DNA of 64,000 bases from Marine Group III euryarchaeote CG-Epi1 (GTDB lineage: Archaea > Thermoplasmatota > Poseidoniia > MGIII > CG-Epi1). Positions 1 through 64,000 of the stretch are shown here, piece by piece. Every line of letters starts with the position of its first letter. Within the stretch, counting starts at the first letter, position 1. The stretch spans positions 838-64,837 of the forward strand of contig MIZA01000022.1 of the NCBI GenBank assembly GCA_001875345.1. Direction: 5' to 3'. The position numbers and the translations under genes are program-made. Below the pieces are notes generated by a model. That model was not told the origin of the DNA, did not search any database, and worked only from the letters and a program-made list of their open reading frames with translations.

Positions 1-1
1 T

Positions 2-91
2 TTCATGCACTACACAGGATATGATATCAGAGATGAAGGGGCTGAAGGAGCTGCAAAACATATGCAGAGAGTTATGGGGATAAAACGATGA
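2..91 (+). CDS. ABC transporter ATP-binding protein, C-terminal fragment (5' end outside window)
   Basis: Frame 2 is open from the window edge to TGA 89-91 (FMHYTGYDIRDEGAEGAAKHMQRVMGIKR*). The HxTG..IRDE ending resembles C-termini of ABC-2/DrrA-type ATPases. Its stop overlaps the ATG of the downstream permease (ATGA). Confidence 0.5.
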   Translation, partial: FMHYTGYDIRDEGAEGAAKHMQRVMGIKR

Positions 92-873
92 ACCAATTAA
101 ACGGACTGTACGCTATTTGGCTTCGTGAAGTGAAAGTATACTTCAGAGAATATTCTCGCTTGATTGGATCAATACTTACACCGCTACTTTGGTTATTAGT
201 TTTAGGAAAAGGAATTGGAGCTTCTATTGATGAAGATGACGGTTTTGCTGGAGTTCCTTATGAATTATTTATTTTCCCAGGAATTTTAACAATGACGGTC
301 CTGTTTCAGTCTGTTTTTTATGGACTGTACATTGTCTGGGATAGAAAAATTGATTTCCTAAAAGAAGTTCTAGCTGCTCCTCTTAATCGTTCAACTGTTT
401 TTCTCGGAAAATGCTTGGGAGGAGTTACTGATTCAATGATCCAAGTAACTATCATTATTGTTCTAGGATTGTTTATTTTTCCAGAAATTGATTATACTTT
501 GCAGAGCCTCATGTTAGTTTATCTTTACCTCTTCTTGTTAGCCGTTATTATGACGTCGCTAGGACTCATAATTGGATCTCAAATGGATTCTCCAGAAGGA
601 TTTTCTTTGATAACTAGTTTAGTCGTTTTCCCTATGTATTTCCTCAGTGGGGCATTATTCCTAAAGAATAATTTGATTGAAGAGGCTCCGGTAATTTATT
701 GGTTAACTGCAATCAATCCTGCAAGTTATGCTGTAGATGCAATTAGATACACTATGATTCCAGAAGATATTTTTCTTGAGTTTGGATTAGCAAGAGATTT
801 TACCGTTCTAATCGGTTTTTGTATTTTTCTGTTGGCTTTAGGTACTCAATGTTTCAAAACTATGAGGCTCTAA
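88..873 (+). CDS. ABC-2 type transporter permease
   Basis: 261 aa with about 6 hydrophobic segments. The N-terminus (LYAIWLREVKVYFREYSRLIGSILTPLLWLLV) is typical of ABC-2 family permeases. Translationally coupled to the upstream ATPase fragment. Confidence 0.8.
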   Translation: MNQLNGLYAIWLREVKVYFREYSRLIGSILTPLLWLLVLGKGIGASIDEDDGFAGVPYELFIFPGILTMTVLFQSVFYGLYIVWDRKIDFLKEVLAAPLNRSTVFLGKCLGGVTDSMIQVTIIIVLGLFIFPEIDYTLQSLMLVYLYLFLLAVIMTSLGLIIGSQMDSPEGFSLITSLVVFPMYFLSGALFLKNNLIEEAPVIYWLTAINPASYAVDAIRYTMIPEDIFLEFGLARDFTVLIGFCIFLLALGTQCFKTMRL

Positions 874-906
874 GTTTAATTAAGCCTAATTTGTTCTGTC
901 AAAATC

Positions 907-1617
907 ATGACTAAAACTGCATTGGTTACAGGAGCATCTTCTGGCATAGGAAGAGGTATTGCTCACAAATTTGGACAAGAAGGATGGGAAGTTACTCTTG
1001 TTGCCCGTAGACAAGAAAATTTAGAAAAAGTCGCTAAAGAAGTAGAAGAAGCTGGCGGTAAAGTGCACATTTTTGCTACTGATTTGACCGTTGAAGGAAA
1101 CCCAGATAAGGCTGTAGAGTTTGCCATTGAGAAAATGGGGAAAATAGGAACTTTAGTCAATAATGCAGGGATGGGTCGTTTCGAAATGGTTCCTGATATT
1201 AAGGATGAATCTTACCAAGAACAATTCCAACTAAATGTCTGGGCTTGTATGGCAATGGTTAGAACTGCTGTACCTCACTTCAAGAAAAATGGAGGCGGAC
1301 AAATCGTCAATATTGGTTCAATCGTAGGGTACCTTGGAATATCAAAGGGATCTATCTATTCTAGCACTAAATGGGCTTTGAGGGGACTTAACGAAAGCTG
1401 GAGGGAGGAACTATATCCAGACAACATCAAAGTGTGCTATGTTGGTCCAGGCTTTGTTCTTACTGAATTTAATGGAAGGAAAGAAGGTGGAACGCCAGAA
1501 GAACAGGAATGGGCGATGGTCCCAGGTGACGTAGCTCACGCTGTCTATTGTGTTGCTACACAAGGACCAAATAGTGATATCAAAGAAATATCAATTCAAG
1601 TTTTAGATCGAAGTTAA
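907..1617 (+). CDS. Short-chain dehydrogenase/reductase (SDR) family oxidoreductase
   Basis: TGASSGIGRGIA cofactor motif, NNAG, and the catalytic YSSTK (YxxxK) motif. Confidence 0.85.
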   Translation: MTKTALVTGASSGIGRGIAHKFGQEGWEVTLVARRQENLEKVAKEVEEAGGKVHIFATDLTVEGNPDKAVEFAIEKMGKIGTLVNNAGMGRFEMVPDIKDESYQEQFQLNVWACMAMVRTAVPHFKKNGGGQIVNIGSIVGYLGISKGSIYSSTKWALRGLNESWREELYPDNIKVCYVGPGFVLTEFNGRKEGGTPEEQEWAMVPGDVAHAVYCVATQGPNSDIKEISIQVLDRS

Positions 1618-1619
1618 AT

Positions 1620-1901
1620 CTAAGCTTCGTGGTGGAAGAGAACGTCTCCGCTTTTAACATCAGGAGGGCCTGTCATGAAATCCTTCATTACTCCCATTAT
1701 CTTACCAAACTGTTCTTCTGATGCATCATAATCTTCTTTGGTATTAAAAAATCCAATTCCCATTGCTTCATTTTCACTGACTTGAACAATTCTACTTGAA
1801 ATCCAACCAGTCATTTCAGTCATCATATGTTTGTTTTCATTGATTCTTTCAACTGCTGCTTTTACATCTGTCATCTTGACATGCGTTATTCTTGCGTACA
1901 T
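1620..1901 (-). CDS. Hypothetical small protein (possibly ABM/Dabb-like alpha+beta fold)
   Basis: Only long ORF in this interval, 93 aa, with no recognisable catalytic motif. The fold guess rests only on size and alternating pattern. Confidence 0.45.
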   Translation of the reverse strand: MYARITHVKMTDVKAAVERINENKHMMTEMTGWISSRIVQVSENEAMGIGFFNTKEDYDASEEQFGKIMGVMKDFMTGPPDVKSGDVLFHHEA

Positions 1902-1958
1902 ACTTCAGGAAATAATCTGTAGATTTTAAAATTTACGATTGTATTCTATTGATTATTG

Positions 1959-2360
1959 CTACTTAGTTAATTCTTGAAAATTCCCGTGAACTATTCCACT
2001 CAAGGCAGTCATACCCCATAAAATTAGAGGAGGAATGCTGGTGCTAAGTTCGAATGTAAATGTTTCGCCTTCATAGTCAAGCGTATATCCCTGAACTGCA
2101 CATATAACAAACCAAACCCAAATTGGGCCGGCAATTACTGTAGCCAATCTAGCTTGTTGTTCACCTTCTGTGAAAAATGCAGCATATAGCATGGTGAAAG
2201 TTGTAAGCAGGAAAAAACCAGACACTACAACTTGGGTTTCATTATTCATATCTAATTCTAGTAAAACACCCACTACTGCATGTACTAATCCTGTAAGGAC
2301 CAACCAAATCTTGGGATTCAATATTGCTTTTATATCCATTGATTTTGCTTCCTTATCCAT
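1959..2360 (-). CDS. Hypothetical membrane protein (paralogue of 2360-2779)
   Basis: 133 aa with 4 hydrophobic segments. The N-terminus KAILNPKIWLV parallels KEILNPKTLMI of the adjacent gene. Junction with that gene is a 1-nt overlap. Confidence 0.6.
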   Translation of the reverse strand: MDKEAKSMDIKAILNPKIWLVLTGLVHAVVGVLLELDMNNETQVVVSGFFLLTTFTMLYAAFFTEGEQQARLATVIAGPIWVWFVICAVQGYTLDYEGETFTFELSTSIPPLILWGMTALSGIVHGNFQELTK

Positions 2361-2779
2361 TACTCGTCATCTCTGTGCAGATATCCTGCAACACCAAGAG
2401 CTAAAGTAAGCGCGATTGTTAGCAAAGGAAGTGCCATTACATTAAGTGGTGGAGTTTCTGAAGAATAACCACTTTCACCGGTTAAAATGCCCATACCTAC
2501 TGCAATAATCACAATAACTGAAGGAGCTAACATGGACATTTGAGCTAAAGCTCTACCTTTAACAAAAACTCCCGTTCCGATAGCCATTACACCTAGAGGC
2601 ATCATGTGTAAAGCCCACATTTTCTCGTAGTCTTCATCATGAGCGAGTACATTTTCTTTGCCCCAGCCATATTCTGCCCATTTGTCTCCGTTCATAATTC
2701 CCCAAAATGAAAGTACTATTACTAATACGCCTACAGCAATCATTAATGTTTTAGGGTTTAAGATTTCTTTTGCGTCCAT
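2360..2779 (-). CDS. Hypothetical membrane protein (paralogue of 1959-2360)
   Basis: 139 aa with 4 hydrophobic segments and the shared ILNPK N-terminal motif. Same-strand operon with 2788-3858. Confidence 0.6.
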   Translation of the reverse strand: MDAKEILNPKTLMIAVGVLVIVLSFWGIMNGDKWAEYGWGKENVLAHDEDYEKMWALHMMPLGVMAIGTGVFVKGRALAQMSMLAPSVIVIIAVGMGILTGESGYSSETPPLNVMALPLLTIALTLALGVAGYLHRDDE

Positions 2780-2787
2780 AATTCACC

Positions 2788-3858
2788 TTATAATGGTTGT
2801 GTAACAAAGTTTGCTATTAATAAAAGTACGGCGAAACCTGCTGTTACTGCTGGATACATCTTGTAAAAGAAATCATCACTGTTTCCAAAGTCTTCTCCTC
2901 CAAAGGTCATGCCTTCTTCGACTCCTTCCTCTCTCATCTTGTAATATGCAAAAATATTTAGAAGCATTACAAATCCGCTAACTACAATATTTGATGTTGC
3001 TGTACTAGTGTCTGGCGTGTAAGGTGAATTCTCGTCGCCTGGAATAACTTGATCGTTAATGGCGATATTTCCGAGAATAACAGAAAGGGCAAAAAAGGTA
3101 ATACCAAAAAGTAAAATATGTGCAACTGCCCAGTTTCCTTTAGCTCCATTTACCAATAAGATTAATCCCATTGAAACATAAATGACAAAGAATGCTGCCA
3201 ATACTCGATAATTTACTGGAGATGTAGCAATTGGATCGGTCCAGTAACTTCCTTCTTCAAATCCAGGAATCAAAGTTGAGCCACTTCCTCCTGCATATCC
3301 ATCTGCAAAAAAGAAATGATTTACTGTGTACAATGTACCAATAACAGAAGATATGATGACTGCATACTTTGCCTCATTCTCCAAACCTATTCCTAGTTTA
3401 AAGTTTTCAAGACCTTCATCAACTCCTTCATCCTTAAGCATAACATATGCTGCAGTGTACAATCCAAGAGCTACAATTGTAGCATAAAGTGGATTGCTAT
3501 TTGCTGAAACATAGTCACCTTGGAATGGAGGTGCAAGAACAATTGCTAAACATGTGAAACCTGCAATAGTTGGTATCATAATTGTCCATTTACCTCTGGC
3601 ACCTTCGTTCAGAATTAGAAGATTGCCCATAATCGATCCTGCCATGAGAGCACCTGCAACATACAAGGTTCCAGCCCCTCTTCCGTAGGCTTCATTTTCG
3701 GGAGTTGCTCCATTAGGAATCAAAGAAAAACAATCTCCGTCACCGTTGATTACTGAACACGATGAAAAGAATATGAAGTTTATTGAGTACAATATTCCAA
3801 TTAGGAATGAAAGACTCAAACAAACTTTAGCTGGCAAAGATTTGATGTTGTCAAACAT
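2788..3858 (-). CDS. Hypothetical polytopic membrane protein with internal tandem duplication
   Basis: 356 aa. The two halves align: IGILYSINFIFFSS/IGTLYTVNHFFFAD, LILNEGARGKW/LLVNGAKGNW, YVMLKDEGVDEGLENF/YYKMREEGVEEGMTFG. Confidence 0.65.
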   Translation of the reverse strand: MFDNIKSLPAKVCLSLSFLIGILYSINFIFFSSCSVINGDGDCFSLIPNGATPENEAYGRGAGTLYVAGALMAGSIMGNLLILNEGARGKWTIMIPTIAGFTCLAIVLAPPFQGDYVSANSNPLYATIVALGLYTAAYVMLKDEGVDEGLENFKLGIGLENEAKYAVIISSVIGTLYTVNHFFFADGYAGGSGSTLIPGFEEGSYWTDPIATSPVNYRVLAAFFVIYVSMGLILLVNGAKGNWAVAHILLFGITFFALSVILGNIAINDQVIPGDENSPYTPDTSTATSNIVVSGFVMLLNIFAYYKMREEGVEEGMTFGGEDFGNSDDFFYKMYPAVTAGFAVLLLIANFVTQPL

Positions 3859-4011
3859 AGTTTGCAGTGCAGTGATTAGTACTTAAACGTAACCCACGCT
3901 GCTGAGCACGAATTGTTCTTGGTTGTTTCACAAAAATAAACACTTGTTGAACTTAAAAAAGTAAGATTTTCTGGTGCGAACCTCTAATTAGCACAACTCC
4001 AGTATATATCT

Positions 4012-4866
4012 GTGAAGAAAACCTCACTCATAATTTTGACTGCGCTTCTGCTCGTCAGTGGAGCTAGCGCTTATGCTTACACTGAGGGAGTCTTTGACCA
4101 AATTTTAGAGCTAAATGAAGACGAAACTGAGGTTGTCGAATCTGTTGTAGAAGAAGAACCGGCCGTAATTGAATCAGATCTTTCTGCATTCATATCTGTA
4201 AATACAAACTTTGGAACTAATTTTTACTCAATGGAAGAAGTCGATGACGGAGACAATAATGAAGTTGAAGAAATTGTATGGGATAATTTTACTTTCCAAT
4301 TTGATGGTTCTGAATCTACAGGAAATATTGAAAATTATACTTGGGACTTTGGAGATGGAAATACGTTTTACGGTATTGAAGGAAGCCACAGCTACGAACT
4401 TCCCGGAAAATATCTAGCTACCCTAACCGTAATTTCGCCAATTGGAAATAGCGCTTCAATTCAAACTGAAATAATAGTTAACTTTGATGGTTTTGTTATT
4501 TCTGATAATATGGAATGTACATGCGCACCAACTGCAAAAGTTACTCAAATTGATTTGAAAATAGAACCTGAGGCTACTCTCGTAAATGGCGAAACAACTG
4601 TTACTCATGATGGAAGTACAGAAGACTGTACTCAACGGCTTATAGTACAACAATGCCATCTACGTGTTACAATACAAGAGTATAGTGGAGGGTCTGTAGT
4701 TTCAGAAGAGGTGATTTTTGATGAGACGTTCTCAACCAACACAAAGACAGTTGCTTTCTCATTTGTTCCTATGAACGATAATAATTACAAAATATTGTTG
4801 GAAACGGATCAAATTCGCGATTGGCACAAGCCAAATACTGAGTGGTTTGCAGAGTATAGACAATGA
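4012..4866 (+). CDS. Secreted PKD-domain protein
   Basis: GTG start and a signal-peptide-like N-terminus (KKTSLIILTALLLVSGASAYA). PKD signature WDFGDGNTFYGIEGSHSYELPGKYLATLTV. Confidence 0.75.
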   Translation: MKKTSLIILTALLLVSGASAYAYTEGVFDQILELNEDETEVVESVVEEEPAVIESDLSAFISVNTNFGTNFYSMEEVDDGDNNEVEEIVWDNFTFQFDGSESTGNIENYTWDFGDGNTFYGIEGSHSYELPGKYLATLTVISPIGNSASIQTEIIVNFDGFVISDNMECTCAPTAKVTQIDLKIEPEATLVNGETTVTHDGSTEDCTQRLIVQQCHLRVTIQEYSGGSVVSEEVIFDETFSTNTKTVAFSFVPMNDNNYKILLETDQIRDWHKPNTEWFAEYRQ

Positions 4867-5000
4867 TAATTTCTCTCATAACTAGCTCTATTAGTGCTGC
4901 TTTGGATATAATTTTAGCTGTAATTCCAAAGAAAGTTCTTTTGCTAATTATTATAGGGTTAATAGCTGCAATTTACATTGGATTCGACTTTAATCTGTAA
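4863..5000 (+). CDS. Candidate 45-aa small membrane protein (absent from the ORF track)
   Basis: ATG 4863-4865 overlaps TGA 4864-4866 of the PKD gene (ATGA). Translation is MIISLITSSISAALDIILAVIPKKVLLLIIIGLIAAIYIGFDFNL*: two hydrophobic stretches split by KK. Confidence 0.35.
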   Translation: MIISLITSSISAALDIILAVIPKKVLLLIIIGLIAAIYIGFDFNL

Positions 5001-5037
5001 AACCAACTAATATAAATCCGATTCTAGGGTTTTAGTT

Positions 5038-5904
5038 GTGAAAATCAACTATTGGTATCGAAAATTTCTCGGTAAAGAAGCTGATGATAAGGTAAGGGCA
5101 GGAGTTCTAGTCTTCTCTGTGTTAGCCTTCATGACACATCTTCTAATTTATTTTCTTTACCAAATTGAAGTAATCACTATAAATGGGGAGGCAAAATCCC
5201 TGGTAAACTCGCCACTTTCTTCTCTTTATACTCCATTTTCAATTTTACTTACTTATGAAACTTACCAGCTAATAAGAACTCTTCCATCCTCTTTCTCGAA
5301 TTCTGTTGGGAAGCAATACGAAGTTGTAACTCTTCTAGTTGTGAGGGATGTTTTCAAAAGATTAGCTGACTTCAGTACAGATGATGAGTGGGCTATCGAT
5401 GGTGAATTAGGTTTAATTTTACTAGAATGTATGGCCTTTTTGATTTTATTTTTTACAGCTTTAAGTTACAGGAGATCAAGTGATGTTTCTGAAATTAGTC
5501 GAGTAGATGATAGTGAATTAGATAGTTTTGTACATTCAAAGCGCATAATCTCACTGATGTTATTCGTAGCTTTTCTCGTTATGGCTGCATATTCTTTTGG
5601 AACATGGACAATTTCAGTCCTTGATGGAAAAGGAGGAGTTGATAGGGAAATTTTCTTTTCTGATTTCTTTACTATTTTGATTTTAGCAGATATTCTGATT
5701 CTACTATTGTCATACCGATTTACCGTAGATTTTGCAAATTTAGCAAGAAATACAGGTTTCATATTATCTACCGTTATTCTCAGAGTTGCAATAGGTGCTC
5801 CAGGGGTTTCAGCAGTCGTATTATTCACGTTAAGCGGAATATTAGGACTAGCAATTCTCAGAATATCTAGTGAATTTGTTAAAAATAAAAAGAATAATTC
5901 TTAA
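5038..5904 (+). CDS. Hypothetical polytopic membrane protein
   Basis: 288 aa, GTG start, 6 or more hydrophobic segments, no recognised motif. Confidence 0.55.
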   Translation: MKINYWYRKFLGKEADDKVRAGVLVFSVLAFMTHLLIYFLYQIEVITINGEAKSLVNSPLSSLYTPFSILLTYETYQLIRTLPSSFSNSVGKQYEVVTLLVVRDVFKRLADFSTDDEWAIDGELGLILLECMAFLILFFTALSYRRSSDVSEISRVDDSELDSFVHSKRIISLMLFVAFLVMAAYSFGTWTISVLDGKGGVDREIFFSDFFTILILADILILLLSYRFTVDFANLARNTGFILSTVILRVAIGAPGVSAVVLFTLSGILGLAILRISSEFVKNKKNNS

Positions 5905-8375
5905 TCTTCTAATTTGTGCATTGAGACCAATGCGTTCTCAATATCTTTTAAGGAATCAGGGACATTATGTCCAGAAATTGGAGCTGCCAAAGAAACTCCA
6001 GCATCCTTCTTTGCTTTCCAAACTACGGAATTGAAATCAATTAATGATTCTGTTATGTCAGTCCATGATTTAGTATTAGATATTGGAGATTCGGGAAATA
6101 CATCTATCTCTACTGAAGATTTTTCATACAAAGTAGTAGACAAATGATGAGTAAAGAAAGGGCACACTGGAGACAAAATAGACAATAAATCTCTGAATAT
6201 TCTGTGTAATGTCCAAGTAGCCGAAGCATCATCATTGTAAAGTCGCGTTTTGGCCATTTCTAACCAATGTGAAGCAAAAACTCCTGTACTGAAAGTCTTA
6301 ATTCCTTGTGCTGCAGTGTAAATATCTAGCTCAGAATATCCTGTCTTAGCTTTTTCCAATAAGTCTGAAAACTCAGCTAATATCCATTTATCTTCGTTTT
6401 CTAAATCTTCTGGAATTATATCTAAGTCTCCATCAAATTCAAATTGAGATGCAAATCTTCCTACGTTAAAAATCTTAGTTAAAACTCCAAAATAGCGTAA
6501 TTCAATTTGTTCAGGATTAATTTGGAAATCATCGCCTACTTGTGCGTCTGCTGCTTTCCAAAATCTAAAACATTCTGAACCTATTTTCTTAGCTTGTAGA
6601 GCTACTTGCTTACCTTCTGGACCTTTGATTTTCCAAGATCCTGTTCGCCCACCGAATCCACATTCTAAAACTGAACTAGCATCAATTCCATTCCCTAGTG
6701 ATTTAGACATTTTACGGCCCCAAGGGTCCATGCCAAGCCCATCAATCCAAACGTTTGCAAAACCGGGCTTGTCTAACAACAGTGTAGATTTCAATAATGT
6801 GTAATACAGCCAAGTTCGAACTATTTCTTTTCCTTGTGGTCTAACGCCTGTAGGAAATGCTCGTTGAAACAATTCTGGATTTGATAGATATCCTGAAACA
6901 TAAAGATTAGAATTTGAAGAGTCCATCCAAGTATCAAATACCTTCTCTTCTCCTTCCAGCTTACCTAATTCTGATTTTAAGTCTTCATAATTTCCTAATT
7001 CTTTTTGACTTTCTCTGTCTAAAACTATTGAATCTAAAGGTGGTGAATCTTTCCAAGGTTGCACATATTTTCCATGAGGAGGAGTAACTACTTTGGTTCG
7101 ATCTTCAGAATACCAAATTGGAATTTCTGTATGGTACCAACGGCGGCGACTAACTGGCCAATCTATAGTTATATTTTCCATCCAATCTAATAAAAATTGT
7201 TTATTTCTACTTGGAATAAAATTTATTTCGTTAGATAATTCCTTCATTCTTTCCTGAATGTGGGTTTGTCTAACGTACCACTCTTTGAGCAATATAATTT
7301 CAATCGGATTCTTACCGCGTTCTGATACTGGAATTTCTTGATCTCTCTCAATGATATTATCTATTTTATCTTCAGATTCAAGAATTTCAATAGCTTTCTT
7401 TCTAGCGTCTAGAACTGGCATTCCCGATAAAGATGATCCTAATTCTGTAATTTTTCCATCCAAGTCAATTGCTTGGAAGGGAGATAATCCTAATTCTCTA
7501 AAAACTGCCACATCATTTTGATCTCCAAAAGAACTGACCATTAAAACTCCTGAACCAAATTCCATGTTTACGCTCGGATGGGCCATAATCTCTACTGACT
7601 TTGAACGACCTTCCGTTGGCATCGGCAAGTCTAAACTTTTACCAACTAAATGTTGATAGCGAGAATCATCGGGATGAACTAAAACAATACCACATGCGCA
7701 GATAAGTTCAGGTCTTGTAGTTGAAATTATAACTGGATCATGGTCTGAATCGTCAGTAACTGACCATCGAACATCTAAAAGTTTAGATTTTCTTGATAAT
7801 CTTTCTACTTCTGCTTCCGCAATAGTAGTTCCCTCTACAGGATCGTACAAATTAGGTCTTAATTCTTCGACAATCGCGCCTTTTTTGAATAAGTCAATAA
7901 ATATTGATTGAGTAACTGAGCGATAGTCGGGTGCATCTGTCAAATACTCTTGATCGTAAGCACAAGATAGTCCTACTCTCTTCGCAATATTCCTCATTTC
8001 TTGTGTATATTTTTCTATTTCATCACGACACAAGTCAAGAAATTCAGCCCTATCATAAGTCTTCATTTTACGGCCAGTTTTTTTCTCAACTGTAAATTCA
8101 ATATTAATTCCGTTTCTGTCAACTCCCCAAGGAAAGTAAACTTCCTTACCAAGTAACCTTTGGCTTCGGGCAATTACGTCAATCATTGAATACTGAGCAA
8201 CGGCACCAATGTGCCAAGTTCCCGAGGGGTAAGGAGGCGGCGTATCTATAACAAAAATTTCTTTTTCAGAATTTGGATTAAAGGAATATCTATCTTTATT
8301 TGAAAAATGTTCCTCCTGGATTTTCTTTTCTAAATCTACTGTCCAGCGTTTCTCCTTAATTTTTGGTTTAGCCAT
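5901..8375 (-). CDS. valS: Valine--tRNA ligase (class I aaRS, Val/Ile/Leu subgroup)
   Basis: 824 aa. FVIDTPPPYPSGTWHIGA (HIGH-region) with downstream GVDRNGINIE, and KMSKS (GRKMSKSLGNGID). Size and N-terminal pattern fit archaeal ValRS better than LeuRS or IleRS. Confidence 0.75.
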   Translation of the reverse strand: MAKPKIKEKRWTVDLEKKIQEEHFSNKDRYSFNPNSEKEIFVIDTPPPYPSGTWHIGAVAQYSMIDVIARSQRLLGKEVYFPWGVDRNGINIEFTVEKKTGRKMKTYDRAEFLDLCRDEIEKYTQEMRNIAKRVGLSCAYDQEYLTDAPDYRSVTQSIFIDLFKKGAIVEELRPNLYDPVEGTTIAEAEVERLSRKSKLLDVRWSVTDDSDHDPVIISTTRPELICACGIVLVHPDDSRYQHLVGKSLDLPMPTEGRSKSVEIMAHPSVNMEFGSGVLMVSSFGDQNDVAVFRELGLSPFQAIDLDGKITELGSSLSGMPVLDARKKAIEILESEDKIDNIIERDQEIPVSERGKNPIEIILLKEWYVRQTHIQERMKELSNEINFIPSRNKQFLLDWMENITIDWPVSRRRWYHTEIPIWYSEDRTKVVTPPHGKYVQPWKDSPPLDSIVLDRESQKELGNYEDLKSELGKLEGEEKVFDTWMDSSNSNLYVSGYLSNPELFQRAFPTGVRPQGKEIVRTWLYYTLLKSTLLLDKPGFANVWIDGLGMDPWGRKMSKSLGNGIDASSVLECGFGGRTGSWKIKGPEGKQVALQAKKIGSECFRFWKAADAQVGDDFQINPEQIELRYFGVLTKIFNVGRFASQFEFDGDLDIIPEDLENEDKWILAEFSDLLEKAKTGYSELDIYTAAQGIKTFSTGVFASHWLEMAKTRLYNDDASATWTLHRIFRDLLSILSPVCPFFTHHLSTTLYEKSSVEIDVFPESPISNTKSWTDITESLIDFNSVVWKAKKDAGVSLAAPISGHNVPDSLKDIENALVSMHKLED

Positions 8376-8459
8376 GTTTTCTGTATTAACACCTCAGTAT
8401 GGCTTTTCTTAATACTTGCGAAGGCCTTTTACTAACCCCTTGACACTGTAAAGTTTACA

Positions 8460-9632
8460 ATGCAATATCCAAAAGATGTCGTAATCGTAGCTGGTGTGAG
8501 AACGGCACATGGAAAATTTAGAGGTTCTTTGTTTCATACATCTGCAGTCGATTTGGGTGCCCTTGCAATTAAAGAAACTCTGAAGCAAGTTGAACTAGAT
8601 GCTAGTCTTGTAGAGGAAGTTATCATGGGGAATGTTTTATCTGCTGGAATTGGGCAGCATCCTGCGCGACAATCTGCGATTAAAGCTGATATTCCTGAGG
8701 AAATTCCTGCACTTACTGTAAACAAAATGTGTGGTTCAAGTATGAAAGCAATCATGCTGGCTGCTAACGCGATTAGAGCTGGCGAATCTGAAATTTTAAT
8801 TGCTGGAGGTATGGAATCAATGTCTCAATCTCCGTTTACTGTTGCCAGATCTCAAGACGGTAAAGTCAGTATGGAAAAACCAGTCGATAGTATGATGCAC
8901 GATGGACTAATTGATCCATTTAATGGAATGGTAATGGCTCAAACTGGAAATCGTATTGCTGAACAATTCGGAATAACTAGAGATGAAGCTGATTTATTTG
9001 CAATTGAATCTCATATTCGTGCTCATAATGCGCACAAAAAAGGAAAATTTAAGGATTATCACGTTGCAGTAGAACACGATGACGGAATGCTAACGACCGA
9101 CGAGGGAATTAGACCTAATTCTAGTTTGGAAGGGTTGGCAAAATTGAAACCTGTTTTTGATGAAAATGGAATTGTCACTGCCGGAAATGCAAGTCAAATC
9201 TCAGATGGTGCCTCTGCTTGCTTGGTAATGTCAAGAAGAAAGGCGGAAGAACTAGAATTAGAGCCCTTGGCAACAATAACTGGATATTGTGCAACTGGCG
9301 TGAAATCTAAAGATGTTATGTCTGCACCAATTCCGACCGTTCAAAAACTATGGAAAATGAATAATCGTGAGGGTGAAAAAGATTATGATTTATATGAGCA
9401 TAACGAAGCATTTGCATCCGCTAGTTTAGGCGTCATGCAAGGTTTAGGTTTGAAACACGAAAAATTAAATGTTAATGGAGGTGCTGTTGCAATGGGCCAC
9501 CCATTAGGTGCTTCTGGATGTAGAATTGTACTGGCTTTGATTCACGCACTTCGTCAAAATGGGGGAAAGCGTGGATTTGCTACCGCGTGCTTAGGTGGCG
9601 GAATGGCTACTGCAATAGAAATTGAAATATGA
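8460..9632 (+). CDS. Acetyl-CoA C-acetyltransferase (thiolase II)
   Basis: 390 aa. VIVAGVRTAHGKFRGSL, active-site NKMCGSSMKAI, NEAFAS, and C-terminal HPLGASGCRI...CLGGGMATA. Confidence 0.9.
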   Translation: MQYPKDVVIVAGVRTAHGKFRGSLFHTSAVDLGALAIKETLKQVELDASLVEEVIMGNVLSAGIGQHPARQSAIKADIPEEIPALTVNKMCGSSMKAIMLAANAIRAGESEILIAGGMESMSQSPFTVARSQDGKVSMEKPVDSMMHDGLIDPFNGMVMAQTGNRIAEQFGITRDEADLFAIESHIRAHNAHKKGKFKDYHVAVEHDDGMLTTDEGIRPNSSLEGLAKLKPVFDENGIVTAGNASQISDGASACLVMSRRKAEELELEPLATITGYCATGVKSKDVMSAPIPTVQKLWKMNNREGEKDYDLYEHNEAFASASLGVMQGLGLKHEKLNVNGGAVAMGHPLGASGCRIVLALIHALRQNGGKRGFATACLGGGMATAIEIEI

Positions 9633-10408
9633 ACTCAGATTTAGAAGATAAAGTGGTCTTAGTAACTGGAGGTGCAGGAGGAATCGGAAGTGTAATCTCC
9701 AAATCTTTCGCCGATCAAGGTGCGAGAGTAATTGTCCATTATAATCATTCAAAAGAGAATGCTGAAAAGATTTCAAAAGAAATTGATGGATTAGCTGTTA
9801 ATGCTGATTTAACTGACTCTAAACAAACTAAAGAACTTTTCAAACATATTATTGAAAAAGAAGGGAAAATTGATGTTTGTATAGCTAACGCTGGCAAATA
9901 CCCTAAAGATTATGCTCCATTATGGGAAATTGAAAGTAGTCGATGGGATAATACTATTTCCACAAATTTGTCTTTAGCTTACAATACCTCTCGTTATTTT
10001 CTAAAACATGTAGCTCAAACAAAAAATGGCGCATTGGTTCTAATTGGGTCAACTGCTGGAATATATGGGGAAGCTGGTCATGCTGATTATGCTGCAGCTA
10101 AAGGCGCGATAACTTCAGGACTCTTACGTACTTTGAAAAACGATGCAGCTCAAATCGGAAATGGTGTTAGAGTTAATGCAATTGCACCTGGGTGGACTGT
10201 CAGTCAAAAAAGAATTGATGAGGGAATAGATCAAAGTCGTGTGAAACGAATTACTTCAACTATGTCTTTGAAAAAACTGGCTAGACCTGAAGATGTTGCA
10301 AATTCGGCGATAATGCTCGCTTCCGACTCCCTTTCTGGTCACATTACCGGCCAAGTCATAGAAATCGCAGGAGGGATGGAAGGACGGCTAGTGACTGGGA
10401 CAAAATAG
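9629..10408 (+). CDS. SDR family reductase (FabG/acetoacetyl-CoA reductase-like)
   Basis: VTGGAGGIGS, NAG, YAAAKGA (YxxxK). Start overlaps the thiolase stop (ATGA). Confidence 0.85.
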   Translation: MNSDLEDKVVLVTGGAGGIGSVISKSFADQGARVIVHYNHSKENAEKISKEIDGLAVNADLTDSKQTKELFKHIIEKEGKIDVCIANAGKYPKDYAPLWEIESSRWDNTISTNLSLAYNTSRYFLKHVAQTKNGALVLIGSTAGIYGEAGHADYAAAKGAITSGLLRTLKNDAAQIGNGVRVNAIAPGWTVSQKRIDEGIDQSRVKRITSTMSLKKLARPEDVANSAIMLASDSLSGHITGQVIEIAGGMEGRLVTGTK

Positions 10409-10600
10409 GATTTCGAAACTTATTCTTAGGAAGTATAATTCTATCAATAATTATTTCCTTAATTATTAACTTTGTTTACGGAATAGGATTTAATTTAGTT
10501 ATTTTTGTAGCGATACAAATCTTCGTTACAATTGCTACAACAATGATTTGGCCTGCTTTAAATTCAAAATAAGGTTAAATTAGAAGCTCTATAGGAAAGT

Positions 10601-11944
10601 GTGGAAGAACCTCCAAAAATAAGGCGCTACGACATCGATTGGCTTAGAGTTATCCTCTTTGCATTACTAATTCCATTTCACGTTGGAATCGGAGTTTACT
10701 GGGAAGCCTATGATTTTGTACAGCCTGAACATGAATTTGAAGGTGAAGCAAATCGAGAAGCTTTGAACAGCGATCTAGGTGAAGATGTAAATAATGTGTA
10801 TTCTTTCACTGGTGATGATTTTATTTCACATATTTTAACATGGATGCATGAGTGGAGGCTTGCTGCACTTTTCATGATTAGTGGAATGGGGACTGCATTT
10901 GCCTTCAAACGTAGAACGTGGAAATTATTTTTAAAAGAACGTTCAAAGCGCTTACTGATACCTATGTTTGTAGGAATTTGGACCATTACTCCTTTGACCT
11001 TGATGATCGCGACAAAATATTTTCCTGGTAGCTTTTTGGAGGGGATATTAGTTTACTTTGGAGGTGGGATTATGCTGACTTTACTCATGATTGTTCCACT
11101 TGTTTCTAGGTTGATTTCTCTTGGGCATCTATGGTTCATATGGAGTTTATTTCAATATTCACTATTTTTACTTCCAATATTTTACGTAGTACGAAATTAT
11201 CCTGAAGGAAAGATTGCGAGATTACTCAAAACTACTTTCAGAATACCGTTCAAACTTGGACCTTTACTAGTTCTTCCTGTAATTCTATCAATATCTGATG
11301 TCATTCTCAAACCAATTATGGGAGAAGCAATTGGATTTGGATATGAATGGTTTTGGTACTTGCTAATTTTCTTTTTTGGTTATCTCTTCATAATTGATAA
11401 AGAACGATATTTTCACTTTATTGACAACTCAAGAATACAAATTACTGTAGCTACCATTATCTCTACTTTGGCATTTATGTGGATTAAAGCTGAGGAAACA
11501 AAAAGTGGAGTTCCTTACATTGGAGGAGGATGGGCCGGAGATGAGTATACGCAATTGGGAATCGAGTACCATACAAATATGACTTTGATTTCATGCTTTA
11601 TAACAAGTTTTCACGCTTGGTTTTGGTGCTTATTTGTATTCACTTGGGGTGCTAAATATCTTAACAGGCCAAGTAAAAATTTAGCCTACCTTAACCAAGG
11701 AGTTTACCCTTTTTATATTGTTCACCAGCCTATCGTCTACGTGGTACTTTTAGTGCTACTAGGAAGCGGATACTCTAATCTCGTGATTTTAATTTTAGGG
11801 ACTGCTGTAGTTACTTTTGGATGTTGGATATTCTTTGAAATTATGAAAAGACATTGGATTACAAGAGCAATGTATGGAATCAAAGAACTTCCGATTAAAA
11901 ATGAAATAATGACTGAATCTACCTCTGCTGTCGAGGAAAAATAA
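10601..11944 (+). CDS. Acyltransferase family 3 membrane protein
   Basis: 447 aa, about 10 TM segments. The N-terminal RYDIDWLRVILFALLIPFHVG is typical of acyltransferase_3/OpgC-like proteins. GTG start. Confidence 0.7.
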   Translation: MEEPPKIRRYDIDWLRVILFALLIPFHVGIGVYWEAYDFVQPEHEFEGEANREALNSDLGEDVNNVYSFTGDDFISHILTWMHEWRLAALFMISGMGTAFAFKRRTWKLFLKERSKRLLIPMFVGIWTITPLTLMIATKYFPGSFLEGILVYFGGGIMLTLLMIVPLVSRLISLGHLWFIWSLFQYSLFLLPIFYVVRNYPEGKIARLLKTTFRIPFKLGPLLVLPVILSISDVILKPIMGEAIGFGYEWFWYLLIFFFGYLFIIDKERYFHFIDNSRIQITVATIISTLAFMWIKAEETKSGVPYIGGGWAGDEYTQLGIEYHTNMTLISCFITSFHAWFWCLFVFTWGAKYLNRPSKNLAYLNQGVYPFYIVHQPIVYVVLLVLLGSGYSNLVILILGTAVVTFGCWIFFEIMKRHWITRAMYGIKELPIKNEIMTESTSAVEEK

Positions 11945-11953
11945 TACTAGTCC

Positions 11954-11960
11954 TTATATA
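11954..11960 (+). promoter_or_regulatory. Candidate archaeal TATA box for the ribosomal-protein operon or leader
   Basis: TTATATA in ccTTATATAggg, about 190 nt upstream of the rpl3 ATG. It is the only strong TATA-like element in the gap. Confidence 0.4.
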
Positions 11961-12135
11961 GGGTCCCTTTGTGCGAGAGACCCTGCAATCACGCAACCAG
12001 ACGCTTAGGGCAATTATCCCTACACCTCTCGAGGCACTCGTTCTCGACGAGAAACGGCGTCACGGTACGATGTGCAACATGTAGGAACTACGCCTGATAT
12101 AGAACGCCGTTAGCAACGGTTAGCGATATCTGGAG
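11961..12135 (+). promoter_or_regulatory. GC-rich structured leader or candidate small RNA upstream of rpl3
   Basis: Locally GC-rich versus its AT-rich surroundings. Hairpins: GGGTC..GACCC, TAGGG-CAATTAT-CCCTA, CTCGT-TCTCG-ACGAG, AACGGCGT..(44 nt)..ACGCCGTT, CCGTT-AGC-AACGG. Several are mutually exclusive. Not coding, apart from a spurious antisense ORF. Confidence 0.45.
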
Positions 12136-12145
12136 AGAGTATAAA

Positions 12146-13156
12146 ATGCCAAAACACAACAAACCAAACCGCGGATCCATGGCTTTCAGTCCTCGCAAGA
12201 GAGCACGCTCTGAAACGCCTCATATCTCTAGTTGGGCTGCTGTAGAAGGAGATGATCCAAAAATTCTTGGTTTTGCAGGATATAAAGTAGGAATGAGCCA
12301 TATCATGGCAGTAGATTACCGCAAAAAATCTACCACTGCAGGACAAGAAATCAGGATGCCTGTAACCATAGTCGAAATTCCTCCAATGAAAGTAATTGGA
12401 GCAAGAGGCTACATTCAGGATACTTATGGATTAAGAACTTTAACTGAAGCTTGGGAAAAGAAAATTGATAAAGATTTAGAAAGAACATTACCTATTCCTA
12501 AAGGTCACAATGCGAAAGCTGCATGGAAGAAAATGTCTGATAGTGATTTGGAAGAAGTTAGACTTTTAGTCCACACACAACCACGAATGGTGACTGGAAT
12601 TCCAAAGAAAAGACCCGAAATTATGGAAATGGCTGTAGGTGGAGGATCTGTTGATGCACAAATCGAATTCGCAAAAGAAATGATGGGTAAAGAATTCACA
12701 ATGTCTGATTTTACACAAGATGGTGAAATGTTGGACGCTATTGCTGTAACAACAGGATATGGTTTCCAAGGACATGTTAAGCGATGGGGTGTGAAATTGT
12801 TGACACATAAAAACTCCAAACATCGTAGAATGATTGGAAATTTAGGTCCTTTCAGTCCAGGGTATGTTGTTTCCACTGTACCGCAAGCAGGTCAGACAGG
12901 ATACCACCAACGTACTGAATACAATAAAAGATTATTAAAAATTGGAGATAATCCAGACGAAATTAATCCGAAAGGCGGATTTTTGAATTATGGTTTAATT
13001 CGTGGAAATTATGCACTTCTACACGGTTCCTTACCTGGACCAAGTAAAAGACTAATTAGATTTAGAAAAGCAGTACGATTCCACGGAAAGAAAACTGATT
13101 CTGTCGTTGTACCTGAAATTACAATGATTTCACAGGAGAGCCAACAAGGAGTATAA
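12146..13156 (+). CDS. rpl3: 50S ribosomal protein uL3
   Basis: 336 aa. GFAGYKVGMSH and GYGFQGHVKRWGV motifs. First gene of the conserved L3-L4-L23-L2-S19-L22-S3 order. Confidence 0.95.
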   Translation: MPKHNKPNRGSMAFSPRKRARSETPHISSWAAVEGDDPKILGFAGYKVGMSHIMAVDYRKKSTTAGQEIRMPVTIVEIPPMKVIGARGYIQDTYGLRTLTEAWEKKIDKDLERTLPIPKGHNAKAAWKKMSDSDLEEVRLLVHTQPRMVTGIPKKRPEIMEMAVGGGSVDAQIEFAKEMMGKEFTMSDFTQDGEMLDAIAVTTGYGFQGHVKRWGVKLLTHKNSKHRRMIGNLGPFSPGYVVSTVPQAGQTGYHQRTEYNKRLLKIGDNPDEINPKGGFLNYGLIRGNYALLHGSLPGPSKRLIRFRKAVRFHGKKTDSVVVPEITMISQESQQGV

Positions 13157-13158
13157 TT

Positions 13159-13947
13159 ATGGAAGTACCAATTTATTCAATTAAGGGAAAGGCCTCAAAG
13201 AAATCGGCAAAATTGCCTGATGCATTTAGTGAGCCTGTACGTTTAGATTTAATTAGAAAAGCTGTGAGAGCTTCTCGAGCAAACCGAAGACAACCATATG
13301 GTGCCTCAAATGGTGCTGGATTCAGACATTCTGTTTCATGGCCAGGTAAAGGCCGCGGTATGGCAAGAACTCCTCGTAAAAACGGCGGAGGCGGTCGCGG
13401 TGCTCAAGCTCCAAACACAATTGGAGGAAGACGTGCTCATCCGCCAAAAGCTGAAAAAGACTGGACTCTAAAAATTAATTCGAAAGAAAATAAGAAAGCT
13501 TTCAAGTCCGCATTAGCTGCTACCTCACAGGAATCATATGTTCTCGCAAGAGGGCACCAAATCCCTGAAAAAGCTACATTGCCTTATGTGGTTGAAGATA
13601 AAATAGAAACCTTAGCCAAGGATAACGAAGGTGGGTCTCTCACTAAGAGAGCAACTTCACTATTGGAAGATCTTGGATTACTAGAAGATGTAAAGCGCGC
13701 ACGCGAAGGTAAAGGAATAAGGGCAGGTAAAGGAAAAAGTCGCGGAAGAAAATACCGCACACCTAAATCTGTACTGCTCGTTCTTTCTGAAGATAGTGAT
13801 TCTGAAAGGGCTTTCCGTAACTTATCTGGAGTTGACGTTACTACATCTAAAAACTTGAACACTGAATTGTTAGCTCCTGGTGGAGACCCAGGAAGATTAG
13901 TAATATTCAGTAAATCTGCAGTTTCTGCATTAGGAGAGCGATTATGA
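13159..13947 (+). CDS. rpl4: 50S ribosomal protein uL4
   Basis: 262 aa. RRQPYG...WPGKGRGMARTPR pattern, and operon position 2 nt after rpl3. Confidence 0.93.
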   Translation: MEVPIYSIKGKASKKSAKLPDAFSEPVRLDLIRKAVRASRANRRQPYGASNGAGFRHSVSWPGKGRGMARTPRKNGGGGRGAQAPNTIGGRRAHPPKAEKDWTLKINSKENKKAFKSALAATSQESYVLARGHQIPEKATLPYVVEDKIETLAKDNEGGSLTKRATSLLEDLGLLEDVKRAREGKGIRAGKGKSRGRKYRTPKSVLLVLSEDSDSERAFRNLSGVDVTTSKNLNTELLAPGGDPGRLVIFSKSAVSALGERL

Positions 13948-14198
13948 GTGATCACAAAGTAATTCTAAGTCCTCGCTCAAAAGAAAGGGCACTATACATG
14001 CTTGAACAAAATAAATTAGAATTTTATGTTGCAAGAACTGCTTCCAAATTGGACATTAAAGGTGCTGTTAGATCTTTATTCCAAGTAGAAGTGAGTAAAG
14101 TCAATACCCGAATTACCAAAGAAGGTAAGTTGGCTATTGTTAAATTAGCTGAAGGACATTCAGCCGAAGATTTGAGTAATAGATTAGGAATATTGTGA
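13944..14198 (+). CDS. rpl23: 50S ribosomal protein uL23
   Basis: 84 aa, ATGA overlap with rpl4, conserved position between L4 and L2. Confidence 0.9.
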   Translation: MSDHKVILSPRSKERALYMLEQNKLEFYVARTASKLDIKGAVRSLFQVEVSKVNTRITKEGKLAIVKLAEGHSAEDLSNRLGIL

Positions 14199-14202
14199 TA
14201 AA

Positions 14203-14901
14203 ATGGGAAAGAGAATAATACCTAGAAGACGCGGACGAGGACGTCGCTACAAGGCAGCTGATAATCGTTTCAAAGGTGATGCACGTCACCCAAGATCAAA
14301 GTCCTCCAGTGGAAAGGTCGTCGAATTATTGCATGACCCTGGTAGGACTGCGCCTGTGGCAAAAGTTGAAGATCAAAATGGAACATATACTATGATTGCG
14401 CATGATGGAATGCATGTCGGTCAAGAAGTAAGTGCAGGACATGGTGCTGAACTAGATACCGGAAATACAGCATACATCGGTTCTATACCAGAAGGTACTA
14501 AAATTTATAATATTGAAATGAAGCCTGGAGATGGTGGGAAGTTAGCAAGAGCTGCTGGAAATGCAGCTACAATTGTTTCCCACGGTAAAAAAACAATTGT
14601 TCGTTTACCTTCCAAGGCGCAAAAAGCATTCGATAATATGTGTAGAGCCACCATTGGCTCAGTTGCAGGCTCAGGAAGAGGTGAAAAACCTATTGCAAAG
14701 GCAGGAAAGAATTTCTACCGAAATAGAGCTAGACCAAAGATTTGGCCTAAGGTAAGAGGAGTTGCTATGAATGCTGTAGACCACCCACACGGAAGTGGAC
14801 GGAAACAGACCATTGGTATCAATTCTACAGTTTCTAGAAATGCTCCACCTGGAAGAAAGGTTGGACACATTGCTGCAAAGAGAACAGGAGCTAAACGTTA
14901 A
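14203..14901 (+). CDS. rpl2: 50S ribosomal protein uL2
   Basis: GSIPEGTKIYNIEMKPGDGGKLARAAG and MNAVDHPHGSG signatures. Confidence 0.95.
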   Translation: MGKRIIPRRRGRGRRYKAADNRFKGDARHPRSKSSSGKVVELLHDPGRTAPVAKVEDQNGTYTMIAHDGMHVGQEVSAGHGAELDTGNTAYIGSIPEGTKIYNIEMKPGDGGKLARAAGNAATIVSHGKKTIVRLPSKAQKAFDNMCRATIGSVAGSGRGEKPIAKAGKNFYRNRARPKIWPKVRGVAMNAVDHPHGSGRKQTIGINSTVSRNAPPGRKVGHIAAKRTGAKR

Positions 14902-15368
14902 TGGCCCGTAGAACGAAAGGTCTTGCTACGCCAAAAGCTGCAAGAAGGAGAGAGAGAAAAAGGAAGGCAGGTATTCAAGTCCGCAGAAAGAAAGAATTTA
15001 CCTACCGCGGAATGACTATAGATAAATTAAAAGAACTAACCTTCGAAGAATTTATTGCCATTGTACCTTCAAGACAACGAAGGTCCTTTAAGCGTGGCTT
15101 GAGCATGGAACAAGCAAAAATTATTAATGATTCAAATAATAAACCGGATAAAGTTATTCGAACACACCGTAGAGAAATGATTATCATTCCTCAATTTGTA
15201 GGAAGAAAATTTGGTGTATACAATGGCCGAGAATTTGTAGATCTTGAAATTCTCCCGGAAATGATTGGATTGTACTTTGGAGAATTGGCTCCTACAAGAA
15301 CATCCCCTACACACACAGGACCTGGTGTCGGTGCTACCAAGTCGTCTAAATTTATGCCGTTGAAGTGA
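14901..15368 (+). CDS. rps19: 30S ribosomal protein uS19
   Basis: THRREMIIIPQFVGRKFGVYNGREF...GELAPTR. Has a basic N-terminal extension. Confidence 0.93.
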   Translation: MARRTKGLATPKAARRRERKRKAGIQVRRKKEFTYRGMTIDKLKELTFEEFIAIVPSRQRRSFKRGLSMEQAKIINDSNNKPDKVIRTHRREMIIIPQFVGRKFGVYNGREFVDLEILPEMIGLYFGELAPTRTSPTHTGPGVGATKSSKFMPLK

Positions 15369-15372
15369 TATT

Positions 15373-15825
15373 ATGAAAGGATTCTCGTACCCATACAACC
15401 CCGAAATACATGCTGCTGCTCGCGGAAATGGATTGAATGTCTCTCCTAAAGCTGCTAGAGAAGTTTGTCATGCTCTTAAGGGAATGGAACTTGAAAAAGC
15501 TAAAAGTTACTTAGAAAGAGTAATGGATCTTGAACAAGCTGTACCATTCAAACGCCACGATGGTAAAGTTGGTCACAGAAAGGGTAAAGGAATCTCAAGT
15601 GGAAGATTCCCAGTGAAAACTGCTGCTGCAATCTTGAAAGTTATTGAATCTGCAGGAAATAACGGAGAAGCCCTTCATATTGATATTGAAAATTGGAGAA
15701 TAGTTCATATTGCCGCATCTCGTGGAGTTAGATTCGAAGGTAGATTCCCTAGAGCTCGAGGTAGGGCTACTCCAAAAATGCGCGAAAGTGCAAATGTTGA
15801 AGTTGTATTAGAGGAAGTTAAATGA
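15373..15825 (+). CDS. rpl22: 50S ribosomal protein uL22
   Basis: 150 aa. NVSPKAAREVCHALKGM...VPFKRH pattern, and operon position. Confidence 0.92.
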   Translation: MKGFSYPYNPEIHAAARGNGLNVSPKAAREVCHALKGMELEKAKSYLERVMDLEQAVPFKRHDGKVGHRKGKGISSGRFPVKTAAAILKVIESAGNNGEALHIDIENWRIVHIAASRGVRFEGRFPRARGRATPKMRESANVEVVLEEVK

Positions 15826-16580
15826 CCATCGTAAAAGAAATGATAAAAGAGCGTGTTCGCAGAGCACAAGTACATGATTATGTTCAAAAGAAAACCAGCA
15901 GAGCTGGCTTCGGCGGACTATCAATACAAAGAACTCCTTTAGGAACTCATGTTAGAATTGCAGCCGAAAGACCTGGTCTTGTTATAGGAAGAAAGGGCAG
16001 TGATATTCAAAGATTAACTGAAGAATTAGAAAGAAAATTCGGTTATGAAAATTTGCAAGTTGAAGCTGGTGAAGTTAATAATTTTGCTCTTAACCCATTA
16101 ATCATGGCTGCAAAAGTAGCAAATGCGCTTGAGAGAGGGTGGAATTACAGAAGAGCTGGAAATTCTATGTTGCAAAGAATTATGGATTCTGGAGCAAGAG
16201 GATGTCAGATTACAATTGCTGGTAAGTTAACTGGATTAAGACACCGAACTGAAAAGTTCTTATCTGGACACATTAAATTCTGTGGTGAAACTGCACTTGA
16301 ATTAATGGATGTTGGAATAGCTCAAGCTAAACTAAAACCCGGAACAATCGGAGTTAAGGTAGCGATAATGCGTCCTGACGCAAAACTACCTGACGAAATA
16401 GAAGTTACTCCAATTCCTGAACCTGTCGTAGAAGTCAAAGAAGAAGAATCTACCGATGAGGCTGAGGAAGAAACTACTGAAGAAGTCAAAGAAGAAAAGA
16501 CTGAAGATACTAAAGTAGAAAAGAAAGCTAAAACTGATAAAAAAGAAAAAAAGTCTGAAAAGAAAGGTGATGATAAATGA
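15822..16580 (+). CDS. rps3: 30S ribosomal protein uS3 with Lys/Glu-rich C-terminal tail
   Basis: KH-domain GLVIGRKGSDIQRL, and operon position. The last ~55 aa are E/K/T low complexity. Confidence 0.93.
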   Translation: MTIVKEMIKERVRRAQVHDYVQKKTSRAGFGGLSIQRTPLGTHVRIAAERPGLVIGRKGSDIQRLTEELERKFGYENLQVEAGEVNNFALNPLIMAAKVANALERGWNYRRAGNSMLQRIMDSGARGCQITIAGKLTGLRHRTEKFLSGHIKFCGETALELMDVGIAQAKLKPGTIGVKVAIMRPDAKLPDEIEVTPIPEPVVEVKEEESTDEAEEETTEEVKEEKTEDTKVEKKAKTDKKEKKSEKKGDDK

Positions 16581-16789
16581 GTTTGAAGAAACCTTTTGAA
16601 TTAAGAGAAATGCAACCTGAAGAAAGAGAATCTAGGTTGAGAGAATTGCGCTCTGAATTAATGAACGAAAGAGGCGTTGCATCAATGGGAGGGCAACCTA
16701 CGTCACCCGGAAGAATGAGAGCTTTGAAAAAGCAAATTGCACGATTAACTACCATTATGAGAGAAATTGAATTGGAGGAAGAAGCTTAG
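16577..16789 (+). CDS. rpl29: 50S ribosomal protein uL29
   Basis: 70 aa. LREMQPEERESRLRELRSELMNER pattern. ATGA overlap with rps3. Confidence 0.9.
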   Translation: MSLKKPFELREMQPEERESRLRELRSELMNERGVASMGGQPTSPGRMRALKKQIARLTTIMREIELEEEA

Positions 16790-17086
16790 ATGGTAGACAT
16801 TGATCCTCTAACTGGCCTTCCTAAAGAATTACTCGCAATGGAAGAGATAATTAGAGAACAACAATCAATTAAGGTTCATATTGAAAAGCGTAGATATGGA
16901 AAATTAGTTACTATCGTGGATGGTATTGGTAAAAGTGTAGACATTAGTGATTTGGCGAAACAGCTCAAAACTAAATGTGCTACTGGTGGAACTTCAAAAG
17001 GCGGTATTATTGAACTGCAAGGTGATCACACTAAAAAAGTTAATGAAGTTTTAACAGATATGGGATTCCCCGTGGAGGTACAATAA
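16790..17086 (+). CDS. Translation initiation factor aSUI1 (eIF1 homologue)
   Basis: 98 aa. IKVHIEKRRYGKLVTIVDGI...TKCATGGT...IELQGDH is the SUI1 signature. This is its usual archaeal position after L29. Confidence 0.9.
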   Translation: MVDIDPLTGLPKELLAMEEIIREQQSIKVHIEKRRYGKLVTIVDGIGKSVDISDLAKQLKTKCATGGTSKGGIIELQGDHTKKVNEVLTDMGFPVEVQ

Positions 17087-17329
17087 ATGGATGGAAGAGA
17101 TGAATTTATGGGTGAACAAGTGACTGTGTCCGAACATTCCGATCCAAGTATCCAAGGAATTTCAGGGGAGATTGTCGACGAAACTCGAGAGACGATTACT
17201 ATTTTCTCAAATGGGAAAGCTAAAATGGTCAGTAAGCGGCCAGGTAAATTCATGTTCAAAAATGGAGAACTTGAAGGAAATAAAATTGCTTACAGGTCTC
17301 AAGACCGAATTAAAAAGGTGAAAGCATGA
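17087..17329 (+). CDS. rnp1: RNase P protein component 1 (Rpp29/Pop4 homologue)
   Basis: 80 aa. GISGEIVDETRETITI matches the Rpp29 core. Conserved position between SUI1/L29 and S17. Confidence 0.8.
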   Translation: MDGRDEFMGEQVTVSEHSDPSIQGISGEIVDETRETITIFSNGKAKMVSKRPGKFMFKNGELEGNKIAYRSQDRIKKVKA

Positions 17330-17667
17330 GTAAAGATAAGCCACGTGACATAGGAGTTGATGTTATCGCTCCCGCCAACCCATGGGATGGAGACACTAAC
17401 GATCCTTTCTTTGGAACACTCTCTGTAAGGGGTCAAGTTCTACGAGGAATTGTTGTAAAAGCTAAAGCTCAAAAAACCGTTGTTGTTCAAATCAACAAAA
17501 TGAAATATGATTCTAAATATGAAAGATATGCTAGAAGTTCATCTAAAATAAGCGCTCACAGTCCTGCAAGTGTTGGAGCAAATGAAGGTGATGCTGTAAC
17601 TATAATGGAATGCAGACCTTTGTCTAAGACTAAGTCATTTGTTGTTATTGAAAGGAGAGATCCATGA
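17326..17667 (+). CDS. rps17: 30S ribosomal protein uS17
   Basis: 113 aa. GIVVKAKAQKTVVVQ...ECRPLSKTKSFVV. Confidence 0.92.
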   Translation: MSKDKPRDIGVDVIAPANPWDGDTNDPFFGTLSVRGQVLRGIVVKAKAQKTVVVQINKMKYDSKYERYARSSSKISAHSPASVGANEGDAVTIMECRPLSKTKSFVVIERRDP

Positions 17668-18062
17668 GAGCTGTTGCAGGAAGACAAATGAGAGGTTTGC
17701 CACAAGGTGCTAGAATCGATTGTGTCGATAATAGTGGAGCAAAAATTGTAGAAATTGTTACTGTTTTAAATTACAAAGGTGTACACCGAAGATCGCCTGC
17801 TGCTGGAGTTGGTGATATGGTGATTGCATCTGTCAAAAAGGGAAACCCTGAAATGCGAAGACAGCTTGTTAGAGCAGTCATCGTAAGATGCCGCAGGCCT
17901 TTCAGAAGGGCTGACGGTACGATGGTCCAATTTGAGGACAATGCTGCGGTTTTGACAAATGAACAAGGAGAAACTAAAGGGTCTGGAATCAAAGGGCCTG
18001 TATCAAGAGAAGCTGCCGAAAGATGGCCGCGTATAGCTGCTGCAGCAACAACGATAGTATGA
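17664..18062 (+). CDS. rpl14: 50S ribosomal protein uL14
   Basis: 132 aa. CVDNSGAK...GDMVIASVKKG...AVIVR signatures. Confidence 0.95.
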   Translation: MRAVAGRQMRGLPQGARIDCVDNSGAKIVEIVTVLNYKGVHRRSPAAGVGDMVIASVKKGNPEMRRQLVRAVIVRCRRPFRRADGTMVQFEDNAAVLTNEQGETKGSGIKGPVSREAAERWPRIAAAATTIV

Positions 18063-18069
18063 GGATCAA

Positions 18070-18729
18070 ATGAGTTCAAAACAACCACGAAAACAGAGAC
18101 TAGCCCATTATACGGCACCTTATCACAGGAGACACCGTGAAATGTCTTCTCCAATTGATAAAGGTCTTAGAGAAAGGCAACTATCAAGAGGATTCATGTA
18201 CCCAAGAGCTATGCCTGTGAAAAAAGGCGATAGGGTTATGATTGTTAGAGGTGAAGGAAAATCTAAATCTGCTACCGCTGTATCATTAGTTGATCGTAAA
18301 GCCAGAAAAGTCTATGTTGAAGGATTTACTTATTTCAAATCAGACGGAACTGAATTACAAAGACCTATTGATGCATCAAACTTAGTTATTATCAATCCTG
18401 ATTGGTCTGATATTAGAAGAAGAAAAGTATTGAACCGGATTAACGAATCTGTAGATTGGACTGATGAAGTTATATCAGATCTTGAAGCTGCAGAAGACGA
18501 GTATGAAGCTGAAAACGTAGAACCTTCTGAAGAAAAAGACGAAGGCAGTGAAGAAGAAGAAGTTACAGAGGAAGAAACTGATGACAGTAAAAAAGAAGAA
18601 GTTTCTGAAGAAACTGATTATTCAAAAATGTCCGTTGCTGAATTGAAGGACGTATTGAAAGAAAAAGGATTGCCAGTCAGTGGAAAGAAAGCCGATCTAA
18701 TTGAAAGATTGCAAGGAGATTCAAAATGA
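18070..18729 (+). CDS. rpl24: 50S ribosomal protein uL24 fused to an acidic linker and a C-terminal SAP-like domain
   Basis: N-terminal ~120 aa is uL24/KOW (VKKGDRVMIVRGEGKSKS). An E/D-rich linker follows, then MSVAELKDVLKEKGLPVSGKKADLIERLQG, which matches the SAP motif. Confidence 0.9.
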   Translation: MSSKQPRKQRLAHYTAPYHRRHREMSSPIDKGLRERQLSRGFMYPRAMPVKKGDRVMIVRGEGKSKSATAVSLVDRKARKVYVEGFTYFKSDGTELQRPIDASNLVIINPDWSDIRRRKVLNRINESVDWTDEVISDLEAAEDEYEAENVEPSEEKDEGSEEEEVTEEETDDSKKEEVSEETDYSKMSVAELKDVLKEKGLPVSGKKADLIERLQGDSK

Positions 18730-19430
18730 GTAGTGGACATCTTAAGAGACTAGTTGCCCCTCGTTCTTGGAATATAGCTAGAAAAGAACGAACTTGGACT
18801 ACAAAGCCTATGCCTGGAAAGCACTCTTTGGAAGGTGCATTACCTATCTCAACAATTTTGAGAGATTACTTGAAAGTCTGCGATAATAATCGTGAAGCTA
18901 AAATAATTTTACACAACGGAGAAGTATTGATTGATCAGCGTGTTGTACGTAAACCAAAATCTCCAGTAGGACTTATGGATGTTATTTCTCTGCCTAAAAT
19001 TAAAATGCACGTCAGAGCTATGCTCGATAAGCACGGTAGAATTGAATTTGTTCCAATTAAAGCTACTGAAGCAAAATGGAAACTCGTAAGAGTAGAAAAT
19101 AAAAGAAACATTAAAGGAGGCCACGTGCAAATTAATTTACACGATGGTACAAATATTTTATCAAAAGAAGAGGTTAAAACTGGAGATGTTTTACAACTAA
19201 ATCTTCCTGATCTAAAGGTAAAGAAAGTACTGAAATTTAAGAAAGGAGCCCAAACATTGATCATTGGTGGAAGTCACGTAGGTTCAATAGCTACAATTAA
19301 GGATGAAGAAACTACGAGAAGTACAAAGCCAAATCTTGTAATGTACGATGGATTCCAAACAATTAGACCATATTCGTTTGTAGTTGGGGAAAAGAAAGCA
19401 ATGGTTTCCCTTCCGGAGGTTAAAGTATGA
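18726..19430 (+). CDS. rps4e: 30S ribosomal protein eS4
   Basis: 234 aa. HLKRLVAPRSW...TKPMPGKH N-terminus is diagnostic of S4e. Confidence 0.95.
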   Translation: MSSGHLKRLVAPRSWNIARKERTWTTKPMPGKHSLEGALPISTILRDYLKVCDNNREAKIILHNGEVLIDQRVVRKPKSPVGLMDVISLPKIKMHVRAMLDKHGRIEFVPIKATEAKWKLVRVENKRNIKGGHVQINLHDGTNILSKEEVKTGDVLQLNLPDLKVKKVLKFKKGAQTLIIGGSHVGSIATIKDEETTRSTKPNLVMYDGFQTIRPYSFVVGEKKAMVSLPEVKV

Positions 19431-19939
19431 ATCCTATGAAAGAATTAAGAATCGCTAAAGTTGTTCTTAATATTGGAGTTGGAGAAGCTGGTGAAAGATT
19501 GGGTAAAGCTGAAACTGTTCTTGAAAAACTGAGTGGATGTAAGCCTGTTCGTACTTTATCAAAATCAACCAACCGTGATTTAGGAATTCGATTGGGAATG
19601 CCTATCGGATGTAAGGTTACTTTAAGAGGAGAAAATGCAATGAAATTCTTAAAAGAGTCATTATGGGTAAGAGAAAATAGATTACCTGCATACTGCTTCT
19701 CAAAAACCGGTGGAGTTAGTTTTGGTATACCTGATTACACTGGTTACAAAAATGAAAATTATGATCCCGATATTGGAATATTTGGATTAGATATCGCAGT
19801 TGCCTTTGAACGCCCTGGATATCGAGTTGCAAGAAGGAAAATTAAACATAATAAAATTGGTAAAACTCACCGTATTAACGCTGAAGAATGCCAAGAATAT
19901 ATGACAAAAAAATTCAACTTGGAGGTATTCAAGGTATGA
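19427..19939 (+). CDS. rpl5: 50S ribosomal protein uL5
   Basis: 170 aa. [14 protein letters not shown]...[12 protein letters not shown]. Confidence 0.95.
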
Positions 19940-20106
19940 ACATCGATGACGTAAAGATTAAGGTCAGAGAAGTTTATCGTGGACGCATTATTGGATGTGT
20001 TCTATGTGATAGAAAACGCGGACTTGTACGCAGACATGGACTAAATTTGTGTAGGCAATGTTTTAGAGACAAAGCTACCGAACTTGGTTTCAAAAAATAT
20101 GATTGA
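19936..20106 (+). CDS. rps14: 30S ribosomal protein uS14 (zinc-ribbon type)
   Basis: 56 aa from the ATG that overlaps the rpl5 TGA (ATGA), with GGAGG 11 nt upstream. [24 protein letters not shown]. The 19888 start in the ORF track would overlap rpl5 by 52 nt. Confidence 0.9.
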
Positions 20107-20113
20107 GGTATAA

Positions 20114-20500
20114 ATGAGACACGATTCACTATCTGATGCGCTAATAATAATCAAAAATGCTGACCACGTTGGTAAGGATTCAGCTGTTGTTCCAGCTTCT
20201 AGATTAATTGGAGATGTTCTAAAACAGTTAACTGAAAAAGGATATCTAAATAATTATGAATATGAGGATAATGGCAAAGGAGGAATTTTCAATATCTCCC
20301 TAAATGGTAGGATTAATGGTTGTGGTGCAATTAAGCCTAGATTCTCAGTTAAGTTAAAAGAAATGGAAAGGCATGAAGCTAGATATTTACCTGCAAAAGA
20401 TTTTGGTATTTTAATTCTTACAACACCTTTCGGAGTTATGAATAATGACGCTGCTAAAGAAGCATCAACAGGAGGGAAGCTACTAGCTTACGTTTATTAG
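20114..20500 (+). CDS. rps8: 30S ribosomal protein uS8
   Basis: 128 aa. DSLSDALIIIKNA N-terminus, and operon position. Confidence 0.93.
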   Translation: MRHDSLSDALIIIKNADHVGKDSAVVPASRLIGDVLKQLTEKGYLNNYEYEDNGKGGIFNISLNGRINGCGAIKPRFSVKLKEMERHEARYLPAKDFGILILTTPFGVMNNDAAKEASTGGKLLAYVY

Positions 20501-21043
20501 ATGTTAATTAAAGAATTAATTTACAATGTTGAATTGCCAGAAGGCGTTACTTTCTCTGTAAATAATCACGAAGCAAAGCTTTCAGGGCCTCGAGGAGACT
20601 TAAGCCGTATTTTCAAACACTCCATGATCTCTTTATCTGAAGATAATGGGAATATTAAATTGGTTGGAAAGAAACTACGAAGAAAAGAAAAGGCTCTAAT
20701 CGGAACTTGGAGAGCCCACTTGAAGAATATGGCTCAAGGTGTTTCTTCTGGATTCCTATATGAAATGAAGATTGTTTTTGCTCACTTTCCTATGAAAGTT
20801 GCCGTGAAAGGAAATGTTGTAGATATTGCTAATTTCTTAGGTGAAAAAACTACCAGACATGCAAATATCTGTGGAGATTCTAAAGTTATTGCTAAAGGCG
20901 ATAAAGTAACTATCGAAGGAAATAATGTTGAGGATGTTGGCCAGACTGCCGCTAATTTAGAACAGGCAACAGTCGTAAAAGGAAGAGATATCCGAGTTTT
21001 CCAAGATGGAATTTATGTTGTATCTAAAGGAGCTGCACAATGA
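20501..21043 (+). CDS. rpl6: 50S ribosomal protein uL6
   Basis: 180 aa. Two-domain L6 pattern (GTWRAHLKNMAQGVSSGF...KIVFAHFP). Confidence 0.93.
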   Translation: MLIKELIYNVELPEGVTFSVNNHEAKLSGPRGDLSRIFKHSMISLSEDNGNIKLVGKKLRRKEKALIGTWRAHLKNMAQGVSSGFLYEMKIVFAHFPMKVAVKGNVVDIANFLGEKTTRHANICGDSKVIAKGDKVTIEGNNVEDVGQTAANLEQATVVKGRDIRVFQDGIYVVSKGAAQ

Positions 21044-21465
21044 GCGATGAAGAATACAAACCAAGACAAAAACCTGTTTTGACTAAAGAACAGAAAACTG
21101 ACCTATCAAAAAGAAACCGTATGTCACATAAAAGACCTAATTTTAGAAGACAGAACTGGTTTAGATACAAAAGACTAGGACAAAAATGGAGACGCCCTCG
21201 TGGAATACACTCAAAAATGCGAAGGCACTTCAAGTATAGAATACCTGTAGTTCAAGTTGGCTTTAGAGGGCCTGCAAGTGTTAGAGGTTTACATCCTTCT
21301 GGCTTTGAAGAAGTTTTAGTTTACAATCCTAAAAATTTAGAAAATGTTGATCCTAAAGCTCAAGCTATTCGAATTTCAAGTAAAGTTGGCGATAAAAAAC
21401 GCGAAATGATTGTTCAAAAAGCTGATGAGCTGAAAATTCGTGTACTTAATAGGAGAGATCTATGA
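21040..21465 (+). CDS. rpl32e: 50S ribosomal protein eL32
   Basis: RPNFRRQNWFRYKRLGQKWRRPRGIHSKMR is the L32e signature. Confidence 0.93.
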   Translation: MSDEEYKPRQKPVLTKEQKTDLSKRNRMSHKRPNFRRQNWFRYKRLGQKWRRPRGIHSKMRRHFKYRIPVVQVGFRGPASVRGLHPSGFEEVLVYNPKNLENVDPKAQAIRISSKVGDKKREMIVQKADELKIRVLNRRDL

Positions 21466-21926
21466 ATTTATCATATCAGAGAAGGGTTGCCGCTACAGTC
21501 CTAAAATGTGGTGTAAATCGCGTTTGGATTGACGATCGTCCTGAAGTTCAAGAAAGAATTTCTGAAGCTGTAACAAGAGATGATGTAAGATTGCTCATTG
21601 TCCAACGCTTTATACGTAAACATCAGAAAAAAGGTATTTCCCGAGGTCGTGCAAAAGCTATGGCGGTTCAACGTTCTAAGGGACGTAGAAAAGGCCATGG
21701 ATCAAGAAAAGGACACGGTGGAGCAAGAACTCCAAAGAAAGAGGCATGGATGACTAAAGTACGTGCGTTACGCAGAGAATTAAATACTATGAGAGATGAA
21801 AACGTTATTGACGCTTCACAATATCGATTGTATTATCGCAGAGCGAAAGGTGGAGTTTACAATTCGAGAAACCATTTAAGATATAATATGGAAATCGATG
21901 GAATTAAATTAGGAGGTAAGAAATAA
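21462..21926 (+). CDS. rpl19e: 50S ribosomal protein eL19
   Basis: LSYQRRVAATVLKCGVNRVWID N-terminus is typical of L19e. Confidence 0.93.
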   Translation: MNLSYQRRVAATVLKCGVNRVWIDDRPEVQERISEAVTRDDVRLLIVQRFIRKHQKKGISRGRAKAMAVQRSKGRRKGHGSRKGHGGARTPKKEAWMTKVRALRRELNTMRDENVIDASQYRLYYRRAKGGVYNSRNHLRYNMEIDGIKLGGKK

Positions 21927-22417
21927 TGCCAAAAAGAATGCACTTTGCTCGCAGAAGAAAAGGCGTAACTAATTATCGTAAAAGATTAGCATTGCTCAAA
22001 TCTGGGCTTCCTAGAGCTGTAGTTAGATTTACAAATTCCAAAGTAATGGTTCAAATTAGTGACTTTGAAGGTAAAGGTGATCGCGTATTAGCTTCAGCTT
22101 CATCCGCAGATTTAGAAAAAATGGGTTGGAAAAACTCAAAAACAAACCTTCCTGCTTCATACTTGTCTGGAAAATTAGCCGCTAAAAATGCAATTAAAGC
22201 TGGAGTTTCTTCTGCTGTTTTAGATATTGGAAGAATTACTCCTATTTCAGGAAATCGAGCTTTTGCTGTTCTAAAAGGTCTTGTAGATGGCGGTTTAGAA
22301 ATTCCTCATTCTGAAAGTTCATACCCTTCTGACGATCGAATTAATGGAAGTCATATTTCTGAAAAAATCGTAAAAGATTTTGATAAAGTTTCTAAAAAAA
22401 TGGATGGTAAGAAATGA
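21926..22417 (+). CDS. rpl18: 50S ribosomal protein uL18
   Basis: 163 aa. RRRKGVTNYRKRLALLKSG...RFTNSKVMVQI. Confidence 0.93.
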   Translation: MPKRMHFARRRKGVTNYRKRLALLKSGLPRAVVRFTNSKVMVQISDFEGKGDRVLASASSADLEKMGWKNSKTNLPASYLSGKLAAKNAIKAGVSSAVLDIGRITPISGNRAFAVLKGLVDGGLEIPHSESSYPSDDRINGSHISEKIVKDFDKVSKKMDGKK

Positions 22418-23214
22418 GTGAAGAAGTAAAGAAAACAGAAGATAAAAAATCTGAATCTAAAAATACTAATTCTAGATATAAAGGTAAAGGGCCTAACAAA
22501 GATAATAGGCAAAAAAGAGGACCGCCTCTATCTCCGGCTCAACAACGTAGAAAGGCTGCTGAAGAAAGAATTTCAAATTGGACGCCAAAAACTGAATTAG
22601 GACGTAAAGTTGTATCTGGTGAAATCACTACTATTCAAGACGCACTTGCAACTGGATTGCCTCTAAGAGAAGCACCTATTGTTGATTTACTTATAACTGA
22701 TTTAATGGAAGAAGTAATTGATATTCACATGGTTCAAAGAATGTCTGATTCCGGTAGAAGAGTTCGCTTTGCTGTTACTACTATAGTTGGAAACGGTGAT
22801 GGTGTTGTTGGAATTGGCCGTGTATCTGGAAAATTAGTTAGACCTACAATAACAAAAGCACTAGATCGTGCAAAATTAAATATAATTGAAATTCGCAGAG
22901 GAAGTGGCTCATGGGAATGCTCTACTGCTGTTCCAAACTCACTTCCTTTTGAAGTCTCAGGACGAACTGGGTCTACAAGAGTTAGAATTAAGCCAGCTCC
23001 ACCAGGTGTTGGGCTTGTTACAAACCAAGTAGGTCAAATTATGCTGAAACTTGCTGGTGTCGAAGACGCATGGTCTTTCACGCGCGGTCAAACTCAAACC
23101 ATTTACAATTTCGCTAGTGCAATGTTTAAAGCATTAGAAAAAACGAGATCTACAAAGTTACTGCCAGGTCAGAAAGAGTTCCATAACATGATTAAAGGAG
23201 TGAAACAAGAATGA
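22414..23214 (+). CDS. rps5: 30S ribosomal protein uS5 with Lys-rich N-terminal extension
   Basis: 266 aa. Core VQRMSDSGRRVRFAVTTIVGNGDGVVGIG, preceded by a ~55-aa K/E/N-rich extension. Confidence 0.93.
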   Translation: MSEEVKKTEDKKSESKNTNSRYKGKGPNKDNRQKRGPPLSPAQQRRKAAEERISNWTPKTELGRKVVSGEITTIQDALATGLPLREAPIVDLLITDLMEEVIDIHMVQRMSDSGRRVRFAVTTIVGNGDGVVGIGRVSGKLVRPTITKALDRAKLNIIEIRRGSGSWECSTAVPNSLPFEVSGRTGSTRVRIKPAPPGVGLVTNQVGQIMLKLAGVEDAWSFTRGQTQTIYNFASAMFKALEKTRSTKLLPGQKEFHNMIKGVKQE

Positions 23215-23684
23215 GCTGGGCTGTTGTTAGAGTTAGAGGATCTGTTAACGTAAATCCTAAAATTAAAGAGACTATGAAATTAATGAAATTGAATAGAGTA
23301 AACCACTGTGTTATTATTCCTGAGAATGATACATACACAGGTATGCTGAATATCATTAAAGATTACGTAACTTGGGGTGAAATAGATGTTGAAACTACCG
23401 AACTTTTATTACAAAGTTCAGGTAAAAGTAGCGGAAATACCGAATTTGCTAAAGAGCACTTGAAAGAAACCTCTTTCAAAACAATGAAAGCTTTAGCAAA
23501 AGGATTAACAGAAGGAAAAACTGTCATGAGAGATGTTCCTGGTTTGAAACCATTGTTTAGATTACATCCTCCTCGAAAAGGATATGAAGGAATTAAACGT
23601 AGTTTCAAAGAGGGTGGAGCTTTAGGATACAGGGCTGAAAAAATCAATGCCCTACTAAGGAGGATGCAATATGCCCAGGCGTAA
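23211..23684 (+). CDS. rpl30: 50S ribosomal protein uL30
   Basis: 157 aa. AVVRVRGSVNVNPKIKETMKLMKLNRVNH. Confidence 0.92.
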   Translation: MSWAVVRVRGSVNVNPKIKETMKLMKLNRVNHCVIIPENDTYTGMLNIIKDYVTWGEIDVETTELLLQSSGKSSGNTEFAKEHLKETSFKTMKALAKGLTEGKTVMRDVPGLKPLFRLHPPRKGYEGIKRSFKEGGALGYRAEKINALLRRMQYAQA

Positions 23685-24093
23685 AGCATTGAAAACTGGA
23701 AGTCGAACTCGTGGTAGAGGCCACAAGAAAGGACGTGGAGCTGGACTAAGAGGTGGTCGTGGAAACGCAGGCTGCCATAAAACAAAACGCATAATGTATG
23801 AACGAGTTGGACGTGTATGGGGTGCTCATGGATTCAAAAGACCTCAAACCGTAGTCATGGCAAATAATGCAATTAATTTGAAAGTTATTGAAGAGAGTGC
23901 AGCTGAATGGGTCGACCAAGGAAATGCATCTAAAAAAGGAAAAACCGTATCTATTGATTTAAAGAAAATGGGATATGATAAATTATTAGGTACTGGTGTG
24001 CCTAGTCAAGCTTATAAAATTACTATAAGTGCTGCCTCTGCGAAGGCCGTGGAAAAAGTTGAGGCGGCTGGTGGAGAGATTATAAGTGGCTGA
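23671..24093 (+). CDS. rpl15: 50S ribosomal protein uL15
   Basis: 140 aa. SRTRGRGHKKGRGAGLRGGRGNAG N-terminus. Confidence 0.93.
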   Translation: MPRRKALKTGSRTRGRGHKKGRGAGLRGGRGNAGCHKTKRIMYERVGRVWGAHGFKRPQTVVMANNAINLKVIEESAAEWVDQGNASKKGKTVSIDLKKMGYDKLLGTGVPSQAYKITISAASAKAVEKVEAAGGEIISG

Positions 24094-25795
24094 AGAAGAG
24101 ATACCTAGAAACCCCGCACAGGCAATCATGCCTTGCTTATCTATGATATTTCTGTACCTACTATGGTACAACTGGAAATCTCCTGAAAGTGTTAGTGCTA
24201 CCCTCATGGGTGTTGGAACAATTGGAATTACTTGGCTTGTCTATATGGGAGCTTCTTACTCTGGTGAAGGATCTAAGCTACACGGATTAAAACCTATAAT
24301 TGGAAGAATGCCTACTGTGCAAAAACCAGAAGGACACGTTCATTTTAGAACAAAAATGACATGGACTTTGGCTATTCTTATTGTTTATTTTGCTATGACA
24401 AACGTAGCTTTGTATGGTCTCGGTGGAGAAACTATTGATCTGTTCAGTCAATATCGTGCAATTCTAGCGGGTGCAAGTGGAAGTTTGATGCACTTGGGTA
24501 TTGGGCCTATCGTTACAGGAAGCATTATCATGCAATTGTTCACCGGTGCAAAGATTATTAATTTAAATCTACAAGATCCACGTGATAAGGAGATATATCA
24601 AGGAACCCAAAAAGTATTGGTTATTGTAATGATTATAGTTGAGTCTGTACCTCAAGTATTTGGATTCTTGGAACCTAGTTCAGCTCTCGTTGCTGAAGTT
24701 GGCCTTAGCTGGGCCAGAATGACTATTATTACTCAATTAGCAATTGGTTCATATCTTGTATTCTTAATGGACGAAAGTGTGTCTAAATGGGGTATTGGAT
24801 CAGGTATTTCCCTGTTTATTGCTGCAGGAGTTTCTCAGGCTATATTTACCGGAACTTTGAATTGGGAACCAGCACCAGGAAGCGGTACTGAAACGCCTTC
24901 TGGAACTCTTCCTATGATTTTATGGTATCTTAAAAATTCTTCTACTTCAGATTTGAGTGGTGGTGGTTACGAAGCTATTTTGCTTGCCCCTCCTAATCCC
25001 TTAGTTGCCTTAATTGGAACTTTTATTGTATTTTTGATTGTGGTTTATGTAGAATCTTCAAGAATTGAATTACCTTTAGCTCATGGAAAAGTTAGAGGAG
25101 CAAGAGGTAGATATCCAATTAGATTAATCTACGCAAGTAACATTCCTGTGATTTTGATGGCTGCACTATTGGCAAACGTAAACATGTTTGCTCTTTTATT
25201 CTGGTCACATCCTAGTATGTCAAAATGGCCTATTTTGGGCCACAATTGGAGACTAGGGGCTTTTGATACTACTGATGGAAGTAATCCTGTACCTACAATG
25301 GGTCTAGCTTACTACGTTAATCGGCTAGCTGGTCTTCAAGACTGGTTCTTACCTTTAGTAAGTCCCGATAAATATGGTGCATACATGGGTGACCATGAAC
25401 CATGGCAGCTTGTTGCCCACATTGTCATTTACATGTCCATTATGGTCTTTGGATCTATTGTTTTTGCTAAGTTTTGGATTGAGACTACAAATATGGGACC
25501 TGAAGCTGTAGCTAAGCAAATTCAAGGTTCAGGTATGCAAATTCCAGGATTCCGAAGAGACCCAAGAATTGTTGAAAAAGTTTTGGAAAGATACATTCCT
25601 ACTGTTACCGTTTTCAGTGGTGCTGTTGTTGGATTTTTAGCTGCTGGAGCTGACATGATTGGTACCGTCGGACAGTCGTCAGGTACAGGGGTGCTACTTA
25701 CTGTCGGAATTATGATACGTATGTATGAACAAATTGGAAAAGAACAAATGATGGAAATGCATCCTGTTCTTCGAAGTTTCTTCGGCGAGGATTAA
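24086..25795 (+). CDS. secY: Preprotein translocase subunit SecY (start uncertain; possible ~60-aa N-terminal extension)
   Basis: HLGIGPIVTGSIIMQLFTGAKII plug/TM2 signature and 10 TM core. The canonical SecY N-terminus aligns from about LHGLKPIIGRMPTVQKP. The ORF begins 8 nt inside rpl15, and in-frame ATGs also occur in the 24.20-24.25 kb region. Confidence 0.9.
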   Translation: MAEEEIPRNPAQAIMPCLSMIFLYLLWYNWKSPESVSATLMGVGTIGITWLVYMGASYSGEGSKLHGLKPIIGRMPTVQKPEGHVHFRTKMTWTLAILIVYFAMTNVALYGLGGETIDLFSQYRAILAGASGSLMHLGIGPIVTGSIIMQLFTGAKIINLNLQDPRDKEIYQGTQKVLVIVMIIVESVPQVFGFLEPSSALVAEVGLSWARMTIITQLAIGSYLVFLMDESVSKWGIGSGISLFIAAGVSQAIFTGTLNWEPAPGSGTETPSGTLPMILWYLKNSSTSDLSGGGYEAILLAPPNPLVALIGTFIVFLIVVYVESSRIELPLAHGKVRGARGRYPIRLIYASNIPVILMAALLANVNMFALLFWSHPSMSKWPILGHNWRLGAFDTTDGSNPVPTMGLAYYVNRLAGLQDWFLPLVSPDKYGAYMGDHEPWQLVAHIVIYMSIMVFGSIVFAKFWIETTNMGPEAVAKQIQGSGMQIPGFRRDPRIVEKVLERYIPTVTVFSGAVVGFLAAGADMIGTVGQSSGTGVLLTVGIMIRMYEQIGKEQMMEMHPVLRSFFGED

Positions 25796-26409
25796 TGCCC
25801 ATTTACGGCGAATCCATTATCGAAGATGATTGTTTTATTGATTCAGATGCTTTAATTGGTTATCCTCACTCAAAAGAATTAGAGAAAGAATCTAAAGAAA
25901 TTGCAGGATGTGAGATCGGAGCCGGATCAATCATAAGGCCTGGGTCCGTATATTCTACCGCTAAATTAGGTAAAAAAACTAGAACTGGGCACAACTTTCT
26001 TGTTCGTGAAAATACTACAATAGGAGATGGATGCTTAATAGGAACTAATGTTGTTGTAGATAATAATTGTACCATTGGGAATTATTGTAGTTTTCAAACT
26101 GGAGCATACATTCCCACTGGAACTGTCATTGGAGATAGAGTATTTCTTGGTCCAAATGCATCTCTAACAAATGATAAAATGCCTTTAAGAACAGAATATC
26201 ATTGTGACCCTATTACTATTGAAGACGATGTTTCTGTTGGGTCTAATGCAACTATAATGCCTGGATTAACAATTGGAGAAGGTGCATTCATTGCTGGAGG
26301 AGCTGTTGTTACCAAAGACGTTCCTGCTTGGCATATGGCAAAAGGATGTCCTGCAGTTTTTAGTAAACTACCAGATAATTTAAAAAAACCTAATAGGTTG
26401 GGACCGTAG
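25795..26409 (+). CDS. Hexapeptide-repeat (left-handed beta-helix) acyltransferase
   Basis: 204 aa. Repeated [LIV]-G-x4 hexads (IGDGCLIGTNVVVDNNCTIGNYCSFQTGAYIPTGTVIGDRVFLGPNA...VGSNATIMPGLTIGEGAFIAGGAVV). TAATG overlap with secY. Confidence 0.8.
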   Translation: MPIYGESIIEDDCFIDSDALIGYPHSKELEKESKEIAGCEIGAGSIIRPGSVYSTAKLGKKTRTGHNFLVRENTTIGDGCLIGTNVVVDNNCTIGNYCSFQTGAYIPTGTVIGDRVFLGPNASLTNDKMPLRTEYHCDPITIEDDVSVGSNATIMPGLTIGEGAFIAGGAVVTKDVPAWHMAKGCPAVFSKLPDNLKKPNRLGP

Positions 26410-26410
26410 A

Positions 26411-26947
26411 ATGAGTATTGTAATCGTAACTGGAGTTCCTGGCGTTGGAAAAAGTACCGTCATGAATGCTGCAAAAGATTTTGGTTATAATATTGTTAAC
26501 TTTGGAACGACTATGTTCGAAGAAGCTCAAAAAGAAGGTGTTTCTAATCGAGATGATTTGAGAAAACTCCCTGTTGACGTTCAAAAAAGATTACAAAAAC
26601 AAGCTGGTGAAAAAATAGGCCAGATGGATAATGTAATAGTTGATACTCATGCTTCTATACTCACACCTTCGGGATACCTTCCTGGACTCCCTGAATGGAC
26701 CGTTAAGGCGATTATGCCTAATACAATTGTACTCGTTGAGGCCCTTCCTGAAGAAATTGAAAATAGACGTTCTAAAGACACTTCAAGAGCTCGAGACAAA
26801 GATGATATTGGGTTACACCAAAGAATCAATAGAGAGTATGCCATTGCTGCAGCTTTTATGACTGGAGCAACGGTTGGATTTGTGCCTAATAATGACAATA
26901 AAATAGAAATTGCTGTTGAAAAATTCAAAAAAATTCTTAATAAATGA
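26411..26947 (+). CDS. adkA: Archaeal-type adenylate kinase
   Basis: 178 aa. IVIVTGVPGVGKSTV P-loop and overall pattern of AdkA. Conserved position after secY. Confidence 0.88.
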   Translation: MSIVIVTGVPGVGKSTVMNAAKDFGYNIVNFGTTMFEEAQKEGVSNRDDLRKLPVDVQKRLQKQAGEKIGQMDNVIVDTHASILTPSGYLPGLPEWTVKAIMPNTIVLVEALPEEIENRRSKDTSRARDKDDIGLHQRINREYAIAAAFMTGATVGFVPNNDNKIEIAVEKFKKILNK

Positions 26948-27603
26948 GTGAAGAAAAAGTAGATGCTGAAGAAGAATTGCAACCTCCTGCAATCGGAGGA
27001 ACTTTTCTAACAATGATGTTTATGCTTTGGATAATTATTAATCCTGATTTAAGAGATTTTATGGGAGAATCTGCTGGTACTGTGTTAGAACCTAGAATAA
27101 CATTTGACCATCAATACCCTGTACTTACTTTTCTCTTTGCAGGAATTATTATGATTTCATTTACAACTATCATTCGTCACTTCATTATTGACTGGGAAAA
27201 GATGGCTGAAATCCAAACCAAAATGGCAGCGTACAATAAAGCAATGGGGGAAGCAAGACAAAGTGGTAACGAAGCCAAAATGAAGAAACTATTTGCGATG
27301 CAACCTCAAATTATGCTATTACAAAGTGAAATGATGTCTAATCAAATGAAACCAATGGCTTTCACAATGATAATAGCAATACCTATCATTATGTGGCTAC
27401 GAATATTTGTCAACGGTTTAGACTTACAAGTAATTTCTTTACCTTGGGAACCAAATTATAGTTTAGATGATGATTTATGGATTTTACCGCATTGGATCTT
27501 GGTTTACTCTGGATTATCCTTACCTTTCGGGCAAATAATTATGCGTATCTTGAAAATTGGCTCAAACCGTGGAAGTGGTTCAGTAACTGAAATCATTAAT
27601 TAA
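26944..27603 (+). CDS. DUF106/EMC3-like membrane protein (archaeal YidC/Oxa1-superfamily insertase candidate)
   Basis: 219 aa. 3 TM segments plus an amphipathic coiled segment (KMAAYNKAMGEARQSGNEAKMKKLFAMQPQIMLLQSEMMSNQMKP). Conserved secY-adk-DUF106 synteny in archaea. Confidence 0.7.
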   Translation: MSEEKVDAEEELQPPAIGGTFLTMMFMLWIIINPDLRDFMGESAGTVLEPRITFDHQYPVLTFLFAGIIMISFTTIIRHFIIDWEKMAEIQTKMAAYNKAMGEARQSGNEAKMKKLFAMQPQIMLLQSEMMSNQMKPMAFTMIIAIPIIMWLRIFVNGLDLQVISLPWEPNYSLDDDLWILPHWILVYSGLSLPFGQIIMRILKIGSNRGSGSVTEIIN

Positions 27604-27606
27604 CTT

Positions 27607-28164
27607 CTATTTCCAAAACCTTTCTAAAGTAAGTCTTTCAAAAAAGAACTTTTCTTCACGTATAATTTCCCTTTTCCAATTTACATTTAAATTTTTCATC
27701 TTACTTGAAATTATAAGATATATATTTCCGCCAGTCTTAAGATATTCTTCGGCTTTAGACAATAATTCGATTGTAAATTCTGAACCTGTAGGGCCTCCTT
27801 CTACTGCCAAGGCTAATTCTGGATCATTGTACTCTTCTGTTGGAGGTAAATAGGGAGAGTTACAAACTATGAAGTCAAATTTACGGCCTTTAACTTTTTC
27901 AAACATATCTCCTTCTAAAACTTCAATATTTACTTGATTTTGGTTTGCATTATATTTTGTAGCCTTTACGGCTTTGCGATTGATATCAACGGAAGTTACA
28001 GTGTTTCCTCTTTTAGCTAAATGTATAGAGATTATTCCTGAACCGCAGCCTATTTCTAACGCTGAGCCTAATTCTTCTGGAAGGTAATTACAGACCATCC
28101 AGGAATCTTCTGCAGGTTCATAAACTCCTTCAAAATTTTCTATTTTAATCTCTTCCATAATCAA
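27607..28164 (-). CDS. HemK/Mtq2-family SAM-dependent methyltransferase
   Basis: 185 aa. EIGCGSGIISI (motif I) and the NPPY-type motif as VCNSPYLPP. Confidence 0.75.
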   Translation of the reverse strand: MIMEEIKIENFEGVYEPAEDSWMVCNYLPEELGSALEIGCGSGIISIHLAKRGNTVTSVDINRKAVKATKYNANQNQVNIEVLEGDMFEKVKGRKFDFIVCNSPYLPPTEEYNDPELALAVEGGPTGSEFTIELLSKAEEYLKTGGNIYLIISSKMKNLNVNWKREIIREEKFFFERLTLERFWK

Positions 28165-28172
28165 CCATAAGA

Positions 28173-28188
28173 AAGGTTATATAACCTT
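28173..28188. promoter_or_regulatory. Perfect 16-bp palindrome AAGGTTATATAACCTT in a divergent promoter region
   Basis: Read directly from the sequence. It lies in the 45-bp gap between divergent genes 27607-28164(-) and 28210-28980(+), and contains a symmetric TTATATAA TATA-like core. Confidence 0.5.
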
Positions 28189-28209
28189 ATATTTAAACAT
28201 ATATAACTT

Positions 28210-28980
28210 ATGGCGTGGAAGAAGGGAAAAAAACCAGAACAATATCTGTTCACAATCACTGATGAATTCTCTGATAATTGGAAATCTTTCAAAGAAGAGG
28301 CCAAAGATAATAACCAAAATATTAGCGAACTATTAAGAAATACTGTAAGTTCAAAATTAAAAAATAATGCAGCTAAAAAAGCCTTAGTCCTTAGTCCCCA
28401 TACTGACGATGCAGAATTAGGTTGTGGAGGGACTATTGCCAAACTTATTGAAGAAGGCTGGAAAGTCCATGTAATCTATTTTAGTGCTGTAGCTGAAAGA
28501 TATCCTAATTTAGTGGAAGAAGCTGCAAATTCAGGCAAAATATTAGGAATTACGCATGAGGTTCTAGATTTTCATACTAGGTTTTTTCCAAGAGATAGAC
28601 AAGAAATTCTTCAAGCACTCTACGATCATTCTAGAAGTATAAATTATGATTTAGTTTTCACTCCCACTACTACCGATATTCACCAAGATCATGGAGTGGT
28701 AACAGCTGAAGCGAAAAGAGCTTTTAGGAATTGTACTTTACTTGGATATGAGCTGCCTTGGAATAACTTATCTGTTTCACTAAATTGCTTTATTCCGCTT
28801 GAAGAAAGACACATAAAGAAAAAAATATTAGCATTGGATTGCTATGATAGTCAGAAACACAACCCTTATTTTAGTGAGAAATTTTTTAGATCTGTAGTGA
28901 AAATGAGAGGTATACAATTATCAAGTCCTTTTGCTGAAGGATTTGAGACGATTAAAGTGAGGTTAGATCAACTGTTATGA
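28210..28980 (+). CDS. PIG-L/LmbE-family deacetylase with N-terminal ribbon-helix-helix-like extension
   Basis: LVLSPHTDDAELGCGGTIAKL (PIG-L signature) and later HQDH. The first ~50 aa (YLFTITDEFSDNWKSFKEEAKDNNQNISELLRNTVSSKL) fit the strand-helix-helix pattern of the CopG/Arc family. Confidence 0.8.
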   Translation: MAWKKGKKPEQYLFTITDEFSDNWKSFKEEAKDNNQNISELLRNTVSSKLKNNAAKKALVLSPHTDDAELGCGGTIAKLIEEGWKVHVIYFSAVAERYPNLVEEAANSGKILGITHEVLDFHTRFFPRDRQEILQALYDHSRSINYDLVFTPTTTDIHQDHGVVTAEAKRAFRNCTLLGYELPWNNLSVSLNCFIPLEERHIKKKILALDCYDSQKHNPYFSEKFFRSVVKMRGIQLSSPFAEGFETIKVRLDQLL

Positions 28981-30119
28981 CGAAAATTGCGATGGTTTTG
29001 GGTCATGATTTGTTAATTCCTAATGAAGATACTAGAGTTTATCGAGAAGCTTTAGCTCTAATTAAAGCTGGATACGAAGTAACTGTTTTTTGTTGGTCTA
29101 GAAGATTAGAGAAATATGATACAAAATGGGAAGTCGAGAGAGACGGGATTAAAGTCATTCGTATTTTTGAAGATTTGAAAGGAGGGTTCTTTTCCAAAGT
29201 TAAAAGTTTTAGAAAAGCACTAAAAAAGCTTGAGGAAAAAGTTACTGAGTATGAACCAGATCTTATTCATGCTCACGATTTGGAAGTTCTTGATGTGGCT
29301 GTAAATATTAAAAATAAAACTGGTACTAAGATTATCTTTGATTCTCATGAAGATTGGCCAATGATGGAAAGTGTTCAAAACTGGTTTATTGGAAAATATT
29401 ATGAAAGAAAACAGAAAAAATTAATTGGAAAAGTAGATGCAATGTTAACTGTTTCAGATGAACTGGCTCTTAGATTAGGTGGCGGTACTGTTTTGTATAA
29501 TTCTGAACTATTGGAGACTGTCAAAAAACCGGTTTTACATGATAGGTTCGGTTTGGATGGTATAGTTGCAGGCTATATTGGAGGGTTAAGAAAGCCTATT
29601 CTAGAAGAAATACTAGATGCTGCGTCTAAAGTTAATGCATTGAGTATTTTGATTGTTGGAGGGCCTCCTAAAGGACATTCAGGATATACGGACATGATTT
29701 CTGAGCTTGAAGAGTTAGCCTTAGAAAAAGGTGCTAATGCTAAGTTTACTGGACCTTTACCATATAGTATGATGAATGAATGCTACGCTGCATGTGATAT
29801 TCTGATGGTAGGGCATTATGTTGATGAAAGAATGAGAGGCTATGCTTTACCAAAGAAATTATTAGATTCCATGGCTTACAAAGTTCCTGTTATTGTAGGG
29901 CCTTATGAAGCTCGTCAAAAAATAGTTGAAAGATATGAATGTGGCCTTGTAACTGAAGATTGGACTGATGCCTTGACTACTCTAGCTAATGATAAAGAAC
30001 TTAGGAAAAAAATGGGCGAGAATGGCTATAAAGCATTTAAAATGAATTACTCATGGGAACTTCAAGAGAAAAAAATGCTCGAAGTATACGACGAATTATT
30101 GAAAGAGGAAGGACAATGA
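28977..30119 (+). CDS. Glycosyltransferase family 4 (GT-B fold)
   Basis: 380 aa. The N-terminal half has the typical IHAHD...FDSHE pattern. The C-terminal half has a GT1/GT4 nucleotide-sugar binding pattern (LPKKLLDSMAYKVPVIV...ECGLV). ATGA overlap with the deacetylase. Confidence 0.8.
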   Translation: MTKIAMVLGHDLLIPNEDTRVYREALALIKAGYEVTVFCWSRRLEKYDTKWEVERDGIKVIRIFEDLKGGFFSKVKSFRKALKKLEEKVTEYEPDLIHAHDLEVLDVAVNIKNKTGTKIIFDSHEDWPMMESVQNWFIGKYYERKQKKLIGKVDAMLTVSDELALRLGGGTVLYNSELLETVKKPVLHDRFGLDGIVAGYIGGLRKPILEEILDAASKVNALSILIVGGPPKGHSGYTDMISELEELALEKGANAKFTGPLPYSMMNECYAACDILMVGHYVDERMRGYALPKKLLDSMAYKVPVIVGPYEARQKIVERYECGLVTEDWTDALTTLANDKELRKKMGENGYKAFKMNYSWELQEKKMLEVYDELLKEEGQ

Positions 30120-31126
30120 GAGTTCTGTTAACAGGGGTGGGATGTCCCGGTGCACATGCCTTAATTTCGAACTTAAAATTGCAAGATGAAAGTATCTTCA
30201 TATTAGGCACAAATGCAAATGAGCAAGCTATCGGTAGGTGGCTATGTGACGATTTTGCAGTTGTTCCTTGGGCTTACGAAGAAAATTATATTGATTCTAT
30301 AATTGATTTGGTCAGAAAAAACAATATTGATATTGTATTTCCACAGACTTCATGGGAGATGTTTCATCTTTCGAAAGCCTCCAAAGAAATTGAAAAATAC
30401 TGTAGACTGCTGGCTTCAAAACATGAACTAGTAGCCATTTGTGAAAATAAGTATCTAATGTACAAACACTTCGAAGGGAAAATTGATGTCCCTCAATTTT
30501 ACTTGGTTAAAACAATGGCTGAACTAGTTAAAGCTGCTGAAAAATTAGGATATCCTGAGAAGGATGTTGTATTCAAACCTCCAGAAGGAAAAGGTGCTCG
30601 AGGGGTGAGAGTTCTAACCGAGAAATCTGATAGATATGATCTTTTGTTTAATGGAAGGCCTTTTGCAAAATATATCTCGATTGATGAACTAAAGTCTACG
30701 GTTGGCAAAAACGAAATACCTGAACTAATGGTAATGGAATATTTAGAGGGCGTGGAGTTAAAAATTGATCCTGTTCTGAAGAATGGAGAAATGCTAACCT
30801 GCTCTGTTAAAAATAGATTAAACTTTGCATCTGGTTTAGCAATGGGGTTTGAAATGATTGATGATAATGAAGCTATTAACTATGCTAGAAGTTTATTGAA
30901 ACATCTTCCAATGGATTATTGTATTGACATCTCAACTAGAGGAGGAGTTCTCATGGAAATTAATCCACGAGTTTCTACATACATTTATAGTAAAAATTAT
31001 TGTGCCCCTTATCTCGCTTTGAAACTAGCAATGGAAGAGATGTCTGCCGATGAAGTTAAAGATTACCAAACGAAACTTCCAATTGGCAAAAAAATGTTTA
31101 GGTACTACGGCCAGATAGACTATTAG
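30116..31126 (+). CDS. ATP-grasp domain ligase
   Basis: 336 aa from the ATG that overlaps the GT4 TGA (ATGA). MRVLLTGVG pre-ATP-grasp start, KPPEGKGARGVRV, MEYLEGVE, MEINPRVS motifs. Confidence 0.8.
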   Translation: MRVLLTGVGCPGAHALISNLKLQDESIFILGTNANEQAIGRWLCDDFAVVPWAYEENYIDSIIDLVRKNNIDIVFPQTSWEMFHLSKASKEIEKYCRLLASKHELVAICENKYLMYKHFEGKIDVPQFYLVKTMAELVKAAEKLGYPEKDVVFKPPEGKGARGVRVLTEKSDRYDLLFNGRPFAKYISIDELKSTVGKNEIPELMVMEYLEGVELKIDPVLKNGEMLTCSVKNRLNFASGLAMGFEMIDDNEAINYARSLLKHLPMDYCIDISTRGGVLMEINPRVSTYIYSKNYCAPYLALKLAMEEMSADEVKDYQTKLPIGKKMFRYYGQIDY

Positions 31127-31141
31127 TCGGTAACTATATTT

Positions 31142-31267
31142 CTAACAGCTTGCGCAAGTATACATCAAGCTATTATCTGTTAGAACAAGTTCCGTAGTTG
31201 CTTCTTTCTGCATGCACTTTTCGCAAAGTACAGTCAAGCTATTTGTAGTAGTTAGTGACTCAGACAT
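31142..31267 (-). CDS. Candidate 41-aa zinc-ribbon protein (absent from the ORF track)
   Basis: MSESLTTTNSLTVLCEKCMQKEATTELVLTDNSLMYTCASC*, giving CxxC-19-CxxC. A TTTATATA box sits 22 nt upstream of the ATG on the same strand, consistent with a leaderless mRNA. Confidence 0.5.
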   Translation of the reverse strand: MSESLTTTNSLTVLCEKCMQKEATTELVLTDNSLMYTCASC

Positions 31268-31288
31268 AATAAATTTTTATTTTAGGCA

Positions 31289-31296
31289 TATATAAA
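31289..31296 (-). promoter_or_regulatory. TATA box (TTTATATA on the minus strand) for the zinc-ribbon ORF
   Basis: Consensus-like archaeal TATA. Its spacing to the ATG at 31267 places the predicted transcription start at or next to the start codon. Confidence 0.5.
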
Positions 31297-31376
31297 CATT
31301 AAATTCTAGTGGGTAAATAAATTATCAACATTTTACGATTAGTGCACTACATTACTGCAATGAAAATATAAAATCC

Positions 31377-31463
31377 TGGCGCCAGGGGAGAGATTTGAAC
31401 TCCCGAGGGATTGCTCCCAGTGGCTTTCGAGGCCACCGCAATACCGGACTATGCGACCCTGGC
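31377..31463 (-). tRNA. tRNA-Ser (anticodon CGA), CCA encoded
   Basis: Manual cloverleaf: acceptor GCCAGGG/CCCTGGC, anticodon stem GTGGC/GCCAC with loop CTCGAAA, long variable arm TGGGAGCAATCCCTC, T arm GGGAG-TTCAAAT-CTCTC, discriminator G plus CCA. 87 nt. Confidence 0.9.
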
Positions 31464-31534
31464 TGTTTATCTCCAGATGTGTTAGAACTTAATGTTCACG
31501 GTAACTATTTTGAAGTCTCTCTAAATGAAAGGAT

Positions 31535-31741
31535 ATGGAATGGCAAGTAACTATTGATGACAAAATAGAAACTATTGTTTTACCCGATGGAAGTACTGCT
31601 AATGATCTTGTCAATCATTTAAATTTACATCCAGATGGTGTTTTGGTTGTCACTGATGAAGAGAAAATGAAGCCTATTCCCTTAGTCATAGCCTTACCTA
31701 AAAAACCGATTAGAATTATTCTAGTTGCTTCTGGCGGATAA
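31535..31741 (+). CDS. ThiS/MoaD-family ubiquitin-like protein (SAMP-like) with C-terminal Gly-Gly
   Basis: 68 aa ending ...ILVASGG*. The size and the V-NG/D-like middle (LHPDGVLVVTDEE) fit beta-grasp sulfur-carrier or modifier proteins. Confidence 0.65.
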   Translation: MEWQVTIDDKIETIVLPDGSTANDLVNHLNLHPDGVLVVTDEEKMKPIPLVIALPKKPIRIILVASGG

Positions 31742-31795
31742 CAAACGATATTATTTATTAGTCTGGAATATAAGGCTGCGAAGACTTACTAAATT

Positions 31796-34700
31796 ATGGC
31801 AAAGAAATCTGTGAAAAAAGAAACGGCGTCGAAAAAAAGTACGCCTAAGAAATCTCCTGCCAAAAAAAGCCCTACTGCGAAAAAAACTCAAACAAAAAAA
31901 GCGGTTGCAAAGAAAACTTCTACTAAACAAACTAAATTACAAGACAATCAAAAGAAAGGTAAATTAACAGTAAGTCAAAGAGAAAGAGACGAAATTGATG
32001 CAGTTATGGATACTTTGTGGGCTTTTGTAGGGGCTCTAAAAAATTCATGGAAAAATACGAGAGCTATTTTGTTAGCTGGTATTTTCATTGGACTAATCGG
32101 CGTAACTTTCTCTGGCTATGGTCAAGAGTTGGTTGGTGTTGAACAGTCTGGAATTTGGTACGCAATTACTGAAAATCCTGAAGATTTAGAAGCTTCTTTT
32201 GATCCTGTATTCAATAATCGACAATATCTAGAATATTCTTCTGGGGATGAAATTAGAATAGAAGGAAAATTAACTGATATTAGATACTATGGAGATATTG
32301 AAGATGGGTTATATCCTATCCCTCCCAGTGGTTTAGATCCTGCGGTTGCACCAGGGGACAGCTTCAAAATTCTACAGCCTGGGACTACTGACTCTTTATT
32401 TCCAGTACTCTCTGAAAATAATAGTGAAATGAATATTAATTTTGCCAGTGGATTGGAATTTCAAAGAGTGCATTTCAATAATACTGACTTAACCGCAGCA
32501 GTTTTCACCAACGTAAAATTTACCGATGTTTTATTTTCAGAATATTCCTTTACAGATTCTTTCTTTATAGATTGTAGTTTTGAAAGAGTTACTTTTGCAG
32601 ATGTCGATTTTAGTAAGTCTGTGATGTCGAATGTGACTTTTGATGCTGTACTATTCAACAATGTCACTATGGATTCAAATAGAATTGAAAAGAGCGTATT
32701 GGATACCTTTTTGGTTAGAAGCTCTACATTTAATTCTGTTACATTTGATAAGACTGAAATTACAGGAACTAAGTGGTCACAGTCTGCTTTAAACGACGGA
32801 ATTTTCCAAAGAAGCTCAATGGATGTAGTCATCTTTAGAGATCTGGAAGTCAATGATTTTTATCTGATAGACTCAAAAATCAATTATAATTTTGATGTTC
32901 CTCTTACTTCAACTTTTGATCATACGTTTATTGAACTTGGAGAAGCTACTGTAGTCGTAGGAGGAAATGTCGAAGATGAATACGCTGCCGGAGCTCATCT
33001 TTATTTTGGAAATGCTAAAGTAAAATTGGGTGGATTAGCTGCCGGAACTGCTCCAACATACGGCGGTTGGGAGCCTGGAAGTGTAACTGGTCAAGGTTTT
33101 CAAAAATTAAATTCAGGTAACTTATCTGTAAATTTAAATTATGAATACATTTATTCTGATTCTAAGGATATTGACATTACTTTCTGGTGGAATATTGCCT
33201 TTGATTGTATTGCGGTATTGGGTCTTGGAATTCTGATATATGCTATAGGTGGACCTAGCGCAATGCTTGGACTTTTCAAGTTTCTTTCACCATTCATAAT
33301 GACTGGCGCTTTCTTCGTTGTAATGTTTTTGAGCATGGGACAAAGAGAATTCTTAATTCTTTCTCAACTAATGCTTGTTTATTTTGTTCCACCGTTTGGT
33401 AAAGGTACTGTGGTTCCGCTTGGAATTGCAGGCGGAGTTGATCCTTGGGCTATCGCAATTTGTACTGCATTTGTCGATATTGCAGTAGGTGTTTTCCTAA
33501 CTTGGAATTTTGACTTGGCAAAGAAAATACCCTTCATTGGTAGCGGAATTAATCGAATTCAGATTAAAGGAAAAGCTATGTTGAAAGATTTACCATGGTT
33601 GGAAAGAGCTTCTTTTGTAGGTATTGTTGTATTTGTTATGTTCCCATTCCAAGGTTCAGGTGCAGTTGGAGGAACCATCTTAGGAAGAGCTATTGGTTTA
33701 TCACCAAATAGGAATTTGAGTGCTGTTGCTATTGGAGCTATAAGTGGGTCACTAATTCTATCTGCTTCTGTAGTTTATGGATTAGGTGTCTTGGCTATCT
33801 TAGCTCCTCTACAAATTGCAGTAACTGTAATGTTTATTGGACTGTGTCTTGTTATCTATTATTTGTATCAACATTGGGAAGAGATCAAGTTGGAAGATGT
33901 TTCACAAACGATTGGAGGCGTTTCACAAACTCTTGGCCTTCACAAGGAAGGACTCATCGGAGCACCAATCAATGCTAGCGTTGGGGCGCTTGGAACTGCC
34001 GGTGGAACTGTTCTAAAGGTTACTGGAGATACAAGTCGTACTGTTCTTGGAGCTGTTGGACAAACTGGTAAAAACATAACTAAAACCACCGGTGATTTCA
34101 TAGGTTCTTTAGCTGGATCTTTTGCTGATGATAAATCTGACTATGCAGATAGTACTAAACCCACTGAGTTAGACTCAGGAGTATTGGTTTCCATGGCAGA
34201 ACAAAAAACAAAGAATAGAGTTGTAGTTACTGGCGGTGCAGGATTTATTGGATCTCACCTAGTAGATCGCTTAGTAAAAAGAGATGAAGAAGTTGTAGTT
34301 TTAGATAATTTTTCTTCTGGCCAATTAGAATTCCTCGAAGAATCAATTGAAAATATTACCTTGATTGATATTGACCTACTTAATGAGGACTTTGCAGGAT
34401 ATTTAGAGGGAGCGAAAATCGTATACCATTTAGCTGCTAACCCTGAAGTTCAACTAGGAATTACTAAGCCTGAAGTCATGCAGGAACAAAATGTAGACGT
34501 TACAAAGCGCGTTTTAGAAGCTATGAAATTAGCTGGATGTGAAAATATTGTCTTTACTTCTACTTCAACAGTTTATGGAGATGCAGAGAAGATTCCAACA
34601 CCAGAAACTGCAGAACTAAAACCAATTTCTGCGTATGGAACTAGTAAACTAGATGCTGAAAAATTAATCGAAAAGTATTGTAAAGAGAATAACTTCCGAG

Positions 34701-35161
34701 GAGTTTCTTACCGATTTGCAAATTGTGTAGGTCCTCGTAGTAACCATGGAGTTACCTTTGACTTTGTGAATAAATTAAGGAAAGATAACAATAATTTAGA
34801 AATTTTAGGAGATGGAAAGCAAAAGAAATCTTATTTCCATGTTGAAGATTGTATTTCAGGTATGCTAAATATGGCTCCAGGTGAACTCTGTGAAAAAGGG
34901 GAAATGGCTGCCCTTAACGTAGGCTCGAAAGATGCAATTGATGTTATTACTTTAGCTGATCAAGTTTGTAAAGCAATGAAATTAGATGATGTAGAATATT
35001 CCTTTACTGGTGGAGTTGATGGAGGAAGAGGCTGGAAAGGAGATGTTAAATTTATGCGATTGGATATTAAGGCATTGATGAAACATGGATGGACTCCTCA
35101 ATATACCAGTCGAAGAGCCATTAAGGAAACTGCAACCTGGCTTCACAAAAACTCTGAATAA
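31796..35161 (+). CDS. Multidomain membrane protein: Lys-rich tail, pentapeptide-repeat domain, polytopic membrane domain, C-terminal NAD-dependent epimerase/dehydratase
   Basis: Single 1121-aa ORF. aa 1-55 are KKSxxKK repeats, followed by a TM segment. aa 222-361 are 28 consecutive pentapeptide repeats. aa ~465-700 form a multi-TM domain resembling the 'small multidrug export' family (PLGIAGGVDPW..., FPFQGSGAVGGTILGRAIGL). A Gly-rich linker follows. aa 800-1121 are an SDR epimerase (VVVTGGAGFIGSHLVDRL, YGTSKLDAE). Confidence 0.7.
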   Translation: MAKKSVKKETASKKSTPKKSPAKKSPTAKKTQTKKAVAKKTSTKQTKLQDNQKKGKLTVSQRERDEIDAVMDTLWAFVGALKNSWKNTRAILLAGIFIGLIGVTFSGYGQELVGVEQSGIWYAITENPEDLEASFDPVFNNRQYLEYSSGDEIRIEGKLTDIRYYGDIEDGLYPIPPSGLDPAVAPGDSFKILQPGTTDSLFPVLSENNSEMNINFASGLEFQRVHFNNTDLTAAVFTNVKFTDVLFSEYSFTDSFFIDCSFERVTFADVDFSKSVMSNVTFDAVLFNNVTMDSNRIEKSVLDTFLVRSSTFNSVTFDKTEITGTKWSQSALNDGIFQRSSMDVVIFRDLEVNDFYLIDSKINYNFDVPLTSTFDHTFIELGEATVVVGGNVEDEYAAGAHLYFGNAKVKLGGLAAGTAPTYGGWEPGSVTGQGFQKLNSGNLSVNLNYEYIYSDSKDIDITFWWNIAFDCIAVLGLGILIYAIGGPSAMLGLFKFLSPFIMTGAFFVVMFLSMGQREFLILSQLMLVYFVPPFGKGTVVPLGIAGGVDPWAIAICTAFVDIAVGVFLTWNFDLAKKIPFIGSGINRIQIKGKAMLKDLPWLERASFVGIVVFVMFPFQGSGAVGGTILGRAIGLSPNRNLSAVAIGAISGSLILSASVVYGLGVLAILAPLQIAVTVMFIGLCLVIYYLYQHWEEIKLEDVSQTIGGVSQTLGLHKEGLIGAPINASVGALGTAGGTVLKVTGDTSRTVLGAVGQTGKNITKTTGDFIGSLAGSFADDKSDYADSTKPTELDSGVLVSMAEQKTKNRVVVTGGAGFIGSHLVDRLVKRDEEVVVLDNFSSGQLEFLEESIENITLIDIDLLNEDFAGYLEGAKIVYHLAANPEVQLGITKPEVMQEQNVDVTKRVLEAMKLAGCENIVFTSTSTVYGDAEKIPTPETAELKPISAYGTSKLDAEKLIEKYCKENNFRGVSYRFANCVGPRSNHGVTFDFVNKLRKDNNNLEILGDGKQKKSYFHVEDCISGMLNMAPGELCEKGEMAALNVGSKDAIDVITLADQVCKAMKLDDVEYSFTGGVDGGRGWKGDVKFMRLDIKALMKHGWTPQYTSRRAIKETATWLHKNSE

Positions 35162-35170
35162 TTTGGAAAA

Positions 35171-35248
35171 GCTCCTGTAGTGTAGTCCGGCCCATCATTT
35201 CGGCTTCTCGAGCCGAGCACCCGGGTTCAAATCCCGGCGGGAGCACCA
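35171..35248 (+). tRNA. tRNA-Glu (anticodon CUC), CCA encoded
   Basis: Acceptor GCTCCTG/CGGGAGC (one G-U pair), anticodon stem TCGGC/GCCGA with loop TTCTCGA, T arm CCGGG-TTCAAAT-CCCGG, discriminator A plus CCA. Closely resembles archaeal tRNA-Glu. Confidence 0.9.
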
Positions 35249-35284
35249 AATTATTTCCATGGAGAAAGTTTAAGTGTAGCTTGA

Positions 35285-35989
35285 ATGTTTTTGACTATGG
35301 GTAGAAATCTTACACCGATTATGCTAGCTCTTGGGCCTCTGCTATTGCTTGTAGCTTTTGCTATGTTTCCGTTGCAGGACCAGATAGGACAAAATGCGAT
35401 GGATGCGCTTGTTGATGAAGACAGGTCCTTCATGATGATGTTATTGGTTGTTGGAACCTTTGGAGTTACATTGATATTTGGTGGATTGAATTTACTTATC
35501 AAGGATATGAAGAAAAATACTGATGGAATGAATGCTCAACTCTTATCCTATGCTAAAGTTTTGATGATTGTTGCCTTGGTATGTTTCTTTCAAGGATTTG
35601 GAGGGTATGTTGCAGCGATTAATGCCTTTGAAACTGAAATAGACGAAAACGAAGTTGCGTATTATCCAACTGAAGCTGATAGAGAAACATCTGCAAGAGC
35701 TGCATGGGAAGCTGGGAACGCAGGATGGGCTTTACTGACTGTTGCATGGGGAATAGGTCTCATCGTAATTGGTCTGACTGCGTACTTAATGCAACGTCCT
35801 GAACAACCTGCAGAATATCTTTTCACTGCCCTAATGCCTTTGGGAACTATACTAACTATTCTACCAATTTTAAACGATAGCGAAGTTTTTGGAGGAATTT
35901 TCCCAATAGCATTGATTATACATCTTGCAATAGGTGGATTGATGCTTTCAGGAAATTTAGAAGTCCCAGGATCTAAGAAAAACGAGTAA
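35285..35989 (+). CDS. Hypothetical polytopic membrane protein
   Basis: 234 aa, about 6 hydrophobic segments, no recognised motif. Confidence 0.55.
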   Translation: MFLTMGRNLTPIMLALGPLLLLVAFAMFPLQDQIGQNAMDALVDEDRSFMMMLLVVGTFGVTLIFGGLNLLIKDMKKNTDGMNAQLLSYAKVLMIVALVCFFQGFGGYVAAINAFETEIDENEVAYYPTEADRETSARAAWEAGNAGWALLTVAWGIGLIVIGLTAYLMQRPEQPAEYLFTALMPLGTILTILPILNDSEVFGGIFPIALIIHLAIGGLMLSGNLEVPGSKKNE

Positions 35990-36051
35990 GTAAATCCGAT
36001 TTTAACAAATTCGGAAGTTTGACTTAAATAGGATTAGAAAAAATAAGGGTT

Positions 36052-37896
36052 ATGTTAGAAGCAATTATTGTTGCTAATGTGGCCCTCTGCATAATCTTTG
36101 GCACTACATTAATAATTCGAAATTATGATGTTCCTAGAATTCTAGGAAAAGAAACTAAAACTTTAGGAATTGTGATTCTCCTAATCCTCGCTTTCGCTCT
36201 CAATTTTACACCTTTAGTATCGGCAGAAGATAGTGATGGAGACGGAGTTGAGGATGCTCTTGATGAATGTCCTGATAATCTAACTGGTGAAAACTTTACA
36301 GTTGCTGCAAACGGGTGCTCTTATCCTTCCTATTTGGACAATGTTTGGATGTGTATAGGGGGTGGAGTTATGGTTCAAGACCTAAGTGGTAACGATGAAG
36401 AAGAATGTAGCGTTACAATTAGTTCTGATGGTGTCTATATGACAATTTCAACTCCTGGTATTGCTAATCACGATATGGAAGGTGGAACTGCTGGAAATAT
36501 TGTAGCTCAAGACTTTGATTGGAAATTGCCTTTGACTCCAACAAATAATACAAATTGTAATCCTAGTGTATCAATAGATGGATGTGATATAGCTCCGGAT
36601 CGTGGGCCTGTTGCTGTTGCAGTTAATGGTGTTCCTTTCTACGGGCCTGAAGACGGTCCTGGAGGAGATGCTGTAGCACATGAGATAGGCATATACGATG
36701 AGGACCGCCAAGAAATTGATTTAGGAATTTGTGGAGCACATACGGGACCTGGTGGATACCACTACCATTTTGATGGAAATTGTATGCACTGGCATAATGA
36801 AACCAATGAACATTCTGACTACGAATTTAGTAAAATAGATAACAGTACTCACTCCCCGATTATTGGGTTTGCATTTGATGGATATCCTATTTACGGTTCT
36901 TACGGGCATGTAGACGGGGATGTTACTTTGATGAGAAGTAATTACATTCTAAAGGAAAATAGCGGAATGGGATACAATGGAATTGACGATTATGAATATA
37001 GTCCGGATAACGGAGGACATCTTGATGCATGTAATGGAAGATTTAGCCCTACCCCAGAATTCCCTGATGGAATTTACCACTACTATTCAACAATGCCTGA
37101 CATGGGAGATAATCCCAATGCAAACAATGCCTTTCCATACTTCATAAATTGCTACCGCGGAATCTCAGAAACTTCTAACGAAGATGGGGGCGCACTAGAC
37201 GGAGGTGGTGAAGAACCAGGTCAAAATGGACCTCCTGATGATGATGGTGATCACGTGGGTAACGGTTGGGATATGTGCGCGGACACCGGAGACACAACCT
37301 ATCCTGATGGCGATCCTATCTATCCCCGAGGGTGTACAGAGGAACAATTTAACTTACTAAGCTCAGATGATAAAAATATTACTAAAATTGCATATGCTGG
37401 CGACAGTCCTCCGGCACCTCCTGACGAAGATGGTGATGGAATACCTGATCCTTTAGATGATTGTGAAAATACTGAAGCTGGAAATCTAGTATATGCCGAT
37501 GGATGTGCACACCTAGAATCCTCTGGAAACGAAACTGCGCCTGACGGCGATAATGATGGAATCCCAGACGACGAAGATAACTGTCCTAATGAGAATGCTT
37601 CTGGTTACGATGCTGATGCTGATGGTTGTGTGGATGACTCTGATAATGATGGCGTAAAAGACATTGAAGATATTTGCCCATTCGATCCTGCCGATGGATG
37701 TCCTGCAGCATTACAGGATGTAGAAGGTAACATGACTGAAGAAATTCCTGGCTGTGTACACCAAAGTGCCGAAAATTACAACCCTGATGCTACAGAAGAT
37801 GATGGGTCTTGTACATATGAAGAAGATACTCCTGGATTTGGATTGTTGGTTGCTTTGATCGGCGTTATCGGTGTTGCTTTTAGAAGAAGAAATTAA
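36052..37896 (+). CDS. Surface protein with YHYH-motif domain, thrombospondin type-3-like Ca-binding repeats and PGF-CTERM anchor signal
   Basis: 614 aa. GGYHYHFDGNC and GIYHYYS motifs. DxDxDGxxDxxDxC repeats (DSDGDGVEDALDECPD, DEDGDGIPDPLDDCEN, DGDNDGIPDDEDNCPN, DSDNDGVKDIEDICPF). C-terminal TPGFGLLVALIGVIGVAFRRRN. Confidence 0.75.
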   Translation: MLEAIIVANVALCIIFGTTLIIRNYDVPRILGKETKTLGIVILLILAFALNFTPLVSAEDSDGDGVEDALDECPDNLTGENFTVAANGCSYPSYLDNVWMCIGGGVMVQDLSGNDEEECSVTISSDGVYMTISTPGIANHDMEGGTAGNIVAQDFDWKLPLTPTNNTNCNPSVSIDGCDIAPDRGPVAVAVNGVPFYGPEDGPGGDAVAHEIGIYDEDRQEIDLGICGAHTGPGGYHYHFDGNCMHWHNETNEHSDYEFSKIDNSTHSPIIGFAFDGYPIYGSYGHVDGDVTLMRSNYILKENSGMGYNGIDDYEYSPDNGGHLDACNGRFSPTPEFPDGIYHYYSTMPDMGDNPNANNAFPYFINCYRGISETSNEDGGALDGGGEEPGQNGPPDDDGDHVGNGWDMCADTGDTTYPDGDPIYPRGCTEEQFNLLSSDDKNITKIAYAGDSPPAPPDEDGDGIPDPLDDCENTEAGNLVYADGCAHLESSGNETAPDGDNDGIPDDEDNCPNENASGYDADADGCVDDSDNDGVKDIEDICPFDPADGCPAALQDVEGNMTEEIPGCVHQSAENYNPDATEDDGSCTYEEDTPGFGLLVALIGVIGVAFRRRN

Positions 37897-37898
37897 TC

Positions 37899-39380
37899 TT
37901 AAACTAAAGGAATTAAGTCAATATCAGATTCGTACAAGCTAGGGCCTGCTTCAAGGTAATAGACCGAACCCAATCTATCTCTTGAATTTGATGAAGAAGT
38001 ATCCTCTCCAGAGGCGCAAGTTCCTGTACATCCATCTGCAAATGCAATGTATACTCTTCCTTCTAAGTCAATGTGTAGGTCGTTAAAGTCTAGCAGATTA
38101 CGGTTGGAACCGCCTTCGTTAGAGCGACAGTCTCCACTATTTAGACAAATACTTCCGACTTGAACTGGATCTGTAGTGAGTCTTTGAGTGTGAAAAATAG
38201 GATTTTCATCAAGAGCATTCAGGCTGTATGTAACGTACAAGTGGTGACTGACATTTGTAGTAGCATAATGTGCATTACCATTCCAGGGATTTCCATCTAT
38301 ATCTGGCTGACCTAGTGCACTAGCGTTTTCACTTCCAAGATAGGCTATAGCTATTCTCCCAGGATCTCCAGCTGAAGTGTGTGGGAAAGTAGCAGAAATC
38401 ACTTCAATTGGACTGACTCTGATGCTTGTTTGGTCCCATGTATTGCCTGAATCTATACTTCTGGACATGTAGACTCCCTGATCTCCGCCTACCCATACAT
38501 TGTAAGCATTAGATTCGGTATCTGTGGCTATTTCGCCATTCTTACGAGGATTTGGAGTTCCTACGTCTTGACCCATAGTCCTTTCTTCCCAAGTAAGGCC
38601 ATTATCTTTAGAAAAAATAATTGCAGGAGTTGCTACTCTAGGTGGAAGATAAACAGTACCGTCAGGTGCACTTGTGATTGCTCCATGCAAGCCTCCATTT
38701 GCTGTTGCTATTCCAACTAAGTTACCTCCTACTTCGAAAGAAGCACCTCCATCATAACTAGTGTAACATGAAATGTAAGCTAACTTATTGTAACAAAAGT
38801 AAACTGCAGTTTCATAAAAACTTGAGGATGCTCCACCTCCAATTCCATACCCTGCATTTGTCCAAGGTCCTGAACCTAGTTTGATATGGTCATTAACCGG
38901 GGCTCCAGAATCGTGAGGGTTAGCTTCCCAACTTTCACCGTCATTATCGGTCCATCCGATCCATGTTGTCCAAAGTCCCATCATATGGATATTGAAAACT
39001 CGGTCAGTAATTGGATCTACCCAACCGTAAGGATCATTTGTGAAAAATGCTTGAGAAGCATCTGCCGTATTTTCCCAAGTAAGGCCACCATCACATGATC
39101 TCATTGGTTTTTCAAATGCAATAAAGAAAATACAGCCGCTAGAAGTAACGCCCAAACTAGGTTCTGCGCCTTGCTCCCCTACATTACTGAAGTAAAATTG
39201 CATTTCTAATGGTGCTACATCTGTATAGTTACCAGTTGAATCTGTAACAAAAAAACCGTCAGGAAGTCCTGCTTCTACGATGATAGGAGAATTATCTGAA
39301 GAATCTTCATTTAAACAGCCTGACAGCGATGTTGCCATCACAAAAATGACTGCGAAAAATGAGTTCCACTCTTTGCCCAT
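37899..39380 (-). CDS. BNR/Asp-box repeat (sialidase-like beta-propeller) lipoprotein
   Basis: 493 aa. N-terminal signal with lipobox-like LSGC. Asp-boxes SCDGGLTWEN, TDNDGESWEA, SYDGGASFEV, SKDNGLTWEE, SIDSGNTWDQ. Confidence 0.75.
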   Translation of the reverse strand: MGKEWNSFFAVIFVMATSLSGCLNEDSSDNSPIIVEAGLPDGFFVTDSTGNYTDVAPLEMQFYFSNVGEQGAEPSLGVTSSGCIFFIAFEKPMRSCDGGLTWENTADASQAFFTNDPYGWVDPITDRVFNIHMMGLWTTWIGWTDNDGESWEANPHDSGAPVNDHIKLGSGPWTNAGYGIGGGASSSFYETAVYFCYNKLAYISCYTSYDGGASFEVGGNLVGIATANGGLHGAITSAPDGTVYLPPRVATPAIIFSKDNGLTWEERTMGQDVGTPNPRKNGEIATDTESNAYNVWVGGDQGVYMSRSIDSGNTWDQTSIRVSPIEVISATFPHTSAGDPGRIAIAYLGSENASALGQPDIDGNPWNGNAHYATTNVSHHLYVTYSLNALDENPIFHTQRLTTDPVQVGSICLNSGDCRSNEGGSNRNLLDFNDLHIDLEGRVYIAFADGCTGTCASGEDTSSSNSRDRLGSVYYLEAGPSLYESDIDLIPLV

Positions 39381-39428
39381 ACTAGTTATCCTGCAAGCTG
39401 CCTGATATACTTTACTAATTTTTAAGTA

Positions 39429-41750
39429 TTAACTACTGAACGAACGGCGACCCCAGAATACTAATGCCAAAGCACCACCTGCAAATCCGCCTGCTCCAGC
39501 TAAGAGAGCTACGTTTCTAATTGTCCAGACTGATTCTTCAATTTCCTGAATTGTTTCAACTTCCATTTGTAATCTACTTAGATTAAATGCATTGAAATTC
39601 ATTTCAATAAAATTAGTACCATTGTAAGCTGATGAAGGCTCTCCAAATTCTAATTTAGAGATACATGCTTGATTTGCTGTGTTCATATTAACTCCATCAG
39701 TAGAACATGCATAATCTCCATAATTTGTCATATTTTCATCAACATAATGATCTCCGGTTCCCATGATTAATCGAACATTTACATCATACGGGACACGCGG
39801 TTCCCAGAATTCTTCAAGTGTTGCCCCTTGATTTGGTTTAATTCCTACTGCAGTTCCTTCAATACCAAACACCCAAAGGTGTCCGCTGCTTGAATCGTCT
39901 ACTGCTATTGAATACTCTTTAGCATTAGTGTTGGTTCCGAGACTTTGAGAATTGTCGTTTGAACCATCGCTGTTAATGTCTATTGATAATTCTAAATCTG
40001 CAACTGTAAATCTATCTGTATTAACTTGCGGATAAGAGAGTACAATTTCAGCACTTACTGTTCCTTCTGGAACATGTAAGTAGTGGGTAGAATCTGTAAC
40101 ATAAGTTCCGCTACTGCCGACAAAGTATGCCCACTCCCCTTTCCAATCTGCTTTTAACGTATCTGTGAACTGTTTTGCCTTGTGAATGTGAGATATGCCT
40201 AACATTGCATCTCTAGCATCAAAAACGGTAACCATTTCATTATCCGGCATACCGTCGCCATCCTCATCTGCATTTCTCATGCTTTCTAGAGTCAATGCCA
40301 TTTGAATTGCATATTTTGTATCAATTAGTCCATGACCTTGTCCCCAATCGTGTGTCATTCCTGTTTTACTTACAGTTCCATTAGCATTTGATTGTCCGCC
40401 CTGGATATATTTCCCAGAAAGCTCCATGATTAATTCTGCTTCAGAAACAAAAGTATCGATTCTATCTCCATACCACTCACCTTCAAGGGTTTCATGGTCT
40501 TCATAGAGATAATCTGCAACTCCTAGTGATGGTGCTGCTTGGTACAATAGAGTTGCTACTCCAGCAATGTGTGGTGTTGCCATTGAAGTACCTGAAATTG
40601 CCATGTAGTACAAGTCATCATCTGATGGACGTTGAATAATATCAATTAGAGTTGCACGAGGGGCTGTTGCCCATATCTCAACACCTGGAGCGCCGATATC
40701 TGGCCATGTTTGTGGTTTGGTCATGTCTCCTCTAGATGAGAATCCTGCTATTCCAGAACCATCATGTTCAAGAGCTGCAACTCCAATTACTAGAGGAATA
40801 CTTGCATACGGATTTGTTTGTAAATCACTACCGTCTCCTCCTGAATTTCCTGCTGCAAATACTGAAACCACATTGTTATCGTATTGTAAATTTAGAACCG
40901 CTTGAGAAACTGCATTAGATGGATCATATTCTGAACCTGAACTTCCCCATGAATTGGATGTGACTCGAATATTCAACGGATTTGCATCAGGCCTTGAATT
41001 GTCGTAAACCCATTGGAAAGCTTCAACTGCATTATCGATGAATGCGATATCTCCGACTCCCATTCCAACCAATGTTGCGCCTGGAGCTACTCCTTTCTTA
41101 GCTCCTGCAGATGCATCACCATTACCTCCAACGGTTCCTGCACAGTGAGTACCATGCCCGCTAGATGTGTCTGAGTTTTCTGCTTCTATCCAAGTTCTAG
41201 TGGCTCTATCAAATTTGTAAGAAACCGTTTTACCTTCATCGTAGTCAAAATCTGGGTGGCCAGCATCGACACCTGTGTCAATAATTACTGCGGCTACTCC
41301 TGTCCCATCAATGTATGTGTGTTGATCTGCTTGATCTGCAATTACTTGCTCATCCTCGTTAATAATAACAGTCTGCCAAGTTTCTACTGCATTGATAACT
41401 CTTGTAGTATCTTGCATGTAATATTCCATTTGTGAATTATGCTCTATCCAAAAGATATCATCTTGTTTGCTTAGATCTCTAATTTGAGATGCCGTAGCTT
41501 TTCCAAAGAATCCATCAATAAATTCAAAAATACTAATAACTTCAATACCAATTCCCTCTGCTGTTTGTAAGTGCTGATTTGTAAGTTCAGGTCGATATTG
41601 AACGATAAATTCAATTTGTGTATTAGCGTCTGCATCGTCCATAGCTCTAACTATATTCGGGTGTAAAACGTTCTCATTAGCTGGTGCTGATGCGCCAATA
41701 TTACTGATAAGTAAAATGGCAAACATAGCTAAGGCTACCTTTTGTTGCAT
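39429..41750 (-). CDS. Subtilisin-like serine protease (S8 family) with C-terminal membrane anchor
   Basis: 773 aa. Catalytic triad motifs IDTGVDAGHPDF (Asp), HGTHCAGTVGG (His), SGTSMATPHIAG (Ser). Signal peptide present. C-terminal VALLAGAGGFAGGALALVFWGRRSFSS. Confidence 0.9.
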   Translation of the reverse strand: MQQKVALAMFAILLISNIGASAPANENVLHPNIVRAMDDADANTQIEFIVQYRPELTNQHLQTAEGIGIEVISIFEFIDGFFGKATASQIRDLSKQDDIFWIEHNSQMEYYMQDTTRVINAVETWQTVIINEDEQVIADQADQHTYIDGTGVAAVIIDTGVDAGHPDFDYDEGKTVSYKFDRATRTWIEAENSDTSSGHGTHCAGTVGGNGDASAGAKKGVAPGATLVGMGVGDIAFIDNAVEAFQWVYDNSRPDANPLNIRVTSNSWGSSGSEYDPSNAVSQAVLNLQYDNNVVSVFAAGNSGGDGSDLQTNPYASIPLVIGVAALEHDGSGIAGFSSRGDMTKPQTWPDIGAPGVEIWATAPRATLIDIIQRPSDDDLYYMAISGTSMATPHIAGVATLLYQAAPSLGVADYLYEDHETLEGEWYGDRIDTFVSEAELIMELSGKYIQGGQSNANGTVSKTGMTHDWGQGHGLIDTKYAIQMALTLESMRNADEDGDGMPDNEMVTVFDARDAMLGISHIHKAKQFTDTLKADWKGEWAYFVGSSGTYVTDSTHYLHVPEGTVSAEIVLSYPQVNTDRFTVADLELSIDINSDGSNDNSQSLGTNTNAKEYSIAVDDSSSGHLWVFGIEGTAVGIKPNQGATLEEFWEPRVPYDVNVRLIMGTGDHYVDENMTNYGDYACSTDGVNMNTANQACISKLEFGEPSSAYNGTNFIEMNFNAFNLSRLQMEVETIQEIEESVWTIRNVALLAGAGGFAGGALALVFWGRRSFSS

Positions 41751-41796
41751 AATAATACCCCAATGATGTTCTTAAAAAAAGTTCACTTCTAATATT

Positions 41797-42156
41797 TTAT
41801 TCTTTTTGAGTGTTATCTTCATTCATAATTACGATGTGAGGTTCCCAATTATCTGCTTTTTCTGAATCTATTTCAGCAAAAGTAGCTAGTATAACTCTGT
41901 CGCCTGGATTTGCTCTGTGTGCTGCAGCCCCATTTACGCAAATTGTTCCTTTTTCATCTCCATCATATTCCATTATATACGTGATTAATCGAGTACCCTG
42001 AGTTATATTCCACAAATGTACTTGTTCATGCATTGAAAATTTTCCCAATTTAATTAATTCAGGACTTAATGCTACTGAACCTTCATAGTCCTTCAATGCA
42101 TGTGTAACTTTTGCATTGTGCAACTTAGATTTCAATACGGTTATGCTGTGAGACAC
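41797..42156 (-). CDS. panD: Aspartate 1-decarboxylase, pyruvoyl-dependent (PanD)
   Basis: 119 aa, GTG start. LKSKLHNAKVT, self-processing site YEGSVAL (Gly-Ser), NGAAAHRANPGDRVIL. Confidence 0.88.
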   Translation of the reverse strand: MSHSITVLKSKLHNAKVTHALKDYEGSVALSPELIKLGKFSMHEQVHLWNITQGTRLITYIMEYDGDEKGTICVNGAAAHRANPGDRVILATFAEIDSEKADNWEPHIVIMNEDNTQKE

Positions 42157-42221
42157 TATTGTTTACTAAGGAGGCGGTAAATATTGATAATCTTGAAATA
42201 GTATCGCTTTGTTTACGATTT

Positions 42222-42614
42222 GTGAAAATAAGACACATTGGCATCGCTGTAGATTCTATCGAGGAAAGATTGCCTATGTGGGAATCTCTAGGTCTAAAAC
42301 TAGATCATACTGAGGAAGTTGAATCTGAAGGTGTAACTACTGCACACATCAAAGTCGGTGGTTACGAAATTGAATTACTAGAACCAATGGGAAAAGATAC
42401 TCCGGTTGGTAAATTTGTTGATAAAAAAGGCCCTGGGATCCATCATTTAGCTTTGGAAGTTGATGATATTGAAGAATCCTTAGCAAAAGCAAAAAAGAAC
42501 GGTCTAGAACCTATTGGAGAAGCTCCACGTCCTGGTGCTGATAATACACTAGTTGCCTTTTTCCACCCTAAAGATACTGGTGGTGTCCTGCTTGAAATTG
42601 TTCAATGTGAGTAA
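42222..42614 (+). CDS. Methylmalonyl-CoA epimerase (VOC/glyoxalase fold)
   Basis: IRHIGIAVDSIEE...IELLEP...PVGKFVDKKGPGIHHLALEVDDIEE...GGVLLEIVQ. The GTG at 42222 gives the usual ~130 aa; the ORF track's TTG at 42159 is an alternative start. Confidence 0.85.
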   Translation: MKIRHIGIAVDSIEERLPMWESLGLKLDHTEEVESEGVTTAHIKVGGYEIELLEPMGKDTPVGKFVDKKGPGIHHLALEVDDIEESLAKAKKNGLEPIGEAPRPGADNTLVAFFHPKDTGGVLLEIVQCE

Positions 42615-42635
42615 TTTATTGGCTCTGTGAAACCG

Positions 42636-45600
42636 TTAGTTATCGATCCGTATTCTTCGTCCAATAAATGCGACAATGAGTAAGGTGCTCAAACTTGCAA
42701 ACATTCCAATGCCTGAAAGAGAACCTCCTCCGGATGAAGATGCCTGTGAACTTACTACAAAACATGTCGAGACATCATCTAACTGCGGATAATTTGCTTC
42801 AGTTAAATAAACCTCGACACAATATACATCAGCATCTAAATCAATATGAATTTCATCAATAGCTTCAGAAAGGGATGAGGCTACAATCGAATATTCTTGC
42901 ACACTAATAACTTCGTTATTTGATGCGCGAGTGGTCGTTGCTTTGAGCGTGTAGTTAGTTGGTTCAACGGCGCAATTTATTGCGTAAGTAACTGTCACAT
43001 CATCTCCAACTTCATAGAATGGCATGTCAGTACTAACTGATAAATCTGAGAGTGCAACATCAGTACCGCAATTTTGAGAGCCTCTATTAGGTTCATCGTC
43101 AGGCCCAGTTGAAGGCGCGCAGAATTTGGAGAAATCTCCAACTCTTTTTACCGATGTTGATATATTCATACGATCATCTGAATCGTTTCGTGATTCTTTT
43201 CCAAGATAGAACTGGTCCTTCACAGGATCTGAGGCAATGTAACACTCTCCTCCGCCATCTTGGGAAACGTTCTTTTCAAGATCTTCAACAAGAACTGAAA
43301 TGCAGGCGTCTTCTTCCGAAAGGAAATCCATGGTGGTTAACAATGTGTGACACACATCGGTAATGTCCTCTGAATTGACCTGAGTGGCCCATTCTGACTT
43401 GATTCCTTCCAGTAAATGCGATGCATCGTCGACAACATATCCATTCCCATCTCCGGCTTCTTTAACTCCCCAAGCAACAACACCCATTTCCGTTGGTTCG
43501 CCTGTGTCAACGCCTCGATTTGTTTTTCGAATATAGACGTAGCCCTTGATTGGTTTGCGTGCTTTTTCTACCTCTTCATCTGATGAATCTCCATTTTTCT
43601 CTTCACCTTCAAAAATAGGGAAAATCCCGCTTTCAATCAATTCTTGCAATGTATTAGCTTTTTCAGTAAAATTTTCATTTTTGGAAAATGAATCTGAAGA
43701 TACTGAGACTAAAGTGATTCCATAATCTGAAAAATCATCGATGGGATATGTAGCATCGATCAATGCTTGCGAGGAGAGATCATCACCTGCGTCAACGATT
43801 ATCAGTTTACTCAGAGTGCCTTTTATCGGAACTCCATAATCGCTGCCATGGTGTCTTGCAGAGGCTTCTGCAGTAATGGCAACACCATAACTTCCGTATG
43901 ACTTTACGGAGACTGTAACCAATTTACCTGCAAAATTAAAATCTGTTACCGGTTCTTTTGAGTAATTTGTGAATTTGGAAAGAAGACGGACATCATCCCT
44001 GTTGATGTATGACAATGCAATGTGCTGAGGGACTGGTTGCGGGTCTGCGCAAAATGCTGATGGTTTAGCAATGTAGGTGGACTTGAGGCCTTCTCCGTCC
44101 GGGGTTTCGGAGATGTAATCTTTGTCAAATTTGACACTGCTCTCAAAATATCCTGTAATAATTGGAATTCCCTGCGGATCTAACGCCATGCCACTAAATG
44201 TTCGATAATACCAACCTGTAAAATCTTCAGTACCGTACCCGTCCACTCGCCCAGCCTGGCAAGCCCACATCCAATCAAGCTCTTGCGTAACGCCATCTGC
44301 TGAAAGAATTGGGTCACTGCTAGCTTTGGCCACAAAATAATTAGGTCCTTGCGGCGTATTAGGCAAATGGTCAAGGCCTAGGTAAAGATGGTTCACAAAC
44401 AATCCCATCACGTACAAATTATCACTACTGTCAAGAGTAATCGATCGAAGATAATCTGATGATCCAATGCCATCATTGTTTACGCCAGCAAATGAATCTG
44501 CAAACATCCAATCACCGTCGCTAGAAATTTTTGCCACGAACATGTCATAATCTCCGGTGCTGTAAAATCTGAGGCATTGATTAGTTGTGTAAGCTGTACT
44601 CTGAGGTGAGCAATTCTCACCAGGTGTTTCAAAACTCACATTATTAAGGTGATTTCCAGCAATCAAAGCATCATATTCACTATCAATAGCGATATCGCTG
44701 ATTCTATCTCTATTGAATCCTGTAATCCTGCGAACCCAATCCCAATCTCCTGTTAATGGATCAACTGTAGCAATGAATGCTTCCTCTCCCACAGAACTAG
44801 TTGCGCCGCTTGGGTGAGCATAATAATGGTCTGTGTAAGTTTGATGTCCTATTGTTCCACCCTGATAATATCCTCCCCCGACAAACAGTTTACTATTGTC
44901 TCTAACAGCAACTGCGTTAATCCACGTATCACATCCACCGGTTTGTTGAGTAAATCGATGATCTCCTCCTGTAGTGAACGCAGCAACAAATCCCATTTGT
45001 GCCTGTCCGGAGCATGTATTCAATACTCTATTCCAAATTTCGTTTCCGGATTTATCCACGCTAGAGAATGCAAGCGATTCACTGTATCGCCCTCCTATGT
45101 AGATACTGTTGTCTCCGTCGAATGCGATATCCCTCATGCCTGCCTTCATTCCCAAACCTTTACCGAGTTTTGCCCATTCCCAAGCACCTGCCGAGGAAAT
45201 CTTTGCAACAAATGGAGCAACTGTTGCATTCGAGGTGTAATTCAGTTCATCACCGAAATGTATGTTATATTGAATGAGGGACTGATTCTGGTCAACATCT
45301 CGTGTTTCCAATTGCCCTGTCACGAAGATTAACACATTTCCATTGCTGTCTTCATCTACGATAATGCCCTTTCCATAGTCATCACCGTTCCCACCTGCAT
45401 TAGCAAACCAAACGAGGTTTCCACTGGGGTTAAATTTTGCAACGTAGAGATTTTTCCCAGATTGCGATTGATCGCCTATGAATGCGCTGGAATCTTTGAT
45501 ATCGGGTCGCCCTTCTGTAGTGCCTACAATGTAGGAATTTCCCTGTGAATCCGTACCCATGTCATCCGATTCAATATTCATGCGATTAGAGAGAACAGAT

Positions 45601-45725
45601 GACCATTCCCAACTGGCTTCAATGGTTTGTGCGTTAGATGCGCTTCCTAATCCAATTGCCATTCCAAAATTCCCCATTAAGGGCGAAAGAAGCAAGCATA
45701 CTGTCAACAAGAAAACCTTGTACAT
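42636..45725 (-). CDS. Large secreted beta-propeller repeat (SBBP-like) protein with C-terminal TM anchor
   Basis: 1029 aa with a signal peptide. Recurrent D-x-x-G-N-x-Y-[IV]-x-G blades (DSQGNSYIVGTTEG, DSNGNVLIFVTGQ, DGDNSIYIGGRY, DSSDNLYVMGLF). C-terminal GIGMFASLSTLLIVAFIGRRIRIDN. Confidence 0.7.
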   Translation of the reverse strand: MYKVFLLTVCLLLSPLMGNFGMAIGLGSASNAQTIEASWEWSSVLSNRMNIESDDMGTDSQGNSYIVGTTEGRPDIKDSSAFIGDQSQSGKNLYVAKFNPSGNLVWFANAGGNGDDYGKGIIVDEDSNGNVLIFVTGQLETRDVDQNQSLIQYNIHFGDELNYTSNATVAPFVAKISSAGAWEWAKLGKGLGMKAGMRDIAFDGDNSIYIGGRYSESLAFSSVDKSGNEIWNRVLNTCSGQAQMGFVAAFTTGGDHRFTQQTGGCDTWINAVAVRDNSKLFVGGGYYQGGTIGHQTYTDHYYAHPSGATSSVGEEAFIATVDPLTGDWDWVRRITGFNRDRISDIAIDSEYDALIAGNHLNNVSFETPGENCSPQSTAYTTNQCLRFYSTGDYDMFVAKISSDGDWMFADSFAGVNNDGIGSSDYLRSITLDSSDNLYVMGLFVNHLYLGLDHLPNTPQGPNYFVAKASSDPILSADGVTQELDWMWACQAGRVDGYGTEDFTGWYYRTFSGMALDPQGIPIITGYFESSVKFDKDYISETPDGEGLKSTYIAKPSAFCADPQPVPQHIALSYINRDDVRLLSKFTNYSKEPVTDFNFAGKLVTVSVKSYGSYGVAITAEASARHHGSDYGVPIKGTLSKLIIVDAGDDLSSQALIDATYPIDDFSDYGITLVSVSSDSFSKNENFTEKANTLQELIESGIFPIFEGEEKNGDSSDEEVEKARKPIKGYVYIRKTNRGVDTGEPTEMGVVAWGVKEAGDGNGYVVDDASHLLEGIKSEWATQVNSEDITDVCHTLLTTMDFLSEEDACISVLVEDLEKNVSQDGGGECYIASDPVKDQFYLGKESRNDSDDRMNISTSVKRVGDFSKFCAPSTGPDDEPNRGSQNCGTDVALSDLSVSTDMPFYEVGDDVTVTYAINCAVEPTNYTLKATTTRASNNEVISVQEYSIVASSLSEAIDEIHIDLDADVYCVEVYLTEANYPQLDDVSTCFVVSSQASSSGGGSLSGIGMFASLSTLLIVAFIGRRIRIDN

Positions 45726-45749
45726 AACGGCACAGGTAAATTCTAATAT

Positions 45750-47207
45750 TTATTGATTTCTAAACGGTAGAAAAGATTTTGCTAATTTAATCTCGTTTTC
45801 ACCAATTAATTTTAGCTTGTAGGAAAGTGCTAAAAACATAATTGCAAACGAAATTATGGATAAAACTAAAGTTAAAGGATTGGATAATTCAAATGCTGAC
45901 AACAGAATAACAGGTAAAACAGATAATGCTGAAACTGATGCTATTTTCCACATCTCTTTTACTGGAAATGTTTCAAAGAAATTAGATTCTATAGTTGCTA
46001 GAGATCTATTCATAACCAGTATTGTCGATATCCAGGTTACCAATACAGTAGAAAATGGAATTCCTAACAATCGATTATCTCCTTCTAAAGTTGTCAATAA
46101 CCAATAACTCAAAATTATATTAACAATAGACATCGAAAGCGCTAACTTTAACAAAAATTTAGTTTGCCCACTTGCCATCAAAATCCAACCTAAATTAAGA
46201 GAATATGTCGGTACCAAAATCAGATAAATCATGAATATTGGAATCGAATCTCTGTAAGTTTCTGTAAACATTGTTAATATCAATGGTTCCGCAATAAAAA
46301 TTAGTAAAATCGTTGCAGGTAAAAATACGAACGCCAATTTACTGATACTATTTTGATACAGTTCTTTGATTTCAGATAAATTTCCATCCTTGTGTGCCTT
46401 TGACATCATTGGCGTAACAACTTGAGACGCCGACTGAGTTATCCATCCGAAAATAGGCGCCCAGAGTGAACCTAAATAGTAAACCGCAAACACTGAACTT
46501 GAGAAAAATAAACCTACCAAGTACTTGTCAACGTTCACGTTTATGACGTAAACCATTGCCGTCAAACCTACTGGTATTCCGTAAGCCAATTGTTCCTTAA
46601 GATAAGAGGTTCCTGAAATTTCCTTTGTTAAATATGTTGAATATACGTGAAACAAGACCATTACAACTTTTAGAGAGGCTGCAAAAATAATTCCATGTAA
46701 TATTCCGAGAGTTGTTGGATTTAGCCACGCTGCAGTAGGAAGGATTGCGATATCTATTACTGTAAAAAATATCATTGACCACATTGCCGTAGAAGTTTTT
46801 CCCTCTAGAATTAACAAATTCTGAATAGGCATTACAAATATCATTAATGAGGTGTAAATTCCTAATAAAATTAGATACTCTTTCAAATGATGGTTATCAA
46901 TGATTTGGGACCCTAGCCAAAACAAACTCATTACAATTAAAGCTGAAAAAAGTAAAATCATCCACGTTTGTCTGACTAATAGAGGGTGCTCACCCATCTC
47001 TTTTCTTGGATAATAATAGAGAAGTGATTGTGGCATTCCAAACAGTAATATTGCTTGAACTATCGTGTAAATCATCACTAATTGCTGATAGGATCCGTAA
47101 TCTTCTTTCAATAAAATACGTGTCAAAAAGAATGGAATTAAGAGACTTAAAAGAAAAGAAGATGCTCTTCCGTAGATGAGCATTATGATTTTTCGCGACG
47201 GTTCCAT
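45750..47207 (-). CDS. Polysaccharide/oligosaccharide flippase (Wzx/MOP superfamily)
   Basis: 485 aa, about 12-14 TM segments. The N-terminal pattern (GRASSFLLSLLIPFFLTRILLKEDYGSYQQ) is typical of polysaccharide biosynthesis (PST) proteins. Confidence 0.7.
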   Translation of the reverse strand: MEPSRKIIMLIYGRASSFLLSLLIPFFLTRILLKEDYGSYQQLVMIYTIVQAILLFGMPQSLLYYYPRKEMGEHPLLVRQTWMILLFSALIVMSLFWLGSQIIDNHHLKEYLILLGIYTSLMIFVMPIQNLLILEGKTSTAMWSMIFFTVIDIAILPTAAWLNPTTLGILHGIIFAASLKVVMVLFHVYSTYLTKEISGTSYLKEQLAYGIPVGLTAMVYVINVNVDKYLVGLFFSSSVFAVYYLGSLWAPIFGWITQSASQVVTPMMSKAHKDGNLSEIKELYQNSISKLAFVFLPATILLIFIAEPLILTMFTETYRDSIPIFMIYLILVPTYSLNLGWILMASGQTKFLLKLALSMSIVNIILSYWLLTTLEGDNRLLGIPFSTVLVTWISTILVMNRSLATIESNFFETFPVKEMWKIASVSALSVLPVILLSAFELSNPLTLVLSIISFAIMFLALSYKLKLIGENEIKLAKSFLPFRNQ

Positions 47208-47266
47208 CTATTTTTTGAGAAAGGAGTAGGTTATAAACTCACATGTTATGGATTTAATATTCATTT

Positions 47267-48340
47267 ATGGGTTCTAAACTGCGCATCGCTGTAGTCGCTA
47301 ATGCAAATAGCATTCATACAATCAGGTGGGTAAAATGGCTACGCAAAAAGAAACACGAAGTGACTGTTTTTTCATTAAATGAAGGGGAAGATTGCGTTTA
47401 TTTTGGACCTGAACCGGCTCTTGACCGAAGTTTGATTTTTAATCTTGGAAAAAATGTTAGAAAAACAACGAGTGAGTTACAGGCAAAAATTGATGAGTTT
47501 AAACCTGATCTTGTCCACGGCTTTTTTCTAGTCAATCATGGAATGTATGCCTCGAGAATCAAAGGCTATCCCAAGGTGGTAACTGCGTTAGGATCAGATG
47601 TATTAATAGCTCCAAACGAATCTAAATTAATGTCGTGGATTGTTAAAAAGACCGTGAAAGATTCTGATTTAATTATTTCCGTAGCTGACCACCTTAATAG
47701 CGTTGTATCGCCTTGGAAAAAGAATCATGTAGAAAGTATTAGCTCTCCTCTAGGTATAGATGTTAAGAAATTTAAGCCTTTGAAAAAAGAAAATCTTATC
47801 GTTTTTAATCGAGGATTCAAGAAAGTTTACTCTCCGCTAACACTTGTTGAGGCAATCTCTGAAATTTCAGATGAGATTAAGGATTACAAGGTAATTATGT
47901 GTGGGGAAGGACCATTGCTCGAAGCATGTAAAAATTATGTAAATAAACAATCCTTAAATGATTTAATTTCGTTCTCAGGATTTATTCCAAATGAGGACCT
48001 TGTTGACCTATTAGGTCGAGCAAAAATATTGGTTTCACCTGCATTAAGCGATGGAACGCCTGTTTCAATTCTTGAAGGACTTGCTTCTGGATGTATTATT
48101 CTTTCAAGTCAAATTCCTGCGAATAAATTTTGGACTGTGGAAAATAAGACAGGTTTAAGTTTTGATGCAAAAAATAGTTTGCAACTATCGGATTGTATTC
48201 TTAAAGCTGTAAATGACAAAAGTATTGAGCAGAATGCACTGATTCATGGTCCAGAGATGGTTGAAAAATATGCTGACTGGAATACTGAAATGTTACGGAT
48301 TGAAGAAAAATACTATAATTTAGTTAAAATTGCAAAATAA
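47267..48340 (+). CDS. Glycosyltransferase family 4/1 (GT-B)
   Basis: 357 aa. The N-terminus KLRIAVVANANSIHTIRWVKWL is typical of GT4. The C-terminal half has SPALSDGTPVSILEGLASGCIIL. Confidence 0.75.
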   Translation: MGSKLRIAVVANANSIHTIRWVKWLRKKKHEVTVFSLNEGEDCVYFGPEPALDRSLIFNLGKNVRKTTSELQAKIDEFKPDLVHGFFLVNHGMYASRIKGYPKVVTALGSDVLIAPNESKLMSWIVKKTVKDSDLIISVADHLNSVVSPWKKNHVESISSPLGIDVKKFKPLKKENLIVFNRGFKKVYSPLTLVEAISEISDEIKDYKVIMCGEGPLLEACKNYVNKQSLNDLISFSGFIPNEDLVDLLGRAKILVSPALSDGTPVSILEGLASGCIILSSQIPANKFWTVENKTGLSFDAKNSLQLSDCILKAVNDKSIEQNALIHGPEMVEKYADWNTEMLRIEEKYYNLVKIAK

Positions 48341-48373
48341 GTTAATACCCTCTCTCCTTGAATATTTAATCGT

Positions 48374-50479
48374 ATGAGTAAAGTTAGGACCTCTGCATAT
48401 CGCCAAACTCCTACTCCTGAAGGTCTAAAAGCTATTGAAAATGGAACTCTCGATTACTTTGATACCGAAATGTATGCTAACTTCAATACTGAAGTTCTAG
48501 AAGAATATCTAGAAGAAAAAAATAGAGGAGATGGCTTTGGTACAACCAAATGGAAATGGAACCAAATGTTACTAGGATTAGGTATCGGTATTATTTTTGC
48601 TATAATAAATCAGTATGTCGGGCTAAAAGTTGGAATGATTGTATCCGGATCATGGTACGTTGCCTACCTTTCTGCAATGGCGTTAAGGTGGACTCCTGGA
48701 GAAGTTAATCTTTCGGCATCGGCATCTACAGGTGCATCGATGGTTTGTACTGGATTTGTGTTTACTTATCCTGCAATTTATTTGTTAGCTTATTCTCCAA
48801 AATATGAGATGAATGGGGAGCAACTAATTGATTCCTCATTACTACTGCCTGACTCGTGGGCTCTGGCTGGAGTTGCAATGGTTGCCTCTATATTGGGTGG
48901 ATTCCTTGGATGTTTATACTTCATAATTTTTAGAAGAGTTTGGTTGGTGGAAGACCCACTACCTTTGCCTGGCTTTGAAGCAAATATCAAATTAATGGAT
49001 ATTGCCGGAGAGACTGCCAAAGAAGGTGGAATGGAGAGTGCTATGCATTCTATTCGTTTAGTTGGTATTTCAACAGCAATTGTTATGTTTTTCACATTTT
49101 TGAGAGATTGGCCATTATTAGGAACCGGTTCTAACGACGCTGCCGGAGAGGAAATCAAAACTTCTGTTCTAAGTTCTGCACTAGAAGGAACTGAATGGTA
49201 TGATGGTGGAGATTTGACTGTTCCTATGAGTAATTCCTTGACAAACTACACATGGCTTGGATTTGGATTAACTCCAATGATGATTGCTATTGGATGGTTC
49301 ATGAAATTTAGAGTTGCTCTCTTAGTCAGTTTGGGAACATTCTTCACATGGTTTGTAGTTACTCCATTAGCATATCAATACGATTATCCTTTCTATTATC
49401 CACTAGATGGTAACTATCATTCGATCAGCCAATATTCTCCAATGGGATCTATCATGTCATACAGTTATGTTGCAAGACCTATGGCAATTGGAGCAATTTT
49501 AGGCGGCGGAATTACTGGATTATTGAAAATGGCACCTGTGTTCAGAACTACCGCTTCTGACGTAATTGATATTTTCAAAGGAGAAGGTGATGATGCTTCT
49601 AGAAAAGATTACGTAAAAGGAAAAGGATGGTACGAATGGCCAATTAGTCACATTCCTGTTTTACTTCTTGTTTCTCTTGTAGGAATAACAATTACTTTTG
49701 CAACTCAATTTGGATTTTTAGCATCTTTTATTTTTTCTTTAGTTTTGTGTTTGACTACTTTTGCACTAGGTGCAATTGCAGTGAAGGTAATGGGTGAAAC
49801 TAGTATAGAACCTGTGTCTGGAACTAGCTTTATTGTCCTGTTAATGCTTGTTTTAGTTTTCAAAGCAATTGGGCTAAACGAAAGCGATACTGCAATTCTT
49901 GCATTGGTAGGAACAACCGTTTTTGGAGGTGCAATCTCAATGTCTGGTACTGTAATTGGTGATTACAAACCTGGGTTATATGTTGGAAATCGACCAATGC
50001 ATATTATGAAAACCGAATTAGTAGGAATTGTTCCTGGAACTATTGTTGCTGCTCTTTTTGCTGGCCTACTTTCGCTTGCTTTAGCAAGAGGAGACTTAAT
50101 CTTGTATGCTCCTCAAGCAAATGCCTTTGCTGCTTTTGCACAAATTATGTTAGGAGGTCAAACTCCATGGGGGTTGTTGGCCGTTGGTATTGTTATTGGA
50201 GTATTCATGGAACTGCTTACTGGAATGGGAACTGCTTTTGGACTTGGAATGTATTTACCAATGGTAGTTACACTCCCAATGGTTGTTGGCGGGGCATTGA
50301 GAGATTATTGGGAAGCTCGATTCCTCGATGTAGCCGTTGAAAAAGAGGGATTGAGTGAGAAACAAAGAACTATGAGATTGCTAAACACTTACATGATCGC
50401 AACTGGGTGTATTGTAGGTGAAGCTCTACTAGGAACTTTCTTAGCTATTTACTATGTTCTTCCTCTAGTAACAGGATAA
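48374..50479 (+). CDS. OPT-family oligopeptide transporter
   Basis: 701 aa, about 16 TM segments. IINQYVGLKVGMIVSGS near the N-terminus and GETSIEPVSGTS resemble prokaryotic OPT-family proteins. Confidence 0.65.
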   Translation: MSKVRTSAYRQTPTPEGLKAIENGTLDYFDTEMYANFNTEVLEEYLEEKNRGDGFGTTKWKWNQMLLGLGIGIIFAIINQYVGLKVGMIVSGSWYVAYLSAMALRWTPGEVNLSASASTGASMVCTGFVFTYPAIYLLAYSPKYEMNGEQLIDSSLLLPDSWALAGVAMVASILGGFLGCLYFIIFRRVWLVEDPLPLPGFEANIKLMDIAGETAKEGGMESAMHSIRLVGISTAIVMFFTFLRDWPLLGTGSNDAAGEEIKTSVLSSALEGTEWYDGGDLTVPMSNSLTNYTWLGFGLTPMMIAIGWFMKFRVALLVSLGTFFTWFVVTPLAYQYDYPFYYPLDGNYHSISQYSPMGSIMSYSYVARPMAIGAILGGGITGLLKMAPVFRTTASDVIDIFKGEGDDASRKDYVKGKGWYEWPISHIPVLLLVSLVGITITFATQFGFLASFIFSLVLCLTTFALGAIAVKVMGETSIEPVSGTSFIVLLMLVLVFKAIGLNESDTAILALVGTTVFGGAISMSGTVIGDYKPGLYVGNRPMHIMKTELVGIVPGTIVAALFAGLLSLALARGDLILYAPQANAFAAFAQIMLGGQTPWGLLAVGIVIGVFMELLTGMGTAFGLGMYLPMVVTLPMVVGGALRDYWEARFLDVAVEKEGLSEKQRTMRLLNTYMIATGCIVGEALLGTFLAIYYVLPLVTG

Positions 50480-50482
50480 ATA

Positions 50483-52582
50483 ATGGATATTGCAGTAATA
50501 CTTTCTTTCATATTTTTTATGTCTATTTTTGCAGGGGTTGGACTTGCTTCTGTTAGAGTAAAAAAAGATACAACTGATGATTATTTGGTTGCAGGTAGAG
50601 GCATGAGTCCTCCTCTCGCTGCATTATCTGCAGTTAGTACTTGGAATTCTGGATATATGTTCATTGGTTTCATCGGGTTTACCTATACTCTAGGATATCC
50701 TGTTGCATTTTTGGCTTTCATGTCAACTATCGGACAGTTTGTTGCATGGATGTGGTTGTACAAGTTTATACAGAAAGAAGGAAACGAAAGAGGTGTTCGC
50801 TCACTATCCTCGCTGGTTGCAGAAAAAGCAGGAGCGCCTGAAGCTAAACTTGCAGGAGTATTATCTGTTTTATTCTTGAGTATTTACGCTGCAGCTCAGC
50901 TTACCTCTGGGGGAAAAGCCCTCTTCGTAATGATGGGGTGGCCTGAGGTTATTGGAATCTTAATCGGATTTGTGTTAGTTGTAGCTTACTGTTATGCTGG
51001 AGGAATTAGGGCTTCAATTTGGACAGATGCTGCACAATCATGTGTTATGCTTGTTGGCTCAACGATATTGTGCTGGATTAGTATCCAGGAAGTAGGTGGT
51101 TTTTCTGGACTTAAGGATGGTCTAAATCAACAAGATCCAGCTTTGACTAATTTCTTACCTCCAGATTTAATGTTCGGACTAACTCTTTGGATTGCTGCTT
51201 TCTTTCTAGGCGGATTGAGTGTTGCTGGACAGCCTCAGGTAGTTTCAAGAGTTATGACTTTGGGAGATGATAAAGATCGAAGAGAAGCTATGATTTGGTT
51301 TTTCGTTTGGCAAACACCTTTCATTGTTCTAATGTTGATTATCGGCCTTGCTAGTCGAGTACTATTTACTGAGAGTGATTTTGATGCTGAACTTGGCTTA
51401 CCTATGATGGCTATGGAAACCATGCCTGCAATAGGAGTTGGAATGATTTTAGCGTCAATTTTTGCAGCTACGATGTCAACTGCTGATAGTCAGGTTTTAG
51501 CTTGTACGGCCGCAATTACTGACGACATTAAACCTGAGTGGAATCAAGATCATAAAACAACAAAGCAGGTTACGATTGCTGTAGCTGCTTTTGCTACTCT
51601 GATTTCAATTGGTGGTTTGTATGTTCCGGGTGGAGATTCTGTTTTTCAACTAGTCGTATTTGCAGTATATGGCCTAGGAGGCGTTTTTGTTCCTCTTCTT
51701 ATCATTCGATGGGCAGGTTACAAACCCGACACTACTCATTCTGTATCGATGATGGTTGCTGCATTTAGTGGCGTTTTCATTTGGACTGTTTTAGGACTAG
51801 ATGGAGCCGACGGAGTATTTCCTTCTGTTCCAGGAATGGGTGCTGCATTTGCTACACACTTTACATTAAATTACATTAGAAGTCCAAAAATTGCTCCTCT
51901 GGGACGATTCAAATTGCCTAAAAAAAGCCAGTATGGTGCTGTTGCTGCAGCAATTTTGATTCCATTTGGAGCTGCCGAAGCCGTATATCTAGTTGGAGCG
52001 CCAGAATCAACTGAAGGTAGTGGTGGTGTTGGAAATTATTCTATTTCTGGAGATATCTCTTATGAAATGCTAGGAAATAATACTGAATATGTTAACGACG
52101 GTGAAACTATCCTAATAGATCTAAATACCAATAATATCCAATGGACTTCTGATAATCGAAATGTTGTTGGAGTTAGAGTTTTACTTACATACAGTGAGGA
52201 TGAAACTAGTAACGGGGCTGGATGTGCTGCTCCTGGTGCTTCCCAACCTGATCCAGATACAATTACTGGAACTGTAACTCATGATGATTTTAATGGAACT
52301 GAGAGTGGACAAAATCAGGGACAAGGTAGTTCGTCTCATGAAATTTTAGTTGAATGGTACAATTCTTCCTTGTATTTTTCAGGCAACGCTACAAACATGT
52401 CTGAATCTGAAATTAAAAATGAGCTCGATTCAATGGGTGCCGGATTGGGTGCTTATTTTCTAGAAATAAATGTGGAAGCGGAAAGTGGAAATGCTCTTGG
52501 ATGTAACCATACTGACAATGGTGAAGAAGTCGAATATTTAGTTGAAGTCGTGCTCCTTGACTATGAAATTACGCCTGCTTAA
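50483..52582 (+). CDS. Sodium:solute symporter (SSS) family transporter with ~200-aa C-terminal extracytoplasmic domain
   Basis: 699 aa. DYLVAGRGMSPPLAALSAVSTWNSGYMFIG and a 13-14 TM core typical of the SSF family. After the last TM (AAAILIPFGAAEAVYLVG) comes a soluble Asn/Ser/Thr-rich domain with many NxS/T sequons. Confidence 0.75.
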   Translation: MDIAVILSFIFFMSIFAGVGLASVRVKKDTTDDYLVAGRGMSPPLAALSAVSTWNSGYMFIGFIGFTYTLGYPVAFLAFMSTIGQFVAWMWLYKFIQKEGNERGVRSLSSLVAEKAGAPEAKLAGVLSVLFLSIYAAAQLTSGGKALFVMMGWPEVIGILIGFVLVVAYCYAGGIRASIWTDAAQSCVMLVGSTILCWISIQEVGGFSGLKDGLNQQDPALTNFLPPDLMFGLTLWIAAFFLGGLSVAGQPQVVSRVMTLGDDKDRREAMIWFFVWQTPFIVLMLIIGLASRVLFTESDFDAELGLPMMAMETMPAIGVGMILASIFAATMSTADSQVLACTAAITDDIKPEWNQDHKTTKQVTIAVAAFATLISIGGLYVPGGDSVFQLVVFAVYGLGGVFVPLLIIRWAGYKPDTTHSVSMMVAAFSGVFIWTVLGLDGADGVFPSVPGMGAAFATHFTLNYIRSPKIAPLGRFKLPKKSQYGAVAAAILIPFGAAEAVYLVGAPESTEGSGGVGNYSISGDISYEMLGNNTEYVNDGETILIDLNTNNIQWTSDNRNVVGVRVLLTYSEDETSNGAGCAAPGASQPDPDTITGTVTHDDFNGTESGQNQGQGSSSHEILVEWYNSSLYFSGNATNMSESEIKNELDSMGAGLGAYFLEINVEAESGNALGCNHTDNGEEVEYLVEVVLLDYEITPA

Positions 52583-52635
52583 TCGCTAGGCTAAGTATCT
52601 TATAAGGCCCCAGCTTGAAACTGTAGGGATAATTA

Positions 52636-53061
52636 ATGGCAAAGGAAGAATATGAAACTCCGCTTATTGATGTTTACAACCGAACTCACATGGATGCACT
52701 CCATGAGGACGGAAGCTGGTATCACCGATATTTACCAGAGGGCGTTTTCCTAGAAGACTTAGGACAAATTATAGAAGAGGAATTGATCAAGGCCTATAAC
52801 GAAGTAGAAAGAGAGGCTGATGAATTCTTTGAGAAACAAATTAGAGAACGCTTTGAGAAGATATTTGCACAAGCAAATCCAAAAGATCTTCGTGGACTGT
52901 TACCAAAGAAACCGCCTGTTAACTGGGCAGAATTACCTGTAGAAATTCAACGCGAAATGCAAATTATGCATGATAACGCAGATAGTGAAGGCATTACAGA
53001 GAGAACATTGAAAAAGAGGGTTCGACAATACCTTGTTGACCAATTTATCATAGACGAGTGA
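52636..53061 (+). CDS. Hypothetical charged helical protein, first gene of the KaiC-like operon
   Basis: 141 aa, E/K/R-rich, no recognised motif. Ends 5 nt before the next gene. Confidence 0.55.
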   Translation: MAKEEYETPLIDVYNRTHMDALHEDGSWYHRYLPEGVFLEDLGQIIEEELIKAYNEVEREADEFFEKQIRERFEKIFAQANPKDLRGLLPKKPPVNWAELPVEIQREMQIMHDNADSEGITERTLKKRVRQYLVDQFIIDE

Positions 53062-53066
53062 TTTAA

Positions 53067-53879
53067 ATGGCTAAAAAAGACGTAACAAAACCAATCAGCC
53101 TAGACCCCCGCGGAGGACGTCCTAGAGAAAAATGTGTGACGTACATCGAGGGAATTGACCGTATTTTAAACGGTGGACTTCCAATTGGAAATATTGTATT
53201 ATTGGCCGGAACTGTGGGTTCAGGAAAAACTACTTTGGCTATGGAATATTTGATTAACGGAGCTAAAAATGGAGAAACATGCTGTTACATCTCGGTCACT
53301 GAGCCTTCGTCAAAGATGTTATCAAACTTGCAGACCTATGGATTCTTCGACGATGCTTTGGTTAAAGATGGTCGATTAAATATTTTTGATTTAACAGTTA
53401 TTAACGATCGATTAGGTGTAGAAAGGCTTGATGGTACTTATTCATCAAAAGATATGGAAGCTTTACTAGGTGCATTCGAAGATATCGTAGATGAACTTGG
53501 TGTTACAAGACTAGTCATTGATTCTATTACTGCAATTTGTTATCAATTACCTGACAAGGGAAGTATTCGTAATTTCATATTTAGATTAAGTCAGTTTTTG
53601 AGTACTTTCGGATGTACTACTATGCTAATTTCAGAAACGGTGGTTGATTCCAATACTCAAACATATTCTATTTTTGGAGTGGAAGAAGCTGTTGCAGATG
53701 GTGTAATTCTTATGGGTAACATCATACGCCAAGGTGATTTGTTGAGAAGTTTACAAGTTGTAAAAATGCGAGGGACTAAACACTCTCGTGCCAGACATCT
53801 TATTGAGTTAACTCCAGTTGGCTTAGCTGTTGTTCCTCTTCTCAAGTGGGGTCAAGACGGAGGACAGGCGTTTACATGA
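53067..53879 (+). CDS. KaiC/RadA-like single-domain ATPase (intact Walker A)
   Basis: 270 aa. IEGIDRILNGGLPIGNIVLLAGTVGSGKTTLAMEYL, Walker B-like TRLVIDS, TMLISE, and C-terminal QVVKMRGTKHS, all typical of KaiC-family domains. Confidence 0.8.
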   Translation: MAKKDVTKPISLDPRGGRPREKCVTYIEGIDRILNGGLPIGNIVLLAGTVGSGKTTLAMEYLINGAKNGETCCYISVTEPSSKMLSNLQTYGFFDDALVKDGRLNIFDLTVINDRLGVERLDGTYSSKDMEALLGAFEDIVDELGVTRLVIDSITAICYQLPDKGSIRNFIFRLSQFLSTFGCTTMLISETVVDSNTQTYSIFGVEEAVADGVILMGNIIRQGDLLRSLQVVKMRGTKHSRARHLIELTPVGLAVVPLLKWGQDGGQAFT

Positions 53880-54433
53880 GCATCAAAGATACTGCTCAAT
53901 CTATTATCAAAAGTATCAACGGTGGGGACACATTAACTAGTATTAGTTTAAGCGCTGAAAATTTTCATGAAGACACGGTAAAGTTAGTTTCAGTATTGGT
54001 TGGTAAAAAATTAGGAGGAATCTACGTTACTACTTCTAGACCTTCCTCACATATTAGAGCTGAACTAGAAGAAGCTGGAGCTGATTTATCTGACTTATAT
54101 TTTGTTGATCTTGTATCTATGACTGTCGGTGGAAACACCTCTGATGCTCGAACTTTATTCATTGAATCCCCAACTATGTTAGAATCTATTCTTTTGAATA
54201 TCACTCTTTTAGAAAGGCGTCTAAAATCAAAAAGGCGTTTTGTAATGTTTGACTCTGTAAATGGACTCAGTATTTATTCCGAACCAAAAGTTTTGAGAGA
54301 ATTTATTAACGTTTTAGGAAATTCTATGAGGATTAAAGAAATTTACAGTATGTTAATGACTGTTAAAGAACAAACTGACGAGGAATTATCGTCTGCATTA
54401 AATTTATTATCTGATAAAATGATAGGAGAATAA
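53876..54433 (+). CDS. KaiC-like pseudo-ATPase lacking a P-loop
   Basis: 185 aa from the ATG that overlaps the upstream TGA (ATGA). It aligns with its neighbour (GGIYVTTSRPSSHIRAELEEAG vs CCYISVTEPSSKMLSNLQTYG; RRFVMFDSVNGL vs TRLVIDSITAI) but has no GxxxxGK[ST]. Confidence 0.6.
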   Translation: MSIKDTAQSIIKSINGGDTLTSISLSAENFHEDTVKLVSVLVGKKLGGIYVTTSRPSSHIRAELEEAGADLSDLYFVDLVSMTVGGNTSDARTLFIESPTMLESILLNITLLERRLKSKRRFVMFDSVNGLSIYSEPKVLREFINVLGNSMRIKEIYSMLMTVKEQTDEELSSALNLLSDKMIGE

Positions 54434-54435
54434 GT

Positions 54436-55200
54436 ATGGCTGAAAAAATAGTTTCAACTGGAATCGAGCGTTTAGACGAGGCATTAATCAATGGAGAAGG
54501 TGTCGTATTGGGTAGTTCTATCTTGATAGAAGGTAGTTCAGGTTCTGGAAAAGAGTTATTATCGAAACAATTTGCTTCGGCAGGCGTTGGATCTGAAACT
54601 GTTGTTTATTTTTCAACTGATGAAACATCAGATGAGCTTATCGATGTCTTTGAACAATACAGGTGGGCTACTGACTTACGTATTGTCAATGTAGGGACCC
54701 AATACTTTGAAAAGGTTCTATCTCGTGAACTACAAGCTTCACGTTTCAAACAAGAAGGTCTTTCTGTCTCTGAACTTAGAAATTTAGGATCTTATGGTTC
54801 AACCTCTGATCAAATTAATTTCGTTGCAGATATGACCTATGAAATTTCAAAATTAAAATCACCTTTCCGTGTTGTTATTGACTCTTTAGATTTCTTTTTA
54901 CAATACTACAACCCTCTCGAGGTATTGTCTGCTGTAAGAACAATTAAGGAATATGCACAGGCGAATGGTGGAACTGTAATGTATACCATTTCTGAAGGTG
55001 CCCATGAACATAAAATTCACAGCCAGCTTGAAGCTATTTGTGACTTAGTTATTCAACTAGAAGTCGGAAGAATGGCTGCAGAGTTTGAAAACCGTTTAAT
55101 TATCAAAAAGATACGAAATCATCCTGAGAAAGCTGCTGTTATGATTTATGCTGTAACAGATAGTGGACTAACCCCAGAAATGATTACACGTGTTGCTTGA
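54436..55200 (+). CDS. KaiC/RecA-like protein with degenerate Walker A (GSSGSGKE)
   Basis: 254 aa. TGIERLDEALINGEGVVLGSSILIEGSSGSGKELLSKQF, FRVVIDSLD, and C-terminal IIKKIRNHP in place of the KMRG motif. Starts 2 nt after the previous gene. Confidence 0.7.
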   Translation: MAEKIVSTGIERLDEALINGEGVVLGSSILIEGSSGSGKELLSKQFASAGVGSETVVYFSTDETSDELIDVFEQYRWATDLRIVNVGTQYFEKVLSRELQASRFKQEGLSVSELRNLGSYGSTSDQINFVADMTYEISKLKSPFRVVIDSLDFFLQYYNPLEVLSAVRTIKEYAQANGGTVMYTISEGAHEHKIHSQLEAICDLVIQLEVGRMAAEFENRLIIKKIRNHPEKAAVMIYAVTDSGLTPEMITRVA

Positions 55201-55216
55201 TGGTTAAGTAATTAAG

Positions 55217-56101
55217 TTGAACGACTCCCAAATTACGGAATCACAGAAGAAAGGGACTGAAGTATTCTACAGATTGCCCAAATGGCTCTCAATTTCTGTA
55301 AAACTTCTAAATCTAATTTCGACAAAATTAACTACAAGGTTCCTTTGGAACGTATTCACAAAACCGCTAGACTTTAGAATGCAAGATGTTGAAAATAAGT
55401 TTTACAAGGAACATACCTCTATCGATTTTTTCTCAGAAACTGCCAATAAAACTGTTAAAATTTATAATGTAAAAGGAAAAGGCTCTAAGATTCTGTTTGT
55501 CCACGGATGGAGTAGTAGAGCTAGTAAATTTCATAAGATCATTAGTGAGTTTAAATCTAAGAATTTTGATATTACAGCAGTTGACATGCCTGCTCATGGC
55601 CAATCTTTGTCAAAAAGAAGCCACTTACCTGAATTTTGTGACGTTGTTTACGACCTATCAAAGAATAATGGGCCGTATGATACTATAATTGGTCATTCAA
55701 TAGGGGCGGTTGCCGCACTAAATGCTGTAAAAATGGGTCAAAATTTTAGAAATATTGTTCTTATTAGCCCAGGAGCGTACAAAATTGAACCCATTTTTAG
55801 AAATTTTGTCTCTCTTTTTGGATTATCGGAGGACTTTTATGTCAAAAGTATGTTCGATTCCTTTGAAGCTAAGGATGGTCGAAAACCTCCAAACTATGGG
55901 CCAGATAAATTCGCTACAGAAATCGAATCAAGATGCCTTATCATTCATTCTGAAGACGACGCGCAAGCTAACCCCAAAGTTGCCGAAAAAATTCATGAAG
56001 ATATTAAAAATAGTAAATTAATGATGGCTACAAATTTGGGTCATATGAGAACGCTAACTGATGATAAAGTCATTGAAACTATAGAAGAGTTTATTTCATG
56101 A
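55217..56101 (+). CDS. Alpha/beta-fold hydrolase
   Basis: 294 aa, TTG start. HGWSSRASKF, nucleophile elbow GHSIGA, C-terminal GHMRTL (His). Confidence 0.75.
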   Translation: MNDSQITESQKKGTEVFYRLPKWLSISVKLLNLISTKLTTRFLWNVFTKPLDFRMQDVENKFYKEHTSIDFFSETANKTVKIYNVKGKGSKILFVHGWSSRASKFHKIISEFKSKNFDITAVDMPAHGQSLSKRSHLPEFCDVVYDLSKNNGPYDTIIGHSIGAVAALNAVKMGQNFRNIVLISPGAYKIEPIFRNFVSLFGLSEDFYVKSMFDSFEAKDGRKPPNYGPDKFATEIESRCLIIHSEDDAQANPKVAEKIHEDIKNSKLMMATNLGHMRTLTDDKVIETIEEFIS

Positions 56102-57408
56102 TGAAAATAATTCTATCGTTAATTACTGTTTTAACTCTTGCAATGTCTGGTTGTACCGGGCCCGGGAATTTTTTTGATGAAGATAAACCTGTAGAAGAGC
56201 CATATGTATTTGATTTGACTTTGGAGGACATGTGGAATGACATTCCGATAAATCAAACGTCTACTTCAGACATACTAAATTGGACATATGAATTTAGTAA
56301 AAGTCCTCGGGTAACGAATTTAACAGAAATAGGCTATAGTATGAACGGTCAGCCGTTACTACTCGTAGAATTTGGCGATTATGATCCTAACATTCCTACC
56401 GTTTATTTTGTAGCTGCCCAGCACGGTAACGAACCTGCGTCGGTAGATTCAGCATATTTACTTGCTAGACATTTTGCTAGAGGAGTTCCAGAAGAAGTGG
56501 ATCCTATTCTAGAAAAAATCAATCTGGCCGTATTTGTTATGGTAAATCCAGACGGTAGAGATGCTGGTTCACGAGGAAATGCAAACGGCACTGACTTGAA
56601 TCGAGATCATATGAAACTATTGGAACCTGAAGGGATTATTATGCAAAAAGCATTTCAAAAAATTCACCCCTCTGTGACTGTAGATATGCATGAATTTGGA
56701 GGCGCAGGAACAATAATTTTTCAAGTTGCAGCTCCTCAAAACCCTACAACTCATCCGGACGTGTTAGCAGCTTCATATGTTTTAGAAACTGACGTTATTG
56801 AAGCTGTCAATGAAGAATGGGGGTTTGGGAGTGTTACCAATTATCCGCCAACTACTAGTTCTCAAGACTCAAGTATTCATCGAAACCATTTTGCAGTCCA
56901 TGGGTCTGTAAGTTTACTATTTGAATCTGCCGTTTCCGAAGAATATTCTGAGAGAGTAAGGCTTCAGAGTTGGGCTGCAATTGCAGTTATAGACGAAGTG
57001 GTGGATGATCCTGGATATTATCTAGATGCAAGACAGTCTTCAGACGAAGAAGGCCAAGAGGGTAATGATATTGTACATGCTTATTTGTTTGAATGTAATG
57101 ACCCTGCAACTAAAGAAACTCTTCGAATTTTAAAAGATCACGGATTCAAAGTTGGCTACAAATCTGGTGATGAAAGTGTAACTTCCATACATTATGAAAC
57201 ATTTCTACCAATGACAAATTTTCCAAATGGAACTGCGTTAGTTCCGATGGATCAAATTGGATGGAGAATGATCAGTGAGCTAATGGAATATACTTCAACT
57301 AAAGATCAGCATTACACTAATTCTCCTAAAGATAGAGGCCAAGATGCGTGGAGGGCGCTGGAATCTGTCAATTATGAGATTGATAATGATGTATGTAAAA
57401 TTGAATAG
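56098..57408 (+). CDS. M14-family zinc carboxypeptidase, lipoprotein-type signal
   Basis: 436 aa. Signal with LAMSGC. QHGNEPAS (HxxE zinc site), VNPDGRD, DLNRDH, DMHEFG. Confidence 0.8.
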   Translation: MMKIILSLITVLTLAMSGCTGPGNFFDEDKPVEEPYVFDLTLEDMWNDIPINQTSTSDILNWTYEFSKSPRVTNLTEIGYSMNGQPLLLVEFGDYDPNIPTVYFVAAQHGNEPASVDSAYLLARHFARGVPEEVDPILEKINLAVFVMVNPDGRDAGSRGNANGTDLNRDHMKLLEPEGIIMQKAFQKIHPSVTVDMHEFGGAGTIIFQVAAPQNPTTHPDVLAASYVLETDVIEAVNEEWGFGSVTNYPPTTSSQDSSIHRNHFAVHGSVSLLFESAVSEEYSERVRLQSWAAIAVIDEVVDDPGYYLDARQSSDEEGQEGNDIVHAYLFECNDPATKETLRILKDHGFKVGYKSGDESVTSIHYETFLPMTNFPNGTALVPMDQIGWRMISELMEYTSTKDQHYTNSPKDRGQDAWRALESVNYEIDNDVCKIE

Positions 57409-57443
57409 ATAGGGCTTAAATAACGCAGATATCGTCAAATCTT

Positions 57444-57848
57444 ATGGAAGAAAGTCTAGCTTTACTTATTGTTGGCGGAGTTTTATCATTTATGGGTGTT
57501 ATGATGAATGCTATACCTGTGAAATTTGATGAGGATATCTTAGGCGCACTAGGTGCTCTCGAAAGTGATGCAAGTGAAAAAGAAAGAACACTTAGGAATT
57601 TCATTGCGCAGCTTAGGATTGTCATAGGTGGTTTGGCTCTTACTCTTGGATTCATTGCAATTTACAATAGAGATTTACCAACTGGAGATGCAGAAAATTT
57701 ACTGGTTTCTATGGGCGTTGGATTTATTTTAACAATGGGAATAATTGTTTCGGGATTATTTAGAGGATTTGTAGACAGGCTCATAGTTCCTCCTATGGTT
57801 ATTTTTAGTGTATTAAGTGCAATTTGTTTTTACGCCGGATTAATGTAA
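57444..57848 (+). CDS. Hypothetical membrane protein
   Basis: 134 aa, 4 hydrophobic segments. Confidence 0.5.
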
Positions 57849-57852
57849 ACTA

Positions 57853-58560
57853 ATGGTTTTACCTCCTAAAGATCACCCAAGATACAAATCGCTTCTAGCT
57901 CGTGAAAAGTTAGTTGACGCTTCCGAATTTGTAGCTAAACAAGGATTAATCGCTCACGGCAGAGGAGAAGCTTTTGACTATTTGCTGGGTGAACAAACTT
58001 GTTTACCGGCATTAAGTGCCATTAAAGCTGCATCTTCTGCTTTGATTGAAGCTAAAAATCCGGTTATTTCTGTAAACGGAAATGTTGTCGCATTAGCTGC
58101 AAGGGAAGTGGCGAGACTTTCCGAAATAAGTGGAGCAAAAGTCGAAGTTAACTTGTTTCATAGAACTCCAGAGAGAGTCGCTGGACTGACCAAAATGATG
58201 AAAAAAGTGGGAATTGATGCTCTTGGTGTAAATGCAGATGATAAAATTCCTGGATTAAGTTCAGAAAGGGCCAAATGTTGCTCTGACGGAATTGGTTCTG
58301 CAGACGTTGTCCTCGTTCCATTAGAGGACGGAGATCGCTGTGAAGCATTAGTGAAAATGGGGAAAAAAGTGATCACCATAGATTTGAATCCTCTATCAAG
58401 AACGGCCCAAACGGCTCACATTACTATTGTCGATGAATTAACTCGATGTTTGCCTTTACTTTCTGATTTTGTTAAAGAAAAAAACGGTTTAGATTCTTTC
58501 AATAACAAACAGTGCCTTACAGATGTTCTAAACTATATGGCTGAGAGAATAAGTTCATGA
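57853..58560 (+). CDS. Archaeal 4-phosphopantoate--beta-alanine ligase (phosphopantothenate synthetase, COG1701-like)
   Basis: 235 aa. [16 protein letters not shown]...[19 protein letters not shown] matches my recollection of the archaeal PPS family signature. Needs confirmation by HMM search. Confidence 0.7.
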
Positions 58561-59534
58561 GTGTTCTGAATATTTTATTTGTTGGAAGTGATGAAGTTGC
58601 GCGTTCAATTGCAAAAAAATCTGACTCTAGAGATGTAGACAATTATATTTACAAAGATTTGAAAGAAGGAGGGTTATTTTCAACAATTTCAATATTAAGG
58701 CCAAATAATTATCCTGATAAGCCTAAGCCATTCTTTACCTCCCTTACTGTTTCAGATTTTGGAATAATTGAAATTAACAAAGTTGACGGTGTTTTTGGTG
58801 AAGTTATAGTTTCAATGGCTTCTGCTGGAATTAAAGAAGGTCTTGTCATTCTGAATGCTTCAGAAGGAGAATGGGTCGATGATTCTCAAGTTAAAGCCTT
58901 GTTACAACAGGCTGGACTTTCTAACTGGGAATTTATTGAAAATGATGGCATCCTGATAAGGGAAAAGCTAATTGAAGTTCTGAATCAAATTAAACCAAAT
59001 GAAGATGAAGGTTTTGTGGTGGCAGTTGATCAGGCCTTTACTGTGAAAGGTGTTGGACTAGTTGCTATCGGCCATGTACAATCTGGAAAAGTCAATAAAC
59101 ATGATGAATTGATTCTGGCCGGCTCAGAAGGCAATGCGATTGCTCGCTCTTTGCAAGTAATGGACTTAGACGTTGAGGTGGCAAACGTAGGTGATAGAGT
59201 TGGTTTAGCAATGAGAACTGCTGGACCATTTAGAGAAGATTTGTTGGGTAAAGGATCAATTTTAGCAGATTCCAATGAAAGATTTACTGTCGAATCAAAA
59301 TCCAAATTTAAATTAGATAAAGCTGCATTTCAAAAAAATGATTTGGCTAAAGGCGATGTTATACATCTTTGTTGTGATTTGCAATTCGTTGTCGGTAGAA
59401 TCTCTGAAGTTAGTGATTTTATTCATATTGATTGGGATTTTCCCATAGTATTGAATAAGACATCTAAGAGAAATCCTCTAATTGTACAACTAGAAGCCAA
59501 TCCTAGAATTATGGGTTTTGCTAAATTCAATTAG
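58557..59534 (+). CDS. EF-Tu/SelB-like protein with degenerate G domain
   Basis: 325 aa. Domain-II beta-barrel signature [32 protein letters not shown]...[10 protein letters not shown]. The N-terminal domain has [16 protein letters not shown] where the GxxxxGK[ST] P-loop should be. ATGA overlap with the PPS gene. Confidence 0.7.
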
Positions 59535-59571
59535 CTTTAAAACCCTGCATCGGGTAATTAATCGGTGTGTT

Positions 59572-60228
59572 ATGAACAATAGGTTAATTTTTAGAGCAGT
59601 TGCATTTACGCTAGCTTTTTACTTTTTTGTTAGAAACATTATCTATGGTTCCTATGTTATTCAGATTGAAGGAGCTACTTGGGGAGGAGGTTTACGATTT
59701 CTAACAAATTGGAATTTATTGTTAAATTTTATAATTGCAACATGTGCGTTAGTGAATGAAAGAGATCGTAACTTTATTTCTTACTATTTTCTCCTACCTG
59801 GGTCGATGGTCCTTAATGTCTTGGTATTCTTACTATACTGGTTAATCCGATTATTTGGAGGGTTTGGAGTTCAAACTGAAGACTGGAGTATTTTCCAAAT
59901 TCTAAGTGACTACTATGCACATTTCGGAACCTCTGCGTTTTTATTCTACGAAGTAATACTTTACTCTAAAGCTTTCAAAAACCCATCAAAAGAATTACCT
60001 GTTTTTGCAGGCATTTTCATTGGATATATCACATGGATGGAATTTTTCGTTCAAATCAATAATACCGCTCCATGTGGAGCTGTCTCGTGTGGTTTTCCAT
60101 ATGAATTTTTAAACGATTTAGATTACATTGGAAGATTGATTTTCTACGGTATTGTACTGTTTATGGGTGTTTCATCGTGGATTGGATGTAAGAAATTAGT
60201 CAAAGGTCCTGGCCATTCTTTATTTTAG
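59572..60228 (+). CDS. Polytopic membrane protein (Pr6Pr/FAR-17a/AIG1-like)
   Basis: 218 aa from the ATG at 59572; the earlier start in the ORF track overlaps the upstream gene. 6 TM segments. The LRFLTNWNLLLNF motif resembles the FAR-17a/AIG1 family. Confidence 0.55.
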   Translation: MNNRLIFRAVAFTLAFYFFVRNIIYGSYVIQIEGATWGGGLRFLTNWNLLLNFIIATCALVNERDRNFISYYFLLPGSMVLNVLVFLLYWLIRLFGGFGVQTEDWSIFQILSDYYAHFGTSAFLFYEVILYSKAFKNPSKELPVFAGIFIGYITWMEFFVQINNTAPCGAVSCGFPYEFLNDLDYIGRLIFYGIVLFMGVSSWIGCKKLVKGPGHSLF

Positions 60229-60924
60229 ATTATAAGCTATAATCTCTTCCCAACTATCTGGTTTAGCGGGCCAACCGTCAGTCATATATGTGTAAAATTT
60301 CTTTATGTCTTTTACTTGTAGTGCTTCGTTGTTTTTCATTTCCTTAGATATTGTAGAAAATGTGTCTTCGGAATCGATTGCGTGGACGGCTCCAACATGA
60401 TTAGGATAAACTTTTGTTTCTCCGGGTAATTTCTCTAATTTTCTTAAGCTATTGTAAAGCATCTCTGTTTTTTCACGAGGATCTCCCCCTAAATCAATCC
60501 TACCTACATCTCCTATAAACAAACAATCTCCAGATAATAAATTACCTTCGACTAAGTAGCAATTGTGATCATACGTGTGTCCTGGTGTGTAAAGCACTTC
60601 TAACTCTGCATTACCAATTTTTAAAATGTCTCCATCTTTAGTATTGATTTTTTTACCTTTATATTTTGTCATTTCACTTTTTACTACTCCATCCAATCCA
60701 TTTTCTCCAGCGAAATAACTTGATGCGGATTTACGATCTGCATGAGTATGAGTATCGATTACATACTTTACAATCGGGAATCCTAACCTTTTAAGCTCTT
60801 CATGAATATCTTCTTCAAATCCTTCAAATGAATCAATAATAGCGCATTCTCTTTTTTTCTTACAAACAACTACGTAACTCACACAACCTGTATCTCCAAG
60901 AATTAGTTGGGAAATGTGAACCAT
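60220..60924 (-). CDS. MBL-fold metallo-hydrolase (glyoxalase II/ETHE1-like)
   Basis: 234 aa from MVHISQLILGDTGCVSYVV. THTHADR (HxHxDH variant), TPGHT, GDCLFIGDVGR. The upstream extension in the ORF track is Cys/Tyr/Phe-rich and unlikely to be coding. Confidence 0.8.
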   Translation of the reverse strand: MVHISQLILGDTGCVSYVVVCKKKRECAIIDSFEGFEEDIHEELKRLGFPIVKYVIDTHTHADRKSASSYFAGENGLDGVVKSEMTKYKGKKINTKDGDILKIGNAELEVLYTPGHTYDHNCYLVEGNLLSGDCLFIGDVGRIDLGGDPREKTEMLYNSLRKLEKLPGETKVYPNHVGAVHAIDSEDTFSTISKEMKNNEALQVKDIKKFYTYMTDGWPAKPDSWEEIIAYNLK

Positions 60925-61164
60925 ACAACAATAAAAATAGAAAGGTATATAATATAATAAGTCACATACACCTTTATTTCCACTGGAACTAATAAACAAT
61001 TCGACGGATTATTTTGACATTTTTGTTTTACGTTAAAAAGATGTTTTATTTTGCAGTGGAAATGATGGTCTCCCTCTGTAGACTAATTATTTCACGTTTT
61101 CAATACCTTTAAATAATTGGCTACCGGTAAAACTATACTTACTGCTTAGCAGTAAAGGTGAAAA

Positions 61165-63345
61165 ATGTATCAAAAAACAACGTTTGCTATATTGGTTGCA
61201 TTGTGCTTCTTAGGAGCTCAAGCATCTAATGCGGTTGAAGAAGGACCTACTTTCTCTACAGGAGACACATGGGCATTTGGTCAAGAAATTGATCTTATGG
61301 AAGAAGTAAACTCTGAAATACAAGAGCTCGAAAACACGATTACACAAGAGATTATCGAGAGTGATAATTTTACTCAAATTAGAAATTGGACCGGATTAGG
61401 CTTAGATTCTTTTGAACTTAACAACGAAGCAGTATTAGGATTTTTCTATACTGGGGAAATAGTTGATGATTTTGACAACATGATCCATATGCAAACCGAA
61501 CAATCATTGTATTCACACACAGTGGTTGGAACTAAATTCACAAGCATGTTACCACCTGCAGGTACACACGATTTAAAAATTAGAGCATATTGTGCTGATG
61601 AAGACTGGAATGATGATACCGAAGAGTGTGGAGAAGATGGCGACGCTGGTCAATTTGAGTTGCTAGATAATAACACAGGCGAACCAATAGTAATGGAAGA
61701 AGTCAATACGGAATTGAGCGGTGGCATGCATTACATTGCTAAAATCACTCAAGACACTTGGTGGACGCAAGATACACATGAATTAGTAAAAACGCAAATT
61801 ACAGTTGCGCTTGGTGCTTCTGCAGATTTAACACTTAGAAATGTTCCTAATCTGACCTATGAAGGTGAAAGTATTTTGACAGCAATTTCAGGCCCTCAGT
61901 TTGAATGTGATGACGGTCAAACCATTGCATTCGAAGACGCAAATAACGGTTGGGAAGATTGTGAAGATGGAAGTGACGAACCACGAGATGACGACGGCGA
62001 CGGGTCTACTGATCAGAGATTTGAATGCGATAATGGAGATACATATCCACTCGATTATGTAAATGACGGAGAATGGCACTGTGAAAACGGTGAAGATGAA
62101 GGAGAGGGAGGAGTATCTCCTTGTTCTGACTGGGAAGAAAACGAAGAAGAGAAAGAAGCCATTTGTTACGAAACAATTAATGTTCTTTACGAAACAGCAG
62201 TAGTATCTATGGATGCAGAATTAAGCATAAACTTACTATTTGACTTCGGAGATAACCCAATGAACGCCATGAACCTTCCTTTGGAAGAAAATAAGTATTG
62301 GGAAGGCGAACTAGACAGGTTAACAATCAGCGGAGATTTAGGTGGAAAGATTGATATCGCAAAGCCAGAGATGTCCATATGTCCGGATTTAGACTGTGAT
62401 CAGTTACCAGAGATGCAGGAATTATATTCAGGAATAACAGATGCACTTCAAGAACTTCATGATAATGAAACATTTAGTATCACTGTTGACAGAAACGATG
62501 ACGGCCTTCCAGACGTAATTACAGAGTGGAATGATATGTTCCCAATGTACATTCCAGAAACATGGATGGACGAAGTATTCCAAGAAATTGCAGACCAAGC
62601 ATTCTGTGATGACCAAGAATCTGCAGAGGAAGGAGAAGAGTGTGACGAGACCGCAGAAGAAGAATATGAAAAATTAAATCTAAGAATTGAAAACAACAGA
62701 TTTGCCTTTGGACCATACAACTTACACGATATTGAAGACTTCTCACCAATACCTTATGCATTTGAAACTGGAGAAAAAGAAAGCATTCAGTCTAGTACTG
62801 GAGAATCTTATGAGGGTTACCAAGTGTTCCCAACGGATAGATGTTCAGAAAACAATCCAGACAGAAATGAAGATGACTGTAATGAAGAAGATGAAGAGGA
62901 CGACGGACGTGATGACGATGAAGATAATGATGACGACAATGATGACGACGACATAATAATCATAGACGACGGACAGGCCAGATCAAGTCACGATGACGAT
63001 GAGCATGGTGATGAAGACCATGATGAAGAAGACTCTGAAGGACCATTCGACGACTCTGAGATTATCTGGTTCCACGATGCAGAGACTGGACATCCGGCAT
63101 ACATCAACATGGACATGCCAAACTTACGTGAAGATGGTTACACAATTGAGATGGAGCCAATATCACATACAGTTGCAGTAGAGAAAGTTGAAGACAATGC
63201 AGATCCAGAAAACCCTGAGAAAACAGAATTGATTGACTTTGGAACTACTGAAGTAACAGACGAAGCCTCAGATGAATTGCCAGGATTCGGTATTCTTGCA
63301 GCTGGCGCATCTTTACTATTCGTAAGTCGCAGATTCAGGAATTAG
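61165..63345 (+). CDS. Highly acidic surface protein with two LDL-receptor-class-A-like Ca-binding modules and PGF-CTERM signal
   Basis: 726 aa with a signal peptide. FECDDGQTIAFEDANNGWEDCEDGSDE and FECDNGDTYPLDYVNDGEWHCENGEDE. A long Asp/Glu tract (EEDEEDDGRDDDEDNDDDNDDDD). C-terminal LPGFGILAAGASLLFVSRRFRN. Confidence 0.75.
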   Translation: MYQKTTFAILVALCFLGAQASNAVEEGPTFSTGDTWAFGQEIDLMEEVNSEIQELENTITQEIIESDNFTQIRNWTGLGLDSFELNNEAVLGFFYTGEIVDDFDNMIHMQTEQSLYSHTVVGTKFTSMLPPAGTHDLKIRAYCADEDWNDDTEECGEDGDAGQFELLDNNTGEPIVMEEVNTELSGGMHYIAKITQDTWWTQDTHELVKTQITVALGASADLTLRNVPNLTYEGESILTAISGPQFECDDGQTIAFEDANNGWEDCEDGSDEPRDDDGDGSTDQRFECDNGDTYPLDYVNDGEWHCENGEDEGEGGVSPCSDWEENEEEKEAICYETINVLYETAVVSMDAELSINLLFDFGDNPMNAMNLPLEENKYWEGELDRLTISGDLGGKIDIAKPEMSICPDLDCDQLPEMQELYSGITDALQELHDNETFSITVDRNDDGLPDVITEWNDMFPMYIPETWMDEVFQEIADQAFCDDQESAEEGEECDETAEEEYEKLNLRIENNRFAFGPYNLHDIEDFSPIPYAFETGEKESIQSSTGESYEGYQVFPTDRCSENNPDRNEDDCNEEDEEDDGRDDDEDNDDDNDDDDIIIIDDGQARSSHDDDEHGDEDHDEEDSEGPFDDSEIIWFHDAETGHPAYINMDMPNLREDGYTIEMEPISHTVAVEKVEDNADPENPEKTELIDFGTTEVTDEASDELPGFGILAAGASLLFVSRRFRN

Positions 63346-63558
63346 ATGGAAATATTAGGAATTGCACGCCTTATACTGGGTGTAATTCTAATAATTTATT
63401 CGGCCAATTGCTGGCTAAAGCAAAAGTATTGGAGCAGAAAGCATTTTGATTGGAGGCCTAAAGAGCATTGGCCTTCCGTTTTCTGGATGAATGTAATTGG
63501 CTCAGCGTTAGGAGGGGCTGTAATCCTATTTATGGAATTAATAGGGTTTGAAAGCTGA
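63346..63558 (+). CDS. Small membrane protein
   Basis: 70 aa with 2 hydrophobic segments. The ATG immediately follows the TAG of the upstream gene. Confidence 0.45.
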   Translation: MEILGIARLILGVILIIYSANCWLKQKYWSRKHFDWRPKEHWPSVFWMNVIGSALGGAVILFMELIGFES

Positions 63559-63571
63559 TCTGATTGTAAGA

Positions 63572-64000
63572 ATGGAAATAAAAGGTCCAAAGAGAATCAT
63601 TTGCCTCACTGAGGAGCCTACGGAAATATTGTATCTCTTGGGAGAACAACACCGAATAGTTGGAATTAGTAGATACACCGTAAGGCCCGAGGAAGCAAAG
63701 AAAAACCATCCAATAGTATCCGCGTTTGTTGATGGAAGCGTTAAAAAAATTAGTGAATTAAAGCCAGATTTAGTAATAGGCTTTAGTGATATTCAAGGCG
63801 ATTTAGCTGCTAAATTAATCAAAGCTAATTTGCAAGTCTTAATTTTTAATCAAAGAAGTATTGAAGAAATACTAGAAGTAATTTTGACTATTGGCCGAAT
63901 AGTATCAGCTGAAGACAAAGCACAGAAATTGGTCGACGGCTACAAAAAACGATTAAATTTACTTCGAGAGAAATCGGATAAAATTCAAAATAAGCCTAAA
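63572..64000 (+). CDS. Periplasmic-binding-protein-type (BtuF/FhuD-like) ABC substrate-binding protein, 3' end outside window
   Basis: Open from ATG 63572 to the window edge. PKRIICLTEEPTEILYLLGEQHRIVGIS...LKPDLVIGFSD is typical of cobalamin/siderophore-type binding proteins. Confidence 0.7.
   Translation, partial: MEIKGPKRIICLTEEPTEILYLLGEQHRIVGISRYTVRPEEAKKNHPIVSAFVDGSVKKISELKPDLVIGFSDIQGDLAAKLIKANLQVLIFNQRSIEEILEVILTIGRIVSAEDKAQKLVDGYKKRLNLLREKSDKIQNKPK

Follow-up and report, generated by a model that had tools for sequence, protein, structure and literature searches.

The four co-directional genes g1 to g4 (52636–55200, + strand; Table 1) appear to form a transcription unit specific to Marine Group III (MGIII) archaea of the class Poseidoniia, which is conserved as a block, is under purifying selection and encodes a KaiC-family ATPase module. 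The window, that is, the whole stretch of DNA analysed, is 64,000 nucleotides long, and the organisms of MGIII are uncultured. The successive gaps of 5, −4 and 2 nt on one strand, reported in the preliminary description, agreed with the ORF coordinates. In the case of g3, the start is the ATG that shares ATGA with the g2 stop codon, and the GTG start listed at 53846 is unnecessary.

Table 1. Positions of the four genes and of the element preceding them in the window.
Feature	Position	Strand	Description
g1	52636-53061	+	141 aa; acidic, predicted to be mostly helical; unnamed Thermoplasmatota-restricted family
g2	53067-53879	+	270 aa; single-domain KaiC-type ATPase; all catalytic motifs
g3	53876-54433	+	185 aa; pared-down KaiC-like domain without P-loop
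g4	54436-55200	+	254 aa; full-length KaiC homologue, degenerate P-loop
Promoter-like element GGCTAAGTATCTTATAAGG	52589-52607	+	TATA-like TTATAA at 52600-52605

Scanning genomes with the g1 profile yielded 39 species-level loci, all from MGIII or from loosely labelled Poseidoniia MAGs. The check for conservation as a unit, which the preliminary description had proposed, gave a uniform result, as every locus of sufficient length had the order g1-g2-g3-g4 with the same tight or overlapping spacing. The g2/g3 gap was −4 in 36 of the 38 tabulated loci (window included), the g3/g4 gap was −8 to +2 nt, and the g1/g2 gap was −4 to 58 nt, with 2–6 nt in most MGIII loci. Identity to the window genes was 46–99% for g1, 76–100% for g2, 50–98% for g3 and 65–99% for g4. 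Where synonymous sites were unsaturated, dN/dS was 0.03–0.14 for all four genes. Since orthologues were present in 39 loci at these dN/dS values, g1 to g4 are real genes and not chance ORFs. The flanks varied, with an SSF symporter inserted upstream in one clade only and with different genes downstream. Within one order, adjacency may in part be due to gene order inherited from a common ancestor, and the OPT transporter upstream of the block likewise keeps its place in most loci; the two most distant loci, L043 and L044, have no OPT gene nearby. A metagenome scan with the g3 protein of L043 gave no matches.

Upstream of g1, the main MGIII clades share a conserved GGCTAA-N5-6-(C)TTATAAG or TATATAG motif, which is kept whether the SSF symporter or the OPT transporter precedes the block. 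In the window, the TATA-like hexamer lies approximately 30–36 nt 5' of the g1 ATG, with transcription predicted to start near 52627–52630, and L043 and L044 have only a TATA-like TTTATAG or TAAATAG at the corresponding side of g1. The conserved motif suggests that this promoter-like element serves the whole block.

As judged from its motifs, g2 is the intact ATPase of the module. Its translation contains GTVGSGKTT, RLVIDS, LISE and KMRGTKHS, and at motif level nothing is missing from it: Walker A (GxxxxGK[ST]) and Walker B are intact, and the catalytic Glu and the Lys/Arg strand are present. In the Pfam profile search, g2 matched KaiC (PF06745) with 188.4 bits (1.6e-55). The alignment of 34 distinct orthologues had 168 invariant columns out of 277, and the N-terminal tail LDPRGGRPR[ED]K was also invariant. 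Because it has the full catalytic motif set, g2 is the sole candidate catalytic subunit of the module.

In g4, the P-loop reads GSSGSGKE in the window and follows the pattern G[ST]xG[SA]G[KI]E in the family. The Walker A lysine is replaced by Ile in the g4 of L043, a substitution which indicates that at least one lineage can do without this lysine. The family retains STDETS, VV[IV]DS and KK[IV]RNHPEK and keeps Walker B, the acidic pair and the K-x-R strand; it also carries a conserved insert of ~35 aa with the invariant QASRFKQEGLSV. The preliminary description had correctly given GSSGSGKE and the absence of the letters KMRG, but its claim that the motif had been lost did not stand, because KKIRNHPEK of g4 aligned with VKMRGTKHS of g2 (hhalign, 95.7% probability, 216 columns) and the Lys/Arg strand is thus kept. 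In KaiC, this strand is the arginine finger. The g4 alignment had 128 of 256 columns invariant, and identity between g2 and g4 was 32%, over 81 aa only. The Pfam matches of g4 were PF06745 (84.3 bits), DUF7504 (42.9 bits, above its cut-off) and the Elp4 family PAXNEB, and its matches among PDB sequences were KaiC, FlaH, PH0284 and SSO2452. A split three-domain KaiC, with g2 as CI and g4 as CII, was considered and dropped; the g4 N-terminus matched either CI or CII, depending on the KaiC chain, so the idea has no basis.

In the case of g3, the PF06745 match (30.6 bits, cut-off 26.6) spans profile positions 50–170 only, so the P-loop part is missing, as the preliminary description had held in stating that the gene has no Walker A. 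The catalytic Glu (TSRP instead) and the C-terminal K-x-R strand are also lacking, and a Walker-B-like FVMFDS is retained. Orthologues gave borderline PF06745 scores (26.9 and 25.7 bits, and none at E <= 0.01 for L043), and a precomputed PF06745 match is on record for many of them. The g3 alignment had 50 of 205 columns invariant, with a dN/dS of 0.05–0.14. Similarity of g3 to g2 or g4 was not significant in BLASTP or hhalign, a profile search of PDB sequences with g3 was uninformative, the AF2 single-chain model was poor (pLDDT 64), and its Foldseek matches were not significant. The kinship of g3 to KaiC is therefore marginal, barely recognisable from these comparisons, and g2, g3 and g4 appear to be ancient, very distant paralogues. 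A Ser pair lies close to the g3 C-terminus and is not conserved among orthologues; its candidacy as a phosphosite was dropped on that account. Taken together, the count of one catalytically equipped subunit and two degenerate ones, already proposed along with the complete KaiC-type domain of g2, is correct at motif level.

The remaining gene, g1, had no Pfam or NCBIfam match in profile searches. The protein has 51 charged residues out of 141 and a pI of 4.8, and three features mark its family: the invariant peptide MAKEEYETPLID.YNR.H at the N-terminus, a long helix in the centre and, at the C-terminus, a basic helical hairpin that ends in TERTLKKRVRQYL. The AF2 model (pLDDT 76) has residues 1–25 disordered and helices at 44–80, 102–118 and 122–135. 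Among 1.84 billion representatives, an exhaustive HMMER search detected no more than 27 proteins. Long forms of the family from this search (P0244 and similar) gave no match in the word-indexed database. Foldseek against PDB and BFVD returned nothing under E=0.39, and thus no significant solved fold. A Fis-type helix-turn-helix was also considered for g1, and it was kept as a lead only, as the family profile matched Fis with no better than E=0.035–0.3. When the C-terminal module alone was used as a profile, EF-Ts was preferred (E=0.035) and the Fis likeness was not reproduced; HTH_8 was absent among the Pfam families listed for 26 family members at E <= 10.

The reading we prefer, with a probability of roughly 0.5, is that the block encodes a heteromeric KaiC-type complex with a regulatory role. 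The overlapping or nearly abutting stop and start codons would couple translation of the four genes, and the products would assemble into the complex. In it, g2 would supply ATP binding and hydrolysis, g4 would be a non-catalytic partner still able to give trans-acting interface residues, and g3 would be a purely structural or regulatory subunit. The likeliest partner or output of the complex would be g1, which may dock via its invariant disordered N-terminal peptide and act via its basic C-terminal helical hairpin. Overall, the complex would most likely regulate, either as a switch driven by ATP or as a hub for signals, in line with proposals for archaeal KaiC-like ATPases in general. As no sensor or output domain is recognisable, the word regulatory is used by analogy only.

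The distant homologues of g1 in other Thermoplasmata (22–33% identity) are coupled to TBP with a gap of 1–2 nt, or follow a PAC2-family gene with a gap of 7–20 nt in an L44e-S27e-eIF2alpha-Nop10 cluster. Translation and RNA-modification genes (eIF2alpha, Nop10, TruD) are among their neighbours, and no KaiC gene was found within ~5–7 kb of them. A metagenome scan with the profile of these homologues gave no confirmed locus. As the distant homologues adjoin TBP or a PAC2-family gene and never KaiC, the g1 family as a whole is not one of KaiC adaptors, and the link between g1 and KaiC is one of adjacency within one order only. The dedicated adaptor role given to g1 in the preliminary description was weakened accordingly. 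It is therefore possible, if clearly less probable than a role in the complex, that g1 is functionally separate, being a small information-processing protein that shares a promoter with the KaiC genes in MGIII; this would be compatible with our view of g2 to g4. Against this, the conserved promoter-like element precedes g1 and not g2, and g1 lies close upstream of g2. Since the g1–g2 gap is 2–6 nt in most MGIII loci, there is no room for a separate g2 promoter.

A second alternative, a little less probable than a separate g1, concerns the complex itself. The four genes might be co-transcribed and yield no mixed ring, with g2 forming a homo-hexamer and with g3 and g4 acting apart from it, whether as regulators, as substrates or as independent homo-oligomers that are possibly stacked. 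The known archaeal single-domain KaiC homologues are homo-hexamers, as exemplified by PH0186 (PMC5520375), the three paralogues are very divergent, and g2 is far more conserved than g3 and g4, as would be expected if g2 worked alone. However, g2, g3 and g4 are strictly co-retained, the g2/g3 ATGA overlap and the close g3/g4 junction recur through the loci, and g4 keeps an interface-type K-x-R strand while its own P-loop decays, all of which argue against this alternative. At the opposite extreme, the complex might be an obligate asymmetric particle with one catalytic and two pseudo-ATPase subunit types, an archaeal counterpart of the Elp456 and Rad51-paralogue rings, in which g1 would pass on the ATP or phosphorylation state. 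We consider this stronger form doubtful.

Assignment to an established family was evaluated by Pfam and NCBIfam profile searches, in which g2 stayed under the cut-off of every NCBIfam KaiC, ArlH and RadB model. As g2 has a single domain and scored 157 against 408 and 116.8 against 546 bits with the circadian KaiC models (NF006799/TIGR02655), it does not belong to circadian KaiC. The ArlH equivalog of NCBIfam (cut-off 215 bits) gave 60.5 bits for g4 and 35.4 bits for g2, and GvpD_P-loop (PF07088, cut-off 24 bits) gave 15.9 bits for g2 and 14.5 bits for g4. The RadB model TIGR02237 (cut-off 172.4 bits) matched only the N-terminal 47 residues of g2, with 27.3 bits. Thus, the earlier statement that ArlH, RadB and GvpD do not explain the genes was supported, none of g1 to g4 reaching the curated cut-offs. 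The Pfam scan of the window covered ORFs of at least 110 aa outside the ribosomal-protein block (~14.2–25.8 kb). Among these ORFs there were no archaellum, gas-vesicle or recombination genes, in accordance with the preliminary description, and neither a further KaiC paralogue nor a member of the KaiA or KaiB families. A defence system was considered with PADLOC, in which g2 matched mad8 weakly (5e-7) and g1, g3 and g4 matched nothing; as the g2 match shows no more than a shared P-loop, the defence reading was rejected.

These searches also bear on the idea that g2 to g4 are a recombination mediator of the RadA/Rad51-paralogue type (cf. Rad55-Rad57, RAD51 paralogue complexes and archaeal aRadC), with one active and two inactive RecA-fold subunits that g1 tethers to DNA. 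Orthologues carry the public name 'KaiC/GvpD/RAD55 family RecA-like ATPase', g2 has weak RecA, RadA and RadB matches, a RAD51-paralogue complex is among the weak Foldseek matches of g3 (E=0.23), and the hairpin of g1 is basic. However, the KaiC score of g2 far exceeds that for RecA (24.5 bits), its RadB score is far from the cut-off, the Foldseek matches of g3 are not significant, and there are no repair or recombination genes among the scanned ORFs of the window or in the related loci; we therefore regard a recombination mediator as improbable.

An analogue of the eukaryotic Elp4/5/6 hetero-hexamer, handling tRNA or other RNA with g1 as an RNA-binding partner, is less probable still. Three different RecA-fold subunits, two of them without working P-loops, do mimic Elp456, g4 passes the whole-protein cut-off of PAXNEB (PF05625; 35.5 against 28 bits, and 41 bits for the g4 of L043), and g1 homologues elsewhere lie amid the translation and RNA-modification genes named above. 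However, the PAXNEB match covers profile positions 16–80 of 366 only, that is, 65 N-terminal residues in a region common to all KaiC/RecA proteins. With no match along the rest of the profile, no Elp4/5/6 chain among the PDB sequence matches of g4 and no Elp3 gene seen in the window, g4 was not assigned to Elp4. Regulation of the adjacent peptide/solute transporters (OPT, SSF) is equally hard to credit, for although OPT lies directly 5' in all loci but L043 and L044, these two lack it nearby, the block has its own promoter-like element, and in one clade an inserted SSF gene separates OPT from g1 with the block undisturbed.

KaiC-like ATPases have been proposed as the main archaeal signalling hubs, yet partners and outputs are known for hardly any of them. 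As a compact and co-retained module, the block is a test case for how an active-type KaiC subunit works with decayed paralogues, and also for the role of the unnamed g1 family, with its links to TBP and PAC2-family genes elsewhere. If the asymmetric particle were real, planktonic MGIII would have a switch or timer built on KaiC that acts directly on the basal machinery of transcription or translation. If the module proved to be a common homo-hexameric KaiC plus accessory proteins, no more would be gained than the annotation of three hypothetical-protein families.

Comparison with known systems places the module as follows. In the case of cyanobacterial KaiC, the alignment of g2 with the CI half of the S. 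elongatus protein runs from end to end (108.8 bits, against 39.3 bits for CII), and g2 has both Walker motifs (A and B), the K-x-R strand and one of the two catalytic Glu. Unlike that protein, g2 is one domain of 270 aa against ~519, without the CII kinase half and with the additional invariant N-terminal LDPRGGRPR tail. In the Elp4/5/6 and Rad51 paralogue complexes, RecA-fold paralogues that have diverged from one another are encoded or assembled together, and not all of them have working P-loops. This design principle would be common to them and to g2, g3 and g4, although there is no specific sequence relationship. ArlH (FlaH) is likewise a single-domain, KaiC-like, ATP-binding protein that works with protein partners, and g4 matches S. 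acidocaldarius FlaH (4yds) with 7e-7; however, both g2 and g4 are below the cut-off of the ArlH models, and there are no arlI, arlJ or archaellin genes among the scanned ORFs of the window.

The archaeal single-domain KaiC-like proteins PH0284, PH0186 and SSO2452 have the same size and fold class as g2, which matches PH0284 with 5.5e-29 and PH0186 with 5.4e-28. In contrast, g2 is below the cut-off of each of the TIGR03877/03880/03881 groups (131 against 307, 131 against 249 and 104 against 248 bits), and no association with a g1-type gene and two degenerate paralogues is described for any of these proteins. Autophosphorylation is known for KaiC3 of Thermococcus litoralis and Pyrococcus horikoshii, and archaeal genomes usually carry several KaiC copies (PMC5520375). 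A literature search found no paper linking KaiC with MGII or MGIII. KaiC has been proposed as an archaeal signalling hub (PMC5847659, PMC10983859), and inactivated KaiC domains ('iKaiC', e.g. MEDS) are given as regulatory parts of archaeal signalling in the passages of PMC5847659 that cite Makarova et al. 2017. Similar to iKaiC, g3 and g4 combine the KaiC fold with motifs that have decayed at the nucleotide site, and g4 passes the DUF7504 cut-off; in the MEDS profile search, g2 gave a weak match only (E=0.089, 13.1 against 29.8 bits) and g3 and g4 gave none. The difference is that g3 and g4 stand alone, free of receiver or sensor fusion, with genes tightly spaced or overlapping with an active-type KaiC gene. 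The preliminary description had not recognised the arrangement as a described system. Since multiple KaiC copies (PMC5520375) and, in those passages of PMC5847659, inactivated KaiC domains are already described, the block is new as a four-gene variant but not as a kind. It is a real, uncharacterised, lineage-restricted variant, and it probably represents this lineage's own form of the regulatory modules based on KaiC that are common in archaea.

The window (G+C approximately 37%) derives from a planktonic archaeon of Marine Group III (MGIII), class Poseidoniia, and its close homologues carry the label 'Marine Group III euryarchaeote' or 'Candidatus Poseidoniia archaeon'. The genes g1 to g4 are separated by 5, -4, and 2 nt; these gaps, reported in the preliminary description, were obtained again from the ORF coordinates, and every motif quoted there was found in the translations. 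Scanning one genome per GTDB species with the g1 profile yielded 39 distinct loci, all of which belong to MGIII or to MAGs with the loose labels Poseidoniia, Methanobacteriota, or Thermoplasmata. The proposed block proved to be conserved as a unit, the order g1, g2, g3, g4 being found in every sufficiently long locus among the 39. The g1/g2 spacing was mostly 2–6 nt (range -4 to 58), g2/g3 was -4 in 36 of the 38 loci tabulated, and g3/g4 ranged from -8 to +2 nt. Across the four genes, dN/dS was 0.03–0.14 where synonymous sites were unsaturated, with g3 the highest, and all four are maintained genes.

Features of the window and of homologous loci (positions refer to the window unless a locus is named)
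Feature	Position	Strand	Length	Identity to window	Remark
g1–g4 block	52636-55200	+			
g1	52636-53061	+	141 aa	46-99%	ORF
g2	53067-53879	+	270 aa	76-100%	ORF
g2 N-terminal tail	53067-53140				residues 1-25
g3	53876-54433	+	185 aa	50-98%	ORF, counted from ATG overlapping g2 stop as ATGA
g4	54436-55200	+	254 aa	65-99%	ORF
g4 insert	54700-54830		~35 aa		residues ~90-130
SSF symporter	50483-52582		699 aa		SSF at residues 34-407
Hydrolase and M14 carboxypeptidase	55217-57408				
Multidomain ORF	31796-35161		1121 aa		
ORF	61165-63345		726 aa		no Pfam match (E <= 1e-5)
ORF	37899-39380	-	493 aa		no Pfam match (E <= 1e-5)
ORF	58557-59534		325 aa		no Pfam match (E <= 1e-5)
ORF	2788-3858	-	356 aa		no Pfam match (E <= 1e-5)
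Fic-domain gene	L043:4401-5462				upstream of block
Archaeal type IV pilin-like gene	L043:8486-9145				downstream of block
Distant g1-family example	L046:7001-7624				
Distant g1-family example	L048:7001-7429				

The block is constant and its flanks are variable. Downstream genes vary by clade. Only the window's clade and a few others have a sodium:solute symporter (SSF) gene separating g1 from the OPT transporter upstream; approximately 290 aa at the C-terminus of this symporter form an extension with no Pfam match. In the window's clade, g4 is followed by an alpha/beta hydrolase gene (TTG start 16 nt past g4) and an M14 carboxypeptidase gene overlapping it by 4 nt; both may be co-transcribed with the block in this clade only and are not conserved partners. 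In L043, the most divergent locus, the OPT transporter and the hydrolase are both missing, and the block is flanked by a Fic-domain gene and a pilin-like gene. The reading that the block regulates transporters has less support. A GGCTAA-N5-6-TTATAAG/TATATAG element occurs within 50 nt upstream of g1 in the main clades, and TATA-like TTTATAG or TAAATAG precedes g1 in L043 and L044, the most distant block loci. Since the element is conserved irrespective of the upstream gene, the transcription unit most likely begins at g1 with a short leader. One locus deposited as 'Candidatus Neomarinimicrobiota bacterium' (L009, PCCQ01000039.1) carries the OPT-SSF-g1-g4 region at 96–100% protein identity to the window and is therefore probably an archaeal contig mis-binned in a bacterial MAG.

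The product of g2 is a complete single-domain KaiC (PF06745, 188 bits) that matches the CI half of Synechococcus KaiC (108.8 bits) far above CII (39.3 bits). Set against that protein, Walker A (GTVGSGKT), Walker B (RLVIDS), KMRGTKH, and one of the two catalytic Glu residues (TE, where KaiC has EE) are all present. Its invariant N-terminal LDPRGGRPR[ED]K tail, not found in KaiC, is a candidate interaction surface. The g4 product (PF06745, 84 bits) is homologous to g2 along its entire length (hhalign probability 95.7%, 216 columns). In its P-loop, G[ST]xG[SA]G[KI]E, the orthologues displayed have Glu in place of the Ser/Thr that follows Lys, and the most distant of them, L043, also has Ile instead of Lys. 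STDETS, VV[IV]DS, and KK[IV]RNHPEK are retained, the last aligning to VKMRGTKHS of g2. In KaiC and RecA rings, the Lys/Arg strand completes the ATP site of the neighbour. The earlier statement that g4 lacks KMRG is therefore literally correct but functionally misleading, because the aligned Lys/Arg strand is kept. A conserved insert containing the invariant QASRFKQEGLSV is a further candidate interaction surface.

The weakest case of KaiC family assignment is g3, which scored 30.6 bits against PF06745 (cut-off 26.6) over profile positions 50–170 only; orthologues scored 26.9 and 25.7 bits, and that of L043 gave no match (E <= 0.01). No significant BLASTP or hhalign similarity to g2 or g4 was obtained, although the non-significant hhalign alignment was still collinear (GIYVTTSRPSS/CYISVTEPSS, FVMFDS/LVIDS). 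The P-loop is missing, as had been claimed, as is the catalytic Glu, and the protein stops short of the K-x-R strand. Its AF2 model was poor (pLDDT 64), and a Foldseek search with it was uninformative.

No Pfam or NCBIfam match was found for g1. In its AF2 model (pLDDT 76), residues 1–25 are disordered, followed by a long helix (44–80) and a helical hairpin (102–118 and 122–135). The 12 residues at the very N-terminus, MAKEEYETPLID, do not vary among the aligned MGIII homologues and are kept in the L043 protein (46–48% identical), which suggests a docking peptide. Because profile searches reached only chance level (Fis, E=0.035-0.3; EF-Ts, E=0.035), g1 belongs to an unnamed family. Only 27 proteins were recovered when 1.84 billion cluster representatives were searched exhaustively with HMMER, the distant ones (22–33% identity) being from other Thermoplasmata, where the gene has two fixed contexts. 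A 207-aa subfamily follows a TBP gene after 1–2 nt, and a ~142-aa subfamily closes an L44e-S27e-eIF2alpha-Nop10-PAC2 cluster, 7–20 nt behind the PAC2-family gene; in one contig group the latter lies upstream of RpoL and TruD. The family may act as a factor associated with transcription or translation. In long forms of 300–500 aa, two to four copies of the C-terminal module (YLPQKP...KKTIRKQIRKYL) are separated by linkers that are rich in Lys and resemble histone H1, which hints at nucleic-acid binding. No KaiC gene was found within about 5–7 kb of the distant members at any locus (L046–L057), and the g1–KaiC link is confined to MGIII. The reading that g1 is unrelated to the KaiC genes has less support.

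In keeping with the earlier view that ArlH, RadB, and GvpD do not explain the block, g1–g4 all fell under the curated cut-offs for these families; those for circadian KaiC and the TIGR0387x archaeal KaiC groups were likewise reached by none. A Rad51-paralogue-like mediator and an Elp456-like RNA-handling ring have less support as readings of the block. The Pfam scan covered the other window ORFs of at least 110 aa outside most of the ribosomal-protein block (~14.2–25.8 kb). Among these, the stated lack of archaellum, gas-vesicle, and recombination genes was borne out, and neither KaiA nor KaiB was found; the ORFs encode transporters, glycosyltransferases, ribosomal proteins L3 and L4, peptidases, and CoA-related genes. 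One ORF is an unusual fusion of pentapeptide repeats with a small-multidrug-export-like membrane domain and, at its C-terminus, an NAD-dependent epimerase/dehydratase. No additional KaiC paralogue was detected in the window by tBLASTn, and PADLOC assigned no defence system.

The block comprises one subunit that carries a full set of catalytic motifs, together with two paralogues that have decayed, strictly co-retained in overlapping or abutting reading frames under purifying selection, with its own promoter-like element. The four products would assemble as a heteromeric KaiC-type complex in which g2 would perform ATP hydrolysis, g4 would be a non-catalytic partner still able to supply the K-x-R strand across the interface, g3 would be a structural or regulatory subunit, and g1 a partner or output. 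That g2–g4 form no mixed ring has less support. The most economical interpretation is a regulatory role, since archaeal KaiC-like ATPases are proposed as signalling hubs, a picture to which inactivated KaiC domains also belong (PMC5847659; PMC10983859), and since archaea usually have several KaiC copies, with single-domain homologues that assemble as hexamers and undergo autophosphorylation (PMC5520375). The four-gene arrangement and the g1 family are covered by none of the libraries searched, and the literature search found no paper linking KaiC with MGII or MGIII. The components themselves are of a known kind, namely, archaeal KaiC and inactivated KaiC domains.
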